From contig NZ_QPID01000006.1 of the NCBI RefSeq assembly GCF_003336225.1, forward strand, positions 104,207 to 168,206: a stretch of DNA of 64,000 nt, in the 5' to 3' direction. The position numbers and the translations under genes were made by a program. This DNA is from Corallincola holothuriorum. GTDB lineage: Bacteria; Pseudomonadota; Gammaproteobacteria; Enterobacterales; Neiellaceae. The notes below the pieces were generated by a model that worked only from the letters and a program-made list of their open reading frames with translations, had not been told where the DNA came from and did not search any database. Positions 1-64,000 of the stretch are shown here, piece after piece (the first letter of the stretch is position 1; every line of letters starts with the position of its first letter).

Positions 1-572
1 TCAACCGCTTGAGGTAGGTCGATGATGACTGGACCGTAGTCATCTACCAGTACATTAAACTCTGATAAATCACCATGAACGACACCGGCACAAAGCATAC
101 GTACGATGTATTGCATGACGATCCGGTGATCCTCAATCGCGTGTTCTGCCGGCATCACCACATCGTTCAGGCGAGGGGCCACATCACCCTCGTCATCGGT
201 GACCAGCTCCATGAGTAACACGCCGTCATAGCAGCCAAATGGTTGTGGTACACGCACCCCTGCAGCGGCAAGCTTATACAAAGCATCCACTTCGGCGTTT
301 TGCCAAGCGGCTTCTTGCTGATCGCGACCAAATTTGGAGCCTTTTTCCATTGCTCTAGCACGGCGGCTATTACGTACTTTTCGGCCTTCTTGATACTGCA
401 CAGCTTTTTTAAAACTGCGCTTCATCGCCTCTTTATAAACCTTGGCACAACGTATCTCATCGCCACAACGGACAACGTATACAGTGGCTTCTTTGCCGCT
501 CATTAACTGACTGATCACTTCGTCGACTAAGCCATCGTCGACTAGCGGCTGTATGCGTTTCGGTATTTTCAT
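1..572 (-). CDS. RIO-type (RIO1/PA4780-like) atypical protein kinase; 3' end truncated by the window edge
   Basis: Reverse-complement translation from the ATG at 572..570 reads MKIPKRIQPLVDDGLVDEVISQL...VHGDLSEFNVLVDD. The HGDLSE(F/Y)N catalytic loop is typical of RIO kinases. The frame stays open to position 1. Confidence 0.6.
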   Translation of the reverse strand, partial: MKIPKRIQPLVDDGLVDEVISQLMSGKEATVYVVRCGDEIRCAKVYKEAMKRSFKKAVQYQEGRKVRNSRRARAMEKGSKFGRDQQEAAWQNAEVDALYKLAAAGVRVPQPFGCYDGVLLMELVTDDEGDVAPRLNDVVMPAEHAIEDHRIVMQYIVRMLCAGVVHGDLSEFNVLVDDYGPVIIDLPQAV

Positions 573-827
573 AGCGTCCTTATACAGGAGTTGCGTAAGT
601 GATGTAAAACTTGTGCGCCGGTGTCCGCCTGTATCTGCGGATTTGTTGCTATGTTATCGGCTAACTTTGGGGGTTTTAAGTCATCTTTCGTTAATTGGCT
701 GTAGGATAGCTATTAGCGATTGAATACAATGAAAACTCTATATGCAGATGGTGTGCTGCTTTTGTGTGCTGGCTACAGATAATGCGCCTACGCCGTTGTT
801 AACCTTGGTTGCTGGAGCGATTCTCTT

Positions 828-1991
828 TTGAAGTTTATTCATACCTCAGACTGGCATTTAGGGCGGCAGTTTCATAATGCGTCGCTGTTGGAAGATCAGC
901 GTCATATTTTGCAACAGATAGTGGATATTGCCGAACGAGAGCATGTAGATGCTGTGATTGTGGCCGGTGATATATATGACCGTTCAGTACCACCTGCTAA
1001 TGCCGTGGCGTTGTTGGATGAGGTACTCGATAAACTGTGCCATGAAATGCAGCTGCCAGTGCTGATGATTTCCGGCAATCACGACAGTGCCCAGCGTTTA
1101 CGTTTTGCTGCTAACCAGTTACGCCAGTCTGGTTTGCACATCATGGGCGATCTTGGCTTGTTAACCACACCCGTGTTGCTGCACAGCGCAACGGCGGGCA
1201 CAGTGCAGTTTTTCGGTTTGCCGTACTGCGATCCTGAGCAGGTGAGGGATGCTTTTAACGACGAGGCTAGTGCTCAGTTGAAAACTCATGATCAAGCGAT
1301 GGCCTATTTAATGGCGCAACTTGATGCAGCACGGGATAAACAGTTGCCATCAGTTGTGATTGCTCACTGTTTCGTGGCTGGCGGCACCGGGTGCGAATCT
1401 GAACGTCCTCTGTCCATTGGTGGGGCTGATCAGGTCTCAGCCAGTCACTTTTCTGCTTTCAATTACACCGCGCTGGGTCACCTGCATGGTCCGCAAAAGC
1501 AGGGGGCTGAACATATTCGCTATTCTGGCTCACCACTTAAATATAGTTTTTCTGAGCAAAATCAGAATAAAAGCATTTCATTGGTCAGTATTGATGAGGC
1601 TGGTGCCGCTCACGTTGAGCTTATACCGTTACAGCCCTTGCGTGATATGCGGATCATTGAAGGGGAGCTGAACGCGTTAATTGCGCAAGGAAAAACCGAT
1701 CCCCATAGTGACGACTATTTGATGGTGCGGTTGACTGATACCCACGCCATTCTTGATCCCATGGGTAAGCTACGAGCGGTTTATCCAAATGTGCTGCATT
1801 TAGAGAAGCGGATGTTGCAGGCGCGCAGTGACAATGAGCAAGCCTTGCAGCGAGAAAAATTGCGGCAAAGTGAGCTGTCGATGTTTCGTGATTTCTTTCA
1901 GCAAGTGCATGGCAACGAACTGACAGGCGAACAGGATCAAGCCTTACAAACAGTGATTAAGCAGTTGCATCAAGACGAGGCAAACCGATGA
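828..1991 (+). CDS. sbcD: Exonuclease SbcCD, nuclease subunit SbcD (Mre11-like phosphoesterase)
   Basis: TTG start. N-terminal sequence MKFIHTSDWHLGR...AVIVAGDIYDR...GNHD carries the calcineurin-like phosphoesterase motifs. Its stop overlaps the sbcC start as ATGA. Confidence 0.9.
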   Translation: MKFIHTSDWHLGRQFHNASLLEDQRHILQQIVDIAEREHVDAVIVAGDIYDRSVPPANAVALLDEVLDKLCHEMQLPVLMISGNHDSAQRLRFAANQLRQSGLHIMGDLGLLTTPVLLHSATAGTVQFFGLPYCDPEQVRDAFNDEASAQLKTHDQAMAYLMAQLDAARDKQLPSVVIAHCFVAGGTGCESERPLSIGGADQVSASHFSAFNYTALGHLHGPQKQGAEHIRYSGSPLKYSFSEQNQNKSISLVSIDEAGAAHVELIPLQPLRDMRIIEGELNALIAQGKTDPHSDDYLMVRLTDTHAILDPMGKLRAVYPNVLHLEKRMLQARSDNEQALQREKLRQSELSMFRDFFQQVHGNELTGEQDQALQTVIKQLHQDEANR

Positions 1992-4900
1992 AGCCATTAA
2001 TGCTGACGATGCAGGCGTTCGGGCCGTTTTCTGCCACTGAAATCGTCGATTTCAGTGCGTTTGGCGATAATGCTTTGTTTTTGATAAATGGCCCCACTGG
2101 TGCCGGTAAAAGCACTATTTTGGATGCGATCTGTGTGGCGCTTTATGGGCAAACCACAGGCGCCGAACGTGAATCGGCGCAAATGCGTTGTGACCATGCC
2201 GATCCTGGGCTAGTCACAGAGTTGACGCTGGAGTTCGAATTGGCTGAAAAGCGGTATCGGGTGCAACGTAAGCCGCAACAAGAGAGACCAAAAGCCAGAG
2301 GCGAGGGTACGACAACGCAAGCGGCTGAAGCGAATTTATGGCTGCACGGTACCGATGACTCAGCAAGCGCAAGCACAGCTTGGACGTTGTTAGTGAGTAA
2401 GAAAATCGGTGAGGTTAATGATGCCATTCGTGACATTACCGGACTAAGTGTTGAGCAGTTTCGTCAGGTGATGGTATTGCCGCAAGGAAAATTTCGTGAA
2501 CTTTTACTCGCCGACTCGAAGAGCCGGGAAGCTATTTTTAGTCAGCTATTCCAGACGCAGATCTATCGTAAGATAGAAGACAGCTTGAAGATCAAAGCCA
2601 GTGCTATCCGCCGTGATGCTGAAGCCCATCGAAACAAAATCAAAGGGATCTTGGAAAACGCCGGTGTTGACTCGGAACAGGCTCTCAATGCTGAACGTAA
2701 TGCGCTTGCACCACAGTTGCAGGAAGCAGAACAGAAGAAAAAGCGAGCATTTGACCAACAATTGGGGGCGCAGAATGCCCTTGAGGCGGGTAAAAATCTA
2801 ACTGAACGCTTTCAGCGTTATCAGCAAAGAAAACAAGAGCTTATTCAGGCCGAAGTTCAGGCTGAGCAGATTGAAGGATTAAAGCAGCAATGCTTGCTGG
2901 CGGAGCAAGCGGAGCAGATCAATCCAATTTATACGCCGGTAGTGGAGGCTGAACGCGAATTAAACAGCTTATTGCTGGTTAGGGAAGAAGCAAAGCATTC
3001 CCTATCGCAGGCGACGACAACTTATCAGCAGGCGTCGACTCGCTACGAGCGTGCGATAGAGAATGCCAAACAGGTTGATGAGCTGAAAAACCAGCAAAAT
3101 GAGTTAGCTCGTTTGCAAACGCAAGTGGTTAACTTAGGTCAAGCACGCTTGCGTTGGTCTTCTGCACAGCAAGCTGCAGAAGCGAGTGAAAACACTTACC
3201 TTCAAGCTCAGCAGGTGCTCGTTGACAGCAAACGGCAACTCTCCGAATTGGAACAACTGAATGTAACCGCGCAGCAGCAGCTCATGCGGATGCCGGAGTT
3301 ACAGGTCAGACAAACCACGCTCAAGCAGCAGCGCGATCACCGGGTTGCATTAGATGAGTTGCGTCAGCAACGATCGCAGGCAGAGATGAGCGGTAAGCAA
3401 GCGCTGCTGGAAAAGCAAACTTTGCAACAAGAGTCAGCGCGTTTAGCACGCGACATGGCCGCGATAGAAATGCAATGGCACAGCGGCCAGGCGGCCCTCT
3501 TAGCGGCGCAGTTGGGGGTTGGCGAACCATGTCCGGTATGTGGTAGCAAAGAGCATCCGCTACCCGCTCATCGGGCGATGACGGATGATGGTTCTGCGTT
3601 AGTGACACATGAGCAAGTTGAACACGCGCGGCGTCGGGTGAACGACCAGCAGGGGCTGTTACAGCAGGCAGAAAACAGATATACCGAGTTGCAGCAGGTC
3701 TGGAAGGGGCTCAATAAACAGGTACAGGCGGTGGAATTGCAGCTAGCTGAATTTGCAGAGCAATCGTTAGTTCAGCTGGACGAGGAGCTTGCTCAGTTAT
3801 CTGCTGATGTTGATCGATTACTACAATGCCAACAGCAATTAGCGCAGCGTCAGAGACAGATTGAAGCATTGCATCAGCAATTGACCGGCTTGGAAAGCGA
3901 GCAGCTTAAACTCCAGCAACAAAGCGCGGATGCACAAAAAGCTGTTGCGGTGGCCGTCGCTGAACTGCAGCGCTTGGAAACCGAGGTACCGGAGCATTTT
4001 CGGGCTAACGGTGCTTTGGAAGCTGAGATCACCCGGTTTGAAAAGCAATGGCAAGCATTAGAGCTGGCGCTGCAACAAGCGACACTGGCACGTGACCAGG
4101 CGCGCTCTGCGCTGGACAAAGCCGGTGAGGGAGATAAGCGTTTGCAACAGCAGCTAGATGAAAGTAGAGCGAAACAGCAGCAGCGTGTGCAGGCATGGCA
4201 GTTGGCGCTTAGCAACTCAGGTTTTGCAGATGAAAACGCTTTTCAACAAGCCCGTTTAGCAAGTGATGAGCTGCAAGCGATAAAACTGACGATCGAAACA
4301 TATCAACTTCGTTTCAGTGAACTTCAAGGACAGGTCAAGCAGTTAGCGGAAGAGCTAGATGGGCAGGCAACACCGCAACTAGAGGCATTAACGCAACAAT
4401 TAGCCCTGTGCCAGCAGACGTACAAAGAAACTGAGCAGCGAGTAAGTACGCTGCATGCGCGCCTCACTTCACTCGATCATACGCTGAAAAACCTGCAGGC
4501 CGCTCACCTGACAAACCAAGCGCTGGAAGCGCAATATGAGATTTACGGTACGCTTAGTGATGTAGCTAACGGTCAGACAGGTAACAAGATCAGCCTGCAG
4601 CGTTTTGTTTTGAGTGTTTTATTGGATGACGTGCTCATTCAGGCATCACACCGCCTGCAACTGATGAGCAAAGGCCGCTATTTGTTGCTGCGAAAAGAAG
4701 ACCGTAGTAAAGGCAATCGCGCGTCAGGGCTTGAGTTGGAGGTCGAAGATGCCTATTCGGGCAAGACTCGTTCGGTAGCGACACTGTCTGGCGGCGAGAG
4801 CTTTCTGGCTGCGCTTGCCTTAGCTTTGGGTGTGTCTGATGTGGTGCAGAGTTATTCCGGGGGGATTAAGTTAGACACCCTGTTTATCGACGAAGGCTTT

Positions 4901-5074
4901 GGTAGTCTTGATCCCGAGTCATTGGATCTGGCTGTACGTACTTTGGTGGATCTGCAACACAGTGGACGTATGATTGGTATTATCAGTCATGTCAGTGAAC
5001 TGAAAGAGCAGATGGCGATGCGGCTTGATGTAGTTGCAACGCCAAAAGGCAGTAGTGTGCAACTTATCGCCTAA
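1988..5074 (+). CDS. sbcC: Exonuclease SbcCD, ATPase subunit SbcC (Rad50-like)
   Basis: N-terminal Walker A (GPTGAGKST). Long Q/E/L-rich coiled coil with a central CPVCGS zinc hook. C-terminal LSGGE signature and LFIDEGFGSLD Walker B. Confidence 0.9.
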   Translation: MKPLMLTMQAFGPFSATEIVDFSAFGDNALFLINGPTGAGKSTILDAICVALYGQTTGAERESAQMRCDHADPGLVTELTLEFELAEKRYRVQRKPQQERPKARGEGTTTQAAEANLWLHGTDDSASASTAWTLLVSKKIGEVNDAIRDITGLSVEQFRQVMVLPQGKFRELLLADSKSREAIFSQLFQTQIYRKIEDSLKIKASAIRRDAEAHRNKIKGILENAGVDSEQALNAERNALAPQLQEAEQKKKRAFDQQLGAQNALEAGKNLTERFQRYQQRKQELIQAEVQAEQIEGLKQQCLLAEQAEQINPIYTPVVEAERELNSLLLVREEAKHSLSQATTTYQQASTRYERAIENAKQVDELKNQQNELARLQTQVVNLGQARLRWSSAQQAAEASENTYLQAQQVLVDSKRQLSELEQLNVTAQQQLMRMPELQVRQTTLKQQRDHRVALDELRQQRSQAEMSGKQALLEKQTLQQESARLARDMAAIEMQWHSGQAALLAAQLGVGEPCPVCGSKEHPLPAHRAMTDDGSALVTHEQVEHARRRVNDQQGLLQQAENRYTELQQVWKGLNKQVQAVELQLAEFAEQSLVQLDEELAQLSADVDRLLQCQQQLAQRQRQIEALHQQLTGLESEQLKLQQQSADAQKAVAVAVAELQRLETEVPEHFRANGALEAEITRFEKQWQALELALQQATLARDQARSALDKAGEGDKRLQQQLDESRAKQQQRVQAWQLALSNSGFADENAFQQARLASDELQAIKLTIETYQLRFSELQGQVKQLAEELDGQATPQLEALTQQLALCQQTYKETEQRVSTLHARLTSLDHTLKNLQAAHLTNQALEAQYEIYGTLSDVANGQTGNKISLQRFVLSVLLDDVLIQASHRLQLMSKGRYLLLRKEDRSKGNRASGLELEVEDAYSGKTRSVATLSGGESFLAALALALGVSDVVQSYSGGIKLDTLFIDEGFGSLDPESLDLAVRTLVDLQHSGRMIGIISHVSELKEQMAMRLDVVATPKGSSVQLIA

Positions 5075-5210
5075 AAAAATGCGCTGAAGCGGTTAAGATT
5101 AACGGGAGTAATACCTGATCTTAATGTTTTTCAATAGTTTCAGTCACACAGCAGTGAGCAGCCAGTATAATTACTCTGCGATATCTATCTATTTAAGGAT
5201 GATCTGATTT

Positions 5211-7436
5211 ATGGGGCGGCTCCGCAAACCCAAGTTTCACTTCAAGTTACGGAAACCAAAAATAAAGCTGAAAGGTGGCTCCAGTTGGATCTTTATTGGC
5301 CTAATTGCTGGTCTGTTTACCGGATTGTTTTTTGGTGAAATGGTGGGTTGGATGCAGTGGCTGGGGAGCGCTGTTATTTTTCTACTGCAAGCCACTGTGT
5401 TGCCTTATATGGTTATGTCGTTGTTATACGGGGTTGGCTCGTTAACCACTGGCCATGCCAAACTACTATTCAGTAAAACGAGTATTGTATTGGTTCTTTT
5501 ATGGGTTCTGGGTTTACTGGTGATTTTATTATTGCCGCTTTCTTTCCCTGAACAGCTAAATGCCTCGTTTTTCTCGGCCAGTGTGCTGGAAGTGCCTCCA
5601 AGCCCCGACTACATGAAGCTGTATATACCTTCAAATCCTTTTCATTCATTAGCGGAAGGCTACGTTCCTGCTGTTGTTATCTTCTGCATGTTGTTTGGTG
5701 TGGCGCTTATTCGCATACAAAACAAGCAAGCCTTTATGTCGCTGACTGAAACCTCTGTGACTGCGCTGAGTAAAATGACCGGCATGATAGTGAAGATACT
5801 GCCTATAGGTGTCTTTGCCAGTACTGCCGCGGCCGCCGGTACCATGACATTGGAGGAGTTCAGTTCGCTACAGGTGTTTCTTATCTCCTATATGGTGCTG
5901 TGTCTTTTTCTGACCTTTGTCTTGCTACCATTTACCTTGAGTGCGTTAACGCCGTTTACCTACAGAGAAGTGATGACTATCAGTCGAGATTCACTGATCA
6001 CCGCTTTTGCCACCGGTAATATCCTGATTTTACTGCCAGTCTTAACCGAACAGTGTAAAAATATTTTTCATGCCAGAGGCTTAGCAACAGAAGAGACCGA
6101 TAAGTTGATCGGTGTGACCATGCCTGTCGCGTTTACTTTTCCTAATTTGGGCAAGTTGACCGTTATCTTGTTTGTTCTGTTCGCAGCTTGGTTTGTTGAC
6201 AAAGAGCCGCCCTTTTCTTTAGCTACGATGACCTCTATTTCTGGCCTGTTTACTCTCTTTGGCAGCGTTCAGGTTGCCGTACCCTTTATGCTTAATCTGC
6301 TGGAAGTGCCTGCGGATCTGTATCAACTGTTTTTGATCAGCAATGTTATTACTTCGCGGTTTAATTCCATGGTCGCGGCGCTGAATTTGGTCGTGTTGGT
6401 TCTAATCACCATCACTATGGTGCAGAACCAGCTACGGATCACCTTGATGCGGGGGCTATTTTATTTAGGAATTCTAGCGGGTGGTTTTGTTGCAACACTG
6501 CTGTTAAATCGATTGATTACCGCCCCATTTGTTGAGGATCAGTACACCCAGAGTTCATTAGTTGCAGAGATGAAGATGGTCGGGCAGGTACCTGAAAAAG
6601 TGTATGCAGAGTTACCAAAGCTTTATGAAACCGGTCGTTTCTCTAAAACAACGGTCGCGCAGATAAAGCAGCGTAATATTCTTCGTGTTGGTTTTCATCC
6701 GAAGAATGTGCCGTTCTCTTATTTCAACGCTAGCGGGGAGTTGGTGGGATTTGATATCTCGCTAGCGCATCAGTTGGCCAGCGATCTTGGCGTCGAGATC
6801 CGTTTTGTACCACTCGATTACAATAAGCTGCCCATCGAATTAGGGCGTGGATTTTATGATATTGCGATGTCAGGGTTGGCGATGACAGCCGAGCGTATCG
6901 CCGATATGTCGTTTACAGATCCCGTGCTACAACTTCATGTGGCGGTCGTCGGAAGAGATCATGAATTAAGTGTTCTTTCCGATCCCGAATTATTGAAGAA
7001 ACAAACCAAGTTGGTGATTGCCACATTAGATCATTCGGACATCGTCAAGCATATCAACAGAGCCTACCCAAATGCTGAAGTGGTTATGCTGAAAGATTAC
7101 GAGCAATTTTTCGAAGCAAAAGAGGGCACTTATGATGCTTTGTTGGTTAGTGCTGAGGCTGGCTATGCCTGGACCGTGCTCTATCCAGAATTTGGCGTCT
7201 GGATCCCGACTAACGCGAAGAAGAGGGTGCCTGTTGCCTATGCCCTCAATCGTTCGAATAATGATTTGTTGAGTTATCTGGATGATTGGTTGGATATCCA
7301 GCAATCTAATGATTTTATTGGCCAACAGTATGAGTTTTGGATCCTTGGCGGCGGTGCCAAACATCGACCACCTCGTTGGTCGGTGATTAAGGATCTTTTG
7401 GGCTGGGTCGGTGATAAGTCTGAGCCAGATGAATAA
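5211..7436 (+). CDS. Fusion protein: polytopic membrane transporter-like domain (~420 aa) joined to a C-terminal periplasmic solute-binding domain (SBP_bac_3-like)
   Basis: About 10 hydrophobic helices in the first ~420 aa. The C-terminal ~250 aa (ILRVGFHPKNVPFSYFNASGELVGFDISLAHQLASDLGVEIRFVPL...GFYDIAMSGLAMTAERI) looks like a family-3 amino-acid-binding protein. The true start may be downstream of the Lys-rich N-terminus. Confidence 0.5.
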   Translation: MGRLRKPKFHFKLRKPKIKLKGGSSWIFIGLIAGLFTGLFFGEMVGWMQWLGSAVIFLLQATVLPYMVMSLLYGVGSLTTGHAKLLFSKTSIVLVLLWVLGLLVILLLPLSFPEQLNASFFSASVLEVPPSPDYMKLYIPSNPFHSLAEGYVPAVVIFCMLFGVALIRIQNKQAFMSLTETSVTALSKMTGMIVKILPIGVFASTAAAAGTMTLEEFSSLQVFLISYMVLCLFLTFVLLPFTLSALTPFTYREVMTISRDSLITAFATGNILILLPVLTEQCKNIFHARGLATEETDKLIGVTMPVAFTFPNLGKLTVILFVLFAAWFVDKEPPFSLATMTSISGLFTLFGSVQVAVPFMLNLLEVPADLYQLFLISNVITSRFNSMVAALNLVVLVLITITMVQNQLRITLMRGLFYLGILAGGFVATLLLNRLITAPFVEDQYTQSSLVAEMKMVGQVPEKVYAELPKLYETGRFSKTTVAQIKQRNILRVGFHPKNVPFSYFNASGELVGFDISLAHQLASDLGVEIRFVPLDYNKLPIELGRGFYDIAMSGLAMTAERIADMSFTDPVLQLHVAVVGRDHELSVLSDPELLKKQTKLVIATLDHSDIVKHINRAYPNAEVVMLKDYEQFFEAKEGTYDALLVSAEAGYAWTVLYPEFGVWIPTNAKKRVPVAYALNRSNNDLLSYLDDWLDIQQSNDFIGQQYEFWILGGGAKHRPPRWSVIKDLLGWVGDKSEPDE

Positions 7437-7573
7437 TGCGTCGTACGTGGGAGTTGAGTTGGTATTTCAGACCATTATTATCCACGCTATTAGCCATGCA
7501 AGTGGTTGATTTTCAATATTGAGCTTGACGTAAAACTTTTGCCTCTGTTAGCTTCTAATGAGTTGATGGAGCA

Positions 7574-9793
7574 ATGAAATTGGCGAATGTCATAAAGGAC
7601 AATGATCGCAGCCGAGCACTGGCTGAGTCTAAATGGATCGTTTTTTTAACCAGTATCATGTTATTGATATTGGTTATCTGGGGCGCGCTTTCTTCCATTC
7701 AGCTTCATTATAATTATCAAAAATCCCTGATGGATTCGGTCACTAAAAGTGTCTTGGCTGAGTATCAGGAACACCTCACGCAACTTCGCTTAACGATTGA
7801 CCAGTTTCAATTTCGCCACGCATCAGCGTTGGCCCAGTTGGTTCTATCCGGTAATCAGACCTCGAAAGATGAGTACATGGAGCTGTTAACGCAGCTGCGT
7901 GAAGAGGTCGATGATGTGCGCTTATTTGCCATTGTCGACAGTTCAGGAAAGGGGGTGTTGTCACAGTTAACAGGGGAATTTTTGCCTGACTGTAGAGAAG
8001 AGATTGATGATACCTTGCTGCGAGGCAGTCAGGAGAACCTGTTTCTGCATCGCAGCCCGAATGGTTTTCACTATGACCTGTTGCAACCCTTACTTGTTGA
8101 TGAGCAGGCCGGTCTGTTTCTTTTTGTTGCTTTTGACCCTGCGGTATTAGAGAGGATATTAACCCAGCACCAACTTCCCTATCAGCAGCTGTTTTTGATG
8201 CGTAGTGACCAGTCCGGCAAGATTGAGTTTGGTACAGAGATCTCGCTTGAAAAAAGTCATGATCAGTCGATCTATATGAGTGGGGAAGAGGTGCATCAAT
8301 TTGATTTCCTCAAGCCCATTCCGGGGACGCGTTGGCAGTTGGCTATTCGTTTGGCTCCTGAATATAACGCGCGAGTTTACTTGGAAAGCATTCTACAAGC
8401 GTTATTGCTTTGGGGAGTGACTACCGGTTTCGTATATCTATTCTATCAGGCCCAGCGCCGGCGCCTGTACAAACAACGGATTATGGAAAAAGAGTTGAGC
8501 TTTAAGACCTCCCACGATGAGCTCACAGGGACCATGAATCGTGCAACTTTTGAGGGGCAGTTAGCAGGATTTATTGCGCAGCACAGTGGCCAACTGATGA
8601 TGGAAGGTGTGGTGTTGCTCATCGACATCGACCAGTTTCAATTGGTGAATAACAGTTTTGGTTACAGCGCTGGAGATAGCTGCCTTAATTTGCTCTCTTT
8701 TGCCCTGCGGCGACAGCTACCAGCGCAGGCAAAAATAAGTCGACTTAGCAGCGATGAGTTCGCTGTGATGTTGCCAGAATTGCATCATGAACTGGCTCAT
8801 GGCTTTGCCGAAAAGGTTAGGCAGCAGATCGAACAGTTCGACTTCACCCACATCGCACCCGATCTTTCTTTGTCAGCCTCCGTTGGCGCTTTCGTTTTAG
8901 ATGGGCAACAGTTAGGTAGTGAGGAGGTATTTAATGCCTTGGCACAAGCTGTTCGCCTTGCGAAATCGAAAGGCGGTAATCGAGTACAGCTTTACCACAG
9001 TGACGATGTCGCGTTATCACAGCATGCACAAGAGATGAATGTTGTTCGCGAGCTGCGAGCTGCACTTAATGACAATCGTTTGCAGCTTTATCGCCAGCGC
9101 CTCAGAGCATTAAGCGATGCATCACAAGCGTCACGTTACGAAGTGCTAGTGCGGTTAATCGATCATCACGGCTCTCTTTTGACGCCTGATAAATTCATAC
9201 CTGCGGCTGAGAAATACGGCTTAATCAGCCAGGTTGACCACTGGGTGATTGAAGCAACATTTGCTGCGATAGCAAAGGACATCGGCGATAATAGCAGTCA
9301 TTACAGTATCAACCTGTCGGGTGTGACCCTCGGCGATAAAGGGATCATCTCTTTTGTTCATACCATGTTGGAAAAATATCAGGTAGCACCGCAACGCATC
9401 GGCTTTGAGATAACGGAAACCTATGCGATCACTCACCTAAGCGCCGCGATCGCCTTTATTGAGCAGATGACAGCGATTGGCTGTGAGTTTTCATTGGATG
9501 ACTTTGGTAGCGGGCTATCATCGTTCAGCTATCTACAGCAACTGCCGGTGCACAACCTTAAAATTGATGGGGTGTTTATTCGTAACATCTGCGACAACCG
9601 CTTGAATCAAGTGTTTGTGGAAACGATGCACCGTTTGGCGAAAGAGATGGGTAAGAAGACCGTGGCAGAGTTTGTAGAAACTGAGAGCGCGCAGCACTAC
9701 CTGTCATCAATAGGGGTGGATTACGCCCAAGGCTATCATCATCATAAACCGGAGTTTTGGTTCGAATACAGTGCGGACGTTACGGGTAGTTAG
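7574..9793 (+). CDS. Membrane-anchored sensor protein with GGDEF-EAL domains (c-di-GMP turnover); the GGDEF site is degenerate
   Basis: TM1 at aa ~22-42, a periplasmic region, then TM2 at ~275-295. GGDEF-like domain has SSDEF in place of GGDEF (RLSSDEFAVML). The EAL domain (YEVLVRL...QRIGFEITE...DDFGSG) looks intact. Confidence 0.8.
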   Translation: MKLANVIKDNDRSRALAESKWIVFLTSIMLLILVIWGALSSIQLHYNYQKSLMDSVTKSVLAEYQEHLTQLRLTIDQFQFRHASALAQLVLSGNQTSKDEYMELLTQLREEVDDVRLFAIVDSSGKGVLSQLTGEFLPDCREEIDDTLLRGSQENLFLHRSPNGFHYDLLQPLLVDEQAGLFLFVAFDPAVLERILTQHQLPYQQLFLMRSDQSGKIEFGTEISLEKSHDQSIYMSGEEVHQFDFLKPIPGTRWQLAIRLAPEYNARVYLESILQALLLWGVTTGFVYLFYQAQRRRLYKQRIMEKELSFKTSHDELTGTMNRATFEGQLAGFIAQHSGQLMMEGVVLLIDIDQFQLVNNSFGYSAGDSCLNLLSFALRRQLPAQAKISRLSSDEFAVMLPELHHELAHGFAEKVRQQIEQFDFTHIAPDLSLSASVGAFVLDGQQLGSEEVFNALAQAVRLAKSKGGNRVQLYHSDDVALSQHAQEMNVVRELRAALNDNRLQLYRQRLRALSDASQASRYEVLVRLIDHHGSLLTPDKFIPAAEKYGLISQVDHWVIEATFAAIAKDIGDNSSHYSINLSGVTLGDKGIISFVHTMLEKYQVAPQRIGFEITETYAITHLSAAIAFIEQMTAIGCEFSLDDFGSGLSSFSYLQQLPVHNLKIDGVFIRNICDNRLNQVFVETMHRLAKEMGKKTVAEFVETESAQHYLSSIGVDYAQGYHHHKPEFWFEYSADVTGS

Positions 9794-9805
9794 CGTCGAT
9801 TTATT

Positions 9806-10300
9806 CTATTCATTAAATTCCCGATAAGTCAGATATAAGCGGGCGTCAAATTCCAGCTGATGGTAATCGGGCTCCATATGACAACAAAGCGCGTAAAAGG
9901 CTTTGTTATGCTCCTTTTCTTTCAAATGTGCTAGCTCATGTACCACCAGCATTCTTAACAGTGGCTCCGGTGCGTTGCGAAACAGGCTGGAGATCCGTAT
10001 CTCATTTTTGGCTTTCAGGTTTTTGCCGTGTTGCCGTGAAACAAACGTGTGTAAGCCCAGAGCATGATTGACCAGATGGATTTTGGGATCGTAAATGACT
10101 TTACTTAGTGGAGCGGATTTTTTCAGGAACTGGTTTTTAATCGCGAGCGTATAGTTGTATAGCGACTTTTCAGTTTTTAGATCGTGCAGTGTGGGATATT
10201 TGTTTTCTATCCACGTAGCTAATTGACCGTTTTTAATCAATTTTTCGACTTGCCCAAGTACTTCGGGCGGATAGCCGTTTAGATAGCGTAATTCGTTCAT
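9806..10300 (-). CDS. YgjP-like (DUF45/M48-related) zinc-dependent hydrolase
   Basis: 164 aa ending in the HELAHLKEKEHNKAFY motif (HExxH...E), as in E. coli YgjP-family proteins. Confidence 0.65.
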   Translation of the reverse strand: MNELRYLNGYPPEVLGQVEKLIKNGQLATWIENKYPTLHDLKTEKSLYNYTLAIKNQFLKKSAPLSKVIYDPKIHLVNHALGLHTFVSRQHGKNLKAKNEIRISSLFRNAPEPLLRMLVVHELAHLKEKEHNKAFYALCCHMEPDYHQLEFDARLYLTYREFNE

Positions 10301-10543
10301 GGTAGAACCGGTGTTTTAGCCTGACGCTATGATACCGAGGAATAAATTAAATACATCACCAATTTGCTGACGTACATATTACAGATCGAGCATTCCAATG
10401 GCGTTACTGTACTTTTGCCCCATCTGTTTCAGCCAATCGTTAAAGCCTTTAGTTGGTTTTGCTGCAGAGTTTAGCTGAGACACTGTTTGGCGCTGCACGG
10501 CATAGTAAGTTGAACTCAGGATAACTTAGGGAGCAGTTTTTAT

Positions 10544-11041
10544 ATGGGCCATAAACCACTTAGCCATCACAGCTATGATCTCTTATTGATAGGGTTGGTG
10601 GTGGGATTGCTGCTCCTGCTATCCGGTTGTGATCAGCATCAGGACGCCGAACTCGCCTTTCATCCGTCAGTCGATCTGGAGTTTCCCGAGCCGCAGTATT
10701 ACGGTGCGATGTTCCTGGCTAGTGCGGTTCATCGCTGTGCCAGTGATAAGCAAGTAACACCACAAGCCTGCGTAGAAAATGATGTTGTTGACATCGCCGT
10801 GCTGGATGATTCGCGGATAGCGCAGTTTAGTCTGCTTCAGCATATCGATCCGGGTAAGATCAGAGCTTGTGATGCCGACGACCAGGCGGTTTTCCCACAT
10901 CACAGTGAGTATCCTGAAACATCTGTGTTCTGGGTCTGTTTTGACATGCAAGCACCCTATGAAGGGCAACGTTTATTGCTGCATTTGCAACCGACGGATC
11001 ACCCTCCTAGTTATCGCTTGGTCGGCATAGTGCGTTTTTAA
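10544..11041 (+). CDS. Hypothetical lipoprotein
   Basis: GGGAG Shine-Dalgarno plus ATG. Hydrophobic N-terminus with an LLSGC lipobox. No recognizable domain. Confidence 0.4.
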   Translation: MGHKPLSHHSYDLLLIGLVVGLLLLLSGCDQHQDAELAFHPSVDLEFPEPQYYGAMFLASAVHRCASDKQVTPQACVENDVVDIAVLDDSRIAQFSLLQHIDPGKIRACDADDQAVFPHHSEYPETSVFWVCFDMQAPYEGQRLLLHLQPTDHPPSYRLVGIVRF

Positions 11042-11091
11042 GTCGTGAGTTTAGGTTTTGTCGCTACTTCTCACCAACGGAGGTGGATAGC

Positions 11092-11463
11092 ATGGAATGT
11101 GTGAATAGAGAGGCAGTACCTAGTGCGTTAAGAAGTGCCCGTTATGCCATGTTAATCGGTGTCGGCTTACTGCTGCTAAGTGCGGCAATATCTGCTCTGT
11201 TTCAGACGGTATCTATGTTTTATTTGGCATGTAATGTCTACTTAGTCGGTTTTATTGCTGTGTTAGGCGGCTCAGTGACGGCGCTTCGCTTGGCAAAATT
11301 GAATGAGATGTTTTGGTATCGGGGGCAGTTTTTGGCGTTAGATAAAGTGACTCTGCTGCTCTACACCAGTTTTCGGTATCGGATAATCGCCGGTGCCACT
11401 ATGTTGACCCTGTTTAGTGTGGGGTTGGCCGTGATCGCCTACCGCATCGTCGCTATAAGTTAG
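11092..11463 (+). CDS. Small hypothetical inner-membrane protein (3-4 TM)
   Basis: GGAGG at 11079-83 sits 8 nt before the ATG at 11092. The six-frame track begins at the upstream GTG 11083. The protein is hydrophobic. Confidence 0.35.
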   Translation: MECVNREAVPSALRSARYAMLIGVGLLLLSAAISALFQTVSMFYLACNVYLVGFIAVLGGSVTALRLAKLNEMFWYRGQFLALDKVTLLLYTSFRYRIIAGATMLTLFSVGLAVIAYRIVAIS

Positions 11464-11548
11464 CGCACTAAAGTTGGTAGGGTTCGGTTTTAAAATTGGA
11501 GCCGCCCCAGCAATGAAACGCCTCCATATTTTTGCCGTGAGTACGGGG

Positions 11549-12637
11549 CTAACGGTTAACCACTGCTGCTGGATGAGCCAGCATTTGCAGTAAGGGGTTA
11601 CGCATAAATATATAGGGTTTTAGCGCAACGCCCATGATTAAACCGCTAACAAAGCCGCCGATGTGAGCCCAGTAGTCAACACCACCTTCGCCAAGCATCA
11701 TGCCCAATACATTTAGTCCGACCCAAATAGCGAAGTACCAAACTGGCGCTAATTTCTTTTGATAGATAAATATCATAAACGTCAGGCTGGCATGGCGGAA
11801 CCAGACTAAATAGACTCCAAATAACCCGGCTATTGCACCGCTGGCACCAATGGATGGGATCTCACTCTGCCAATTAAGCACTACGCTGATCAGACTGGAT
11901 AAAATACCGAGAGCAAAATACAACGCGATGAAGCGGCGACGACCTAATGCATCTTCAATATTGTCACCGACTACATAGAGGAAATACATATTCCCCAGCA
12001 GGTGAAGGGGATCCCCATGCAGAAACATGCAGCTTGCCAGTGTCCATAATTGATCGCCGGCCAGTGTTGCTGCGGGCACATTACCAAACAGAGAGACCAA
12101 TTGGTTGGCCAACTCTGGATTACCAACATAACTCATAAAAATAAGACAGTTGAGCGCCATTAGCGTCCAGGTGACGACCGGTTTACGTTTAGGCTTAATG
12201 TTGTACTCGACTGGCATCTGCGATAGAAACTGAAATACGCGACTTTTCCAGCTCAGAGCTTGATTCAGCGAGCCAAGTGCTTGCTGTAACTTCGGAGACT
12301 GCTTTACTTGGTTAAGCTCATCGCTATCAACCCATACCCCTTCGCAATGCTCACATATATCAATTTCCAGTTGATAATCAGCGAGTAGGTGATGGCTTTG
12401 CATTGGGCCATGACGGTCCGGACACTGGCGTTCACTAACACCGATTGACGCACCTAAATGCTGCTGATATTCGACCTGATCTTGGCCATTATCAACTTTG
12501 GATAGCACCTTGTTCATTTCGCCTTGTTCAAACCAGTGGCCGCCACATGAACGACAAATGTCTAACTCCTCATCATGACAAGTGGTTGTCTCCAGATAGG
12601 TATCCGTGCAGCTAGGGCAGAGCGCTGGTGTTGCCAT
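11549..12637 (-). CDS. Rhomboid-family intramembrane serine protease with an N-terminal double zinc-ribbon domain
   Basis: Two CxxC...CxxC ribbons (CPSC...CRSCGGHW and CPDRHG...CEHCEGVW), then a 6-TM core carrying the GASGAIAGL (GxSG) and HIGGF catalytic dyad motifs. Confidence 0.8.
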   Translation of the reverse strand: MATPALCPSCTDTYLETTTCHDEELDICRSCGGHWFEQGEMNKVLSKVDNGQDQVEYQQHLGASIGVSERQCPDRHGPMQSHHLLADYQLEIDICEHCEGVWVDSDELNQVKQSPKLQQALGSLNQALSWKSRVFQFLSQMPVEYNIKPKRKPVVTWTLMALNCLIFMSYVGNPELANQLVSLFGNVPAATLAGDQLWTLASCMFLHGDPLHLLGNMYFLYVVGDNIEDALGRRRFIALYFALGILSSLISVVLNWQSEIPSIGASGAIAGLFGVYLVWFRHASLTFMIFIYQKKLAPVWYFAIWVGLNVLGMMLGEGGVDYWAHIGGFVSGLIMGVALKPYIFMRNPLLQMLAHPAAVVNR

Positions 12638-13251
12638 TATTTCACCTCATCCTGAAGATCAACGACAACATCGTACTTTTGCAGTTCAACTGTCAGTGCG
12701 GTGGCGCTCGCTTGCAGTTTGGGAAGCACTTCGTTGTTCATAGTGTCTAAGTGCTGCTGCAATAGGCTGCTGGCATGCCGACTACCATATTGACCTTGTT
12801 CTACTTTATGGATGATCTCATTGACGTCCGCGTAGAAGCGGCGCGTTTGAGTTAAGAAGTAGGTTGGGGTTTCCAACGTCGAGGGAGAAAACTTCATACT
12901 TTCCCAAACGTAGGTGCTTAAGCGTGGGTTTCTCAGCTTGATCGTATCAACAGAAACTCCCTTCTTAAGAACGTCGTGGTTGTATGCGTTGAGTAGGGCG
13001 GTATTGTCAGCTAACTCAGCATAAAGGGAGGAGCGGAGGTAGTAATTGTTCTGCTTGGTTTGCAGCGTATCGAAGATCAATGCCTGGGAAAGCCCCGCTT
13101 GTGCTGCGAGGTAAACGCCAATGACCGTTGCCAGAATGGTTAACAGATGAGAAAGCCAAAAACCGCTCTTAGACAGATCTTTATTGTCGAGCTTTGGTAA
13201 TGGCTTTTTGCCTGGTTTGTCGGACTTAGTTTGCGGGGCGGGCGTTTTCAT
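12637..13251 (-). CDS. Hypothetical membrane-anchored protein, coupled to the rhomboid gene
   Basis: Lys/Pro-rich N-terminus, one TM helix, then a soluble domain. Its TAA stop overlaps the rhomboid ATG (TAATG). Confidence 0.4.
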   Translation of the reverse strand: MKTPAPQTKSDKPGKKPLPKLDNKDLSKSGFWLSHLLTILATVIGVYLAAQAGLSQALIFDTLQTKQNNYYLRSSLYAELADNTALLNAYNHDVLKKGVSVDTIKLRNPRLSTYVWESMKFSPSTLETPTYFLTQTRRFYADVNEIIHKVEQGQYGSRHASSLLQQHLDTMNNEVLPKLQASATALTVELQKYDVVVDLQDEVK

Positions 13252-13431
13252 TTCGACTCCATGTCTGCGTTAAGGGGGGAATGGTATGAGAATGCCGCTG
13301 TCATTAGCAAGTGATAGCCGCTGTTTACATGCTTAGTTGTTACTTAAACATGACTAGTGGTGAACGGAGACAATCTGCTACATTGCTTCAGCCGTATTTA
13401 TGTTCATCGACTTAATTTATTGAAATAACAG

Positions 13432-14127
13432 ATGCTAAAACCCCGTATTGAACTGATTGTTGCGTTGCTTTGCGCGCTAATACTGATCTGGCTACCTTTG
13501 GTCAGTGCACCATTAAAGTATTTTGAAACCCTGCTGCATGAGGGTAGTCATGGCCTCGCTGCTATTTTATCGGGTGGGCAGGTGGTTTCTATTGCATTGC
13601 ATCTTGATGGCTCCGGTCTCGCTACCTCACGTGGCGGCTGGTCGTGGTTGGTCACTTTTTCCGGTTATGCTGGGGCCTCCTTATGGGCCTATACCTTGGC
13701 GCGGATCCAGTTTAGTGGTGTTTCCCGAAGAATCGGTAGCTGGATCTATTTTGCTATTGTCGGTTTGTTTGTGCTTGGTAGCCTGATTTATACCCGAGAT
13801 CCCATCACCTTGTTGATTGTTGGCTTTATCGGTGTGACATACTGGTGTTTGTTTCGCTGGCGCCACCAGCATTGGGCGACATTCGCCAATCAGGTATTGG
13901 CGCTGTTTATCCTGCTGCAAAGCGCCATCAGTCCAAGCTACCTGTTGTATGTGGGAGACCGGGGCGACCATCTGGCGATGAAAGGTTATACCGGTATTCC
14001 GGGGATCGTTTGGGTTGTGCTTTGGACGCTCATCGCTGGCTTAATGATCTTCGATTTGTGTCGACGAGCTTGGGCGCAACCTCGTATGGCCAGCGACGCT
14101 CTCCGTGCAGAGACTAGCGGCCTCTGA
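13432..14127 (+). CDS. Small polytopic membrane protein with an intramembrane HExxH motif (putative M50-like metalloprotease)
   Basis: LLHEGSHGLAAILSGG lies in the first TM helix. About 6 TM helices in total. The assignment rests on the motif alone. Confidence 0.4.
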   Translation: MLKPRIELIVALLCALILIWLPLVSAPLKYFETLLHEGSHGLAAILSGGQVVSIALHLDGSGLATSRGGWSWLVTFSGYAGASLWAYTLARIQFSGVSRRIGSWIYFAIVGLFVLGSLIYTRDPITLLIVGFIGVTYWCLFRWRHQHWATFANQVLALFILLQSAISPSYLLYVGDRGDHLAMKGYTGIPGIVWVVLWTLIAGLMIFDLCRRAWAQPRMASDALRAETSGL

Positions 14128-14275
14128 AGCACAGTATTGATGCCGTACTTCGTCTGTTGAATCCTTTTAACTTCAGCGGCTGGTGAAAAAGACTGAGCGA
14201 AGTCTGCGCCATAGTAATAGAATGTGCCGTTATAAAGCGCTGTTTAACCCCGCGTTGCAACAGAAACCAGCGATA

Positions 14276-14302
14276 ATGAAGCTCATAGTGCAGCTTCATT
14301 TT
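14276..14302 (+). terminator. Stem-loop (atgaagct/agcttcat) followed by a T-run, immediately upstream of dbpA
   Basis: An 8-bp perfect stem at 14276-83 and 14292-99, followed by tttcc. It could be a terminator/attenuator or a 5' UTR structure. Confidence 0.3.
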
Positions 14303-14321
14303 CCCAATTAGGAATAATCCC

Positions 14322-15710
14322 TTGAGCGAACTCGACTTTGCCTCCCTGGCGTTGCCCCAGCAACAGCTGACTAATTTATCTTCATTGGGCTATGAACAAA
14401 TGACGCCCATTCAAGCGGAAAGCTTGCCGCTAATGCTTGCCGGTAGGGACGTTATCGCGCAGGGCAAAACTGGCTCAGGTAAAACCGCCGCGTTTGGCTT
14501 GGGGCTGTTGTCCCGTTTGGATGTAAAGCGTTTTCGAATTCAAGCGTTGGTGCTCTGTCCGACTCGCGAGTTAGCCGACCAAGTGGCGGTTGAAATACGC
14601 CGTTTAGCTCGCGCCACTCACAATGTGAAGGTGTTGACCTTATGCGGTGGTATGCCGTTTGGGCCGCAGGTCGGATCTTTGGAACACGGTGCGCATATCA
14701 TTGTTGGCACACCGGGACGGATAGAAGAGCACCTAAGTAAAGGGCTATTGAAGTTACAGGATTTGAATACCTTAGTGCTGGATGAAGCTGATCGTATGCT
14801 GGAGATGGGTTTTCAGAGTGCGCTTGATTTCATCATTGATGAAACACCAGCAGATCGTCAAACCCTGTTGTTTAGTGCGACCTATCCGCCACAGATCGAA
14901 TCTATTGCTAAGCGGATCATGGTGACTCCGGCGTTGGTTCAAGCGGCATCTACCCATGACAACAGCAGTATTCGTCAGCACTTTTATCAGGTGGCGAGTA
15001 ACGATGATCGCCTACTGGCACTGAAGTTGTTGTTACTTAAACATGATCCTGAATCGGCTGTGGTTTTCTGTAATACCAAGCGTGAAACCCAGGAGGTGAA
15101 TGATGCCTTGGTTGACGCTGGTTTTAGTGCGATGGCGCTACACGGCGATCTTGATCAAAAGGCGAGGGATCAAGCGCTGGTGCGTTTTGCCAATAAGAGT
15201 GTGAAGATCATGGTGGCGACAGATGTCGCTGCCCGCGGGTTGGATATTGATGCCCTGGATGCGGTATTTAACTACCACATAGCTCGTGATGCTGAAGTGC
15301 ACGTTCACCGTATCGGGCGAACCGGCCGTGCGGGAAGCAAAGGCGTTGCGTGCTCCATCTATACCGATAAAGAGGCGTATAAAGTCTCTTTACTGGAAGA
15401 GTATTTAGATCGCGTCATTGAGGGTGAGGTGTTGCCATCGCGCGAGCTGTTAAGCCAAGTGCCATCACAAGCAGAGATGATGACATTACAGCTCGATGGC
15501 GGTAAGAAACAGAAGATCCGCCCAGGTGATATCTTAGGCGCACTGACTGGTGACAACGGTATTCAAGGCTCTCAGGTGGGTAAAATAAAAGTGGGTCCAA
15601 TGTGGGCTTATGTCGCCGTGCACCGAGATGCATTGAAGCCTGCACTGCGTAAGCTGGAGCAGGGTAAGATCAAAGGTAAATCAGTACGGGTGCGGGTTAT
15701 ACGCGGTTAG
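14322..15710 (+). CDS. dbpA: ATP-dependent RNA helicase DbpA (DEAD-box with C-terminal 23S rRNA-binding domain)
   Basis: TTG start. The N-terminus aligns with E. coli DbpA (QLTNL..LGY..MTPIQ). Motifs AQGKTGSGKT, DEAD and HRIGRTGRAG are present, plus the C-terminal DbpA RBD. Confidence 0.85.
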   Translation: MSELDFASLALPQQQLTNLSSLGYEQMTPIQAESLPLMLAGRDVIAQGKTGSGKTAAFGLGLLSRLDVKRFRIQALVLCPTRELADQVAVEIRRLARATHNVKVLTLCGGMPFGPQVGSLEHGAHIIVGTPGRIEEHLSKGLLKLQDLNTLVLDEADRMLEMGFQSALDFIIDETPADRQTLLFSATYPPQIESIAKRIMVTPALVQAASTHDNSSIRQHFYQVASNDDRLLALKLLLLKHDPESAVVFCNTKRETQEVNDALVDAGFSAMALHGDLDQKARDQALVRFANKSVKIMVATDVAARGLDIDALDAVFNYHIARDAEVHVHRIGRTGRAGSKGVACSIYTDKEAYKVSLLEEYLDRVIEGEVLPSRELLSQVPSQAEMMTLQLDGGKKQKIRPGDILGALTGDNGIQGSQVGKIKVGPMWAYVAVHRDALKPALRKLEQGKIKGKSVRVRVIRG

Positions 15711-16002
15711 TCGTCGCTGGATTTAAATTGATGCAGCTGCTTTGGAACGAGCCATGATATCAAAGCTAACTCGTTGGCTTGTTGGGCTTTCTGCTGCTGG
15801 TTATTTCACACCGATCAGGCACCCTGCGATATAGCCAGTGGCACTTTGTTGCGTTAGCGGTGCCTGCGTCTATCTGTTTGCTATTAGCTTATCGCTTATT
15901 ACGACAATACTAATAATTTGCCTGTGAGCGCGCAGTTTTCTCTGCAATGAGTTCGTAGTATGCCCAAATGAGCCGATTCAAGGTCTGTTTTGTACCTTGC
16001 CT

Positions 16003-16350
16003 ATGTCGAATTTGGAGTATCGCTTGAGCGTCGCAGAAGAGAGAAAGCTGCTTGTTATTATCCGAGTTGAGCCCGGTTGCCTAGGGCCTGATGGTGCCGA
16101 TCACATTGAAGGGTTTTGTCAGCTAGCGCAGCTGGCGTTCGAACCTCGCTATGCCGGGATTATTCGCTGGCAGGTCGTGCCGCGCTACGATAAAAGCCTG
16201 CCTGAACTGCAGTATCTAATGGCAAATAAAAATCTTGCCCATGAGCAAGTTGAGAAAGTTTTAGATCTCATCAATTTGTCTCTCGACGACTTTGAAATAG
16301 AAACGGGTGATCGGCTGTCCATGCTAATCGATAAAACATTACGCCGTTAA
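16003..16350 (+). CDS. Hypothetical cytoplasmic protein
   Basis: ORF with an ATG at 16003; the track starts at the TTG at 15997. It overlaps the RecQ-family gene convergently by 4 nt. No motif recognized. Confidence 0.35.
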   Translation: MSNLEYRLSVAEERKLLVIIRVEPGCLGPDGADHIEGFCQLAQLAFEPRYAGIIRWQVVPRYDKSLPELQYLMANKNLAHEQVEKVLDLINLSLDDFEIETGDRLSMLIDKTLRR

Positions 16351-18281
16351 TTCAGCAGTGCTATCACTTTTGCCCGTATATCGGCGTATCTGAATTGCTC
16401 ACATGAGCCGAACCCGGGTAATTGCCTGACCTTGTTACGCGCAAACAATGGGATGCTGAGTCCGGCAAGAAAGCGGCAATAGGTTTCTGTGGTTAACGAG
16501 TGCTTGGCGCGAGTGGCCATATGTTGCTTTAACCCGGCTAGCATTACTGACAGGGTCTGCTTATCAGTCCAAATGGGCGTTTCCGAGTAGGCGAGCTTGG
16601 CAACGTGACCGTGACATACGGAACAATGCCCGCAACGTTCAGGGGCTTGCTGATCATCAAAGTAACGTGACAAGTTGTGACTGAGGCAGCGGTCTAGTTC
16701 AAAAAAGCGTACCAGCGCGGCAATACGTTTTATCTCTTTTTGCTCTTTGTCGACAAAATATTGATAGAGGGTTTGTGCCAGGTCGGTGGCCGCCAGTGCA
16801 GATAGATTGACGTTAAATACCTCGGTCATTTTCTTAGTTTCTAGCTCAACTAACTGCTGCTCTTGCAGGTATTCCAAAGCGGTGACGATCCGGCCACGCT
16901 GGCATTGATATCTCTGGCAGATAGCGTCGAAATCTGGTTCACCCCATACTTTCTTAAATCTCGTGTTGTCGATGATCGCTTTTACAAACGCTTGTCGCTC
17001 GCCTTCAAATCGCGCTAGCACAGTCTCTTTCGGTTGAACAAATTTGTACTTAAAATCGGCAAAATACGCATAACTTGGTTCTAGCACACCTAATAGTTCT
17101 AACTGTACCAACAGTGTTTTAAGCGGTAATTGACGAATGTTTGCAGCATTCGACAACGCCGTTACTTGTAATTCCCATTGTCCATTTTGGGCTTCATCAC
17201 GAATGCTTTGAAGCACAAACTCAATGCCATTTAGCTCCGGCGTGTCACCATATACAAAGTTCTCAACAGTATTGATCCCATCCAGATTGGCTAACGTGAC
17301 GCAATGAGAAGGGTGCCCATCGCGTCCTGCTCGGCCTATTTCCTGGCTGTAGTTTTCAATCGACTTCGGCAGATCATAGTGGATAACGAAACGTATATCT
17401 GACTTGTCGATCCCCATGCCAAAGGCAATGGTTGCCACCACAATTTGAATCTTGCCAGCCATAAAGTCTGCTTGGATCTGTTTACGTCGTTCATCATCAA
17501 ATCCAGCATGATAAGCACTGGCATTAAGCCCTTGCTGCTGTAGATAGTTAGCCACTTGTTCGGCGGTTTGCTGCAGTGTGACATATACAATGCCAGCCCC
17601 ATTTTGTTGTTGTACCTGCTGTGCTAGCTGGGCGTTTTTTTCCGCGCTGGCAACAGGTATTACACTCAGGTCTAAATTGGCGCGGTAGAATCCCGTCTGC
17701 ACTATGTGCTGTTCAGCGATGGCGAATTTGCTTGCCATATCCAGTTTGACTTTTCGGGTGGCGGTCGCGGTAAGTAGCAGCACCAAAGGGATATTCAATT
17801 GCTGCCGATAGGCGGGTAGCTTGAGGTAGTCTGGGCGGAAGTTATGACCCCACTCAGAGATACAGTGGGCTTCATCTACCACTAACATCGACAACGGCAC
17901 ACTGCCGATAAACTGGCGAAAACGCTCATTCTTAAATCGCTCTACCGACACCATCAGGATCTTCAATTTGCCTGAGCGTACATCGGCCATCACTTGCTGG
18001 TTCTGTTCCGGTGTGAGAGTGGAGTCGATGCTGGCAGCAGCAATCCCCTTACTGGCAAGAAAGTCCAACTGATCTTTCATCAATGCTAATAGCGGTGATA
18101 CCACCAAGGTCAAATGAGGCAGGTGAATCGCGCTTAGCTGATAACACAATGATTTTCCTGAGCCGGTGGGGAAGATCGCTAAGGATGAGTCTCCTGCCAA
18201 AAGCTGAGATATGGTCTGTTCTTGACCTGGACGAAACTGATCAAAGCCAAAATACTGTTTAAGGGTTGCTGCTAGAGGCAT
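16347..18281 (-). CDS. RecQ-family ATP-dependent DNA helicase (no HRDC tail)
   Basis: FRPGQ, PTGSGKS, DEAHCISEWGHNFRPDY, and a C-terminal Zn-binding/winged-helix region with CGHCSVC. Confidence 0.85.
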   Translation of the reverse strand: MPLAATLKQYFGFDQFRPGQEQTISQLLAGDSSLAIFPTGSGKSLCYQLSAIHLPHLTLVVSPLLALMKDQLDFLASKGIAAASIDSTLTPEQNQQVMADVRSGKLKILMVSVERFKNERFRQFIGSVPLSMLVVDEAHCISEWGHNFRPDYLKLPAYRQQLNIPLVLLLTATATRKVKLDMASKFAIAEQHIVQTGFYRANLDLSVIPVASAEKNAQLAQQVQQQNGAGIVYVTLQQTAEQVANYLQQQGLNASAYHAGFDDERRKQIQADFMAGKIQIVVATIAFGMGIDKSDIRFVIHYDLPKSIENYSQEIGRAGRDGHPSHCVTLANLDGINTVENFVYGDTPELNGIEFVLQSIRDEAQNGQWELQVTALSNAANIRQLPLKTLLVQLELLGVLEPSYAYFADFKYKFVQPKETVLARFEGERQAFVKAIIDNTRFKKVWGEPDFDAICQRYQCQRGRIVTALEYLQEQQLVELETKKMTEVFNVNLSALAATDLAQTLYQYFVDKEQKEIKRIAALVRFFELDRCLSHNLSRYFDDQQAPERCGHCSVCHGHVAKLAYSETPIWTDKQTLSVMLAGLKQHMATRAKHSLTTETYCRFLAGLSIPLFARNKVRQLPGFGSCEQFRYADIRAKVIALLN

Positions 18282-18438
18282 GGATTATCCGCGGCTGGAA
18301 AGTCAAAGTGCTGAGCATAGAAACTAACATGGAAAGCGGTGTGTGGGGAGGAGGAGGCGATTTTCAACGACAACAGAATGTCGCTCTTTCTGTTAAAATA
18401 GCGTTTGCTGCTCTTTATGATGCCAATCGATATCGACT

Positions 18439-19635
18439 ATGACTGACCGCTTTCGTTCGCCGCAGACTTTCTTATTGTTAATCGCCTTCGCTATGCCGGT
18501 GGCATTTTCCACTTGGTTGGCACTGCTTAATAACTTCGCTATCGATGGGGCAGGGTTTACCGGTAAAGAGATCGGCATCTTGCAAAGTTTGCGCGAAGTT
18601 CCTGGTTTCTTAGCGTTTACAGCCGTCTTTGTATTGCTCTTTATTCGTGAACAACGTTTTGCGGTGGTGTCCCTGCTGGTGCTCGGGGTTGGGGTGGCTA
18701 TCACCGGTTTTTTCCCCGCGGCTATCGGCCTCTATTTGACGACGATCTTGATGTCAATTGGGTTCCATTATCTGGAGACCATCAATCAATCGTTAACACT
18801 GCAATGGTTGCCAAAAGAGCAAACCGCACACTTTATGGGGAAGGCGATGGCCGTTAAAGGTGCGGCGGCAGTGCTCTCTTTTGGTGGTGTCTGGTTATTG
18901 TTGGACTACTTTTCGGTCGCTTATGTCTGGGTATATCTGCTGTTTGGTTGCATTGCGGTGTTGTTAGCAATACTGATGCTGATGGCATTTCCGCAGTTTC
19001 AAGATGGGCATGAACAACAAAAAAAGCTGATCTTGAAACGCCGTTACTGGCTGTTCTACCTGCTGACCTTTTTTTCCGGCGCCCGGCGGCAGATCTTCGT
19101 TGTATTTGCAGGCTTCTTGATGGTGGAAAAATTTGGTTATAGCGCAGGGCAGATCGCCTTACTGTTTCTGTTTAACCATTTCTTTAATCTGTTTTTTGCC
19201 AGTCGAATTGGCCGGTGGATCGGCCATATTGGTGAGCGCCACGCGCTCACCATAGAGTATGTTGGCCTGTTCCTGGTTTTTACCGGTTATGCACTGGTTT
19301 CTGATGCTGATATAGCTGCTGTTCTATATGTGCTCGATCATCTTTTTTTCGCATTTGCCATCGCTATTCGTACCTACTTCCAAAAAATTGCTTCGCCGGA
19401 AGATATAGCCTCAACGGCGGGGGTGAGCTTTTCCATAAATCATATTGCAGCGGTGATTTTACCTGCGGCATTGGGGCTGGTTTGGTTGGTGTCACCTGCA
19501 GTGGTGTTTTATCTGGGCGCTGCGTTGGCTTTGGCATCGCTGCTATTAACTCAGTTGATCCCCAACAAACCACAACAGGGAAATGAGATCCGCTGGTTTG
19601 ATTCGGCTGCCACTGCGCAAAGGCCAGCAAGTTAG
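18439..19635 (+). CDS. MFS-type transporter
   Basis: 12 predicted TM helices arranged 6+6, with a central basic loop (KRRYWLF). Confidence 0.65.
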   Translation: MTDRFRSPQTFLLLIAFAMPVAFSTWLALLNNFAIDGAGFTGKEIGILQSLREVPGFLAFTAVFVLLFIREQRFAVVSLLVLGVGVAITGFFPAAIGLYLTTILMSIGFHYLETINQSLTLQWLPKEQTAHFMGKAMAVKGAAAVLSFGGVWLLLDYFSVAYVWVYLLFGCIAVLLAILMLMAFPQFQDGHEQQKKLILKRRYWLFYLLTFFSGARRQIFVVFAGFLMVEKFGYSAGQIALLFLFNHFFNLFFASRIGRWIGHIGERHALTIEYVGLFLVFTGYALVSDADIAAVLYVLDHLFFAFAIAIRTYFQKIASPEDIASTAGVSFSINHIAAVILPAALGLVWLVSPAVVFYLGAALALASLLLTQLIPNKPQQGNEIRWFDSAATAQRPAS

Positions 19636-19672
19636 TGGGTAACCTTACTGGCGCTTGTTGTCGCTCAGGGCA

Positions 19673-19861
19673 TCAGCGACTTGCAGTTAGGTCAGATATC
19701 AACTGCTTAGCAGCTTCATCCACCGACAATTCGTCATCAAAGTATTGATGTTCCAGTAAGCTCGCTGGCAGGTGGTTTGCGACTTCGTCAGAAACGCCAT
19801 AGTGATCTTTTAGCGTCTCGGCCACCTCTTTTTGCCAGTCAAAATAGTGTGCTGTGCTCAT
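19673..19861 (-). CDS. Small acidic hypothetical protein (62 aa)
   Basis: ORF only. No motif recognized. Confidence 0.3.
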   Translation of the reverse strand: MSTAHYFDWQKEVAETLKDHYGVSDEVANHLPASLLEHQYFDDELSVDEAAKQLISDLTASR

Positions 19862-20228
19862 CGCTATACCCTCCTGTTTATCTGCAAAGGGAGCTGGTAA
19901 TTGCTTTCCCTAGTAGTTTTGACAGGCAGAACCCATGAATTACTGCATCGCGGAGCTAATTATTCTTACTGTGCAGAACAGTCGATGTGGACTTGATAGT
20001 GCAAGTTACCTGAGATCGTGGAAATCCAATTGAATGATGAAATCCTTTCTGAATTAAGCAAATGCTAACATTTTCAGATGGTTTTCATTTCCTGATGACA
20101 GTGCTAGTCTTCACAATCTAGCAATTTTAATGGATTTTCAGCCCAAGCAGTGGGCCAGGTGAATGTCACAGGGAATGTGAAGGAAATGCCAAATCGAAGC
20201 AACAAGCTCCTTTTTTTAAGGAGTGTCA

Positions 20229-22547
20229 ATGTACAGTAATACGCCAGCGAGCGTTGCCGCCAGAGTTAATCAAACGCTCCTTATCGACAATCTTGCCAAC
20301 AGTTACATATTTTGCACTAGCGCTCAGCTTGATGGCAAAGATCCCCAAGATGCGCTGTGGTACCTGCGCGATGATTACTATGCGGGGTTATTGTTACGCA
20401 GCCACAGTGATAGCTGGGGAGTGGCATTCAGTATCCGCAAGCTCTATCTGCAAATTAAACCTGAAGCGACATTGTTGCATCTAAAATCTGATGCCCAGTT
20501 ATCGCAAGAGTTGACTGCGCTTATCGCCCATGGCGATGTGATGGTATTCAGAGAAGAAAACCGATATGACCAACTTGCCGCTGCCAGACGTTGGCAAGAT
20601 GTGCCTCCTGCGGGCAGCAGCCAGCTCAGCGTGCCTAAGTCGGCAAAATCGTCACCCTCGAACAATAGCAACAACGCAGGGCCTGGTGTCAGTCAGCCAA
20701 CCGCGCAGGGGGGGAAAGTAGCCACCGCTGCAACAACACCGGTGCTAGAACCGTTAGATCTCTATTGTGCATTGCCTAATGGCAAACCTGCAGCAGGGTT
20801 ACCCTACAAAGCCACGTTAGCCACAGGTCAAGTCTTACAAGGTAAACTTGATGCAAAAGGCTTTGCCCACTTTACCAATTTAGAGCCCAGTAAGGTTGAT
20901 GTTGAATTTGGTGAGCAGCCAGATGAAGCTGCGATTAAGGCCACACGGTCACAAATTGCTTCGGCACTGGATTCCATGTTGGCGGAAGAACGGGCCGAAG
21001 GCGCTGCGTTTGAGTCCACCTATGCCGAACTAAACTTAGCCGAAAAAGGCTTGGTCAGTACAGGCGCGCTGTTTACCGGTATTTGGCGTGGGGTGACGGA
21101 CCTCGCTGAGTTTGCTAACAATGTTTATGAGCTGGGTGCGCCGCAACAACAACTAAAACGCGCAGTGAACGCCGCTTGGTCAGCATACGACACCGATTCC
21201 GACAACTGGGCGGCAACGTTTGCGGATAATTGGCAAGACTCCCAGCACCAAGCGTTTGTGAAAGTACTTGGTTTTGATCCTTCGGCCATCAGTAAAAAAG
21301 ATATCGCTGAGGCGTATGAGATCGCGAGCTTTATTTATGATGACGCTGAAACCAAAGCGTTGTTGATGGAGTTTGGTAAAGACTATGTTAGTGCTCAGCA
21401 CCATACCGAACTTACTGACATGGCGGGCACGGCCGTATTTGAGATCATTTTAGGCGCATTACTTGCTGTTGCGACAGGCGGAGCCGGAACCGCGGCCATG
21501 GCTGCTAGTAAACTGAGTAAGTTAAAAAAATTGGGTGGACTGTTTAAAAAACTTGGTAGTGAACTTAAGAAAAAAGTCCGTTTTAAGAAAAAGTCAGGTG
21601 GGACGAATAGTAAAGTTGAAGAGGCTATTGGTAAGCCTCTGCAAGCGGAAGTCCCTAAGCCCGGAGATAAACCAGAGACGAAAAAAGAGGGGCAGGGAGA
21701 ACCTGAGCGACGAGAAGATCCGCCTCCACCACCGCGATATACAAAAGAGGAGCAGAAGTTCCTTGATGATTATAAAAAGCGGTTCCCAAATACGACACTG
21801 AGTGATGATGAATTAATTGCTCGTCACCGAGCCGGAAAGCGAATGAGTCCGGACACAGACCGATTGCATGATCCAGAGAGAAAGGCCAGACCAAAACCTG
21901 ACATTGGCGCTAAAATTGCAGGTCAAAAAGAAGTGGCGTTTGATGATTTACCTGAAAAACATCAAAGAAAGCTGAAAAAGCTGGAGTATCAAAGAAAACA
22001 GGCTTACGAAGCGAAGTTGGCGGCGGTTAAAGCACAAGATGAAGTAGCCTCTAAGGCTGCGACTCAGCAAATGAAAGATATCAGCGAGAAAATGGGTGAA
22101 GTCAGCGCTGAAGGTGTTATGAAAGTTGAGTATCCTGACTTCAAAAGGGTTAAATCCAATCTGCCTGGTAATGGTAAACAAGGACAATTCGATCAGATTT
22201 ACCATAACCCCAAAACAGGCGAGATAATTGTCGTTGAAGCCAAAGGCGGCGGCGCTACGCGTGGTGTCAGAAAAGGTCTAGATGGTAAATATGCAGAGCA
22301 AGGAACCAAAGCATATCGAGACAGTATTATCCACAATATGAATAAAAAGCTGAATACGGCGTTGGATGATCCTCGTTATGGTGTGGATGACAAATATACT
22401 CGTGATATTGATCAACTTGATGATACTGTTAGTAAATTGAATAAAGCACAACTCAATGATGACAGCATTATCTCCAAACAAGTGAGTCAGCGTTTAAATA
22501 GTGATGGTTCGCTAAAACCAACCGCTGAGTTAATTGATTTTAAATAA
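20229..22547 (+). CDS. Polymorphic toxin-like protein with a C-terminal PD-(D/E)xK (restriction-endonuclease-fold) nuclease-like domain
   Basis: AAGGAG Shine-Dalgarno 5 nt before the ATG at 20229. No signal peptide. Middle hydrophobic helix (AVFEIILGALLAVATGGAGTAAMAA), then a Lys/Glu/Pro-rich linker (PPPPPRY). The C-terminus reads GQFDQIYHNPKTGEIIVVEAKGG, a D...ExK pattern. Two immunity-like paralogs follow. Confidence 0.6.
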   Translation: MYSNTPASVAARVNQTLLIDNLANSYIFCTSAQLDGKDPQDALWYLRDDYYAGLLLRSHSDSWGVAFSIRKLYLQIKPEATLLHLKSDAQLSQELTALIAHGDVMVFREENRYDQLAAARRWQDVPPAGSSQLSVPKSAKSSPSNNSNNAGPGVSQPTAQGGKVATAATTPVLEPLDLYCALPNGKPAAGLPYKATLATGQVLQGKLDAKGFAHFTNLEPSKVDVEFGEQPDEAAIKATRSQIASALDSMLAEERAEGAAFESTYAELNLAEKGLVSTGALFTGIWRGVTDLAEFANNVYELGAPQQQLKRAVNAAWSAYDTDSDNWAATFADNWQDSQHQAFVKVLGFDPSAISKKDIAEAYEIASFIYDDAETKALLMEFGKDYVSAQHHTELTDMAGTAVFEIILGALLAVATGGAGTAAMAASKLSKLKKLGGLFKKLGSELKKKVRFKKKSGGTNSKVEEAIGKPLQAEVPKPGDKPETKKEGQGEPERREDPPPPPRYTKEEQKFLDDYKKRFPNTTLSDDELIARHRAGKRMSPDTDRLHDPERKARPKPDIGAKIAGQKEVAFDDLPEKHQRKLKKLEYQRKQAYEAKLAAVKAQDEVASKAATQQMKDISEKMGEVSAEGVMKVEYPDFKRVKSNLPGNGKQGQFDQIYHNPKTGEIIVVEAKGGGATRGVRKGLDGKYAEQGTKAYRDSIIHNMNKKLNTALDDPRYGVDDKYTRDIDQLDDTVSKLNKAQLNDDSIISKQVSQRLNSDGSLKPTAELIDFK

Positions 22548-22561
22548 GAGAACGAACAGTG

Positions 22562-23395
22562 ATGATTAAAAGACACTTTACTCCTAAAAATATGGCCAGA
22601 GTTGGTGTAGTGATAGATAGGTTTGAAGAAAATACGGCGCTTGTTATTAATAGCGCTAAAAATAAAAACAGTGGTGAAGTGCTAGGTATTTGTATTCCCA
22701 AGGCTATTAATGCCTTTGCCGAGTCGATCGTCGCTGAAAAACCACCTGCTACCGCTTTACGCTACCTGACCTTTGCCAAAGAACTGGGCGCTGCCAACTT
22801 TACCTTTGTGATGCGGATGGAAGAGACGTTTCAAACCTCGTTGCTTGGTGAACAGTTTGAAATGACTGGCGCCCATAAGGTGAGTTACGTTGATACGGAT
22901 GTTTGGTTGAAGAGTTTTTTCTGTGCGCAGATACTACGCGACAGTGCCGCTATCGATGCGCTGAATGAAGTGGATGAAACGGTATTTTTTAACGCCGAAC
23001 TTAAACCCGATGCGTTGGATCTGCGTATGGTCGATTTGATGCAAGGTATATATAAAGGTCACCGAGATCTTAATACTTTATTGACTAATGCATGGGAGGC
23101 GGAGCCTGAAGACAGTCGGGTTGAGTATGTGGCTAGCCACTTTATGCCTCTGTTGTCTGTGATGCGGACTATTTTTACACCGGATGCGGAAGCTGAATAT
23201 AATAAAGAGATGCGTGAAGCGGTGGAGCTGCATAAAAAGTTCTGGAGCCAGAGCGAAGATCATGAGTGGGAGCCGGAAGCTTGGGTATCGCTGCCGCTTA
23301 TAGCCATGGCTGCGCTGGCTTATGACCATAAAGGCTACGAACTGGATTTTGAGACCGATTACATTCCTGATTGGTTGGTGAAAAAGCAGTTTTAG
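22562..23395 (+). CDS. Putative cognate immunity protein, paralog 1
   Basis: Lies immediately after the toxin stop. Shares long identical blocks with the next gene (YLTFAKELGAANF, DTDVWLKSF.CAQILRDSAAID, LPLIAMAALAYDHKGYELDFETDYIPDWLVKKQF). Confidence 0.5.
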   Translation: MIKRHFTPKNMARVGVVIDRFEENTALVINSAKNKNSGEVLGICIPKAINAFAESIVAEKPPATALRYLTFAKELGAANFTFVMRMEETFQTSLLGEQFEMTGAHKVSYVDTDVWLKSFFCAQILRDSAAIDALNEVDETVFFNAELKPDALDLRMVDLMQGIYKGHRDLNTLLTNAWEAEPEDSRVEYVASHFMPLLSVMRTIFTPDAEAEYNKEMREAVELHKKFWSQSEDHEWEPEAWVSLPLIAMAALAYDHKGYELDFETDYIPDWLVKKQF

Positions 23396-23424
23396 TTCCT
23401 CCATTGGTGTACTTGTTAGAAACT

Positions 23425-23453
23425 AAAAAGCGGACATGGTTGTCCGCTTTTTT
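23425..23453 (+). terminator. Rho-independent terminator (agcggaca-tggt-tgtccgct + T6)
   Basis: 8-bp GC-rich stem followed by six T residues directly after immunity paralog 1. Confidence 0.75.
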
Positions 23454-23505
23454 GATGAAAATTATGTTTGCCATTGTAATTAACTCGTAGTTTTGAATAA
23501 GTTGA

Positions 23506-24339
23506 ATGATGATAGGAAGACATTATCAAGAAACACACACTCATTTACTTCAGAAGGCGTTGGATAAGTTCGAAAAACGTCTGCCAAGGAAAATAAATAG
23601 TATAAAGAAGGAAGATGATGGAGAGTTGCTAGGCTCTTCTATTTCACAAACTGTAAATGTCTTTTGTGAATCTATAGTGGCTGAGAAAGATCATCTAACC
23701 ATATTACGTTTTTTAACTTTTGCTAAAGAGCTGGGTGCAGCAAATTTTGCTTCTGTGATGAGGATGGAAGAAACCTTTGATGTGCATCTCTTAGGTGAAA
23801 CCATTACGCTAACAGGGGCTCATAAGGCCTGTCATGTCGATACAGACGTATGGCTAAAAAGTTTTTATTGTGCACAGATATTACGGGATAGTGCTGCTAT
23901 CGATGTCCTAAATGAGGTGGATGAAACGGTCTTTTTTGCGGCCGAAATTAAACCTGATGCGTTGGATCTGCGCATAGTGGACTTGATGCAGGGTATTTAT
24001 AAGGGCCATAAAGAACTTACTACCTTGCTGAATAGTGCACTCCAGGCGGAGCCTGAAGATAGCCGTTTAAGTTATGCCTTTCATCTATTAAATCCGCTTC
24101 TTTCTATTATTCGCACTATTTTTACGCCAGGTGCGGACGCTGAATTCAATAAAGAGGTGCGTGAAGCGGTAGAGCTGCATAAAAAGTACTGGGGTCAGGA
24201 AGATGAGAAATGGGCAGCCCGCGGTTGGGTGTCATTGCCGTTAATCGCCATGGCGGCGCTGGCGTATGATCACAAAGGCTACGAACTGGATTTTGAAACC
24301 GATTACATTCCTGACTGGTTAGTGAAAAAGCAGTTTTAA
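23506..24339 (+). CDS. Putative cognate immunity protein, paralog 2
   Basis: 277 aa, roughly 65% identical to paralog 1 over the whole length; the last ~40 aa are identical to paralog 1. Confidence 0.5.
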   Translation: MMIGRHYQETHTHLLQKALDKFEKRLPRKINSIKKEDDGELLGSSISQTVNVFCESIVAEKDHLTILRFLTFAKELGAANFASVMRMEETFDVHLLGETITLTGAHKACHVDTDVWLKSFYCAQILRDSAAIDVLNEVDETVFFAAEIKPDALDLRIVDLMQGIYKGHKELTTLLNSALQAEPEDSRLSYAFHLLNPLLSIIRTIFTPGADAEFNKEVREAVELHKKYWGQEDEKWAARGWVSLPLIAMAALAYDHKGYELDFETDYIPDWLVKKQF

Positions 24340-24368
24340 TTCCTCCATTGGTGTTCTTGTTAGAAACT

Positions 24369-24397
24369 AAAAAGCGGACATGATTGTCCGCTTTTTT
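24369..24397 (+). terminator. Rho-independent terminator, duplicate copy
   Basis: aaaaagcggacatgattgtccgctttttt. It differs by one base in the loop from the copy at 23425..23453. Confidence 0.75.
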
Positions 24398-24437
24398 GAT
24401 GACAAGTGATGCGAAATTTATCAGTGCATTTTGTTAA

Positions 24438-25595
24438 TCAACCCACAATCACATGGGGCACAAAACGGCTGGTGTCTTTGGTGATCAAACTATTATCCTC
24501 CCGTATCGTTAGGCCGGCGGCTTCGTGGCCGACCACCCAGCTACCGATGAGGGTAAAGCTCTCGTTAAAGCGGGGCAGGGGGCTGAGAGATTGGTAGATA
24601 TAGCCCTCTTCACCGTACTCACCGCCGACGGCCAGTGTGGGTTTGCCATCTTCTATCAGTGAGATATTTGCGCCTTCACGGCTAAACAGTGGCTTTTTAC
24701 AGTAGCTGTTGCCTAAATCGGCCTTTTGTTCACCTTCAAAATAGGATGGCAGCAAGTTGGGGTGGCCTTTATGAAATTGCCACAACAGGGGCAATATCCC
24801 CTTATTGCTCAGGATCGCTTTCCAGGCGGGTTCGACAAAGCGGGTTTTCGATTTTGCTAAGTAATCACTGAAAGGATCCGTGAGCATCCACTCCCAAGGA
24901 TAGAGTTTGAACAGGCAACTTATCTCGTAGTCGTCGAGATCGGTAAACTGACCTTTGGTGTTAACGCCGATATCTTCGACATAGATAAAGCGTGTTGCGA
25001 CTCCGGCTTGCTGAGCGCAATCTTCCAGATATTCGACGGTTGCCCGATCTTCGGTACTGTCCTGACAACAGGCAAAGTGCATTTCACCATCAGAGGGGAT
25101 CTTTGCCATCTGGGCGATCAGCTTTTCCTGGATAGAATTAAACTGGTCAGTGCTACGTAACAGGGTGCCGGCTTTGACCTGATCTTCGAGCCAGATCCAT
25201 TGGAAGAAAGCGGCTTCGTAGATGGAGGTTGGTGTATCAGCGTTGTATTCAAGTAGCTTGGCAGGGCCGTTGCCGTTGTAAGCAAAGTCCATTCGCCCGT
25301 ACAAACTCGGCTCTTTGAAGCGCCATGAATCAAGAATGAGTTGCCACTGATGCTTGGGGATCTGGAGTTTTGTTAGCCAATACTCATCGCGAACAACTTG
25401 CTCAACCAGATCCATGCAGAGCGCTTCTAGCTCGTTGGTAGGATCTTCAAGATCCCGTTCAATCTGCTGGAGCGTGAATTGATAGTAGTGGTTTTCGTCC
25501 CAGTAGGGTTCGCCATCAATGGTATGAAAGTCGAACCCATACTGGTTAGCACGTTGCAGCAGATTAGGCCGCGGTGCACAGGCGATACGTAGCAC
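24438..25595 (-). CDS. Glutathionylspermidine synthase-family protein (E. coli YgiC/YjfC-like ATP-grasp amide ligase)
   Basis: GTG start. Collinear from memory with E. coli YgiC: YGFDFHTIDGEPYW...LEYNADTPTSIYEAAFFQWIWLED...SREGANISLIE. Confidence 0.85.
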   Translation of the reverse strand: MLRIACAPRPNLLQRANQYGFDFHTIDGEPYWDENHYYQFTLQQIERDLEDPTNELEALCMDLVEQVVRDEYWLTKLQIPKHQWQLILDSWRFKEPSLYGRMDFAYNGNGPAKLLEYNADTPTSIYEAAFFQWIWLEDQVKAGTLLRSTDQFNSIQEKLIAQMAKIPSDGEMHFACCQDSTEDRATVEYLEDCAQQAGVATRFIYVEDIGVNTKGQFTDLDDYEISCLFKLYPWEWMLTDPFSDYLAKSKTRFVEPAWKAILSNKGILPLLWQFHKGHPNLLPSYFEGEQKADLGNSYCKKPLFSREGANISLIEDGKPTLAVGGEYGEEGYIYQSLSPLPRFNESFTLIGSWVVGHEAAGLTIREDNSLITKDTSRFVPHVIVG

Positions 25596-26188
25596 TAACT
25601 ACCCCAGCCGCCGCGAGCCGCTGTTTTAGAACCAAAACCACCACGGCTGACCGTCGCGGCTTTTTTGCCATACTGGCCAGAACTGCGTTTAATTTGGCCG
25701 GAGTTATTTGGTACTGTTGTCATGATAGAGCGCGGTAATTTACTGGCTCGGCCAGTGCTGCCGTAGCTACCTACCGGATAGTTATTACTGGTGCGGTACA
25801 TGCCCCAGTCGTCACGTGAACGGTATAAGGGGCGTGAATAAGCGCTACGATAATAGAGGCTATTGCCTACATCGCGAGCGATCATCGACATCATGTAACC
25901 GGCCATGAAGGGCTGCCAAAAGCCGCTGCTGCGTGATGGCTGGCATTGCTCTGCACCAAAGTCCATTTCACAGTTGTACCGGCTATCGTAGCGTGGTGCT
26001 TCCAGTTGGTTTGCCGCTACTGCTTTTTCGTATTGATACTCGCAATCGCTGGCTTCAAACAAGCCGCTGGCCTTGCACTCTGCCACACTTTTAAAAGTTA
26101 CGATCTCTTCTTGTGGCTCGCTACAGCCTGTCACCATGCCGCCAGCGAGTCCCATCAGAGTAAGTTTGACTGTACGGGAACGTTTCAT
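25595..26188 (-). CDS. DUF1190-family lipoprotein (YgiB/YjfM-like)
   Basis: Lipobox VTGCS. FWQPFMAGYMMS block and Gly/Ser-rich C-terminus as in YgiB. Its TAG stop overlaps the GTG of the downstream gene by 1 nt. Confidence 0.7.
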   Translation of the reverse strand: MKRSRTVKLTLMGLAGGMVTGCSEPQEEIVTFKSVAECKASGLFEASDCEYQYEKAVAANQLEAPRYDSRYNCEMDFGAEQCQPSRSSGFWQPFMAGYMMSMIARDVGNSLYYRSAYSRPLYRSRDDWGMYRTSNNYPVGSYGSTGRASKLPRSIMTTVPNNSGQIKRSSGQYGKKAATVSRGGFGSKTAARGGWGS

Positions 26189-26200
26189 TTTGACGCTCCT

Positions 26201-26605
26201 CTAGTAGGTCATACAGGCAGCGTTCAAAATACCGGTTGCCAATGCGCAGCAACCAAGGAATACACCCGCAGGCAGCTCATTGGCAGTTAGGCGCTCAGTC
26301 AACCGTGGCATATAGAAGCGGACAGTAAAGTAGGTTAATAGCTGAGTTACCATGGCAACGCCACCCCAGATAATAAAGTCGATGACACCCACAGAGTTGA
26401 TGGCTGCACTGGCAACAGGGATGGTGAAACCCACGACGGTTAGACCAAAGGCAACTGCCGCAGCACTGTTGTTTTCGCGCATTAAGGTCCATTCACAGTG
26501 TGGTGTTGCTTTGGTATAGATGGCGGTAAACAGCAGGATCATTACGTAGCCGCTGACGAAATAGAGGGCAAAAGCAGGTAAACCCTGAAGGGATTCCATA
26601 AACAT
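26201..26605 (-). CDS. DUF350-family small membrane protein (YjfL-like)
   Basis: 134 aa with 4 TM helices, matching YjfL topology and length. Position is conserved in the yjf cluster. Confidence 0.55.
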   Translation of the reverse strand: MFMESLQGLPAFALYFVSGYVMILLFTAIYTKATPHCEWTLMRENNSAAAVAFGLTVVGFTIPVASAAINSVGVIDFIIWGGVAMVTQLLTYFTVRFYMPRLTERLTANELPAGVFLGCCALATGILNAACMTY

Positions 26606-26695
26606 AGTTATTCGCTTCCTTAATTGTTTAAATTTGACGCTGATTCTTTGTGTTATAACGACCGGATATTGTTCATCTAGGCCGTTGGGTTATCT

Positions 26696-27352
26696 TTAGC
26701 TGATCACTCTAAATTGCGACGGTGATAGGTTGACGCCAAGGGCGTAACTAAGCATGCGCTCATTGTCACCGCTCTCCTCGGCATTAATCAATAGTAATTC
26801 GTTGATATCGTCGTTAATGCCTCTTTCATACAGCATACAGAAGTTATCAACGCTATAACGTTCGCCGGCTTTGTTTTCTACCTTTTCAGTCATGGCCACC
26901 GGAGGCACATTACCGTCGTTATCGCCAAAAAATACCCGTTGGAATTCGCGGTCACTGTGTTGAAAGGTCGGGGTACCAATAAAGTCGGCGGCGATCACTT
27001 TTTCCCACTCCGCTTTGGTTGCGATGGCGTTGCTCTTATCGTAAACAAACAGCAATACATCTTCGACATTATGTTCAGTTTCGTCGCCGCTGTAGTTTAT
27101 CTGGATAAAAGCATCGTCGCTGGTGTAGTAACGCAGCATATAAGACCCTGCGCCAAGAGAGGTACGGCTAATCGCTTCAATTAATTGCGTGTCGCCCGGA
27201 AACTCCATCTTTAATTCGTCACCGAGTACGCGAAAATCCAACGAGCTTAGCTCTACGGCACAACCCAGGTGCAAACCAAACAAGCCTTTTTCTGGCTGCT
27301 TGGGTGCTTCCTCTTGCTTCTTTTTACCGAACAGATCTTTGAAAAAATTCAT
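26696..27352 (-). CDS. DUF2491-family protein (YjfK-like)
   Basis: 218 aa soluble protein starting MNFFKDLFGKKK.... Assigned by its position between the DUF350 and PspA-like genes. Confidence 0.45.
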   Translation of the reverse strand: MNFFKDLFGKKKQEEAPKQPEKGLFGLHLGCAVELSSLDFRVLGDELKMEFPGDTQLIEAISRTSLGAGSYMLRYYTSDDAFIQINYSGDETEHNVEDVLLFVYDKSNAIATKAEWEKVIAADFIGTPTFQHSDREFQRVFFGDNDGNVPPVAMTEKVENKAGERYSVDNFCMLYERGINDDINELLLINAEESGDNERMLSYALGVNLSPSQFRVIS

Positions 27353-28434
27353 GATGCTTTCTCCGGGGCTAATGCTGACCAGTTAACGCTCGACTCTGTT
27401 AAGCGTTGGGCGGCAATATAATATAGCGTTACGCCTGAGCTGAGTGGTTTGTTCATCGCCGGGTTGATCTCCACTTCGCCTTGAGTGCTATGGTCGGCCA
27501 CGGCAATCAAGGTGGCATCATGTTGCTGTTTTAGGTAGATAAATAGCTCGCCAAAACTTGCGGTCGGTGCATTAACTGGAATAGTTAATGAAAACTGCGT
27601 GGCACCGTCGAGCGTATTCATCAGTTGTTCAAATACTCGGCTGGAGCCGGGATCTTGCATGGAACGTGTCAGCAGCTCAGCCTCGCGTGAGGTACTGACT
27701 TCGATATGGGGATAAGCCGTTTCTACTAGTTGCGCCATCGATTCACTTTCAAAGTAAGCGCAGACATGGGTGGAATCTGGCTGAGTCAATGCGCCAACCC
27801 TTAAAGCGATGGCCAAAGTCTCTTCGTCACTGTCGCCATCAATTATTACTTTATCCGCTTCTTCAATTCCAGCTCTCTGCAATGAACTAGGTTCAGAATA
27901 GCTTTCAACGCGAATAAAGTTAACTTCAATACGGTCAGGGCAGGGGTGTTCCATCTCATCTGTCACGCATAGAAGGATCTGACGTTGTTGGCGGTTTTTA
28001 TCACCCAGTATCAGTTCGATAATCTTTAGTGTCTGCATCGGCGTCCAGCCGATCAACACAATGTGATTAGACAGATGCCCGAAATCACGTTCACCTTTCA
28101 TGGTTTGCTCCCACATTAGCGAGATAGTAGTGGCAAGTTTGCCGATAAATGAACCGAATAGACCTAAACCGAGGGGGATAACCCACAGTGTGACAGCCCA
28201 CATGCCAGAGGCACTCTCCGGCGAATAATCGCCGTAACCTACGGTAGATATGGTGACCATAAACCAGTAAATATAACGGCTGAGGTTTTCGGTTAATGCG
28301 GTTTCGCCTGCCAAATAAAGCAAGGCATAAGAAGTGACTGCGTGACCAACGACAAGGCCGGCAAGTGCCGGCCAAGTTAGTGAACGCAGGTGTTGATTGA
28401 GGCGCAGGCTAGCCCAGCGCAACCACCACTGCAT
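27349..28434 (-). CDS. Potassium channel (2-TM pore with TVGYGD filter) fused to a cytoplasmic RCK/TrkA-like domain
   Basis: TISTVGYGDYSP selectivity filter between two TM helices; C-terminal ~230 aa is soluble. Its stop overlaps the start of the downstream DUF2491 gene. Confidence 0.7.
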   Translation of the reverse strand: MQWWLRWASLRLNQHLRSLTWPALAGLVVGHAVTSYALLYLAGETALTENLSRYIYWFMVTISTVGYGDYSPESASGMWAVTLWVIPLGLGLFGSFIGKLATTISLMWEQTMKGERDFGHLSNHIVLIGWTPMQTLKIIELILGDKNRQQRQILLCVTDEMEHPCPDRIEVNFIRVESYSEPSSLQRAGIEEADKVIIDGDSDEETLAIALRVGALTQPDSTHVCAYFESESMAQLVETAYPHIEVSTSREAELLTRSMQDPGSSRVFEQLMNTLDGATQFSLTIPVNAPTASFGELFIYLKQQHDATLIAVADHSTQGEVEINPAMNKPLSSGVTLYYIAAQRLTESSVNWSALAPEKAS

Positions 28435-28449
28435 GGTAATCGTCCTTTA

Positions 28450-29136
28450 TTAGCCTGCTTGTTTTGCTTTCAGTCGCTCTAACACGGAGTTAGCTGAGGA
28501 AGTAGAACTACCGATCCCAGCGTCCTTGAGTTTTTTCTCTAGTTCATTGCCGTCGTCAGATAACTCTTCCGCTGCTTCAAGTTTAGCTTGCTTCTCTGCT
28601 TGCTTATTCTTGATGCGCTGCAGTGAATCTGCGGCATTGGCTACTTTTGAGTTGGCATTGATACTGGTTGCAGCGATCTGCTCTTGTGCTTTTTGTACTG
28701 CTTCGGTCGCTTTCACCTGCGCCAGTTGACGCTCCATTTCCGCTAACTGTTTCTTGCTTTTAGCGATAGTGGTTTCGATACGGGCAAAATCAGCCTTAAT
28801 TGTATCCAGATGCGCTTTGTCTTCAGTGAACTGAGTTTCCAGCGCTGCAATTTTTTCTGCCACTTCGCCAGCCAAGGCTTCATCACCTTTGCTTAGGGCT
28901 TCTACGGCAAAGTTTTCATATTTGCTGATCTCTGCTTGCAACTTGTCCACCTTAGATTCAGCCAGTTTCTTCTTACCTGCTAAATCAATACGGCTACGAC
29001 CTGCTACGTCCATTGCCTGGCGTGCGTCGCGGATATGCTGCTCCAGCAAACGGATTGCTTGAGCGTCGGTAAATTCTTCTTCCATCTCGGCTTTGATAGC
29101 ACGACCGAAAGTAAACAGTTTCTTAAATAAACTCAT
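28450..29136 (-). CDS. PspA/IM30-family protein (YjfJ-like)
   Basis: LEQHIRDARQ, a long coiled coil, and VKATEAVQKAQEQ align with E. coli YjfJ/PspA. Confidence 0.8.
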   Translation of the reverse strand: MSLFKKLFTFGRAIKAEMEEEFTDAQAIRLLEQHIRDARQAMDVAGRSRIDLAGKKKLAESKVDKLQAEISKYENFAVEALSKGDEALAGEVAEKIAALETQFTEDKAHLDTIKADFARIETTIAKSKKQLAEMERQLAQVKATEAVQKAQEQIAATSINANSKVANAADSLQRIKNKQAEKQAKLEAAEELSDDGNELEKKLKDAGIGSSTSSANSVLERLKAKQAG

Positions 29137-29148
29137 GATAAATTCCTC

Positions 29149-29577
29149 TTATTCGGCTGCAGGGTGACGGGCAATTTGATCTTCACACGCTTCGGCAACG
29201 GTTAATACGTTATCTGCCAAGCTAGTGAGTTCCAGCATTACGTTTTCTATGGTTGATGTCGCACTCAGCGCACCAAATAGGACGTAATGGTCCTCGCCGT
29301 TAATGGTTTCAATGGCAACGGTAGAAAGCGGCAGGTACTTATGGTTGCGAAGGAACTCATCGTTCAACGCTACCTTGTCCTTAACTACTGCAACCGGAAA
29401 CAATACAGACTCCATCAACATCTGATCTTCAGAGATGCTGATAACGACGGGCAGGTCACCCTGCTCATGCATGGTGGCTGCCAAGCAGTCGCCTACCAAA
29501 GATACAGTTACCTCTCCAGAAGTAATCGCATCAAGTTCGTACATCGCGTCTAATAAAGTTTGTGTAGTCCAGCTCAT
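29149..29577 (-). CDS. DUF2170-family protein (YjfI-like)
   Basis: 142 aa acidic protein at the head of the cluster, in the position yjfI occupies in E. coli. Confidence 0.5.
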   Translation of the reverse strand: MSWTTQTLLDAMYELDAITSGEVTVSLVGDCLAATMHEQGDLPVVISISEDQMLMESVLFPVAVVKDKVALNDEFLRNHKYLPLSTVAIETINGEDHYVLFGALSATSTIENVMLELTSLADNVLTVAEACEDQIARHPAAE

Positions 29578-29769
29578 GATTCACTCCGTGTTATGGGTGC
29601 TGGCGAACCAGCCACTTAAGGATGTTCTCAAAAATAATAAATGTCAACTATATTCAACATTTGTTTTGTTTTGTTGCTTTTTGGTTCGTATTGACCAATA
29701 CTCATATCATTCACAATATGTAATGATTGAGCGCGCAAACATGCGTGATGAAATTACTAAGGAAACACT

Positions 29770-30036
29770 ATGACAACAGATACGCCTCCTGCGTTCGATT
29801 CTGTTATTAAACGCCTGGTGAGAACCATGATGGCGCAAAGTGGTATGACGTACGCTGAACTGAGTAAACAGTTATACCTGCAGTTCGGAACGACACAGTT
29901 GGACAATAATCTGAGGTCGAAGGTTAACAAAGGCAAGATGTCTGCGGATCTTTTTATTCAAATTTTGTCTGTGTGCAAGTTTTCGGTGTCACCTGAGATA
30001 GTTAAGCAGGTGATAGAAGCCACCCAGTCGCAATAA
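29770..30036 (+). CDS. Small putative helix-turn-helix DNA-binding protein
   Basis: AAGGAAA Shine-Dalgarno plus ATG. 88 aa containing an HTH-like segment (MTYAELSKQLYLQFG). It is the first gene of the plus-strand block. Confidence 0.35.
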   Translation: MTTDTPPAFDSVIKRLVRTMMAQSGMTYAELSKQLYLQFGTTQLDNNLRSKVNKGKMSADLFIQILSVCKFSVSPEIVKQVIEATQSQ

Positions 30037-30180
30037 TTTGTTTCATTTTTTAGTCATAGAATAATGTTGATCTAGGCCGCTTCTTTAGCAAAAGCCTAAC
30101 AAAAAGGTGGAGGCTATCGGTTAGTATGTCGGCTTGTTTTTTATCTCCCGCTTGTATCAAGCAGAGGGGAATAATTAATA

Positions 30181-30233
30181 CATACATGATGTATGTGAAT
30201 GGATAGTTGTTTCATAAGCACGCGTGTTTATGA
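30181..30233 (+). promoter_or_regulatory. Two inverted repeats upstream of the yqiJ-like gene (candidate operator sites)
   Basis: catacat-g-atgtatg at 30181..30195 is a perfect 7-bp inverted repeat with a 1-nt spacer. tcataagcacg/cgtgtttatga at 30212..30233 is an 11-bp inverted repeat with one mismatch. They lie 40-90 nt upstream of the ATG at 30271. Confidence 0.35.
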
Positions 30234-30270
30234 GTAGGTCGCCTGACGGCCTCCAAAGGAAGGAGTACAT

Positions 30271-30915
30271 ATGGATGTTTTCTTAGCGCACCTGATTCAA
30301 TTTCCCACGGTTATTTACACCGTTTTACTCGGTGTCATGCTCTGCTATTGGTTTGTTGCCGCATTGGGCACCGTTGATGTTGACGTATTAGATATCGACA
30401 TTGATGTTGATGCGGATGTCGGCGCCCTAGAAGGTTTTGCCGGATTGCTACTGAGATTGGGGTTGGCGGGTGTGCCTTTAACTGTCGTGCTGACAGTGAT
30501 TGCACTCACAGGTTGGAGTATCTGCTACTTCTCCATGTTGCTGGTGATTAATCCTTTGTTTTCGTTCTCTGGTGTATTGCAGTGGGTATTAGGTGCCGGT
30601 GTAGCCATGGTGGCTTTTGTTGCCTCCATTTTTATCGCCGCGCAAATCGTTAAGCCTCTGCGACCTTTGTTTAAGTCAGCGAATGCGACATCTACCAACG
30701 ATTTGGTGGGTTCAAAAGTAGTTATACGCACCTCAAAAGTGACTCCTACATTTGGCGAAGCCACATTGGAAGATGGTGGCGCGGGCATGGTATTGCGCGT
30801 GCGGGCCGACGAAACTCAAAACTTAACTCGCGGCGATATTGTCGTGATCCTCGAATACCTGCCGGAAACACATGCCTATCGCGTGATGACCGAGGCAGAA
30901 CTGTTTAAGCAATAA
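30271..30915 (+). CDS. YqiJ/NfeD-like inner membrane protein with C-terminal OB-fold domain (flotillin partner)
   Basis: GGAAGGAG Shine-Dalgarno. 4 TM helices, then a soluble beta-rich C-terminus (GSKVVIRTSKV...GDIVVILEY). The architecture and the downstream flotillin mirror E. coli yqiJK. Confidence 0.6.
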   Translation: MDVFLAHLIQFPTVIYTVLLGVMLCYWFVAALGTVDVDVLDIDIDVDADVGALEGFAGLLLRLGLAGVPLTVVLTVIALTGWSICYFSMLLVINPLFSFSGVLQWVLGAGVAMVAFVASIFIAAQIVKPLRPLFKSANATSTNDLVGSKVVIRTSKVTPTFGEATLEDGGAGMVLRVRADETQNLTRGDIVVILEYLPETHAYRVMTEAELFKQ

Positions 30916-30970
30916 CTCAATTTAGAAACCAATTTTCGTACAAATTTAATTTGAAAAAGGAATATTCAAT

Positions 30971-33031
30971 ATGCCTATAGATATGGGTCTAGCAATGGGT
31001 GTACTTACCATCATCGGTGTTATTTTTGGCGTCATATTCGTACTTGCGATGATGTTTAAAGCGTTTTACGAGAAAGTGCCCCAAGGAACAGCGTTGATTG
31101 TGAATGACATGAGTTCAACGCCAAAGGTGAAGTTCACCGGCGGTATGGTGATCCCCGTTATCCACAAGAAAGAGCTGATGAAGATCTCTTTAATCACTCT
31201 GGAAGTGGATCGAAGAGGACGTGATGGTTTGATCTGCCGCGACAATATGCGTGCGGACATTACCGTGGCTTTCTACCTGCGCGTTAATGAAACCCAGGAA
31301 GATGTATTGAAGGTCGCTAAGGCGATTGGCGTAGAGCGTGCGTCTGACAAAGCGGCGGTGAATGAGTTGTTTAACGCCAAGTTCTCCGAAGCGCTGAAAA
31401 CCGTCGGTAAGCAGATTGAGTTTGTACGTTTGTTTGAAGATCGTCTGACCTTCCGTGAAAAGATTGTTGAGGTGATTGGTGATGATCTTAACGGTTACAT
31501 TCTTGAAGATGTTGCCATCGATTACTTAGAACAAACACCAAAGAGTGCCTTAGATCCTACCAATATTTTGGATGCTCAGGGCATACGAAAAATTACCGAG
31601 CTGACGGCAACTCAGAACGTGCAAACCAACGAGTTTGAGCGTAATGAAGAGTTGGCGATCACCAAGAAAAACGTGGAGACCAAAGAGTCTATGTTGGCGT
31701 TAGAGCGTCAACAAGCGGATGCCGAAGCGCGCCAGGCTCGAGAAATAGCCACGATCCAAGCCCGTGAAGAAGCTGAAACCATTAAGGTCAGTGAAGAGGA
31801 GCGTCTGCGTTCTGAGCAAGCTCGTATTAAGACGCAGCAGGATCTTGATATTCAGGAAGAGAATCGTAAGCGTGAAGTAGAGATTGCGGTCGAAAATCGT
31901 CAGCGTGCCGTAGTGATTGAGAAAGAAAAAGTAACGCGGGCGCAGGATCTGGAAGTGGTCTCCCGCGAGCGTGAAGTTGAGCTTGAGCGTATCGCCAAAG
32001 AAAAAGACCTGGAAGTTGAGCGTACCAATATTGCTAACGTGACCCGTGAGCGTGTGGCAGTAGAGAAAACAGTGGCTGAAGAGGAGGAGCGTATTAAAGA
32101 GGTGCGTGAAATCTCAGAAGCTGACCGCTCTAAGCAGGTGTTGATCTTAGAGGCGCAGGCGCAAGCCGAAGAGGAGCTGGTTAAGCAGGTTAAGCAGGCC
32201 GAAGCCGATGAAACCAAAGCCAAGCATAAAGCCGTTGAACTGAATGTACTGGCGCAAGCTGAACTGGAAGCGGCAGCGAAGAAAGCCGATGCGATGAAAC
32301 GTATGGCTGAAGGTATTGAAGCGGAACGTGCGGCGCCAGGGTTTGCTGATGCCCGTGTGCAGGAAGCAAAAGCAGAAGCACTTGAGAAAGAAGGTGCTGC
32401 TGAAGCACAAGTACTCGCGAAGAAGATGGAAGCTCAGGCCCAAGGTGATGAGCAGCAAGGGTTGGCGAAAGCCCGTGTGATTGAAGCGCAAGCGATTGCC
32501 AAAGAGAAAGAGGGGCTGGCCGAAGCCAAGGTGCTGGAAGAGAAGCTGGGTGCCCAAGCCAAAGGCGACGAACAGCAAGGTCTCGCAGAAGCCGCCGCAG
32601 AAAAAGAGAAAGGTTTGGTGGCTGCCACAGTTATTCGCGAGAAATTGACCGCAGAAGCTGAAGGTTTAGTGGATAAGTTCAAGGCGATGGATGCTATGAG
32701 CGATCAGGCGCGCAGCCACGAAGAGTTCCGTATGCAGCTTGAGAAGCAGTTTGAAGAAGCGATTGCGTCTATCGGCGCGAGCAAAGAGATCGCCAAAGAG
32801 CAGGCTGAAGTTCTGTCTGCTGCGTTGTCGAATGCCAATATCGACATCGTTGGCGGTCAGGGCGAGTTCTTTGATTCGTTCGCCAAGTCTCTGTCTGTTG
32901 GTAAATCAGTTGAAGGGATCGTGGGTAAAAGCCCCGTGGTGCAGGAGCTGTTAAGTAAGGTGATGGCGCTGGGTGGCGGGAAAGGGGGCAAGAAACCTTC
33001 TAGCTCAACCTCATCAACCGATCTGTTGTAA
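30971..33031 (+). CDS. Flotillin / SPFH (band-7) family protein, YqiK-like
   Basis: N-terminal TM helix and SPFH domain (VPQGTALIVN...). Long EA-rich coiled coil with internal flotillin-type repeats (EGLAEAKVLEEKLGAQAKGDEQQGLAEA appears twice). Confidence 0.85.
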   Translation: MPIDMGLAMGVLTIIGVIFGVIFVLAMMFKAFYEKVPQGTALIVNDMSSTPKVKFTGGMVIPVIHKKELMKISLITLEVDRRGRDGLICRDNMRADITVAFYLRVNETQEDVLKVAKAIGVERASDKAAVNELFNAKFSEALKTVGKQIEFVRLFEDRLTFREKIVEVIGDDLNGYILEDVAIDYLEQTPKSALDPTNILDAQGIRKITELTATQNVQTNEFERNEELAITKKNVETKESMLALERQQADAEARQAREIATIQAREEAETIKVSEEERLRSEQARIKTQQDLDIQEENRKREVEIAVENRQRAVVIEKEKVTRAQDLEVVSREREVELERIAKEKDLEVERTNIANVTRERVAVEKTVAEEEERIKEVREISEADRSKQVLILEAQAQAEEELVKQVKQAEADETKAKHKAVELNVLAQAELEAAAKKADAMKRMAEGIEAERAAPGFADARVQEAKAEALEKEGAAEAQVLAKKMEAQAQGDEQQGLAKARVIEAQAIAKEKEGLAEAKVLEEKLGAQAKGDEQQGLAEAAAEKEKGLVAATVIREKLTAEAEGLVDKFKAMDAMSDQARSHEEFRMQLEKQFEEAIASIGASKEIAKEQAEVLSAALSNANIDIVGGQGEFFDSFAKSLSVGKSVEGIVGKSPVVQELLSKVMALGGGKGGKKPSSSTSSTDLL

Positions 33032-33128
33032 GCCCTATGGCAAGCGTCTTTGTGCGGAGTTAAATCCGCATTAGGACGGTCAATATGGCTGGCCAGTTTC
33101 ACCTGACGTCTCAGGAACACATCATGGG

Positions 33129-36100
33129 ATGTCAGGGTGGCCAAACTGTTTCGACAGCACGCAGGGAGTACACAGGGTGCAGGATAAAAACCAAGATAAA
33201 CAAGGCGCTGAAGCCGGTATCGTTGATAAGGCGGTGACTGAAGGTGGCGCTTATGAAGTGATCCGTAAGCGCTTGGAAGGGCAAGGGAAGCAGCTTCGAG
33301 AAGAAGTCGATGCCCTTAACCAGTCACGTATCAGTGAGTTTGGTAGTACCGAAATGAAAGTGCTGGGGCGTTTGCGTACCCGCACGGAAAATAACTGTAT
33401 TGCCCAGGATATCGTCTGCGTTGGCGAACACCTGCTGTTTGGCTTCAACGTGTTTATGGGGCTAAAAAAAGAGACTCACATCAGTGATGTATTTGCCCTC
33501 TATCATTTCCAAAAAACTGCTGATGGCTTTGATTTAGAGCCCGCGCGCAGTGACGATACGTTTTTGGCCAATGCAGCCTTTGTGCGTGAGTTTAATGAAC
33601 TGTACGCCTATTACAAAAATACTCGTTTGTCGCAGCTGGTGGTCAAAGATGGCAAGTTACTAGCCAGCTTCCAGATCGGCGAACGGGAAGAAGATATTCG
33701 TGTGTTTCGTTGGTCGATCAGTGCAGATGGCAAACGTGTAGAGTATATCGACAACCGTGGTGAGCGTGATATCGCCTTGCCATCGGCTTATGATTTTGAA
33801 TGGCAGGCAACCAGTCGTGAGAATGCTGTTCATGGTAAACATCCACACCTGAATATTCTCGATACCCTGTTTGTGGAAACGGTCGGTGGTGATCTGACCG
33901 TTAAGATAGAAGACAACACCGCGTCCGGAGAGGGGATCTACGCCGAAGCTGTGGTGGATCAGACCCAGTCGCTGGATGACGCCGATGTGTTTTATGCCGA
34001 GGTCGGCCACCTGATACTGCTAAAAATCTTGCCTTATCGAGAAGAGACCTGGCGCTACTTGTTATTTAACAAGCTGACCCATGAAGTGTTGCGTGTCGAT
34101 GCTATTGGTCAGGCATGTCGGCTGTTGCCGGAAAATCACGGCATTATTTTCCCTGGCGGCATTTATCTGGAATCAGGCGGGCTTAAACTGTTTGATGAAG
34201 ACATGACTGGCATGCGTTTCCGTCGTGTGCGCCGTTCGCCCAATGGCGAAGATGCCATGTATGTGTTCTACAACCCTGAGAACGCAACGATCGCCTTGTT
34301 TGCGTACAACCTGATTGAGAAAAGCCTGCAGGTGCCGTTACTTGGCCATGGTTACGCCATGCTCGATGATGGCACCATGGTGATTTTCTATGCCGAAGGG
34401 GATGAGCCAACCCGCGTGCATCCGATGCAGGTTTGGGAAACGCCCTATTGCAGTGATGAGCACGCCAGTAAAGCACCGGTGAAAGACAGCGTCTATGGCC
34501 GCATTGGCAATGCTGAATTAGTGCGTGCTATTTCCGATTTTTACAGTGTATGCCGTGCCGTGGATGAGCAATCCGTGTCGGCGCGTTTATATGATGAACT
34601 GTGCAAAAATACCTTGCGCCTGTTTGATAGCTACTACTGGTTGGACAATCAGGAAGTACAGGGGATCTCAGATCTGCTACACGAGATTGCCAAAACCAGT
34701 GAACTGGTGCTGGATGAGTTTGAAAAAGTAGAAAGTATTCGTCAGCAGTCAGAGTTGGCAATGGCTGAGGCGGAACAACAGCAAAAAGCGCTGCTCAAAT
34801 CGATGAATGTCGATAGTTGGCACAGCGCTGAAGCTTTTGTTGATGCCCTCGACAGCATTCGCAAACTGCGCGGTCACTTACTGACGATCCGTGACTACCG
34901 CTATATCAATACCTCACGTATTGATGAGATGGAGCAGCAGCTACAAGAAACCGGTGACAAGATATCACTGAAGACCGGCGAATTTCTCTCTTCAGCTGAA
35001 GCCATTGCCCCCTACCATGATCGTCTAGGGACGCTGGAGCAGGCGCTAGCCGATGCGAATTCGATTGTAGAGCTGGAGGCACCTGTCGCCGGACTCGAAA
35101 AGATGGCTTCAGAGCTGGATCTGCTATCTGAGCTGATGACCAGCCTGAAAGTGGATGACGCACAGCAGCGTACCGCCATTGTTGAGGCGATCTCTGAGGT
35201 TTACGCCAAGTTAAATCAGAGCCGTGCCCGTGCCGGACACAAGCAAAAAGAGCTCGGCTCGGCAGAAGCTGTGGCTGAGTTTTCCGCGTCGTTTAAGTTG
35301 TTTTCTCAAGGTATTACCAATGCCCTGAGTGCGGCCACCACGCCGGAGAAGTGTGATGAGCAGCTGACGCGCTTGCTGGTGCAGCTAGAAGAGCTGGAGA
35401 GCCAGTTCAGTGAGCATGACGAGTTCTTGGCCGATATTCTTTCCAAGCGGGAAGAAGTTTACGAAAGCTTTGAGGCGCAGAAACAAGCGCTACTTGATGA
35501 GCGCCAGCGCAAGGCACAGAACCTGCAGGATGCCGCCAGCCGTATTCTCAGTAACATTCAAAAACGGGTACAGCGTTTCACCGAGCCTGATGAACTGAAC
35601 AGCTTTTATGCCGCCGATCCGCTGGTGATGAAAGTACGGGAGATCAGCGAGCAGTTGCGCGGACTCGATGATCAGGTGAAAGCCGATGATATCGATGCTC
35701 GTTTTAAGATGGGTAAAGATCAGGCGCTGAAATCGCTGCGAGATAAGAGCGAGATCTATGAAGAGGGCGGTAACGTCATCAAGCTGGGACCACGGCACAA
35801 ATTTAGTGTGAATACCCAGCCGCTAGATATCACTATCTTACCGCGTAATAACCAGCTTAATTTCCACCTCACCGGTACCGACTATTTCGAGCCAGTAGAA
35901 GATAAGCGGCTGGCTGAATTGAGCCAATACTGGCAGGCGGATATCGAATCTGAATCTGCTGAGATCTACCGCGCTGAATATCTGGCTGGATTGATCCTCG
36001 ATAGCGCTGATATGCATGAGCATGGCCTTACACCAGAGTTACTAAGCAGCGCTGCCAGTGAGCAAGAGGCGCTGGTTAAGATCGCCAGAGAGTTTGCTGC

Positions 36101-38549
36101 GCCAAGATATAAAGAGGGCTATCAGAAAGGGGTTCATGACCATGATGCTGCGCTGATCCTGGCCAAAGTGTTGCCTTTACGGCAAAGCGTCGGCCTGTTG
36201 CGGTTTGATCCGCTGAGTCGTGGTTTAGCGATTATCTTTTGGGCTAACAATCAGCAACAAGCTTGGGCGAAAAGCTGCCCACAGCGGGCACGCTCGGCAT
36301 TGACTATGCAAACCCTGTTTGCCAGTGGCGAAGCACTCGTTTTACTGGAACAGGAGCTGCTGAGTCAGCTGAATAGCTATCTTGAATTGCATACCATTCC
36401 GGTCAGCCAGAGCGACTGCCAACGTGCGGTGAGCTATTTGGTGCGTGAGCTGGCCAACGACAGGGTGGAGTTTGAAACCAGTAAGTACGCCCGTCAGTTG
36501 GCAGATGAGCTAAAGCAGTCTCTTAAAGCTGGCAAAGCGCTGCGCACATTTGAAGAAGCATTGCAGCAGTTGGTTGGCAAAGCGGGGGAGCGCTGGGCGT
36601 TAACCTACAGCTGGTTAACCGCGATGTTAGCCAGTAAGAAAGCAGGCGCCGCGGATACAGCGGAGGCATTAGCCGCCTACGTTCCTGAAGCCGTGGCGAT
36701 CATTAACGCCGAAGAGAGAGTTTCCCGTCGTCACAGCGAAGCGGATCTTAATTTCAGTGTGGATGGCCTCTTGGGTGAACATAGCCGCATTGACAGTCAG
36801 TCACTGCAGTTGCGCTTGGATAGCTTCCTAACCAACTATCAGCTGCACAGAGATCAGTTTGTGCCGGCCTATCATGAGTACCTCAATACGCGACAGCAGG
36901 TGATCAGCGATCGTCGTAAACAATTAAAGCTGCATGAATTTGTTTCGCGACCACTTAGTTCATTTGTTCGTAACCAGCTGATTAATCAAGTTTACCTACC
37001 AATTATTGGCGATAACTTGGCGAAACAGATGGGCACCGTGGGCGAAAACAAGCGCACCGACTTAATGGGCTTGTTGATGATGATCTCGCCGCCCGGTTAC
37101 GGTAAAACCACGTTGATGGAGTATGTGGCGAACCGGCTGGGTTTGATCTTTATGAAGATCAACTGTCCGTCGCTGGGGCATGAAGTGGATTCATTGGATC
37201 CAACGCAAGCGCCCAACGCTACCGCGAAGCAGGAGCTGGAGAAGCTCAACCTGGCGCTGGAGATGGGCAATAACGTGATGCTGTATCTTGATGATATTCA
37301 GCATACCCACCCCGAGTTCTTGCAGAAATTTATCTCCTTGTGTGACGGTACCCGTCGTATTGAGGGGGTATGGCGTAACGAATCAAAAACCTACGATATG
37401 CGCGGCAAGAAATTCTGTGTGGTGATGGCGGGCAACCCATACACTGAATCCGGCGAAGTGTTTAAGATCCCCGACATGTTGGCGAACCGTGCCGATATCT
37501 ACAACTTAGGTGAGGTGCTTGGCGGCATGGAAGCGCCGTTTGCACTGAGCTATATCGAAAACAGTCTGACCTCGAATCAGGTGCTGCAACCGCTAGCAAC
37601 CCGAGATATGCAGGATCTGTATCGCTTTGCCAAAATGGTAGAAACCGACACCATCAATACCAATGACCTTAGCCATAGTTATAGTGGCGCCGAGGTTAAT
37701 GAGATCCTGGATGTGCTGCGTAAATTGATGGTGGTGCGTGATGTGCTGCTGAAAGTAAACAAGCAATACATCGTTAGTGCCTCCCAGGCGGAAAAATACC
37801 GTACCGAGCCCGCGTTTAAGTTGCAGGGTTCATACCGCAACATGAACAAGATGGCGGAGAAGATCTCGGCGGTGATGAACGACGCCGAGCTAAAACAGGT
37901 GATTGCTGATCATTATCTCGGAGAGGCACAACTACTTACCGGCGGGGCGGAAGAGAACCTATTAAAACTGGGTGAAATGCGCGGCACACATACTGATGCA
38001 GAAGCGGCTCGTTGGCAGCAGATCAAGGCCGACTTTGCCCGTAGTAAAGCGATGGGCGGCGACGATGCCGATACTGGCATGCAGGTGGTTGGACAACTGC
38101 ACGACTTAGTTAGCAGCGTAAAAGGCGCGGCAGAACTGATGGTCAATAAGCCGGAAGTTGCGGATAGCGGTAGCGAGCAAACCTCACAAGCGATCGTTCA
38201 GTTGTCAAAAGAGCTGTCTCAGGCACAACAAGCGGCTAGCGATCGTCATATTGAAGTGGTTGAAGCACAGCACTCGGCATCCCGTGCCAAGTTCAATAAG
38301 TCGGCCCGCGCTTTTCTGACGTTGTCGAAGGTGTTCGCCAAAGCGTTATCCCGTGTTGAAGTGGTGAATCAGCCCATTCCTGGGTTAGAAAATCAGCTGG
38401 CGACGCTAACTCAGAGCTTGCAAACCATTGCTCACTCGTTGGCGCCAGATGATAACGATCAGATCCAGATCTTGTTGCGTAATATTGGCAAGTTGGAGCA
38501 TGAATTAGCCGCGCTTAAAGGCGGTAAGCAGAGTGCAGAGGATGCATGA
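33129..38549 (+). CDS. Giant multidomain protein (1806 aa) with a C-terminal-proximal AAA+ ATPase module; function unknown
   Basis: Approximate architecture: aa 1-480 beta-rich, 480-1300 alpha-helical, ~1320-1480 AAA+, then a ~300 aa helical tail. Walker A ISPPGYGKTT, Walker B VMLYLDDIQH, sensor-1 VVMAGNPY and RADIY are contiguous, which is AAA+ and not an SMC/ABC layout. An alternative in-frame GTG start at 33177 follows an AGGGAG Shine-Dalgarno. Confidence 0.7.
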   Translation: MSGWPNCFDSTQGVHRVQDKNQDKQGAEAGIVDKAVTEGGAYEVIRKRLEGQGKQLREEVDALNQSRISEFGSTEMKVLGRLRTRTENNCIAQDIVCVGEHLLFGFNVFMGLKKETHISDVFALYHFQKTADGFDLEPARSDDTFLANAAFVREFNELYAYYKNTRLSQLVVKDGKLLASFQIGEREEDIRVFRWSISADGKRVEYIDNRGERDIALPSAYDFEWQATSRENAVHGKHPHLNILDTLFVETVGGDLTVKIEDNTASGEGIYAEAVVDQTQSLDDADVFYAEVGHLILLKILPYREETWRYLLFNKLTHEVLRVDAIGQACRLLPENHGIIFPGGIYLESGGLKLFDEDMTGMRFRRVRRSPNGEDAMYVFYNPENATIALFAYNLIEKSLQVPLLGHGYAMLDDGTMVIFYAEGDEPTRVHPMQVWETPYCSDEHASKAPVKDSVYGRIGNAELVRAISDFYSVCRAVDEQSVSARLYDELCKNTLRLFDSYYWLDNQEVQGISDLLHEIAKTSELVLDEFEKVESIRQQSELAMAEAEQQQKALLKSMNVDSWHSAEAFVDALDSIRKLRGHLLTIRDYRYINTSRIDEMEQQLQETGDKISLKTGEFLSSAEAIAPYHDRLGTLEQALADANSIVELEAPVAGLEKMASELDLLSELMTSLKVDDAQQRTAIVEAISEVYAKLNQSRARAGHKQKELGSAEAVAEFSASFKLFSQGITNALSAATTPEKCDEQLTRLLVQLEELESQFSEHDEFLADILSKREEVYESFEAQKQALLDERQRKAQNLQDAASRILSNIQKRVQRFTEPDELNSFYAADPLVMKVREISEQLRGLDDQVKADDIDARFKMGKDQALKSLRDKSEIYEEGGNVIKLGPRHKFSVNTQPLDITILPRNNQLNFHLTGTDYFEPVEDKRLAELSQYWQADIESESAEIYRAEYLAGLILDSADMHEHGLTPELLSSAASEQEALVKIAREFAAPRYKEGYQKGVHDHDAALILAKVLPLRQSVGLLRFDPLSRGLAIIFWANNQQQAWAKSCPQRARSALTMQTLFASGEALVLLEQELLSQLNSYLELHTIPVSQSDCQRAVSYLVRELANDRVEFETSKYARQLADELKQSLKAGKALRTFEEALQQLVGKAGERWALTYSWLTAMLASKKAGAADTAEALAAYVPEAVAIINAEERVSRRHSEADLNFSVDGLLGEHSRIDSQSLQLRLDSFLTNYQLHRDQFVPAYHEYLNTRQQVISDRRKQLKLHEFVSRPLSSFVRNQLINQVYLPIIGDNLAKQMGTVGENKRTDLMGLLMMISPPGYGKTTLMEYVANRLGLIFMKINCPSLGHEVDSLDPTQAPNATAKQELEKLNLALEMGNNVMLYLDDIQHTHPEFLQKFISLCDGTRRIEGVWRNESKTYDMRGKKFCVVMAGNPYTESGEVFKIPDMLANRADIYNLGEVLGGMEAPFALSYIENSLTSNQVLQPLATRDMQDLYRFAKMVETDTINTNDLSHSYSGAEVNEILDVLRKLMVVRDVLLKVNKQYIVSASQAEKYRTEPAFKLQGSYRNMNKMAEKISAVMNDAELKQVIADHYLGEAQLLTGGAEENLLKLGEMRGTHTDAEAARWQQIKADFARSKAMGGDDADTGMQVVGQLHDLVSSVKGAAELMVNKPEVADSGSEQTSQAIVQLSKELSQAQQAASDRHIEVVEAQHSASRAKFNKSARAFLTLSKVFAKALSRVEVVNQPIPGLENQLATLTQSLQTIAHSLAPDDNDQIQILLRNIGKLEHELAALKGGKQSAEDA

Positions 38550-39250
38550 TGAGTGAGTTAAGCGTATTAGAAAAACAACTGATTGATAGCTTCGATGATC
38601 TTAAGCTCAGTGACAGTGAGCGGGCGGAGCTGAAGGAGCTTGCTCGACCATTAAGCGCAGATAAAGTGAGATTTATTCGCAACAAAGCGTTTGCTATTGC
38701 CCGTGACAAAATTGCTACGGCTAGTGGAGATGATAATGCTGCTGAAGCGTTGTCGGCGCTTGGTTGGCTGGAGCGGGTGGTGAAAACCCTTGATCAGGCC
38801 ACGCGCAAACAAGCGATCACCTCGGGAGCTTATTTCAGCCCAGGCACGGCTTGCATGAAGAAGATCGTTGACCTTTGTCACCAAGCCAAGCGCAACATTG
38901 ATATCTGTGTCTTTACTATCTCAGATGATCGCCTCAGCGCTGCGATTAAGAAAGCCCATGATCGCGGCGTGCAGGTGCGGATCATCACGGATAATGATAA
39001 AGCCAATGACAGTGGCAGTGATGTTGACCAGTTAGCCAGACAAGGGGTGCCGTTGCGTATGGATCGCACTGAATACCATATGCACCACAAGTTTGCGTTA
39101 TTTGACCGCGTAACCTTGCTTAACGGCAGTTTTAACTGGACCCGCAGCGCGACAGATAAGAACGAAGAGAACATTTTGGTGACGGACAGTGAAACGCTAT
39201 GTGCTTCCTATCTGGAACAGTTTGAGCGTTTGTGGCAGAAGTTCGCCTAA
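38546..39250 (+). CDS. Phospholipase D-family nuclease (single HKD motif, Nuc/Zucchini-like)
   Basis: Single HxKx4D...N motif (HMHHKFALFDRVTLLNGSFNWTRSA) in a ~150 aa PLD core after a ~90 aa helical N-terminal extension. Its ATG overlaps the TGA of the giant gene (ATGA). Confidence 0.8.
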   Translation: MMSELSVLEKQLIDSFDDLKLSDSERAELKELARPLSADKVRFIRNKAFAIARDKIATASGDDNAAEALSALGWLERVVKTLDQATRKQAITSGAYFSPGTACMKKIVDLCHQAKRNIDICVFTISDDRLSAAIKKAHDRGVQVRIITDNDKANDSGSDVDQLARQGVPLRMDRTEYHMHHKFALFDRVTLLNGSFNWTRSATDKNEENILVTDSETLCASYLEQFERLWQKFA

Positions 39251-39307
39251 TATAGCCTGCTATTGATATGAGCGGGTGAGAGTTGATAAAGGTAGCAGTA
39301 AATCAAA

Positions 39308-39745
39308 ATGAATAAACAGAATTCAGGAGAAGAAGCGATGCGCGGAGCAGGCGGAACCAGCGGTGGGGTGGGGCAATTCTTTATTGGCTTGGTAATGATG
39401 TGTGGCGGTTTTTATATGCTGTTTAATGCCATTACAGTGCGCTCCAGCTTTGGTATGCGTACCTCTCTATACTCCTTTGGCTCAGGCTGGGGAATCACCA
39501 GCGGTATGGTGATGATCCCGTTTATCTTTGGTATTGGGCTTATTTTTTACAACAGCAAAAATATCCTTGGTTGGATCCTAACCATCGGTTCACTGGTGGC
39601 GCTTATCTTTGGCGTGATCTCCTCGATAAACTTCAGCATGCGTACCATGACCTCATTCGATCTCATTGTGATCTTAGTGTTGTCCGTTGGTGGCGTAGGC
39701 TTGTTTTTGCGCTCGCTAAAAGGGCTGCCGGAAGTAAGTGAATAG
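39308..39745 (+). CDS. Small 4-TM membrane protein, last gene of the operon
   Basis: AGGAGAAG Shine-Dalgarno. 145 aa with Gly-rich hydrophobic helices. Followed by a terminator. Confidence 0.45.
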   Translation: MNKQNSGEEAMRGAGGTSGGVGQFFIGLVMMCGGFYMLFNAITVRSSFGMRTSLYSFGSGWGITSGMVMIPFIFGIGLIFYNSKNILGWILTIGSLVALIFGVISSINFSMRTMTSFDLIVILVLSVGGVGLFLRSLKGLPEVSE

Positions 39746-39778
39746 TATTCGATGATAGGCTAACTTATAGCGATACAA

Positions 39779-39804
39779 GGGCACCACCTACGGTGCCCTT
39801 TTTT
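39779..39804 (+). terminator. Rho-independent terminator (gggcacc-acctac-ggtgccc + T6)
   Basis: 7-bp GC stem with a T-run. It closes the plus-strand operon. Confidence 0.8.
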
Positions 39805-40299
39805 CTGGTTGCTCGTGGGTTCTCTCTGTTACATCTGTGGTTACCCCATTTTCATCTCAATCACACGCTCTTTACTAAGGTGCTTGAGCATCGTTTCTTC
39901 GTTTCACCGATATAGGTGGCTTTGTGTTATCTACCTGCTACCGTCGAATTCGTTAGCGCAGGCGTGATTTTTCTCCTATTTGGTATTACTTCTTTGATAC
40001 CAATTTCTGTGGCTTATTTTTGTAGGTTAGATACGTTAAAAGAGACTGATAGGGCTTAATTTAGTTGTGTGACTGATAGGTGTGAAGGTTGCTCTTGTGT
40101 TTGTAACTTGCTGAATTTAAAGTGTAAAAAAACCTGACACCGGAAAATAGCTTAAACTAAATTAGTTTGTTTATCATGTTGTTATGAAGAACGTCATCAA
40201 ATGGTTGATTTGGGGCATTCTATTTAATATTAGCTTGCTATAAGATGCGCAAAAATTAGGCATTTTATAACAAGAAAATAACAAGTAGGTGAAGTAGCT

Positions 40300-40674
40300 A
40301 TGACGTATTGGCGAGTAGTAGTATTCTCGGCTCTTATAGCAGTATTGACGACCGGTTGCGCAACCCAGCCACTGGATCTTGGCATGGATATGAAAGGCCA
40401 GTGGCAGATCACTTTGCTTGATGGCAATCACTACCCAGCAACAATTCAACAGCTAAGCATGGATCGTGTACAGATTAACTGTGCGAGTCTAAAGCTATCT
40501 GGTGAGTATGAATTCCATGGTAGCGCATTGACGTTGGCGAAAGCCGATGCCAAGCGAGTTAAGTCGGCTTATTTTGAAAAAAATAGTATGGGTAACTGGA
40601 CGGTGATGTCTGCTAGCACCGATACCTATTTGATGCCACACCTGCTCGGCGCACAACTCGTCCGCATAAACTGA
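40300..40674 (+). CDS. Hypothetical lipoprotein
   Basis: Shine-Dalgarno aggtgaag; signal peptide with an LTTGC lipobox. Confidence 0.4.
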   Translation: MTYWRVVVFSALIAVLTTGCATQPLDLGMDMKGQWQITLLDGNHYPATIQQLSMDRVQINCASLKLSGEYEFHGSALTLAKADAKRVKSAYFEKNSMGNWTVMSASTDTYLMPHLLGAQLVRIN

Positions 40675-40754
40675 GCATGCTTGTCACTCGGGGAGGGCAT
40701 ATGTGTGTTACTCCCTGAATTTGGCAATGCCTCTTTCGATAAGCTGCCATCGGC

Positions 40755-41606
40755 TTAGTGCTTATCAAAAAAATCTTTTCTACGAATATATTTCCCCATG
40801 TCATGGTAACTGATTGGCATCATGAGCCAGCTGGTTAAGCTTTTGACCAGGCGAAAGTGCTCAGAGACATTTTCGTAAATCTTATCGTTATGCAGCCATA
40901 GCATCCGCCCAACATGCCAGTAAAGTCCGGGAATAGGCGGTAAAAAAGTTACAATATCGATATCACAGCAGATCCTGTACGTACGTTTATGCAATAAGTA
41001 CTGCTTTTTGAAGCTCCATGTGCCAGTGCCGGGCTGACCGAACGTGATCACTCGTTTTACCTTGGTTGGATAGCGTCTTTCTAATCTATCTGCTGCCAAG
41101 ATGGCCATAGAGCCACCAGAGGAGTGCCCGGTTAGTGTAATCCGTTTACCGTCAGCAATGAGCGGTTCAAGAACTTGTTGGAGCCGTTCATATACGCTGA
41201 CGTTCCGCTCTTTTTCTGCGTGATCCCGAGGCATGATTTGAGATACGAGTGGAGTCGTCGGCAATAGGGAAGGTTCGGTGGCGTATTTTGCCAACGGACT
41301 GGGTAGCTCCAGCAACCGAGAGTAGCCCCAGTGGACGCGATAGCTTGCACCTGGATATGTTCGTTTTACTGGAAATAGTGCCAGATTAGTTAGCCAATCG
41401 GTTAAGTGGTAAGTCCCTCTGAACACCACGACAACTTCTCTTTTTTCTCCCCACATGACCCGAATTGATACTTGACCACTTAAATCGCGGATAAGGCAGT
41501 GGCCTTCAGTATTGAACCCGTAAGCGGTGTGATCAAAGTCTGTCGGGTAGGACGCTTGGCACAGCAGTGCATAGCGCTCGTATTGATAGCTTTTTAACTT
41601 TTTCAA
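40755..41606 (-). CDS. Class-3 (fungal-type) lipase / alpha-beta hydrolase
   Basis: TLTGHSSGGSMA nucleophile elbow (GHSxG) in a Lipase_3-like context (VVVFRGTYHLTDW). Confidence 0.7.
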   Translation of the reverse strand: MKKLKSYQYERYALLCQASYPTDFDHTAYGFNTEGHCLIRDLSGQVSIRVMWGEKREVVVVFRGTYHLTDWLTNLALFPVKRTYPGASYRVHWGYSRLLELPSPLAKYATEPSLLPTTPLVSQIMPRDHAEKERNVSVYERLQQVLEPLIADGKRITLTGHSSGGSMAILAADRLERRYPTKVKRVITFGQPGTGTWSFKKQYLLHKRTYRICCDIDIVTFLPPIPGLYWHVGRMLWLHNDKIYENVSEHFRLVKSLTSWLMMPISYHDMGKYIRRKDFFDKH

Positions 41607-41672
41607 AGGAGAGTTCTGTAGCTACTAATACCCCCAGATTAACGTCGAGATGAAGATGTCTTCGTGGCAATT

Positions 41673-42506
41673 TTACGACATTTTTGTTTCATCAGTTTTA
41701 GGCGACGACGCGGATGCTGATGTTGCGGTATTATTTTGCTGAGCAATCACTGCTTGCAGTTCGTTTAGCTGTACTTGGAGTGTCTTGATGTCATCACGCA
41801 GATTTGTAATGGCATGCTGATCCTTGCGCTCCTCATCCTCCTCCAGTAGCCAGGATGCAACAAAACCGGTAAAGGTACCGAACAGTCCAACACCCGCGAC
41901 CATCAACATAGCAGCGATAATCCGCCCACCGATGGAGACAGGGTAATAGTCACCGTAACCCACCGTTGTTATCGTCACAAACGACCACCACAACGCATCC
42001 GCGCCGGTTTCTACATTTGCCCCCTCAACTCCCTGCTCCAGTTGTAAGATGGCGATGGCAGCGAAGATAATCATCAGCAGTGACACGGTACAAACGAGAG
42101 TAAAAGAACTCTCTGTTTTATGACGCATGGCGTAGTTGATGAGTACTTTTGTTGAACGTACTGCTCGCAGAATACGCATCACTCTAACGATACGTACGAC
42201 GCGGGCATAGCGGAGCGGGTCGATCATTGGGATACTGGAAATAAAATCTATCCAACCCCATTTCATAAACTGTTTTCGGTTATCGGCACGATGCCATCTA
42301 ATAAAAAAGTCCGTCATAAAAATCAGGCAGATAGCGTTGTCGGCGATATCGAGAATATCGACAACTTCTGCTGGTAATTCGAATAGACTTTGCACGATCA
42401 AGGCCAACAAAACATAAAAAGACAAGACCAATAGGGCGACTTGAAAACTGCTGATTGCTTCTTCAGTTTTTTGATTACATTTGGTATTTGCGGCTGACGT
42501 GTTCAA
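41673..42506 (-). CDS. Voltage-gated-type potassium channel (6-TM ion_trans architecture)
   Basis: S4-like helix with Arg at every third position (RVVRIVRVMRILRAVR), a TTVGYGD pore signature, and a C-terminal coiled coil. Confidence 0.7.
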   Translation of the reverse strand: MNTSAANTKCNQKTEEAISSFQVALLVLSFYVLLALIVQSLFELPAEVVDILDIADNAICLIFMTDFFIRWHRADNRKQFMKWGWIDFISSIPMIDPLRYARVVRIVRVMRILRAVRSTKVLINYAMRHKTESSFTLVCTVSLLMIIFAAIAILQLEQGVEGANVETGADALWWSFVTITTVGYGDYYPVSIGGRIIAAMLMVAGVGLFGTFTGFVASWLLEEDEERKDQHAITNLRDDIKTLQVQLNELQAVIAQQNNTATSASASSPKTDETKMS

Positions 42507-42912
42507 TTTTTCCTCTGTGCTGACTATGCGATTTTTTAGTGTACTGAGAGTGGTTCTAACCGTCGGCGTACATTCTACTTCCCTATCTGAATGGTCGGGA
42601 TACGGAAGAGCGTCACTGGTTTATCCAACTGAGCCTCATCTTCAAAAGCGGGTCTGCCACAGCCGAAATGCTTAGACTTACTTCGTTTGCCGCCACTGTG
42701 ATTCACGGTGAAGAGAGTGCAATAAACGAGGTAGTGAGTCTATCAAGGCGCTTCTTTCAAACGCTAGTAGACTACGATTTTCACTAAAAGTTGCACAACA
42801 AGAAGTTGGCTGACGCTGGCTATGATATTAACGCTCTGAACGCTATTTATATGTCGTAAGAAACTCAGCCATTGGCCGCTTAATGGCTGAGTATTATACA
42901 GGCTAAACTACC

Positions 42913-45900
42913 CTAATGAGCATCCTGTTTATTGGCAAAGCTTACTTTGCCAAAGTCATCCAATACTGAATAAAAGGCCGGCACCATAAACAATACCAGT
43001 GCTGTTGAAGCGAAGATGCCAAAGACCACAGATATCACTAGGGGCTTGAGCACTTGCGCTTGCAAGCTCGTCTCCAGCATCAGTGGCAACATCCCTGCGG
43101 CAGTGGTCATCGAGGTGATAAAGACCGCGCGAAAACGCTCACGACTGGCCTGTACCACGGCTTCATGCACGCTATCCCCCTCTTCGACGTGATGGCGAAT
43201 GTATTGCACCAGCAGGATAGAGTCGTTCACCACGATCCCTGCCAGGGATACAAAGCCCATCACTGATGGCATAGACAAGCTATAGCCGAGTAGCAGGTGC
43301 CCCCAAAGCACACCAATTAAAGCTAAAGGGATCGCAACCATGACGGTGACGGGTTCCAAATAGCTTTTGAACTGCAGGCTTAATATCGCAAAGACGCCAA
43401 AGAGACCGAGCAAGAAGCCTTTGCCCATGGAGCTTCCGGTCTTGGCGCTTTCTTTAACTTCTCCTTCGAACTCTATACGCAGTCCTGGATGCTTCGCCAG
43501 CAGTTGTGGCATCAGCTCGTTGCGGAACAACTGCAGTACCTCGTTGGTGTTGGCCTGGCTGACATCGACATCGCCCAGCACACTGATTGTTCGCAGGCCA
43601 TCTATCCGTTCAATACGGACAAACCCGCGTTGAAAGGCTATCTCGGCCAGTGAAGCAAGTGGCACCTGTTTGTCGCCGACATTAATAGGAAAGTTGAGAA
43701 GATTGCTTAGCTTAGCCGCATCAGCTTTGGCCAGCTTAACGTCGATCTGGATATTTTCTGGCCCCACTTGGATCTCATCAGCGGTTTGATGGAAATAGGC
43801 GCCGCGCAGCTGGCTGGCGAGCATCTGACCATCGATACCATACACCTCTGCACCGGGACGCAAGGTGACTAATATTTCCTCTTTACCGGGGCGCATGGTA
43901 TCGAGCAAACCGTAAACCCCCTGAAAATTCGATAGGTATTGTTGGACCTCGGTGGAGACCTGCTTAAGCAGATATAGATCGTCATGCCGTATGCGAATTT
44001 CGATGGCGCGTCCCGCGGGCCCCATCTCTGGTTGTTTAAATACCATAGACAAGGGGGCGGCTAACTCGCCGGTCTCTTCACGCCATTGGCGAATGAACTC
44101 GTGTATTGATCCCTGGCGTAGTTCCGCGCTTAGCAGATCCAAGCGGACGGTGGCGACATGTGGGCCTGTCTCTTTCGCATCGTTATTGAAATTGAATTTT
44201 TCAGTCAGGTGTTGCACATAGCTTTGGTCCACTTCCTCGGCAGAAAAGCGTTCATCTACTTTTTCTGCCGCCGCGACGATCTTTTCTACCACGGTTTTTG
44301 TTTCCATCAGCGTTGCGCCGGGTGGCAGTACCACGCGCGCTTCGACGATATCGCCATCAAGTTCTGGAAACCCGATAAATTTCACCGCGCCGCCAGCCAC
44401 CAAGGAGAGCGAGAGTAAAAATAGGGCGATGATCGCGCCCAAGAAGCCGTAGCGCCATTTAACAACCCACTCAACGGCGTTGACCAACTGGTTGTTTCTA
44501 AACGCTTCAAAGTGCTGATGGAACCAAGCGCGGATCCCTCTTGGCGCATCGCCGTCACTGTTCTTGCTGAGCGCATGGGACAGGTGATTAGGCAGGATCA
44601 AAAATGCTTCCAATAAACTGATTGTCAGGATCAGTAGCAGTGTTAAGGGAACGACTTTTAGAACATTGCCCATCTGACCATCAAGAAACAGCAGAGATGA
44701 GAAGATAAATACCGTGGTTAAAAACGATGACAGTACGCCCGGTGCAACCTTTTTAACGCCCGCGACAATGGCTTCAGAACGCTCCATACCGCGTTCTACA
44801 TGGGAAGCGATTGACTCCGCTATCACAATGGCATCATCCATCATGATGCCGATCGCCATGAGAAAAGCGACCAGCGTCATCACGTTAATCGACAGACCAA
44901 ACAATGGCATCATTGCTACGGCCGCTAAGAAGGCAACGGGTAAGCCCATGGCGACCCAAAATGAGTAGCGAAGGCTGAAGAACAGCCACATGGTTAGGAA
45001 AACCAGGAACACCCCCTGCAAACCGTTTTTGATCATCATACTCAGACGATCTGAGACCAGTGAAGACATGTCGTTGGTGGTTTGTAGCGTCACGCCTGCG
45101 GGCAGGTTAGGGCGTATTTCATCAAGCAGTCGCAGCAAGTCTTCTTTGACTTTGAGTACGTCCTCCTCTTTGTTTTTACTGATGGACAAGATGGCGGCCG
45201 GTTTGCCATCAAACAGCACATGCTCTTCGTCCAGCTCAAAGCGATCCGTGAGCACGGCAACATCGCCGAGCCTGACGATACCGCCATCGGTATTTGAACT
45301 GATCACTGTTTCTGCCAATGCCGCAGGGGTGACCTTTTGTTCATCAAAACGGATCAGCAGGTTCTTGTCGTGGGTCTCTATAGTGCCGGAGGGCAGGCGC
45401 ACGTTTTGCCGACGTAATTTGTCGGCAATATCACCGACTGATAAGCCGAGACGACGTATATCTGTCAGCGACAGTTCCACCAATATTTGATGATCAGAGA
45501 AGCCATTGATGGTGACCAGTTTAACGCCCGCTTCAAGTTTGATACGGCGCTTCAGTTGTTCGGCATAAGCCTTTAGCTCCGACGCTGGTAGATCTGCGAC
45601 TAGAGCGACATCCATGACCGGTTTGGTACGGGACAACTCGGTGACGACCGGTGGCTCAGCTTCATCGGGAAAGTCTTTCACCGCATTAATCTGAGTCTGT
45701 ACATCGAGCAACATGCGGCTGATATCTGTGCCGCTATTGAGCTTTAGGGTCAGGGTGGCCATCCCTTCCACGGCTTCACAACGCACTTCTTCGATATCTG
45801 ATAGACCATCAACGGCATCTTCCATTCGCTGACACAGGTTTTCTTCGGCGTCCTGAGGCGCCGCACCCGGTTGCACTATCTGTGCTTGCACAAAATCAGA

Positions 45901-46017
45901 TTCGAATTCTGGAAAGGTCTCCCGTTTGATCGTTGGGATCACCATTAAGCCAACCAAAATCATCGACAACATCAATAGGTTGGCAGCGGTTGGGTGCCGC
46001 GTAAAATAGTTGATCAC
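42913..46017 (-). CDS. RND efflux pump, inner-membrane permease (AcrB/HAE1 family)
   Basis: 1034 aa, 12 TM helices with two large periplasmic loops. Typical AcrB N-terminus (MINYFTRHPTAANLLMLSMILVG). Confidence 0.9.
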   Translation of the reverse strand: MINYFTRHPTAANLLMLSMILVGLMVIPTIKRETFPEFESDFVQAQIVQPGAAPQDAEENLCQRMEDAVDGLSDIEEVRCEAVEGMATLTLKLNSGTDISRMLLDVQTQINAVKDFPDEAEPPVVTELSRTKPVMDVALVADLPASELKAYAEQLKRRIKLEAGVKLVTINGFSDHQILVELSLTDIRRLGLSVGDIADKLRRQNVRLPSGTIETHDKNLLIRFDEQKVTPAALAETVISSNTDGGIVRLGDVAVLTDRFELDEEHVLFDGKPAAILSISKNKEEDVLKVKEDLLRLLDEIRPNLPAGVTLQTTNDMSSLVSDRLSMMIKNGLQGVFLVFLTMWLFFSLRYSFWVAMGLPVAFLAAVAMMPLFGLSINVMTLVAFLMAIGIMMDDAIVIAESIASHVERGMERSEAIVAGVKKVAPGVLSSFLTTVFIFSSLLFLDGQMGNVLKVVPLTLLLILTISLLEAFLILPNHLSHALSKNSDGDAPRGIRAWFHQHFEAFRNNQLVNAVEWVVKWRYGFLGAIIALFLLSLSLVAGGAVKFIGFPELDGDIVEARVVLPPGATLMETKTVVEKIVAAAEKVDERFSAEEVDQSYVQHLTEKFNFNNDAKETGPHVATVRLDLLSAELRQGSIHEFIRQWREETGELAAPLSMVFKQPEMGPAGRAIEIRIRHDDLYLLKQVSTEVQQYLSNFQGVYGLLDTMRPGKEEILVTLRPGAEVYGIDGQMLASQLRGAYFHQTADEIQVGPENIQIDVKLAKADAAKLSNLLNFPINVGDKQVPLASLAEIAFQRGFVRIERIDGLRTISVLGDVDVSQANTNEVLQLFRNELMPQLLAKHPGLRIEFEGEVKESAKTGSSMGKGFLLGLFGVFAILSLQFKSYLEPVTVMVAIPLALIGVLWGHLLLGYSLSMPSVMGFVSLAGIVVNDSILLVQYIRHHVEEGDSVHEAVVQASRERFRAVFITSMTTAAGMLPLMLETSLQAQVLKPLVISVVFGIFASTALVLFMVPAFYSVLDDFGKVSFANKQDAH

Positions 46018-47336
46018 GGCTGAACCTCGGTGTTGATTACTTTCAGTGCCATGCCAGCCACCGCGGGCATTAGATCTGTGGTGATCACGCGATCACCCGG
46101 CGAAAGTTCGGCGGTAATGGCCACTGACTGACCGTTGAAGAACAGCATTTTTGCTGGAATGATCTGTAACTGATCGTTGTTATCCAGCAGATATATCTGA
46201 TTACCGTGTAGTGCTTTTAGTGGTAATAGCCAATGGGCTTTAGGCTTGCCCTTAATTTCTGCACGGAGAAACATGCCGTTGACCAGCGGCGGTTTAACAG
46301 CGGGCTCAATCTCTTGCCAATTTTGTTCAACTTCCAGAAAGATACCGACCGTGGCTTGGCTGGGATCAACCGTGTCACTGATCCGGTCAACGCTGGCGGG
46401 CCAACGATAGTTAAAATCGAATCCTTCCAGGATTAGCTCGGCAGTCATTCCCAGTTCAGAGACTTGTGGCATGCCATTGTCCAGTGGCTTGAAGTTCAAA
46501 CTCCGTACCAGCGTTCGCATATCGTGAATAGATACTTGCGCATTCACGTTCATCAGCTGCATACCATGGGCGCTGACCATCACTTGCTGACTATTAACAA
46601 CTTGGTCCAATTCGACGTCAACTTCTGCGATCCTGCCTCGAAAGGGCAGTACTACCTCGGTTTTATCCAGTTTGCGTTTGGCATCATCAACTCTGGCGCT
46701 GGCTTGGCGGAGTTGTGCTTGCAACAGTTCCTCTTCGTTAGGCATCAGCTTTAACTGGTTTTCCAGTTCTTGCACTTTTTGCTGCTGTTGCAGTAGGTTT
46801 TGCGCTTCAAGATCCAGCTCAGACTGGGACACTAGGTTTTTATTCTTTAGCTGTTTTTTCCGGGTAAGCTCTTGTTTGGACAGCGCCAGACGATCATGCT
46901 CGATTTGCAAAGACAGCGCTAAGTTTTGCCGTTCTAAGGTTTTCCCTTCGAGTTGTACTTCAATGGCGCGATGGTCAGCTTCGGCCTCTGCCAGGCTGAT
47001 CTCATAATCAGTGCGGTCGATACGCAGCAGCGTGCTACCTGCTGGTAGGGTTTTGCCCTTATACATGTCTGGGTTGCGGTAAACCACACGGCCGCTCACT
47101 TCGGCAACTGCTTGCCATATCTGCTTCGGCTCGACACGACCGAAGCCCTCAATGGTTGGCGCAATCAGCTGTTGTTTGACGACCAGTATGTCGACTGCCG
47201 CAGCGTTCTCTGTGGAAGGTGAAAGTGCTGGTTTGCCTTTTAGCGCGATGATGACAATAAGAGCCAGTAAACCAGCCCCTACACCGTAGACAAATAGGCG
47301 CTTTTTCGGCGTGAGGGAGTTAAGCTGAAAGCCCAT
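46014..47336 (-). CDS. RND efflux periplasmic adaptor (membrane fusion protein, HlyD/AcrA family)
   Basis: N-terminal TM anchor, coiled-coil hairpin, and beta-barrel domains. Overlaps the permease start. Confidence 0.8.
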   Translation of the reverse strand: MGFQLNSLTPKKRLFVYGVGAGLLALIVIIALKGKPALSPSTENAAAVDILVVKQQLIAPTIEGFGRVEPKQIWQAVAEVSGRVVYRNPDMYKGKTLPAGSTLLRIDRTDYEISLAEAEADHRAIEVQLEGKTLERQNLALSLQIEHDRLALSKQELTRKKQLKNKNLVSQSELDLEAQNLLQQQQKVQELENQLKLMPNEEELLQAQLRQASARVDDAKRKLDKTEVVLPFRGRIAEVDVELDQVVNSQQVMVSAHGMQLMNVNAQVSIHDMRTLVRSLNFKPLDNGMPQVSELGMTAELILEGFDFNYRWPASVDRISDTVDPSQATVGIFLEVEQNWQEIEPAVKPPLVNGMFLRAEIKGKPKAHWLLPLKALHGNQIYLLDNNDQLQIIPAKMLFFNGQSVAITAELSPGDRVITTDLMPAVAGMALKVINTEVQP

Positions 47337-47979
47337 GTTTTAACAGTTCCTTATTATGTTTCGCTAAACGTTGTAGGAAATTAGTATCTAACTTGATGCC
47401 CTGCATCTGCATGATGGCCGGTGGCATTAGGAATGGAAATACCATCAGACTGATAAGGGACATACGGATCAGTTTAGGATCAAGATCTGGCTTAAGATCC
47501 GCTTTACTCATGCTGGCATCTATCTTCCGGTCGAAGGTGTCATTGATATGGGTAAACAGGCGCTGGATGATCTGTCGGGAAGGATCATCTTCCGGCAATG
47601 ACATTGCCCGCTGCACCAGTTTCGGAAATGCCGGCAGCGGCGCCATTGTTTCGTAATAGCCGCTGATAATATCGCCCAGCCCATCGACGCTACTATTATT
47701 CACAAACCGTTCCAACTGTGCCGTCATCTGATCGATGAACTGGCGACAGACTGCTTCGAATAAGCCTGCTTTGTTAGCAAAATAGTAGCGGATCATACCT
47801 ATGTTGGAGTCTGCTCGGGTCGCGATGGCACGAGTGCTGACTTTTTCGTAAGGCAGCGACGTAAATAGTTGCGCCGCAGCATCAATTAGCCGCTGTCGGA
47901 CGCGGCTATCTTCACTTGGTCGTCCAACCATGGAGCGTTTCCTTGTTAATCGGGTGATTAATATCTTAGACCGCGCCAT
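47320..47979 (-). CDS. TetR/AcrR-family transcriptional regulator
   Basis: N-terminal HTH (ALFTSLPYEKVSTRAIATRADSNIGMIRYYF). Its 3' end overlaps the adaptor gene start. Confidence 0.8.
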   Translation of the reverse strand: MARSKILITRLTRKRSMVGRPSEDSRVRQRLIDAAAQLFTSLPYEKVSTRAIATRADSNIGMIRYYFANKAGLFEAVCRQFIDQMTAQLERFVNNSSVDGLGDIISGYYETMAPLPAFPKLVQRAMSLPEDDPSRQIIQRLFTHINDTFDRKIDASMSKADLKPDLDPKLIRMSLISLMVFPFLMPPAIMQMQGIKLDTNFLQRLAKHNKELLKHGLSA

Positions 47980-48272
47980 GCTGAATGGCGAAGGGCTTTA
48001 ATTCATCGTATATCTGGGAGTGATTAATTTACGCTGATTCTCGGTAAATAGGGGTAAAACACTGTAAAGATAGGTAAAGCACATGCTGTGCTTTTCTCCT
48101 GTTTTATCTCTTTGATTAACAGGACTGTTGACGCTTGTTTGGTGTCGTAAGAATAATCGCGCACTAACGGTTGTCAGTGGTTATCGAAATAGTCTTTGCT
48201 TAGGGATATTTGGATTACGCTTATGGCAGTACGCGTACTTTTCAATAATCCCGCTCATTGGAGAATATCAGC

Positions 48273-49046
48273 ATGGCCAACTTAGATAACAAAGTGGTTT
48301 TGGTAACCGGTTCAACAAAAGGGATAGGGTTGGCGATCGCGCAATCCTTTGCTGACAAGGGTTGCCGCGTCATTGTGCATGGCCGAGATGCACAACAGGC
48401 CGCACAGGTTTGCTTGGACATTAAGGGCTATGCGAGCGTAGCTGGTGATCTTAGTAGCGCGAATGCATGTGACGAGGTGTTACAGCAACTATCTCATTTA
48501 GATGATGTTGAGTATTTAGTAAATAATGCCGGTATTTTTAGTGTGGCGGATTTTTTTGCCATTGATGACGATGAGTGGCTGCGTTACTACCAAACCAATG
48601 TGCTTAGCGTTGTGCGTCTTTGCCGGGCGCTGATGCCAGGTATGTTGGCGCGCGACAGTGGTGGGATCATTAATGTGGCGAGCGAAGCTGGCTATAAACC
48701 GTTACCGCAGATGATCCATTACTCCGTGAGTAAGACGGCGCTGACAGGCTTATCTCGTGGACTTGCAGAGTTGACTAAAGGGACCAACGTTACCGTCAAC
48801 ACGCTATTGCCGGGGCCAACTTGGACGGCTGGGGTGGAGGAGTACTTTGCAGGCCTAGCAAAAGAGGAGGGCAGGCCACTAGATGAACTGGTGGAAAACT
48901 ACTTCCAGGAACATGAGCCGAACTCGTTGATCCAGCGGTTTATTACCATTGAAGAGGTGGCCGATGCTGCCGTTTTTGTTGCTGGGAATGGTGCGGTTAA
49001 TGGCAGTGCACTAAGAGTTGAGGGCGGGATTATTCGCTCGATATAA
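48273..49046 (+). CDS. SDR-family (short-chain dehydrogenase/reductase) oxidoreductase
   Basis: GGAGA Shine-Dalgarno before the ATG at 48273; the track starts at the TTG at 48258. [12 protein letters not shown] Rossmann motif, NNAG, and YSVSK catalytic YxxxK. Confidence 0.85.
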
Positions 49047-49062
49047 GACGTTTGATATAAGG

Positions 49063-49096
49063 ATCCAAACAGGCACCGATAAGGTGCCTTTTGGAT
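49063..49096. terminator. Bidirectional terminator hairpin between the convergent SDR and satP genes
   Basis: atccaaacaggcacc-gataa-ggtgccttttggat forms a 14-bp interrupted stem, flanked by T-runs on both strands. Confidence 0.7.
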
Positions 49097-49110
49097 TGAC
49101 TTAGCAGCTT

Positions 49111-49707
49111 TTATGCGGCCACTTTCAACTGGATTGGCGCGCTGAGCTTGTGCTCGCCAATAGGTAATACAGTGCGTCCATATTGCTCATTGATCACGGT
49201 CGCCATTGCCAGATAGATTGCGCTAGCGCCACATAAAATACCTTCGTAGCCAGCAATCGTGCCTATCACGGCGCTGCCGGTGAAATCGCGGAGCGCCAAC
49301 AAGAAGAACAGCAGCGTTAATGATGCAAAGACAAACTGTTTAACCCGTGGAAATTTGACTGTGCCTGCCAACATAAACAGGGTAAATATGCCCCACATCA
49401 GCAGGTAAAATCCCATGTAGGCTTGGGGCGTTGCTTCAGCGATACCCATTTCAGGCAAGACCAGAAGCAGTACCAAACTCCACCAAAAAGTACCGTAAGA
49501 GATAAAGGCGGTAACGCCAAAGGTGTTACCGCGTTTGTATTCCATGACGCCAGCGATGATTTGAGCTAAACCGCCGTAACAGAGCCCCATGGCCAGGATC
49601 ATGGCGCTAATAGGAAAAAAACCTGCATTGTGGATATTTAGTAAGATAGTGGTCATGCCAAAGCCCATAAGGCCTAATGGGGCTGGATTCGCCAACTTTT
49701 CGGTCAC
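49111..49707 (-). CDS. satP: Succinate-acetate/proton symporter SatP (GPR1/FUN34/YaaH family)
   Basis: [21 protein letters not shown] matches the YaaH N-terminal motif. 6 TM helices. Confidence 0.8.
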
Positions 49708-49931
49708 GTACGTTACTCCGAGGGAGGGAGGTAATTAAGGAGGCGCGATTGTAGTCGTGTGACATAGGTCACACAAGCTTTGTATTACATTGGCAAATGT
49801 CAGCGAACAAAACATAGCCAAGATCGCTTATTAATAATTGAGATAGCTTTGCGAACTCGTTCTGCCGCCATAAATTTGCAGTTTATCGAGTGGATGTTAA
49901 CCAAGCTTTATTTGCTCATGGGGCTGTTTTA

Positions 49932-52900
49932 TTACCATTGATTGTGCATATTGTGGAGTGCGGAGTGCATCAGCTCGTCATCGTTGACTTGGTTATCTAA
50001 GTGGTCGACCGGCTGCTCACCCATCGTGGCATCATCAAGTTTATGCTGGTGTTCATCCTGCAAGGGGTTTTCAAACGCGTCTGTAGGCTGGGTATCAAAC
50101 ATCTCTGCATCTTGGTTAATCTGTGTTGCTGCCATATCAGGTAAATCAGTGGCCAATGGTGTCTCAGATGCTGTCGTAATATCCGTCTGACTTATACCAA
50201 CCATTTGTAAATAGTGATCGATGGGCGAACTTGCTTCTGAAGGACTAATCGGAGCTGTATGTGTATGTGACGGCTGAGCGGGAGGTGTTTCATCGGCAGC
50301 GCCAATATCTGATACTACATGGTCAAATGATGATTCATCTTCTGTGATGCTGGCGCTAAAAGCCTGTATGTCGTCCGGTGCGTCGTGCATCTCAGCAGCC
50401 GGTGGCGGAGCCACCGAAGTGTCAGGTGTGACGGTCATAGCAACAAGATGAGTAGAGGTTTGATTGTGACCACTATGGCCATGAACATAGGTCACATCCA
50501 GATTCACTTTAACATCCACATTTGATGCATGTACATCGTGATAAACAACTTGAAACACATCATGATGCTCTTCTGATACTGTTTGCCCTGCCCAATGGGT
50601 GCCTCCTGCTGCTTTATTGCCAGGAGCTGGCGCTTGGCTATAAACATAGTCAACGTGACCAGTATCTGGGTCGATAGTTAAGGTGCCATATTGGCCGTGT
50701 AGGCTAGTAGAGGTATGACCTTTTCCATCACTAATCGCCCAACCACCACTGGGTAAATGAGGGGTGAGTTGTTGTATTAACGGTGGTACAACCAAATCGC
50801 CAGATATGTGCGAGCCAATACTGCCACCGCCCGTAGGTGTGGGTGGTGCTTTAAAGCTCAAGCTCGGTACAGGATTAGCGCTATCACCAACAAAAAGCGG
50901 ACTGTGTATTGATGCTAGATTACCCGCAAGATCCTGAACTGACGCGGTAACATCAACGGTGCCTCCCGGCAGAGCCTGCACCTCTGCTGCAGTTAAAGAA
51001 GTACTCCAAGCACCATGAGCCACTGCAGCTTGGTAGTGATGACCGCCAATGGAGACTGTAACTGTTTGTCCATCTTCAACCCCAGACACAGTACCGGTTA
51101 TATCAATGGTTTGGTGGTGTTCACTCGCTTCAATAATATTGTCGCCGGAAATGGGGTTAACCCGAATGCTTGCGCCTGTATCTATGCTGTAGTGATGGTT
51201 ATCTGTCGCGGTGGCACTGTTTCCGGCTTCATCGGTTATAGTGATTGATGCCATGATATTGGTGTGACTGCCCAGTTGGTCGGCGGGAACGTCAATAGAG
51301 AATTGATGATTAGCATCAACTGCACCGGTGTATGTGCGTGCCCCCAGCGTAAGGGTAACCTTATCTCCTACATTGACCTCGCTGCTCACTGTCCCAGTGA
51401 CCGCTAGATTAGCGCTGAGCTCTGTTTGATTAAGCACGTTATCGGCGGTAACAGGATCAAGACTAATATGTGGCGAAGGTGATTGGGTGTCTAGGGTGAA
51501 ACTAAGACTGCTGGCTGCTGAAGCATGCCCAGCACCATCAGTCTGTCTTACCTGTAGCTGATTCACCCCTTCAATTGGCGAAAATTGGGTACTCCAATTT
51601 TTGCCGCCGTCAATAGAATACTCTACCTGCATTCCCGCTGTTTGGCCTGAGATGCTAAGCGTCCCATCCTGAGTGACTAAATCTGTAGCCGAGCTACCGG
51701 TATCATTTGCCAGTGCTACCGTTAACGGTGCAATAATGGGAGGCTGGTATGGATCTATATGAATACTCAAGGTGTTCTGGCTATTATCCGCATAATCACC
51801 GTGCGTGTCTGTTACTCGATAGATAAGAGAAGGCACTTGCCCACTAAAAGAGTTGTTTGGAGTAAAGCTGTAGTCGCCATTGGCTGAAATCGCAATCATC
51901 CCAACACCGCTAATGTTGTGAGTTTGCCCCGCTTGAACCGTCACGTAGTGCTGCGTTACAGGATCTTTATACTGCACATCATGAAGCTCTAAGTGTGCAC
52001 CATCATCCACATCTGTTGCGCCTTGGAGTAGATTCCCTGTAACCGGGCCATTGTTTTGTGGCGAATGCGGGCTAAAGCTGTGAATAATCGGTTTGTCGCT
52101 GGTGCCAGTGATAACTACTCGTGCTTGCTGCTGCGAGGCTTGTAGGTTGCTGCCCGCGCTTTGTTGTAACTGATACTTAATGTCAATGGTTGAGGCAATG
52201 CCGTTAGCTAAGTGGTTGTAGCTATTGTGGGCGGGGTCGACCTGCAAGGTATGCCCATCTCTGGCAAGCATAAAACCATCGGGCACCCGATTAGAAAAGT
52301 GGATACCGTCAGTTGAAAATTGCAATTGGCTCACGCCCGTAGCATTAAGCCCGCCAAAGAGATCGAGTGAATGCTGTGCTTCCCCTTCGTTGAGGCTGAG
52401 GCTAGGGCGATCATCATGGCCGTGAACTTGAATGTTGATGGTGTGGCTAGCGGTGCCGTCGGGTGAACTAAAGGTAAAGCTATCGGTGACAATTTGGCCT
52501 GCCTTTAAGGCATTGGTTGCGGCTAAGTTGTTGTTTAGGCTATATGCCCAGTGGCCATCTGCTTCTAAATTTATTTCACCATATTGCCCCAGTAAATGAG
52601 CTTGTGGCACAAAGTTGGCTTCGCCACTATCGACATCGGTCAGTGCCAGCAGCCCCGTAAGGCGGTTTGTAGCGCTATCTTCGAATATATTGACGTTCGA
52701 TGATGCTTGTGACTGACCATTGATATGGGCCGCATCATTCACCGCCATTAAGGTTGTACTTGCGCTGGTATGGGTAACACCGCCATGACGATCGGTGACG
52801 TCATAACTAAAGTGAACATCGCCGTTAAAGTCTTTCTCAGGGGTAAAGGTGAAGCTGCCATCGGCATTGGTGCTGATTGTCCCATGATCGGCTGTTAAGT

Positions 52901-55900
52901 GGGTGGCTCTTAGCCAGCCTTGATCGTTGCGGTCACTATCACTGGCATGGGCTAACAAATCCTGTTGGGTTAATATAACCTGCTTGTCTTCACTGCCTTG
53001 GCTAAGTACTAGGCCGCTTTTAACGGTTGGCGCGTCGTTACTACCGTGAACAACAACAGTCACTGTCTTGGTGATTCGGCTCCCATCGGTTGATATAGCC
53101 TCAATGGTGAAGTGTTCGTTCCATTTATCACCTTGCCCTAATACTCCTGCTTTTGACTCATCGACAACGTAGTGCCAGTGGCCATCGGTATCAACTGAAA
53201 ATTCACCATATTTGCCAGCAGTTTGGGTAATGGCCCAGCTCACTGAATCATGAGTATCACTATCATGGGCCTGTAGCTGACCACTGACTTGTGCGCCTGT
53301 TGATTGATGCTCAATCACATCGCCAAGATGATTGGGGGCATCAATAATTACATGATCTTCTGTGCCTTTTATCTCTACAGACAGTGCTTGGCGGGTGCCG
53401 TCTGGCGCAACTAAAGTGATACTTTCGTGTAAAGATTCCCCTTCTTTTAAACCTTGAATCGATGGGTTGCGATTATCACCGTTATACAACCAAACTAGCT
53501 CGCCCTTGTGCGGGCCATGAGAATATATTGTTAGTTCGAACTTGCCATAATTGGTTTGGATATCAAGAGGCGACCCGACTTGCCAAGTAACAGTTTTCCC
53601 ACCAAACTCAATGTCGATTTGATCAACCTTACTGTCTGTATCCGTAATCGTTAGTTGATGCCATTGGGTACCAGCAAAACGGCTGCCACCAAAGTTGCCA
53701 TAAGAGTTGGCACCAGGGTCAACATCTTCTTTAGCAAAATCTGTGGTTATGCCAGCAAATACTGTGTGATCATCTACAGCAGTCAAGCTAGTGGATGCAC
53801 CAGTGTGAGTGATACCACCGTGGGCATCTTTCACGTCATAGGTGAAATGAACTTGGCCGTTATAATCTTTCTCTGGTGTAAAGGTGAAACTGCCGTCTTG
53901 ATTATGCTTAATGGAACCGTGGTCGGCATGCAGGTTCTCAATGCTCAGCAGCCCAGCATCATTGTTATCTACATCAACCGTGTTTTGCAGCAGTTGCGCG
54001 ACTGTAATGGTTTGGCGAGTATCTTCAGTGCCTGCATTCAGTTGCACTTCTGACGAACAATAGGGGCGATCATTACTGCCATGAATGGTGATGACAATAT
54101 CGTGAGATGTGCCATCTTTTGAATAAACGGTCACAGTATCAGTCAGGGTTTCTCCTTTGCCAAGATGATCAATTGCGGTGCCCCTATTTGTTGCATGGCC
54201 ACCTTTCCCACGGATGTTTCCAGCATCAGCATAATAGGACCACGTACCATCTTCTCGCAGTAACAAATCGCCATATTTACCGACATAATTGTATCCGACG
54301 CCATGAGAATCAAATGCAGATTCATCTGTATCAACATCAGTAATAGTTAGCGCACCACTGGCATAAAGAGGACTATTACCTAAATGACTCATACCAGGTT
54401 GAGCATAATCAGGGGACATATCTCGACCTGCAGTACCTTCGATGACATCCCCCGTATCAACCCCACCTATGACAGCGGCATTATTAACTCCAGTAATACT
54501 AATAGTAAGGTTTTGCGTAGAGCTGGCATTATGCTCATCGGTTACAGTGACCGGGATGGTAAGGGTTTTTGTGACGCCAGATGCTAAGGATTGATAACTT
54601 GAGTTGCTCGGATCGAAGCTATAGCTGCCATCAGTGTTAAATATCAGTCCATCAATTTTGGGGGTTGAGTAATGCAGTGTTGCGCCAGTATCAATATCTT
54701 GCCCACGCATTTGCCCATATATGAGGGCACCACCTTCAATAACCGTATGCGACTGTGCAGCAATCGTGGGTCTGTCATTTGTACCGTGAACCGTCATTTC
54801 AATGGTATGGGTGGTGCCATCCGCTGAGCGAATAACAACCGAGTCTTTTATCGCTTCTCCCTCTGCGAGGTGTTGAATATTTCGATTGTCCAAGGTGTAG
54901 GTGTAATGACCATTTTGCATTAGCACCACATGGCCGCCTAGCTTAGTGTCATAACCAATACCTTGGTTGGTTTGCGGGCCAATATTTGGATCAAATTTAG
55001 CTTCACCGGCATCTGGGTCTTGGATGTTCAGTTGGCCGTTATAATTCAGTTTATAGTGAGTATCGATATAGCCGCGATCTTCAGTGACACCCCGTAAGTT
55101 CGGGTTTGTTTGGGCGTCGGTAATAACTGCATTATCGGGAGATGCTGCTAGGTCAAATTTGGCTTGGGTACTAACATTGCCACCTTGCCCATCTACTACG
55201 TTATAGCTCAAGCGAACTTCACCATTAAAATCCTTATCTGGAGTGAAGGTGTAGCTGCCATCGTTATTGTTTATGAGGTGGCCATGGGAGGCTTGCAAGT
55301 TCTCGACTCGCAGAGTATCAGTGGTATCAATATCGCTTGCGTGTCTGAGTAGATCTGCGATTTGAATTATGACAGGTTTGTCTTCTGTTCCGGCTGCTAG
55401 TTGAGCCCAAGCAGTGACAATAGGCTTATCATTACTCCCCGTTACATCAACAACAACTTTATGTGGTACAGCCACTCCTGATGAGTCGGTTGCCGTTACC
55501 CAAAATGTCTCTTGTTGCTGTTGACCTGCAGCCAGCTTGTCTGTCGTGCCACCTGTTGAATTATCTAACTGATAACGCCAGTTTCCTTGCTGATCGATTG
55601 ATAAATTACCAAATTGACCTTGACCTTGAGGTTGGCTAATCGCCCATTGAATACTGTCAGTTGAGTCAAGATCAGTCGCAATAAGGGTGCCAGTCGCATT
55701 CGCTTTCCCAGTAATATTTTCTCCCTGTTCAATAACGTTTCCTGAGGATACTCCTGAAATAACGGGTAAGTCGTTAGAGCCGTTAATGGTGACAGTGATC
55801 TTTTGCTCGGTGCCATCAGCAGAGTGGACTAGCAGCGTGTCGGTGAGTGACTCACCGCTCTTAAGGCCTTGAATAGCAGTCTGAGAATTGTCAGCTGTGT

Positions 55901-58900
55901 AGGTCCAATGACCCAATTGGTTAATCGACAAGGTGCCAAATTGGCCTTGCAATACACCTGCTTGGAATTGGTTTTCTCCAGCGTCAACATCAGTGACCGT
56001 CAGCGCCCCATCAACGCGAAGTAGGCCATTATGAACCTCTTTGTCTTCAGTGAGCGAGGCCGTGGCTGTGCCAGCAATCACGGCTTTATCGTCGGTGCCG
56101 TTAATCGTCACTGTGATTTTCTGTTCAGTGCCGTCAACACTATGAACAATTAGAGTATCGGTAACTGACTCTCCGTTTTTTAACCCTTGAATGGTCGCTT
56201 GTGAATTATCCGCAGTGTAAGTCCAGTGACCTAATTCATTGATTGAAAGAGTACCAAACTGACCTTGCAACGAGGTAGCAGCGAATTGGTTTTGGTCTGC
56301 ATCGGCGTCAGTGATAGTCAGCGCCCCATCAACACGAAGTTGACCACCATGAACGTCTTTATCTTCAGTCAGGCTTGCGGTGCTGGTGCCTGCTATCACG
56401 GCTTTATCATCAGTGCCGTTAATGGTTACTGACACTTGTTGTGAAGTACCATCAACCGAGTGCACAACGAGTGTATCTGTAACAGATTCACCTGTTTTTA
56501 AACCTTGAATAGTCGCTTGTGAATTTTCGGCGGTGTAAGTCCAATGACCTAATTCATTGATTGAAAGAGTACCAAACTGCCCTTGCAATGAGGTCGCGGT
56601 AAATTGTGCCTGACCATTATCCGCATCCGTTACCGTCAGCGCCCCATCGAATCGAAGCTGCCCCTGATGAACGTCTTTCTCTTCAGTTAAACTTGCTGTT
56701 GCTGTGCCAGCAATCACGGCTTTATCATCAGTGCCGTTAATAGTGACAGTGACTTGTTGTTCAGTGCCATCCACAGAATGAACCAGCAGGGTATCAGTTA
56801 CTGACTCTCCGGTTGTTAAGCCTTGAATCGTGGCTTGTGAGTTATCGGCTGTGTAGGTCCAATGACCTAAGTTATTGATGGTCAGTGTTCCGAATTGACC
56901 TTGCAGGGTTTCTGCGCTGAACTGAGCTTGGCCGTTATCGCTATCAGTAATGGTCAGGGCACCATCCACGCGCAATTGACCCACATGAACGTCTTTATCT
57001 TCAGTGAGCGAGGCCGTTGATGTGCCAGCAATCACGGCTTTATCGTCGGTGCCGTTAATCGTCACTGTGATTTTCTGTTCAGTGCCATCGACGCTGTGAA
57101 CAACTAGAGTGTCAGTTAAGGCTTCACCGGTTTTTAAGCCTTGAATAGCCGTTTGTGAATTATCCGCAGTGTAAGTCCAATGACCTAATTCATTGATTGA
57201 AAGAGTACCAAACTGCCCTTGTAATGAGGTCGCGGTAAATTGTGCCTGACCACTATCCGCATCCGTTACCGTCAGCGCCCCATCGACACGTAGCTGCCCA
57301 CTATGAACCTCTTTATCTTCGGTAAGACTCGCGGTTGCAGTACCACCTATCACCGCTTTATCGTCGGTGCCATCAATCGTGACAGAGATTTTTTGCTCGG
57401 TGCCATCAACGGAGTGCACCAGTAACGTGTCGGTGAGTGACTCTCTGCTTTTAAGGCCTTGGATCGTAGGCTGAGAATTATCAGCGGTGTAGGTCCAATG
57501 ACCCAGATTATTGATACTCAGCGTACCGAACTGGCCTTGCAATACTTCTGCTTGGAATTGGTTTTCTCCAGCATCAACATCAGTGACAGTCAGCGCACCA
57601 TCAACGCGAAGTAGGCCATTATGAATCTCTTTATCTTCCGTGAGACTGGCGGTGCTGGTGCCAGCGATTTCGGCTTTGTCATCAGTCCCGTTAATGGTGA
57701 CAGTGATTTTTTGCTCAGTGCCATCAACGGAGTGCACCAGTAATGTGTCGGTGAGTGACTCACCGGTTTTTAGCCCTTGAATTGAACTTTGTGAGTTGTC
57801 TGCGGTGTAGATCCAATGACCTAATTGATTAATCGACAAGGTACCAAATTGGCCTTGCAAAGATGTTGCTTGGAACTGGGCTTCGCCGTTGTCTGCGTCA
57901 GTGATTGTTAACGCACCATCAACGCGAATTAGGCCATTATGAACCTCTTTATCTTCAATTAAACTTGCTGTTGCTGTGCCAGCAATCACGGCTTTATCGT
58001 CGGTACCGTTAATCGTCACAGTGATTTTTTGTTCAGTGCCATCAACGGAGTGCACCAGCAATGTGTCGGTGAGTGACTCACCGCTTTTAAGGCCTTGGAT
58101 CGTAGGCTGAGAATTATCGGCGGTGTAGATCCAGTGACCCTGATTATTGATACTCAGCGTACCAAGATGGCCTTGTATTGAGGTCGCCGTAAATCGATCT
58201 TGCCCTGTGTCAGGAGATATAACATCGAGCTGACCCGAAGTGTGAAGCAGCCCGTTAGTAAGCTCCTTGTCTTCGGTGATTGAACCTGATTTAACGCCCG
58301 ATATGACAGAATTGTGCTGTGCTGGCGAAGGAATTAATGGTGCCCCTAGGGGATCTTTTTCGCTTGAAGAGCCGGTTTGAGTGACGCTAGTATGGCCATC
58401 CGTTGGCGGGATATGGCCTTTTCCAAGCATCTGTTCTTTCGTATTTGTGTTTGTTGCTTGACCTTGGGGAGGATTAGTATGTGGCCCGGAATTATCCGGC
58501 GCTTTAACCGTTTTTTGACGAATAAACGTGGCTGCATTGTTCTCTTGCGCTGTTTTTGCGACGGATATATCAGGTGCTGTAGTAACTGGGGGTATATGAG
58601 TGTCTGTCGGTATTATGTTGCCATGGGTACCATGATACCTGACTGTACCACTACTTTTGGTCGGCGCTTCAGGCGCGTTATCGATCGACTGTTGTTGCTC
58701 TGATCCGCCTTCTGACTCTCTGCTTTGAATTGCCTTCTGCTCAACATTTGCGATGTTAATGTTAGTCTGCGCTTGTTTTTCCGCAGGATCTTCTAGTAAC
58801 TGCTCTGGAGCAGATTGCTCATTTTGTGAGCTTACAGGAGCAGCTTTTGATTTCGCCGCTACGAGGTCTTCGTTGTCGCCGGTAGTTTTTAGTTCCTTAT

Positions 58901-59087
58901 CTCTAAGCTCTTTGGCTTTTAAGCGCTTCACATCCTTATCGATCTGCTTGGACTTTTGAAACGCCTTGCGTGTTGATTTTTTGCCATGTAATGACGTTTG
59001 TTCCATCTGGCTTTGATCGTTTGCGTCAGGAACTGATAGGCCTAGGGTATGAGGTTGTTTGTTATCTTTGTCTGACTTGGTCATCAA
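49932..59087 (-). CDS. Giant type-I-secreted repeat adhesin (3051 aa; BpfA/LapA-like, with tandem Ig/cadherin-like ~105 aa repeats and an acidic C-terminal secretion region)
   Basis: Lys-rich N-terminus. At least 8 near-identical repeats (LLVHSVDGTEQKITVTINGTDDKAVIAGTATASLTEDKEVHNG...GQFGTLSINQLGHWTYTADNSQ), diverged Big-like domains, and a Thr/Asp/His-rich C-terminus. HlyD and ABC genes lie directly upstream. Confidence 0.85.
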   Translation of the reverse strand: MMTKSDKDNKQPHTLGLSVPDANDQSQMEQTSLHGKKSTRKAFQKSKQIDKDVKRLKAKELRDKELKTTGDNEDLVAAKSKAAPVSSQNEQSAPEQLLEDPAEKQAQTNINIANVEQKAIQSRESEGGSEQQQSIDNAPEAPTKSSGTVRYHGTHGNIIPTDTHIPPVTTAPDISVAKTAQENNAATFIRQKTVKAPDNSGPHTNPPQGQATNTNTKEQMLGKGHIPPTDGHTSVTQTGSSSEKDPLGAPLIPSPAQHNSVISGVKSGSITEDKELTNGLLHTSGQLDVISPDTGQDRFTATSIQGHLGTLSINNQGHWIYTADNSQPTIQGLKSGESLTDTLLVHSVDGTEQKITVTINGTDDKAVIAGTATASLIEDKEVHNGLIRVDGALTITDADNGEAQFQATSLQGQFGTLSINQLGHWIYTADNSQSSIQGLKTGESLTDTLLVHSVDGTEQKITVTINGTDDKAEIAGTSTASLTEDKEIHNGLLRVDGALTVTDVDAGENQFQAEVLQGQFGTLSINNLGHWTYTADNSQPTIQGLKSRESLTDTLLVHSVDGTEQKISVTIDGTDDKAVIGGTATASLTEDKEVHSGQLRVDGALTVTDADSGQAQFTATSLQGQFGTLSINELGHWTYTADNSQTAIQGLKTGEALTDTLVVHSVDGTEQKITVTINGTDDKAVIAGTSTASLTEDKDVHVGQLRVDGALTITDSDNGQAQFSAETLQGQFGTLTINNLGHWTYTADNSQATIQGLTTGESVTDTLLVHSVDGTEQQVTVTINGTDDKAVIAGTATASLTEEKDVHQGQLRFDGALTVTDADNGQAQFTATSLQGQFGTLSINELGHWTYTAENSQATIQGLKTGESVTDTLVVHSVDGTSQQVSVTINGTDDKAVIAGTSTASLTEDKDVHGGQLRVDGALTITDADADQNQFAATSLQGQFGTLSINELGHWTYTADNSQATIQGLKNGESVTDTLIVHSVDGTEQKITVTINGTDDKAVIAGTATASLTEDKEVHNGLLRVDGALTVTDVDAGENQFQAGVLQGQFGTLSINQLGHWTYTADNSQTAIQGLKSGESLTDTLLVHSADGTEQKITVTINGSNDLPVISGVSSGNVIEQGENITGKANATGTLIATDLDSTDSIQWAISQPQGQGQFGNLSIDQQGNWRYQLDNSTGGTTDKLAAGQQQQETFWVTATDSSGVAVPHKVVVDVTGSNDKPIVTAWAQLAAGTEDKPVIIQIADLLRHASDIDTTDTLRVENLQASHGHLINNNDGSYTFTPDKDFNGEVRLSYNVVDGQGGNVSTQAKFDLAASPDNAVITDAQTNPNLRGVTEDRGYIDTHYKLNYNGQLNIQDPDAGEAKFDPNIGPQTNQGIGYDTKLGGHVVLMQNGHYTYTLDNRNIQHLAEGEAIKDSVVIRSADGTTHTIEMTVHGTNDRPTIAAQSHTVIEGGALIYGQMRGQDIDTGATLHYSTPKIDGLIFNTDGSYSFDPSNSSYQSLASGVTKTLTIPVTVTDEHNASSTQNLTISITGVNNAAVIGGVDTGDVIEGTAGRDMSPDYAQPGMSHLGNSPLYASGALTITDVDTDESAFDSHGVGYNYVGKYGDLLLREDGTWSYYADAGNIRGKGGHATNRGTAIDHLGKGETLTDTVTVYSKDGTSHDIVITIHGSNDRPYCSSEVQLNAGTEDTRQTITVAQLLQNTVDVDNNDAGLLSIENLHADHGSIKHNQDGSFTFTPEKDYNGQVHFTYDVKDAHGGITHTGASTSLTAVDDHTVFAGITTDFAKEDVDPGANSYGNFGGSRFAGTQWHQLTITDTDSKVDQIDIEFGGKTVTWQVGSPLDIQTNYGKFELTIYSHGPHKGELVWLYNGDNRNPSIQGLKEGESLHESITLVAPDGTRQALSVEIKGTEDHVIIDAPNHLGDVIEHQSTGAQVSGQLQAHDSDTHDSVSWAITQTAGKYGEFSVDTDGHWHYVVDESKAGVLGQGDKWNEHFTIEAISTDGSRITKTVTVVVHGSNDAPTVKSGLVLSQGSEDKQVILTQQDLLAHASDSDRNDQGWLRATHLTADHGTISTNADGSFTFTPEKDFNGDVHFSYDVTDRHGGVTHTSASTTLMAVNDAAHINGQSQASSNVNIFEDSATNRLTGLLALTDVDSGEANFVPQAHLLGQYGEINLEADGHWAYSLNNNLAATNALKAGQIVTDSFTFSSPDGTASHTINIQVHGHDDRPSLSLNEGEAQHSLDLFGGLNATGVSQLQFSTDGIHFSNRVPDGFMLARDGHTLQVDPAHNSYNHLANGIASTIDIKYQLQQSAGSNLQASQQQARVVITGTSDKPIIHSFSPHSPQNNGPVTGNLLQGATDVDDGAHLELHDVQYKDPVTQHYVTVQAGQTHNISGVGMIAISANGDYSFTPNNSFSGQVPSLIYRVTDTHGDYADNSQNTLSIHIDPYQPPIIAPLTVALANDTGSSATDLVTQDGTLSISGQTAGMQVEYSIDGGKNWSTQFSPIEGVNQLQVRQTDGAGHASAASSLSFTLDTQSPSPHISLDPVTADNVLNQTELSANLAVTGTVSSEVNVGDKVTLTLGARTYTGAVDANHQFSIDVPADQLGSHTNIMASITITDEAGNSATATDNHHYSIDTGASIRVNPISGDNIIEASEHHQTIDITGTVSGVEDGQTVTVSIGGHHYQAAVAHGAWSTSLTAAEVQALPGGTVDVTASVQDLAGNLASIHSPLFVGDSANPVPSLSFKAPPTPTGGGSIGSHISGDLVVPPLIQQLTPHLPSGGWAISDGKGHTSTSLHGQYGTLTIDPDTGHVDYVYSQAPAPGNKAAGGTHWAGQTVSEEHHDVFQVVYHDVHASNVDVKVNLDVTYVHGHSGHNQTSTHLVAMTVTPDTSVAPPPAAEMHDAPDDIQAFSASITEDESSFDHVVSDIGAADETPPAQPSHTHTAPISPSEASSPIDHYLQMVGISQTDITTASETPLATDLPDMAATQINQDAEMFDTQPTDAFENPLQDEHQHKLDDATMGEQPVDHLDNQVNDDELMHSALHNMHNQW
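55750..58200 (-). repeat. Eight near-identical tandem coding repeats, period ~315-320 nt, inside the adhesin gene
   Basis: Recurrent gtgccatcaacggagtgcaccag...gtgtcggtgagtgactcacc blocks at about 55815, 56135, 56450, 56780, 57095, 57410, 57730 and 58050. More diverged copies flank them. Confidence 0.8.
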
Positions 59088-59095
59088 ATATCCTC

Positions 59096-60421
59096 CTAAC
59101 GTTCACCGAAGGCGCTGCTGATGTTGGTGAAGATCGGCTTCCATAGGTATTGGAAGACAGTTTTTTCGCCGGTCACGATATCAGCCTCAGCGGTCATGCC
59201 TGGTATCAACCCAAATTGTTCGGGATTATCACGAAAATAGGGTTTTTCGATCGCTATTTGTACTTTGTAAAATACCCCGCCGTGCTCGTCGGCATCCGTG
59301 GTTGGTGATATCTTTTTTACAACGCCATCAAGGGCGCCATACCGACTGTAATCAAAGGCATCAACTTTAATTCGAGCCGTCTGTCCTACGGTAACAAAGC
59401 CGATGTCACGAGGTGATAGCTTGGCTTCCAGCAAGGCCGTTGGTGTTGTGGGAACAATAACTGCCACCGTGCCTCCCGGGGCAACAACACTGCCCGATGA
59501 GGTAGACGGTATTGATTGGATGACTCCATTTACCGGAGACAAAACGGTGGTTTGGGCGACCTGTTGGCCAGATGATTTCAGCCGAGCGCGAACCGCTAAC
59601 AGTTCTGCTTGCGCGTCAGCACGTTTTTCACTGACTTCAGTAAAAAGCGCCGCTTGCTTCTGTTTTAACTGTTGGCGGTCATTAGCGAGATTTTTAGCCA
59701 AGACAAGTTCTTTTCCTTCCATTGCCTTTAGTTCACGCAAATAGCTATCAGTTTTTTGTTGGGCATCTAATATTTGTACTTGAGAAACGGCTTTCTGACC
59801 GCTCAGCGAGTTCATCATCGCCAACGTCTTTGTTGAAGCACTGATCTGATCTCTGAGTGCTGGTAATTCAGACTTAATGGCATCGAGTTCAGCTTGCGTT
59901 TTTGCGAGCCCCGTTTCTGCTAGTGCTACGCTAGCATTGAACTCTGCTTGCATGTGACCAAAAGCCTTTATCTGCTGAGATACAAGGGAAGGGTAGGTGG
60001 TTGCATAATTGGATACATTCATTTCCCGACGTTCAATAAATGCATTGTAGCGTTCTATCTGTAGCGTTAAGTTTGCTTGTTTGCTCTCTAATTCTTCCAC
60101 TGCGGATTGACTATCAATGGCTAAGAAATTGGCCAAGACATCGCCTTTTTTTACGACATCACCCTCTTCCACGTTAATTGTCGCCAGTGTTCCACCTAGT
60201 TGGCTTTGTATTATCTGTCTGTGACCAAGAGGCACTACTTGACCTTTTGCCTTTGCTACCTCCTCGATAGACGTGAAAATTGACCACGTTGCTATTAATA
60301 AAATTGCGCCACTCACAATAAAGATAATGTTACGTATTAGGCGCTGTTCTGCAGGGGATTCGACTGCATCAGCGAATTCATACGCGTGCCATACTCGTTG
60401 ACGAAGAGGGGATTGCTGCAT
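59096..60421 (-). CDS. Type I secretion periplasmic adaptor (HlyD family)
   Basis: AGGAGG Shine-Dalgarno. N-terminal TM helix, a long coiled coil, and C-terminal beta domains. Confidence 0.85.
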   Translation of the reverse strand: MQQSPLRQRVWHAYEFADAVESPAEQRLIRNIIFIVSGAILLIATWSIFTSIEEVAKAKGQVVPLGHRQIIQSQLGGTLATINVEEGDVVKKGDVLANFLAIDSQSAVEELESKQANLTLQIERYNAFIERREMNVSNYATTYPSLVSQQIKAFGHMQAEFNASVALAETGLAKTQAELDAIKSELPALRDQISASTKTLAMMNSLSGQKAVSQVQILDAQQKTDSYLRELKAMEGKELVLAKNLANDRQQLKQKQAALFTEVSEKRADAQAELLAVRARLKSSGQQVAQTTVLSPVNGVIQSIPSTSSGSVVAPGGTVAVIVPTTPTALLEAKLSPRDIGFVTVGQTARIKVDAFDYSRYGALDGVVKKISPTTDADEHGGVFYKVQIAIEKPYFRDNPEQFGLIPGMTAEADIVTGEKTVFQYLWKPIFTNISSAFGER

Positions 60422-60424
60422 AGA

Positions 60425-62473
60425 TTAAGCCTCCTGCACGGGCTGTGATTGTGGTTGAGGTCCAGCGTAAACTAAGCAGCCTTTGTCTAGCACCAGCACT
60501 TTGTCTGCATGTTTTATTAACTCTGGATCATGGCTGCTAAATAAGACGGTATGACGCCCTTTTAGTTGTTCAAGGGTGTGCACAAATTGCCGCCTTGCGC
60601 GAGGGTTTTGATTGGCTATCGGCTCATCGAGAAGCAGCAATGGTGAGCGTTTTAATAGTGCTCTAGCTAAGCTAATATAACTGCCTTCAATCGCAGTTAA
60701 CGTGCTGTAGCCTTGTTCGAATAGATCTTGATTTAGGCTGCCACCTAGAGTGTCTAAAAGAGTGGCGGCGCCTGCTTCTAGCAGTGCTTGCTGTAACTCT
60801 TCTTCTGTGGCTTCGGGACGTGAAATTCTTAAGTTATCAGCTAACGTTCCAGGGAACAGATCTGGTTGTGCAGGCGCATACCCAGCCCAGTGTCTGAAGT
60901 TGGTCGGATCGTACTGGGTTAGATTCCTGTCATTGATCGTTATAAAACCTGATTGTGGTTCGATAACGCCAAGAGCAGCCTGTAACAATGTTGATTTACC
61001 AGCTTGATTTGGTCCGATAACAACTGCCACTTCACCGGGGCATATTTCGAAATCAATACTCGATAAGACTGGCTCTTGCGTTGCGCTGAATCGCAGTGTG
61101 ACATGCTGAAATTTCAATGACGGGGGACCCGAACTGTCTGGGATCTCTAGTCGTAATTCATTATTTTCAGTTTTCACTTTCATGAAGTTATCAAACTGTT
61201 GTGAAGCACTTTTCAGCATGGCCATTTTGGGTAATGATGCGAAAGCGAGCTGGGCAGGGCCGGTGATCCGCCAAATCAACATCGTGCTGGCTATCAATGC
61301 GCCAGCCGTAATACTTTGATCTAATACTAGAAATATACCTGTAAATACCGTAACCAAGGCCGTCATCAGGCTTAGTCCGTGGCTAACAGCTTGGTTTAGG
61401 CCATTTCTTTTTGCATAGGCAAAGTTTTGTTGACAGTTGATACGAGTTTGGCGAATAAACCTCTCAATCCAACCACTGTAATTACCACTGGTTTTTAGCG
61501 CGAGTAGTTGCTTGGTTAGTTCGTTAATAGAGTTCTGATGTTTAGTCGATAGCGTAGGGGAGGCTCGTTGAGCATATTTTTGCAGTCCGCGAGCTATTAG
61601 ATAGTACAATCCGAGCATACCGACAGGCACAACAACTAACCAACCACTCAATAAGACGATGGTAAACAGCGCGATCAACGTGAAAGGGATATCAATTAAA
61701 CCAGCGCCTCCGGGACCGGAAAACAGCATTCGAACACGCTCTGCATTTCTCAATCTGGCAATGTGATTGGATATCCCGACACGGCCTAATACCATTAGCG
61801 GCATATGTAATAAGCGGCTAAATGTCATGTCAGAAAGATCACGTGCCATACGGTTACTGACAGAACAAAGAATGGCTGCGCGTACAATGCGACAGACAAC
61901 GAGTATCGCCAGTGCCAGTATGGCCCCCATTGCGATCCCTGGTAGTTCTGCGGGTGCCTGACCACCAATAACTTTGTCGTACACAGCCATAGTAAACAGG
62001 GGGACTGTTAATCCGGTAATACTTGCAAGGAGGCTTAACCAAAATACAGGGCGGTACCATTTTCGGCGTTTATCTAGCTCTTGGGTAAATCTACTCTGTT
62101 CTCCTCTTTGCCCTGGCAGATGTTCAATTAACACCATATGGGCGCCAGCCATTGAGGTGATATTGGTTAATGGTTGCCATGTCTGGTCGGCAGCCAATTG
62201 CTCTAAACGCTCATCCTTTCGCCGCGCGACAAACGCTTGTGAGTCACTTGGAATAACCACGAACGGGTGTATCGCACACATCATCTTTTTGTGGTCTGCA
62301 GGCAACACTGAAAAATCTATATCGTACCTGTCTAATTGACGATTAAATCCAATAGTATCCAAAAAATGGAGTTGAGGATCTGTGGCTATTTTATTGGCTT
62401 GAGCATACATACCTAGCTGTTGAAATAAACCGACCAATGACTGGTGTAAGTCAGAATGTTGAGTATTCATCAT
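60425..62473 (-). CDS. Type I secretion ABC transporter subunit with N-terminal C39-like domain: canonical Walker A but degenerate signature
   Basis: The likely start is the ATG at 62473 (MMNTQHS), overlapping the upstream TGA as ATGA; the track starts further upstream at 62536. Walker A GPNQAGKST, Walker B LLLLDEP, H-loop SSHD. IEGSY replaces LSGGQ. Confidence 0.8.
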   Translation of the reverse strand: MMNTQHSDLHQSLVGLFQQLGMYAQANKIATDPQLHFLDTIGFNRQLDRYDIDFSVLPADHKKMMCAIHPFVVIPSDSQAFVARRKDERLEQLAADQTWQPLTNITSMAGAHMVLIEHLPGQRGEQSRFTQELDKRRKWYRPVFWLSLLASITGLTVPLFTMAVYDKVIGGQAPAELPGIAMGAILALAILVVCRIVRAAILCSVSNRMARDLSDMTFSRLLHMPLMVLGRVGISNHIARLRNAERVRMLFSGPGGAGLIDIPFTLIALFTIVLLSGWLVVVPVGMLGLYYLIARGLQKYAQRASPTLSTKHQNSINELTKQLLALKTSGNYSGWIERFIRQTRINCQQNFAYAKRNGLNQAVSHGLSLMTALVTVFTGIFLVLDQSITAGALIASTMLIWRITGPAQLAFASLPKMAMLKSASQQFDNFMKVKTENNELRLEIPDSSGPPSLKFQHVTLRFSATQEPVLSSIDFEICPGEVAVVIGPNQAGKSTLLQAALGVIEPQSGFITINDRNLTQYDPTNFRHWAGYAPAQPDLFPGTLADNLRISRPEATEEELQQALLEAGAATLLDTLGGSLNQDLFEQGYSTLTAIEGSYISLARALLKRSPLLLLDEPIANQNPRARRQFVHTLEQLKGRHTVLFSSHDPELIKHADKVLVLDKGCLVYAGPQPQSQPVQEA

Positions 62474-64000
62474 GCTCCCTCCTGTTGGGACAAATGAGCA
62501 TGACCTGAGGAGCCAATTTCGATCTGAGCATCGCATTGGACGATCAGTGATGGGTTGTGGCTGCTTGCAACAATCGTCATTTCTGGCGTCATCTGTTTTA
62601 AGAGCGTCACTAATCTATTTTGGCCATCGATATCCAACGACACTAGTGGCTCGTCCAGTAGTAATAACGAAGGCTTTTGTACCAATGCTCGAACCATGGC
62701 GATTAGCTTTATCGCGCCTTGGCTTAGACGAGTATCCGCGCCTTCTCCGACGGGTGTTTGATAACCATTATTTAACCTTGAAATGGTGGTGGTTAGGCCT
62801 AAGTCATCCGCTAGTTTCATTGCTTCTGGTGCCAGTTCTGGATTGAACATGGTCATGTTGTCGATTAACGAGCCATCAAATAGTGGGGGCCAGCTGCTAA
62901 CGTAAAGTACCGACTGAGAAAACTCATTTTGGTTGTGATGGTACTGGGGTATTTCGTTGAAGTAGATATCTCCTTCACAGGGTTTTTGCAAGCCACCTAT
63001 CGTCGTTAGTAACAGACTCGCGTGGGTAAGGGGGTCTGAACGCACGACGGTTAGTCTATTTGCAGGGATAGTGAGTGATACATGGTCCAGATGAGCACAT
63101 ACCCTTTTTGCTGATAGTTGACAGAGCTTAATGAACGGAGCGGGTAGTTTTGCCTGATAGGTATGTGTACCTGTGAAGTGACTACTGGGTAAGTTAACGA
63201 TCGTATCGACGCTCGTCATGGCTGATTTCGCTGCAACCAAACGTGAACGAAGGCTAATGATTGCACTGAGAGGAGCAACTGCTCGACCAGCTAATATCGA
63301 ACACGCTGCGAGACCACCTGACGTCAATTCACCATTAAGCACTGCTAAGCACCCAACTAACACTAACAGTAAGGTTGTGCCTTGTGATGCACCTTGAATG
63401 ATTTCTTGCAAGCGAGAAGCGAGCCAGTCTACCTGCTGTTGTTGTGCTAACCGTTGATGATTTAATTCGCGATACTTACTTGCGAGTTTGGTTTCCAAAG
63501 CCAGTGCTTTCGCCGTGCTAATTCCAATTAACACATGCATCAACATGCGTGTCCGTTGGCTATCACTTAATGCTACAGTATTTGTTACTTGATAGAGCTT
63601 CTTACCAAGTAACCAAACAATTAGCCCCACCACCAACCATACCGCTAGCGGAATAAAAACAAGTACGCCACCGATATAGGCTACAAGCACGAGAAAAATA
63701 ACTACAAATGGAAAATCCATGATGGCTAGCGCTGCTTGTCCAGAATAGAGATCTCTTACCGTGGCAATGCTCGAAAGTCCGCTAAAGATTCTCCCTGTAC
63801 CTAATTGCTCGATCTGTTGGTAATCGGCATCCATTAACGCTTGCGATGTATTTATGGTGGCAGACAGTTCAAAGTGACTTGCTGAAGCGGCAAGTACCCA
63901 ACTTCGAGCGAATCGAAGTAGGGTTTCCAACAGGATCGCAATGGCCACACTAACCACCAGTACTGTTGCTGTACCTAAGCTTTGGTTGGGAAGAATGCGA
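62470..64000 (-). CDS. Second ABC half-transporter of the T1SS (5' end beyond the window): degenerate Walker A, near-consensus signature
   Basis: TM domain, then an NBD lacking GxxGxGK(S/T) (VVRSDPLTHASLLLTTIGG) but retaining LSQGA, Walker B LLLLDEP and H-loop SSHN. The frame is open through 64000. Confidence 0.7.
   Translation of the reverse strand, partial: RILPNQSLGTATVLVVSVAIAILLETLLRFARSWVLAASASHFELSATINTSQALMDADYQQIEQLGTGRIFSGLSSIATVRDLYSGQAALAIMDFPFVVIFLVLVAYIGGVLVFIPLAVWLVVGLIVWLLGKKLYQVTNTVALSDSQRTRMLMHVLIGISTAKALALETKLASKYRELNHQRLAQQQQVDWLASRLQEIIQGASQGTTLLLVLVGCLAVLNGELTSGGLAACSILAGRAVAPLSAIISLRSRLVAAKSAMTSVDTIVNLPSSHFTGTHTYQAKLPAPFIKLCQLSAKRVCAHLDHVSLTIPANRLTVVRSDPLTHASLLLTTIGGLQKPCEGDIYFNEIPQYHHNQNEFSQSVLYVSSWPPLFDGSLIDNMTMFNPELAPEAMKLADDLGLTTTISRLNNGYQTPVGEGADTRLSQGAIKLIAMVRALVQKPSLLLLDEPLVSLDIDGQNRLVTLLKQMTPEMTIVASSHNPSLIVQCDAQIEIGSSGHAHLSQQEGA

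Follow-up and report, generated by a model that had tools for sequence, protein, structure and literature searches.

T1SS ABCs of the LapB/HlyB type that serve adhesins are normally homodimers with two consensus ATP sites. This raises a question at a locus of Corallincola holothuriorum in which a giant repeat adhesin is preceded by two ABC half-transporter genes with different ATP-site motifs: how, and in which combination, could such proteins hydrolyse ATP? The locus lies towards the end of the window (the whole stretch of DNA analysed, 64,000 nucleotides, positions 104,207 to 168,206 of contig NZ_QPID01000006.1), where an operon on the minus strand, to which all window coordinates below refer, has the order ABC1, ABC2, HlyD adaptor and a 3,051-aa VCBS/cadherin adhesin. 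An initial annotation read ABC1 and ABC2 as coupled half-transporters with complementary degenerate ATP-site motifs, and a census of these motifs in 95 ABC1 and 75 ABC2 orthologues, together with gene fusions, upholds that reading. It is probable that the two proteins form an obligate heterodimer, with one complete and one dead ATP site, which secretes the adjacent giant adhesin.

ABC1 (62470-64000) is a half-transporter recognised by Pfam ABC_membrane and ABC_tran matches, consisting of a TMD and a degenerate NBD and lacking a C39-like domain at its N-terminus. Its frame is open from 63999 down to a TGA stop (62472-62470) and extends past the window edge at base 64000, the window covering residues 46-554 of 554; the whole protein was recovered from Corallincola luteus (contig L029, 10001-11665; P0001), where it is 554 aa long and intact. 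ABC2 (60425-62473, 682 aa; Pfam and NCBIfam matches) combines a C39-like domain, a TMD and an NBD whose cis-acting ATPase core is intact. The two genes overlap as ATGA (62473-62470), as had been noted, the ABC2 start codon occupying 62473-62471, and this overlap is preceded by the Shine-Dalgarno-like AGGAGGGAG (62483-62475), an arrangement, read directly from the DNA (62470-62483), that points to translational coupling. The junction is tight in other loci too: the genes overlap by up to 4 nt or stand no more than 11 nt apart. Downstream lie an HlyD-family T1SS periplasmic adaptor, or membrane fusion protein (59096-60421, 441 aa; 401 bits against TIGR01843, cutoff 209), and the gene of the presumed substrate (49932-59087), identified by its repeat-domain matches, which comprise 15 VCBS, 17 Cadherin_4 and 16 Big_9 stretches.

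In ABC2, the cis-acting half of an ATP site is well preserved. The Walker A motif GPNQAGKST, which the initial annotation called perfect, was verified at 60989-61015, and its G, G and K, as well as GK[ST], are found in 75/75 orthologues. An aromatic A-loop is likewise present in 75/75, and the Walker B motif LLLLDEP (60620-60640) and H-loop His (60530-60532) are kept, with the Walker B D in 75/75, the E in 68/75 and the His in 75/75. The Q-loop Gln is replaced by Glu or Asn in most orthologues, and the D-loop is degenerate, reading IANQNP here (60602-60619) and ANRNP instead of SALD in orthologues. As for the signature, the register rests on HMMER alignment with PrtD and HlyB, MAFFT alignment with RtxB/RtxE and a constant distance of 24 residues from the Walker B Asp, all of which place LTAIE (60686-60700) at the LSGGQ position. 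The sequence IEGSY (60677-60691), originally assigned to that position, lies 3 residues downstream. The conclusion drawn from it survives the correction, as both signature glycines are replaced: orthologues read LSAVE, and LSGGQ occurs in 0/75.

ABC1 shows the opposite pattern. As had been pointed out, it has no Walker A consensus and keeps LSQGA. When aligned to HlyB GRSGSGKST, the Walker A position reads RSDPLTHAS (63016-63042), with neither a Gly-rich loop nor a Lys; GK[ST] is found in 0/95 orthologues, which carry the conserved replacement xS[ND]P[LM][TS][HY]AS. The strand-to-helix loop at this position spans 2 residues in the ABC1 model versus 6 in the ABC2 model. No aromatic A-loop residue and no Q-loop Gln were found in the 95 orthologues, 93 of which have a Trp adjacent to the Gln position. 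The signature LSQGA (62713-62727), aligned to LSGGQ of HlyB, PrtD and RtxB, is LNKGA in most orthologues and in the family consensus, and its fourth-position Gly is kept in 95/95. The D-loop SLD (62632-62640) is also conserved (S 88/95, L 94/95, D 95/95). Both ABC1 and ABC2 of this genome keep Walker B LLLLDEP and the H-loop, as had been claimed, the ABC1 motifs lying at 62647-62667 and 62559-62557; across orthologues these two ABC1 motifs are relaxed (Walker B D 81/95, E 86/95; H-loop His 35/95, Tyr 50/95).

Such relaxation, together with an NBD that evolves faster than that of ABC2 (62% versus 71% mean pairwise identity across 22 genomes), is what might be expected if ABC1 were a duplicate gradually degrading into a pseudogene, its complementarity with ABC2 being coincidental. 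This explanation is scarcely credible. All genomes examined have an intact ABC1 ORF, and 43-60% identity is retained across several gammaproteobacterial genera; a frame broken beyond the window, which the initial annotation had considered, is excluded. Its degenerate motifs (S-[ND]-P-[LM]-[TS]-[HY]-A-S and the Trp beside the Q-loop Gln position) are themselves conserved, and the TMD averages 75% identity; from these TMD and NBD identities, ABC1 appears to be under purifying selection. Moreover, ABC1 and ABC2 share only 23% identity and are therefore an old pair rather than a recent duplication. The complementary motif pattern holds in Shewanella (including MR-1, beside SO4149), Vibrio, Agarivorans and others. 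The order ABC1-ABC2-HlyD was found in all 24 related loci, including those of S. oneidensis MR-1, a V. europaeus plasmid and a distant clade (L035 and L036), with HlyD orthologues that are 58-67% identical placed after ABC2 in 24/24.

Both proteins have the arrangement of type I exporters, an ABC_membrane TMD followed by an ABC_tran NBD in an exporter fold, and both model as complete HlyB/PrtD-like half-transporters. The AF2 model of ABC1 (pLDDT 84.4) has its best TM-score match in HlyB (8dck_B, 0.83), which is also its best sequence match (E=1e-32), and that of ABC2 (pLDDT 85.6) has its best PDB match in HlyB as well (8dck_A, TM 0.80 over 682 columns). Judged from the motifs, only a head-to-tail ABC1/ABC2 heterodimer would give a complete ATP site; neither homodimer would do so, because a pair of ABC1 has no P-loop and a pair of ABC2 no usable signature. 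We infer that the two proteins do pair physically. The complete site would then consist of the A-loop, Walker A, Walker B Asp-Glu and H-loop of ABC2, with the LSQGA signature and SLD D-loop of ABC1 in trans. As the ABC1 signature is LSQGA/LNKGA rather than LSGGQ and the ABC2 Q-loop Gln is mostly Glu or Asn, the catalytic competence of this site is an assumption. The predicted split into one consensus and one degenerate site is thus found, although the term consensus does not fully apply to a site in which these two elements are non-canonical.

The other site would bring together the P-loop-less pocket of ABC1 and the LTAIE and ANQN of ABC2, and is most likely unable to bind ATP. Across orthologues, the elements lost on its ABC1 side are the A-loop, Walker A and Q-loop, with the Walker B Glu and H-loop His partly lost, while on its ABC2 side the signature and D-loop are lost or relaxed. 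The retention by ABC1 of Walker B Asp-Glu and the H-loop His in this genome counts against a fully dead site, in which they would be superfluous. If the dead site indeed binds no ATP, transport would be driven by the hydrolysis of a single ATP per cycle on ABC2, which amounts to a putative single-site catalytic cycle. ABC1 would complete the membrane channel as its second half and contribute the trans-acting portion of the catalytic site.

A different division of labour, in which an ABC2 homodimer is the real transporter and ABC1 a non-catalytic accessory, scaffold or regulator whose NBD does not pair with that of ABC2, has some appeal: the cis-acting catalytic motifs are all present in ABC2, which also has the sole C39-like domain, ABC1 by sequence cannot bind ATP, and the 7sgr and 8dck entries each list six HlyB chains, leaving room for non-equivalent positions that could be taken, for example, by ABC1. 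We nevertheless regard it as unlikely. It would set the glycine-less LTAIE/LSAVE opposite each Walker A, alongside a decayed D-loop, and the strictest conservation in ABC1 concerns precisely its trans-acting elements, the signature Gly (95/95) and SLD. Fusions, which indirectly support physical pairing, argue against it as well. Among the best 150 representatives, 23 are single proteins of ~1,260-1,440 aa in which an ABC1-like half is followed by a linker and then an ABC2-like half, an order typical of full-length ABC exporters; in other lineages such fusions adjoin HlyD and a giant adhesin, and in Azospirillum B510 the neighbours are HlyD and a giant Ig-like protein. Fusions that have lost the N-half Walker A Lys also tend to have lost the C-half signature Gly ([[9,4],[1,9]], Fisher p=0.0097, for 23 related sequences and uncorrected for phylogeny), as predicted for a head-to-tail composite site. 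The same Lys co-varies with the N-half Walker B Glu (p=0.002, same 23 sequences, likewise uncorrected) and shows no covariation with the N-half signature Gly (p=0.43, 23 sequences).

In the preferred heterodimer, ABC2 would also supply the sole C39-like substrate-docking domain. A domain of this kind is carried by the Group 2 transporters of T1SS, and its presence at the N-terminus of ABC2, which had been proposed with a length of ~150 residues, is supported by structural alignment: the AF2 model aligns over its full length with 8dck_A, the HlyB chain that carries the C39-like domain, which places its counterpart at about residues 1-125 (62099-62473). No Peptidase_C39 Pfam match was found in ABC2, even at E<=1. 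The first 125 residues contain no conserved Cys or His in 34 orthologues, and the domain is therefore predicted to be non-catalytic. G21, P70 and W99 are invariant in these 34 sequences. The domain is the least conserved part of ABC2 (44% mean identity).

ABC1 and ABC2 would form the inner-membrane ABC exporter of a system completed by the HlyD adaptor and by a TolC-type channel of the outer membrane whose gene lies elsewhere, the annotated genes adjoining the operon including no TolC-type gene. The adhesin would leave by type I secretion through this ABC1/ABC2-HlyD-TolC-type system. Its putative role as substrate is drawn from synteny, since it has neither detectable RTX repeats nor a known T1SS C-terminal domain (no HemolysinCabind or T1SS C-terminal-domain match was detected) and no TolC-type gene was identified nearby. 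Giant repeat proteins also flank ABC1-ABC2-HlyD in MR-1, V. europaeus, Azospirillum, L035 and L036. The bpfA loci of Shewanella had been named as examples of relatives to compare; the Shewanella counterpart is instead the locus with the cadherin/VCBS protein SO4149, the S. oneidensis orthologue of the adhesin, which has been noted as a second LapA-like protein and whose loss had only a minor effect on biofilms (PMC4523816). In both Corallincola and MR-1, an EAL protein with a CSS motif sits upstream.

Two-ABC systems have precedents, and the locus might contain nothing new if it were a MARTX-type T1SS (RtxB/RtxD/RtxE) or a two-ABC NHLP-bacteriocin exporter, both of which have two ABC genes and an HlyD-type adaptor. 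The MARTX RtxB/RtxD/RtxE/TolC system likewise needs two different ABCs for a very large secreted substrate, and passages of PMC3034196 and PMC4316617, citing Boardman and Satchell 2004, mention a proposed RtxB/RtxE heterodimer; NHLP-type loci have one C39-bearing ABC and one without (PMC6959600). Such an identity is nonetheless very improbable. In a MAFFT alignment, V. vulnificus RtxB and RtxE both have a canonical Walker A (GxxGxGKS), LSGGQ, Walker B and H-loop; they share 43% identity, compared with only 23-25% to ABC1/ABC2. [quoted passage not shown] MARTX genes have the order B-D-E, divergent from rtxHCA (pC4602-2), instead of ABC1-ABC2-MFP-adhesin. MARTX membership was rejected on the lack of RtxB/RtxE orthology, the gene order and a VCBS/cadherin adhesin as substrate, and that of NHLP exporters on scores of 58-141 bits against the NHLM_micro_ABC1/ABC2 models (TIGR03796/TIGR03797), whose cutoffs are 853 and 709 bits. 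The neighbouring giant adhesin is neither a MARTX toxin nor a leader-peptide bacteriocin.

The fold of ABC1 and ABC2 is that of HlyB and PrtD (PDB 8dck, 7sgr and 5l22; TM 0.80-0.83 to HlyB and 0.80 to PrtD). HlyB, like ABC2, has a non-catalytic N-terminal C39-like domain, and an HlyD adaptor is encoded directly downstream here. However, HlyB/PrtD systems are one-gene homodimers with two consensus sites, while the present system has two genes of low mutual identity (23%), one product lacking the C39-like domain and P-loop and the other the signature glycines. Neither protein reaches the threshold of a curated subfamily: LssB (TIGR03375) scores best, with 273 bits for ABC1 and 322 for ABC2 against a cutoff of 693, and both are also under the PrtD and HlyB NCBIfam cutoffs.

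In characterised heterodimeric exporters, Walker A is retained in the degenerate site, which binds ATP. TM287/288, TmrAB, TAP1/2, BmrCD and LmrCD are encoded, like ABC1/ABC2, by two adjacent half-transporter genes, and the models of ABC1 and ABC2 match heterodimeric ABC exporters with a TM of about 0.7-0.8. In such exporters the deviations are split across both NBDs, leaving one site consensus and the other degenerate, usually through a Walker B Glu to Asp change and a deviant signature (PMC7756269). Distinct adjacent genes and split deviations are both found here, but the resemblance to TM287/288 or TmrAB suggested by the initial annotation is confined to function, because the pattern of motif loss is reversed: in these exporters it is the catalytic Glu that is missing and Walker A that persists, whereas the dead site of ABC1/ABC2 has lost the P-loop, A-loop and Q-loop Gln and keeps Asp-Glu. 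The classic pattern, a degenerate site with Walker A and without the Walker B Glu, is seen only in the distant L035 and L036, in which this Glu is Asn or Asp. TM287/288-type proteins are moreover small-molecule or peptide exporters, in contrast to the tripartite protein-secretion system in which ABC1/ABC2 would take part.

Lap- and Bpf-type systems carry a single, LapB-type ABC gene, and their features also include a nearby LapG protease and LapD receptor and an N-terminal retention module in the adhesin. Here there are two ABC genes and an adhesin with no detected RTX repeats, and neither LapG nor LapD was found among the annotated neighbours, either in the 10 kb past the window on L029 or among the genes that follow the adhesin as far as about base 31000. 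No description of a P-loop-less two-subunit adhesin exporter was found in the open-access papers and preprints searched, and the present one, which is conserved, is apparently an undescribed variant of type I secretion. Like LapB/LapC/LapE with LapA, and BpfA with AggABC, it places a giant repeat adhesin beside its own T1SS.

At the far end of the window, four minus-strand genes lie head to tail: an upstream ABC half-transporter (ABC1; its start beyond base 64000, its end at 62470), a downstream one (ABC2, 682 aa; 62473-60425), a HlyD-family adaptor (60421-59096; TIGR01843, 401 bits versus a cutoff of 209) and a 3,051-aa adhesin (59087-49932) with VCBS, Cadherin_4, Cadherin_5 and Big_9 repeats. 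The stop codon of ABC1 and the start codon of ABC2 overlap as ATGA, which can be read directly in the sequence, with AGGAGGGAG just 5' of the overlap. The frame of ABC1 is still open at the edge of the window, and the initial annotation had named a pseudogene, with a frame break further upstream, as a refutation of its reading. It is excluded since the frame is open up to the edge and the complete gene, encoding 554 aa and preceded by a 198-nt intergenic gap, is found on a Corallincola luteus contig, where the protein differs from the ABC1 of the window at only two of 509 residues. ABC1 orthologues are likewise intact everywhere examined. ABC2, for its part, has 100% identity to a protein of C. 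holothuriorum.

T1SS ABC exporters are regarded as homodimers in which both ATP sites are equivalent, an assumption built into HlyB-type models for the secretion of long unfolded proteins. Alignment of ABC1 and ABC2 to the solved T1SS exporters HlyB and PrtD and to RtxB and RtxE of Vibrio vulnificus, with all motif coordinates confirmed by translation, gives a different picture. In ABC2, the P-loop (GPNQAGKST) is canonical and Walker B (LLLLDEP), the H-loop His and an aromatic A-loop are present, while the D-loop is ANQN rather than the usual SALD. It lacks the LSGGQ signature, as proposed in the initial annotation, although the residues named there (IEGSY) lie three positions downstream of LTAIE, the true register according to two alignments and to the constant distance of 24 residues from the Walker B Asp. 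In ABC1, RSDPLTHAS is found opposite GRSGSGKST of HlyB, and both the A-loop aromatic and the Q-loop Gln are missing, while LSQGA, LLLLDEP with its Asp-Glu pair, the H-loop His and a D-loop of the form SLD are retained. The loss of Walker A in the upstream protein, its perfect counterpart in the downstream one and the presence of Walker B and H-loop in both were thus all correctly noticed beforehand.

Structure models are in line with these alignments. The ABC1 model (pLDDT 84.4) has TM scores of 0.80-0.83 to HlyB and PrtD and no N-terminal domain, and the loop between strand and P-loop helix, which has the usual six residues in ABC2 (487-492), consists of two in ABC1 (367-368), so that there is no phosphate-binding loop. 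The ABC2 model (pLDDT 85.6) superposes over 682 columns (TM 0.80) on the HlyB chain carrying the C39-like domain. Calling the ABC2 N-terminus C39-like, as the initial annotation did, rests on this model, since a Pfam search for Peptidase_C39 gave no match there even at E<=1. The domain has no conserved Cys or His and is therefore predicted to be non-catalytic, as in HlyB.

Is this degenerate pair a quirk of one genome? Scanning one genome per species for ABC2 revealed 21 loci with an orthologue (49-59% identity; 17 in Shewanella, two in Vibrio and one each in Agarivorans and Glaciecola), and in 24/24 loci (these 21, Corallincola and two S. oneidensis MR-1 contigs) ABC1 is directly upstream and HlyD directly downstream of ABC2. 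The split family is found in Shewanella (including MR-1), Vibrio, Aliivibrio, Agarivorans, Colwellia and Psychromonas. In MR-1, the four-gene unit encodes proteins of 549, 694, 441 and 5,020 aa, the transporter genes being presumably SO_4146-4148, and the gene for the 5,020-aa cadherin/VCBS protein neighbours an octaheme cytochrome gene. The Shewanella bpfA locus, which the initial annotation had put forward as a relative, is not the counterpart; the MR-1 orthologue, with its two ABC genes, sits beside SO4149, a large cadherin/VCBS protein distinct from bpfA SO4317 (PMC4523816).

A motif census of 75 ABC2 and 95 ABC1 orthologues shows an asymmetry. All 75 ABC2 orthologues have the aromatic A-loop, the Walker A Gly, Gly and Lys, the Walker B Asp and the H-loop His, and 68/75 the Walker B Glu, while the signature is L[ST]A[VI]E (LSGGQ in none) and the D-loop ANRNP. 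None of the 95 ABC1 orthologues has GK[ST] or an aromatic A-loop, and the Walker B Glu (86/95) and H-loop His (35/95, Tyr in 50) are both relaxed, while the fourth-position signature Gly is invariant (95/95) and the SLD D-loop nearly so (88-95/95). One composite site, made of the ABC2 Walker A side and the ABC1 signature, is thus wholly kept, and the elements of the other have all been lost or are drifting. The kept site is itself not canonical, with LSQGA or LNKGA as its ABC1 signature and Glu or Asn replacing the ABC2 Q-loop Gln in most orthologues. Mean identities across 22 genomes (75% for the ABC1 TMD and 62% for its NBD, 78% and 71% for those of ABC2 and 77% for HlyD) show that ABC1 is not decaying. 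The degenerate pair is a conserved family.

A wider perspective came from an exhaustive ABC1 profile search against 1.84 billion cluster representatives. Among the best 150 representatives, 23 are single-polypeptide fusions (~1,260-1,440 aa) in which a linker, the counterpart of the C39-like domain, joins an ABC1-like half to an ABC2-like one; the named members are from Azospirillum, Magnetococcales and Rhodospirillales MAGs. Fused full-length ABC exporters are not known to have been described as a class in connection with T1SS. In plasmid pAB510c of Azospirillum sp. B510, the gene for the 1,363-aa fusion (9664-13755 of the locus, L033) immediately precedes one for HlyD and is oriented divergently from that for a giant Ig-like protein, a context that functionally matches that of the split genes. 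In many fusions the Walker A Lys of the N-half is replaced by Arg. Across the 23, this Lys tracks the signature Gly of the C-half ([[9,4],[1,9]], Fisher p=0.0097) and the Walker B Glu of the N-half (p=0.002), both values being uncorrected for shared ancestry, and shows no association with the N-half signature Gly (p=0.43), which is what would be predicted for a composite site formed head to tail.

Split pairs exist at greater distance as well (25-33% identity). L035, L036 and a Vibrio europaeus plasmid (L032) have genes for ABC1-like, ABC2-like and HlyD proteins beside that for a giant cadherin/VCBS protein. In L035 and L036, both signatures are of the [LM]PxG type and the ABC1-like subunit has kept Walker A and Q-loop, FDNA or FDDA replacing the catalytic Asp-Glu. 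The motif G....GK[ST] is matched in 73 of 125 single ABC1-like representatives and unmatched in 52. The family thus spans a series from a TM287/288-like loss of Glu, through Lys to Arg, to complete loss of the P-loop, of which the Corallincola/Shewanella/Vibrio clade is the extreme end. Together, motif census, fusions and covariation support the initial proposal of complementary sites in two half-transporters, which extends to a large family whose members are either split or fused.

The adhesin has 15 VCBS, 17 Cadherin_4 and 16 Big_9 stretches, a highly charged N-terminus without a signal-peptide-like segment and an acidic, low-complexity region over its last ~150 residues; HemolysinCabind (RTX nonapeptide) and a recognised T1SS C-terminal target domain were searched for and neither matched. 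In both Corallincola and MR-1, an EAL phosphodiesterase with a CSS motif is encoded upstream of the transporter and on the other strand: in C. luteus at a distance of ~4.6 kb from ABC1, beyond the end of the window (3862-5418 of the contig, L029), and in MR-1 at 8235-9737 of the locus (L030). This hints at c-di-GMP-linked control of the adhesin system without LapD or LapG. Downstream of the adhesin gene, at a distance of about 2 kb, a minus-strand operon (42913-47979) encodes a TetR regulator, a HlyD_3-type adaptor and an AcrB-family RND pump; this efflux system is unrelated to the T1SS, but it is tripartite and would share any TolC-type channel. Further away, a plus-strand run (30971-39250) encodes a 686-aa protein without a Pfam match, an 1,806-aa DUF3686/DUF7902/AAA ATPase and a PLD-like nuclease, the start of which overlaps the stop of the ATPase gene. 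The nuclease weakly matches the DrmC, MkoB, MkoC and DpdK defence models of PADLOC (best E=2e-11), which has no match for the three proteins upstream of it, one of them of 214 aa (30271-30915). These genes may make up a defence island of an uncharacterised kind.

We infer a model in which ABC1 and ABC2 form an inner-membrane dimer that would bind ATP only between Walker A, Walker B, H-loop and A-loop of ABC2 and the signature and D-loop of ABC1, hydrolysis at this single site powering the cycle. The opposite interface would be nucleotide-free and probably a fixed contact. ABC2 alone would offer a C39-like domain to the unfolded substrate, presumably the adhesin, and HlyD together with a TolC-type channel encoded elsewhere would complete the conduit. 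Three observations weaken the model: the non-canonical motifs of the kept site, the Asp-Glu pair still present in ABC1, and an adhesin in which neither RTX repeats nor a known T1SS C-terminal domain are detectable. The dead site of ABC1 is under selection rather than drifting freely, as seen from the conservation of both its Walker A replacement (S-[ND]-P-[LM]-[TS]-[HY]-A-S) and a Trp just after the Q-loop Gln position in 93/95 orthologues (ABC1 residues 411-419, window about 62878-62904, minus strand). It is conceivable, if rather unlikely, that this pocket has been repurposed, either as a nucleotide-free NBD latch or as a regulatory-ligand site gating adhesin export. A latch of this kind would hold the NBDs in permanent contact and could yield a single-stroke motor, which would suit the passage of a chain of 3,000 to >6,000 residues; a ligand site could bind c-di-GMP or the C-terminal signal of the substrate where ATP once bound. 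Were this so, the split and fused family would be a natural series on the role of the second ATP site in protein-translocating ABC exporters.

This widespread family seems to work with a single ATP site, one C39-like domain per dimer and a partner unable to bind nucleotide. If confirmed, one site would be enough for the secretion of multi-thousand-residue adhesins, structural biologists would have a naturally asymmetric T1SS in which every subunit position is distinguishable, and a single family would hold an evolutionary series from both Walker A intact to loss of the catalytic Glu, Lys to Arg and loss of the P-loop. There is an annotation problem as well, since ABC1 proteins carry generic names and the pair scores under every curated T1SS subfamily cutoff.

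How does this compare with known systems? No description of such asymmetry in a T1SS was found in open-access full texts and bioRxiv, the literature covered. The known T1SS with two ABC proteins is MARTX, for which published work reports that RtxB and RtxE are both required and suggests a heterodimer (PMC3034196; PMC4316617). Direct comparison with the pair from V. vulnificus plasmid pC4602-2 rules out that ABC1 and ABC2 are RtxB and RtxE, which share 43% identity with each other but only 23-25% with ABC1 or ABC2, are both canonical in four motifs (GxxGxGKS, LSGGQ, the Asp-Glu of Walker B and the His of the H-loop) and are encoded in the order B-D-E, unlike ABC1-ABC2-HlyD-adhesin. The two-ABC pair of NHLP bacteriocins (PMC6959600) is excluded by NCBIfam scores far under cutoff. 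The tandem ABC genes of Pseudoalteromonas tunicata BapP are judged unrelated because they include a separate LolD-like ATPase subunit and have been likened to AcrAB and MacAB efflux (PMC12153261). Heterodimeric exporters of which one site is degenerate are well described; they usually deviate in the signature and, from Glu to Asp, in Walker B, changes in Walker A being rare (Lys to Arg in ABCG5/G8, Lys to Cys in Pdr5) (PMC7756269). The likeness to TM287/288 or TmrAB drawn in the initial annotation therefore holds for the existence of a degenerate site but not for its pattern: the classic combination of a kept Walker A and a lost Glu is seen only in the distant L035 and L036 pairs, whereas ABC1 combines complete loss of the P-loop with a retained Asp-Glu.
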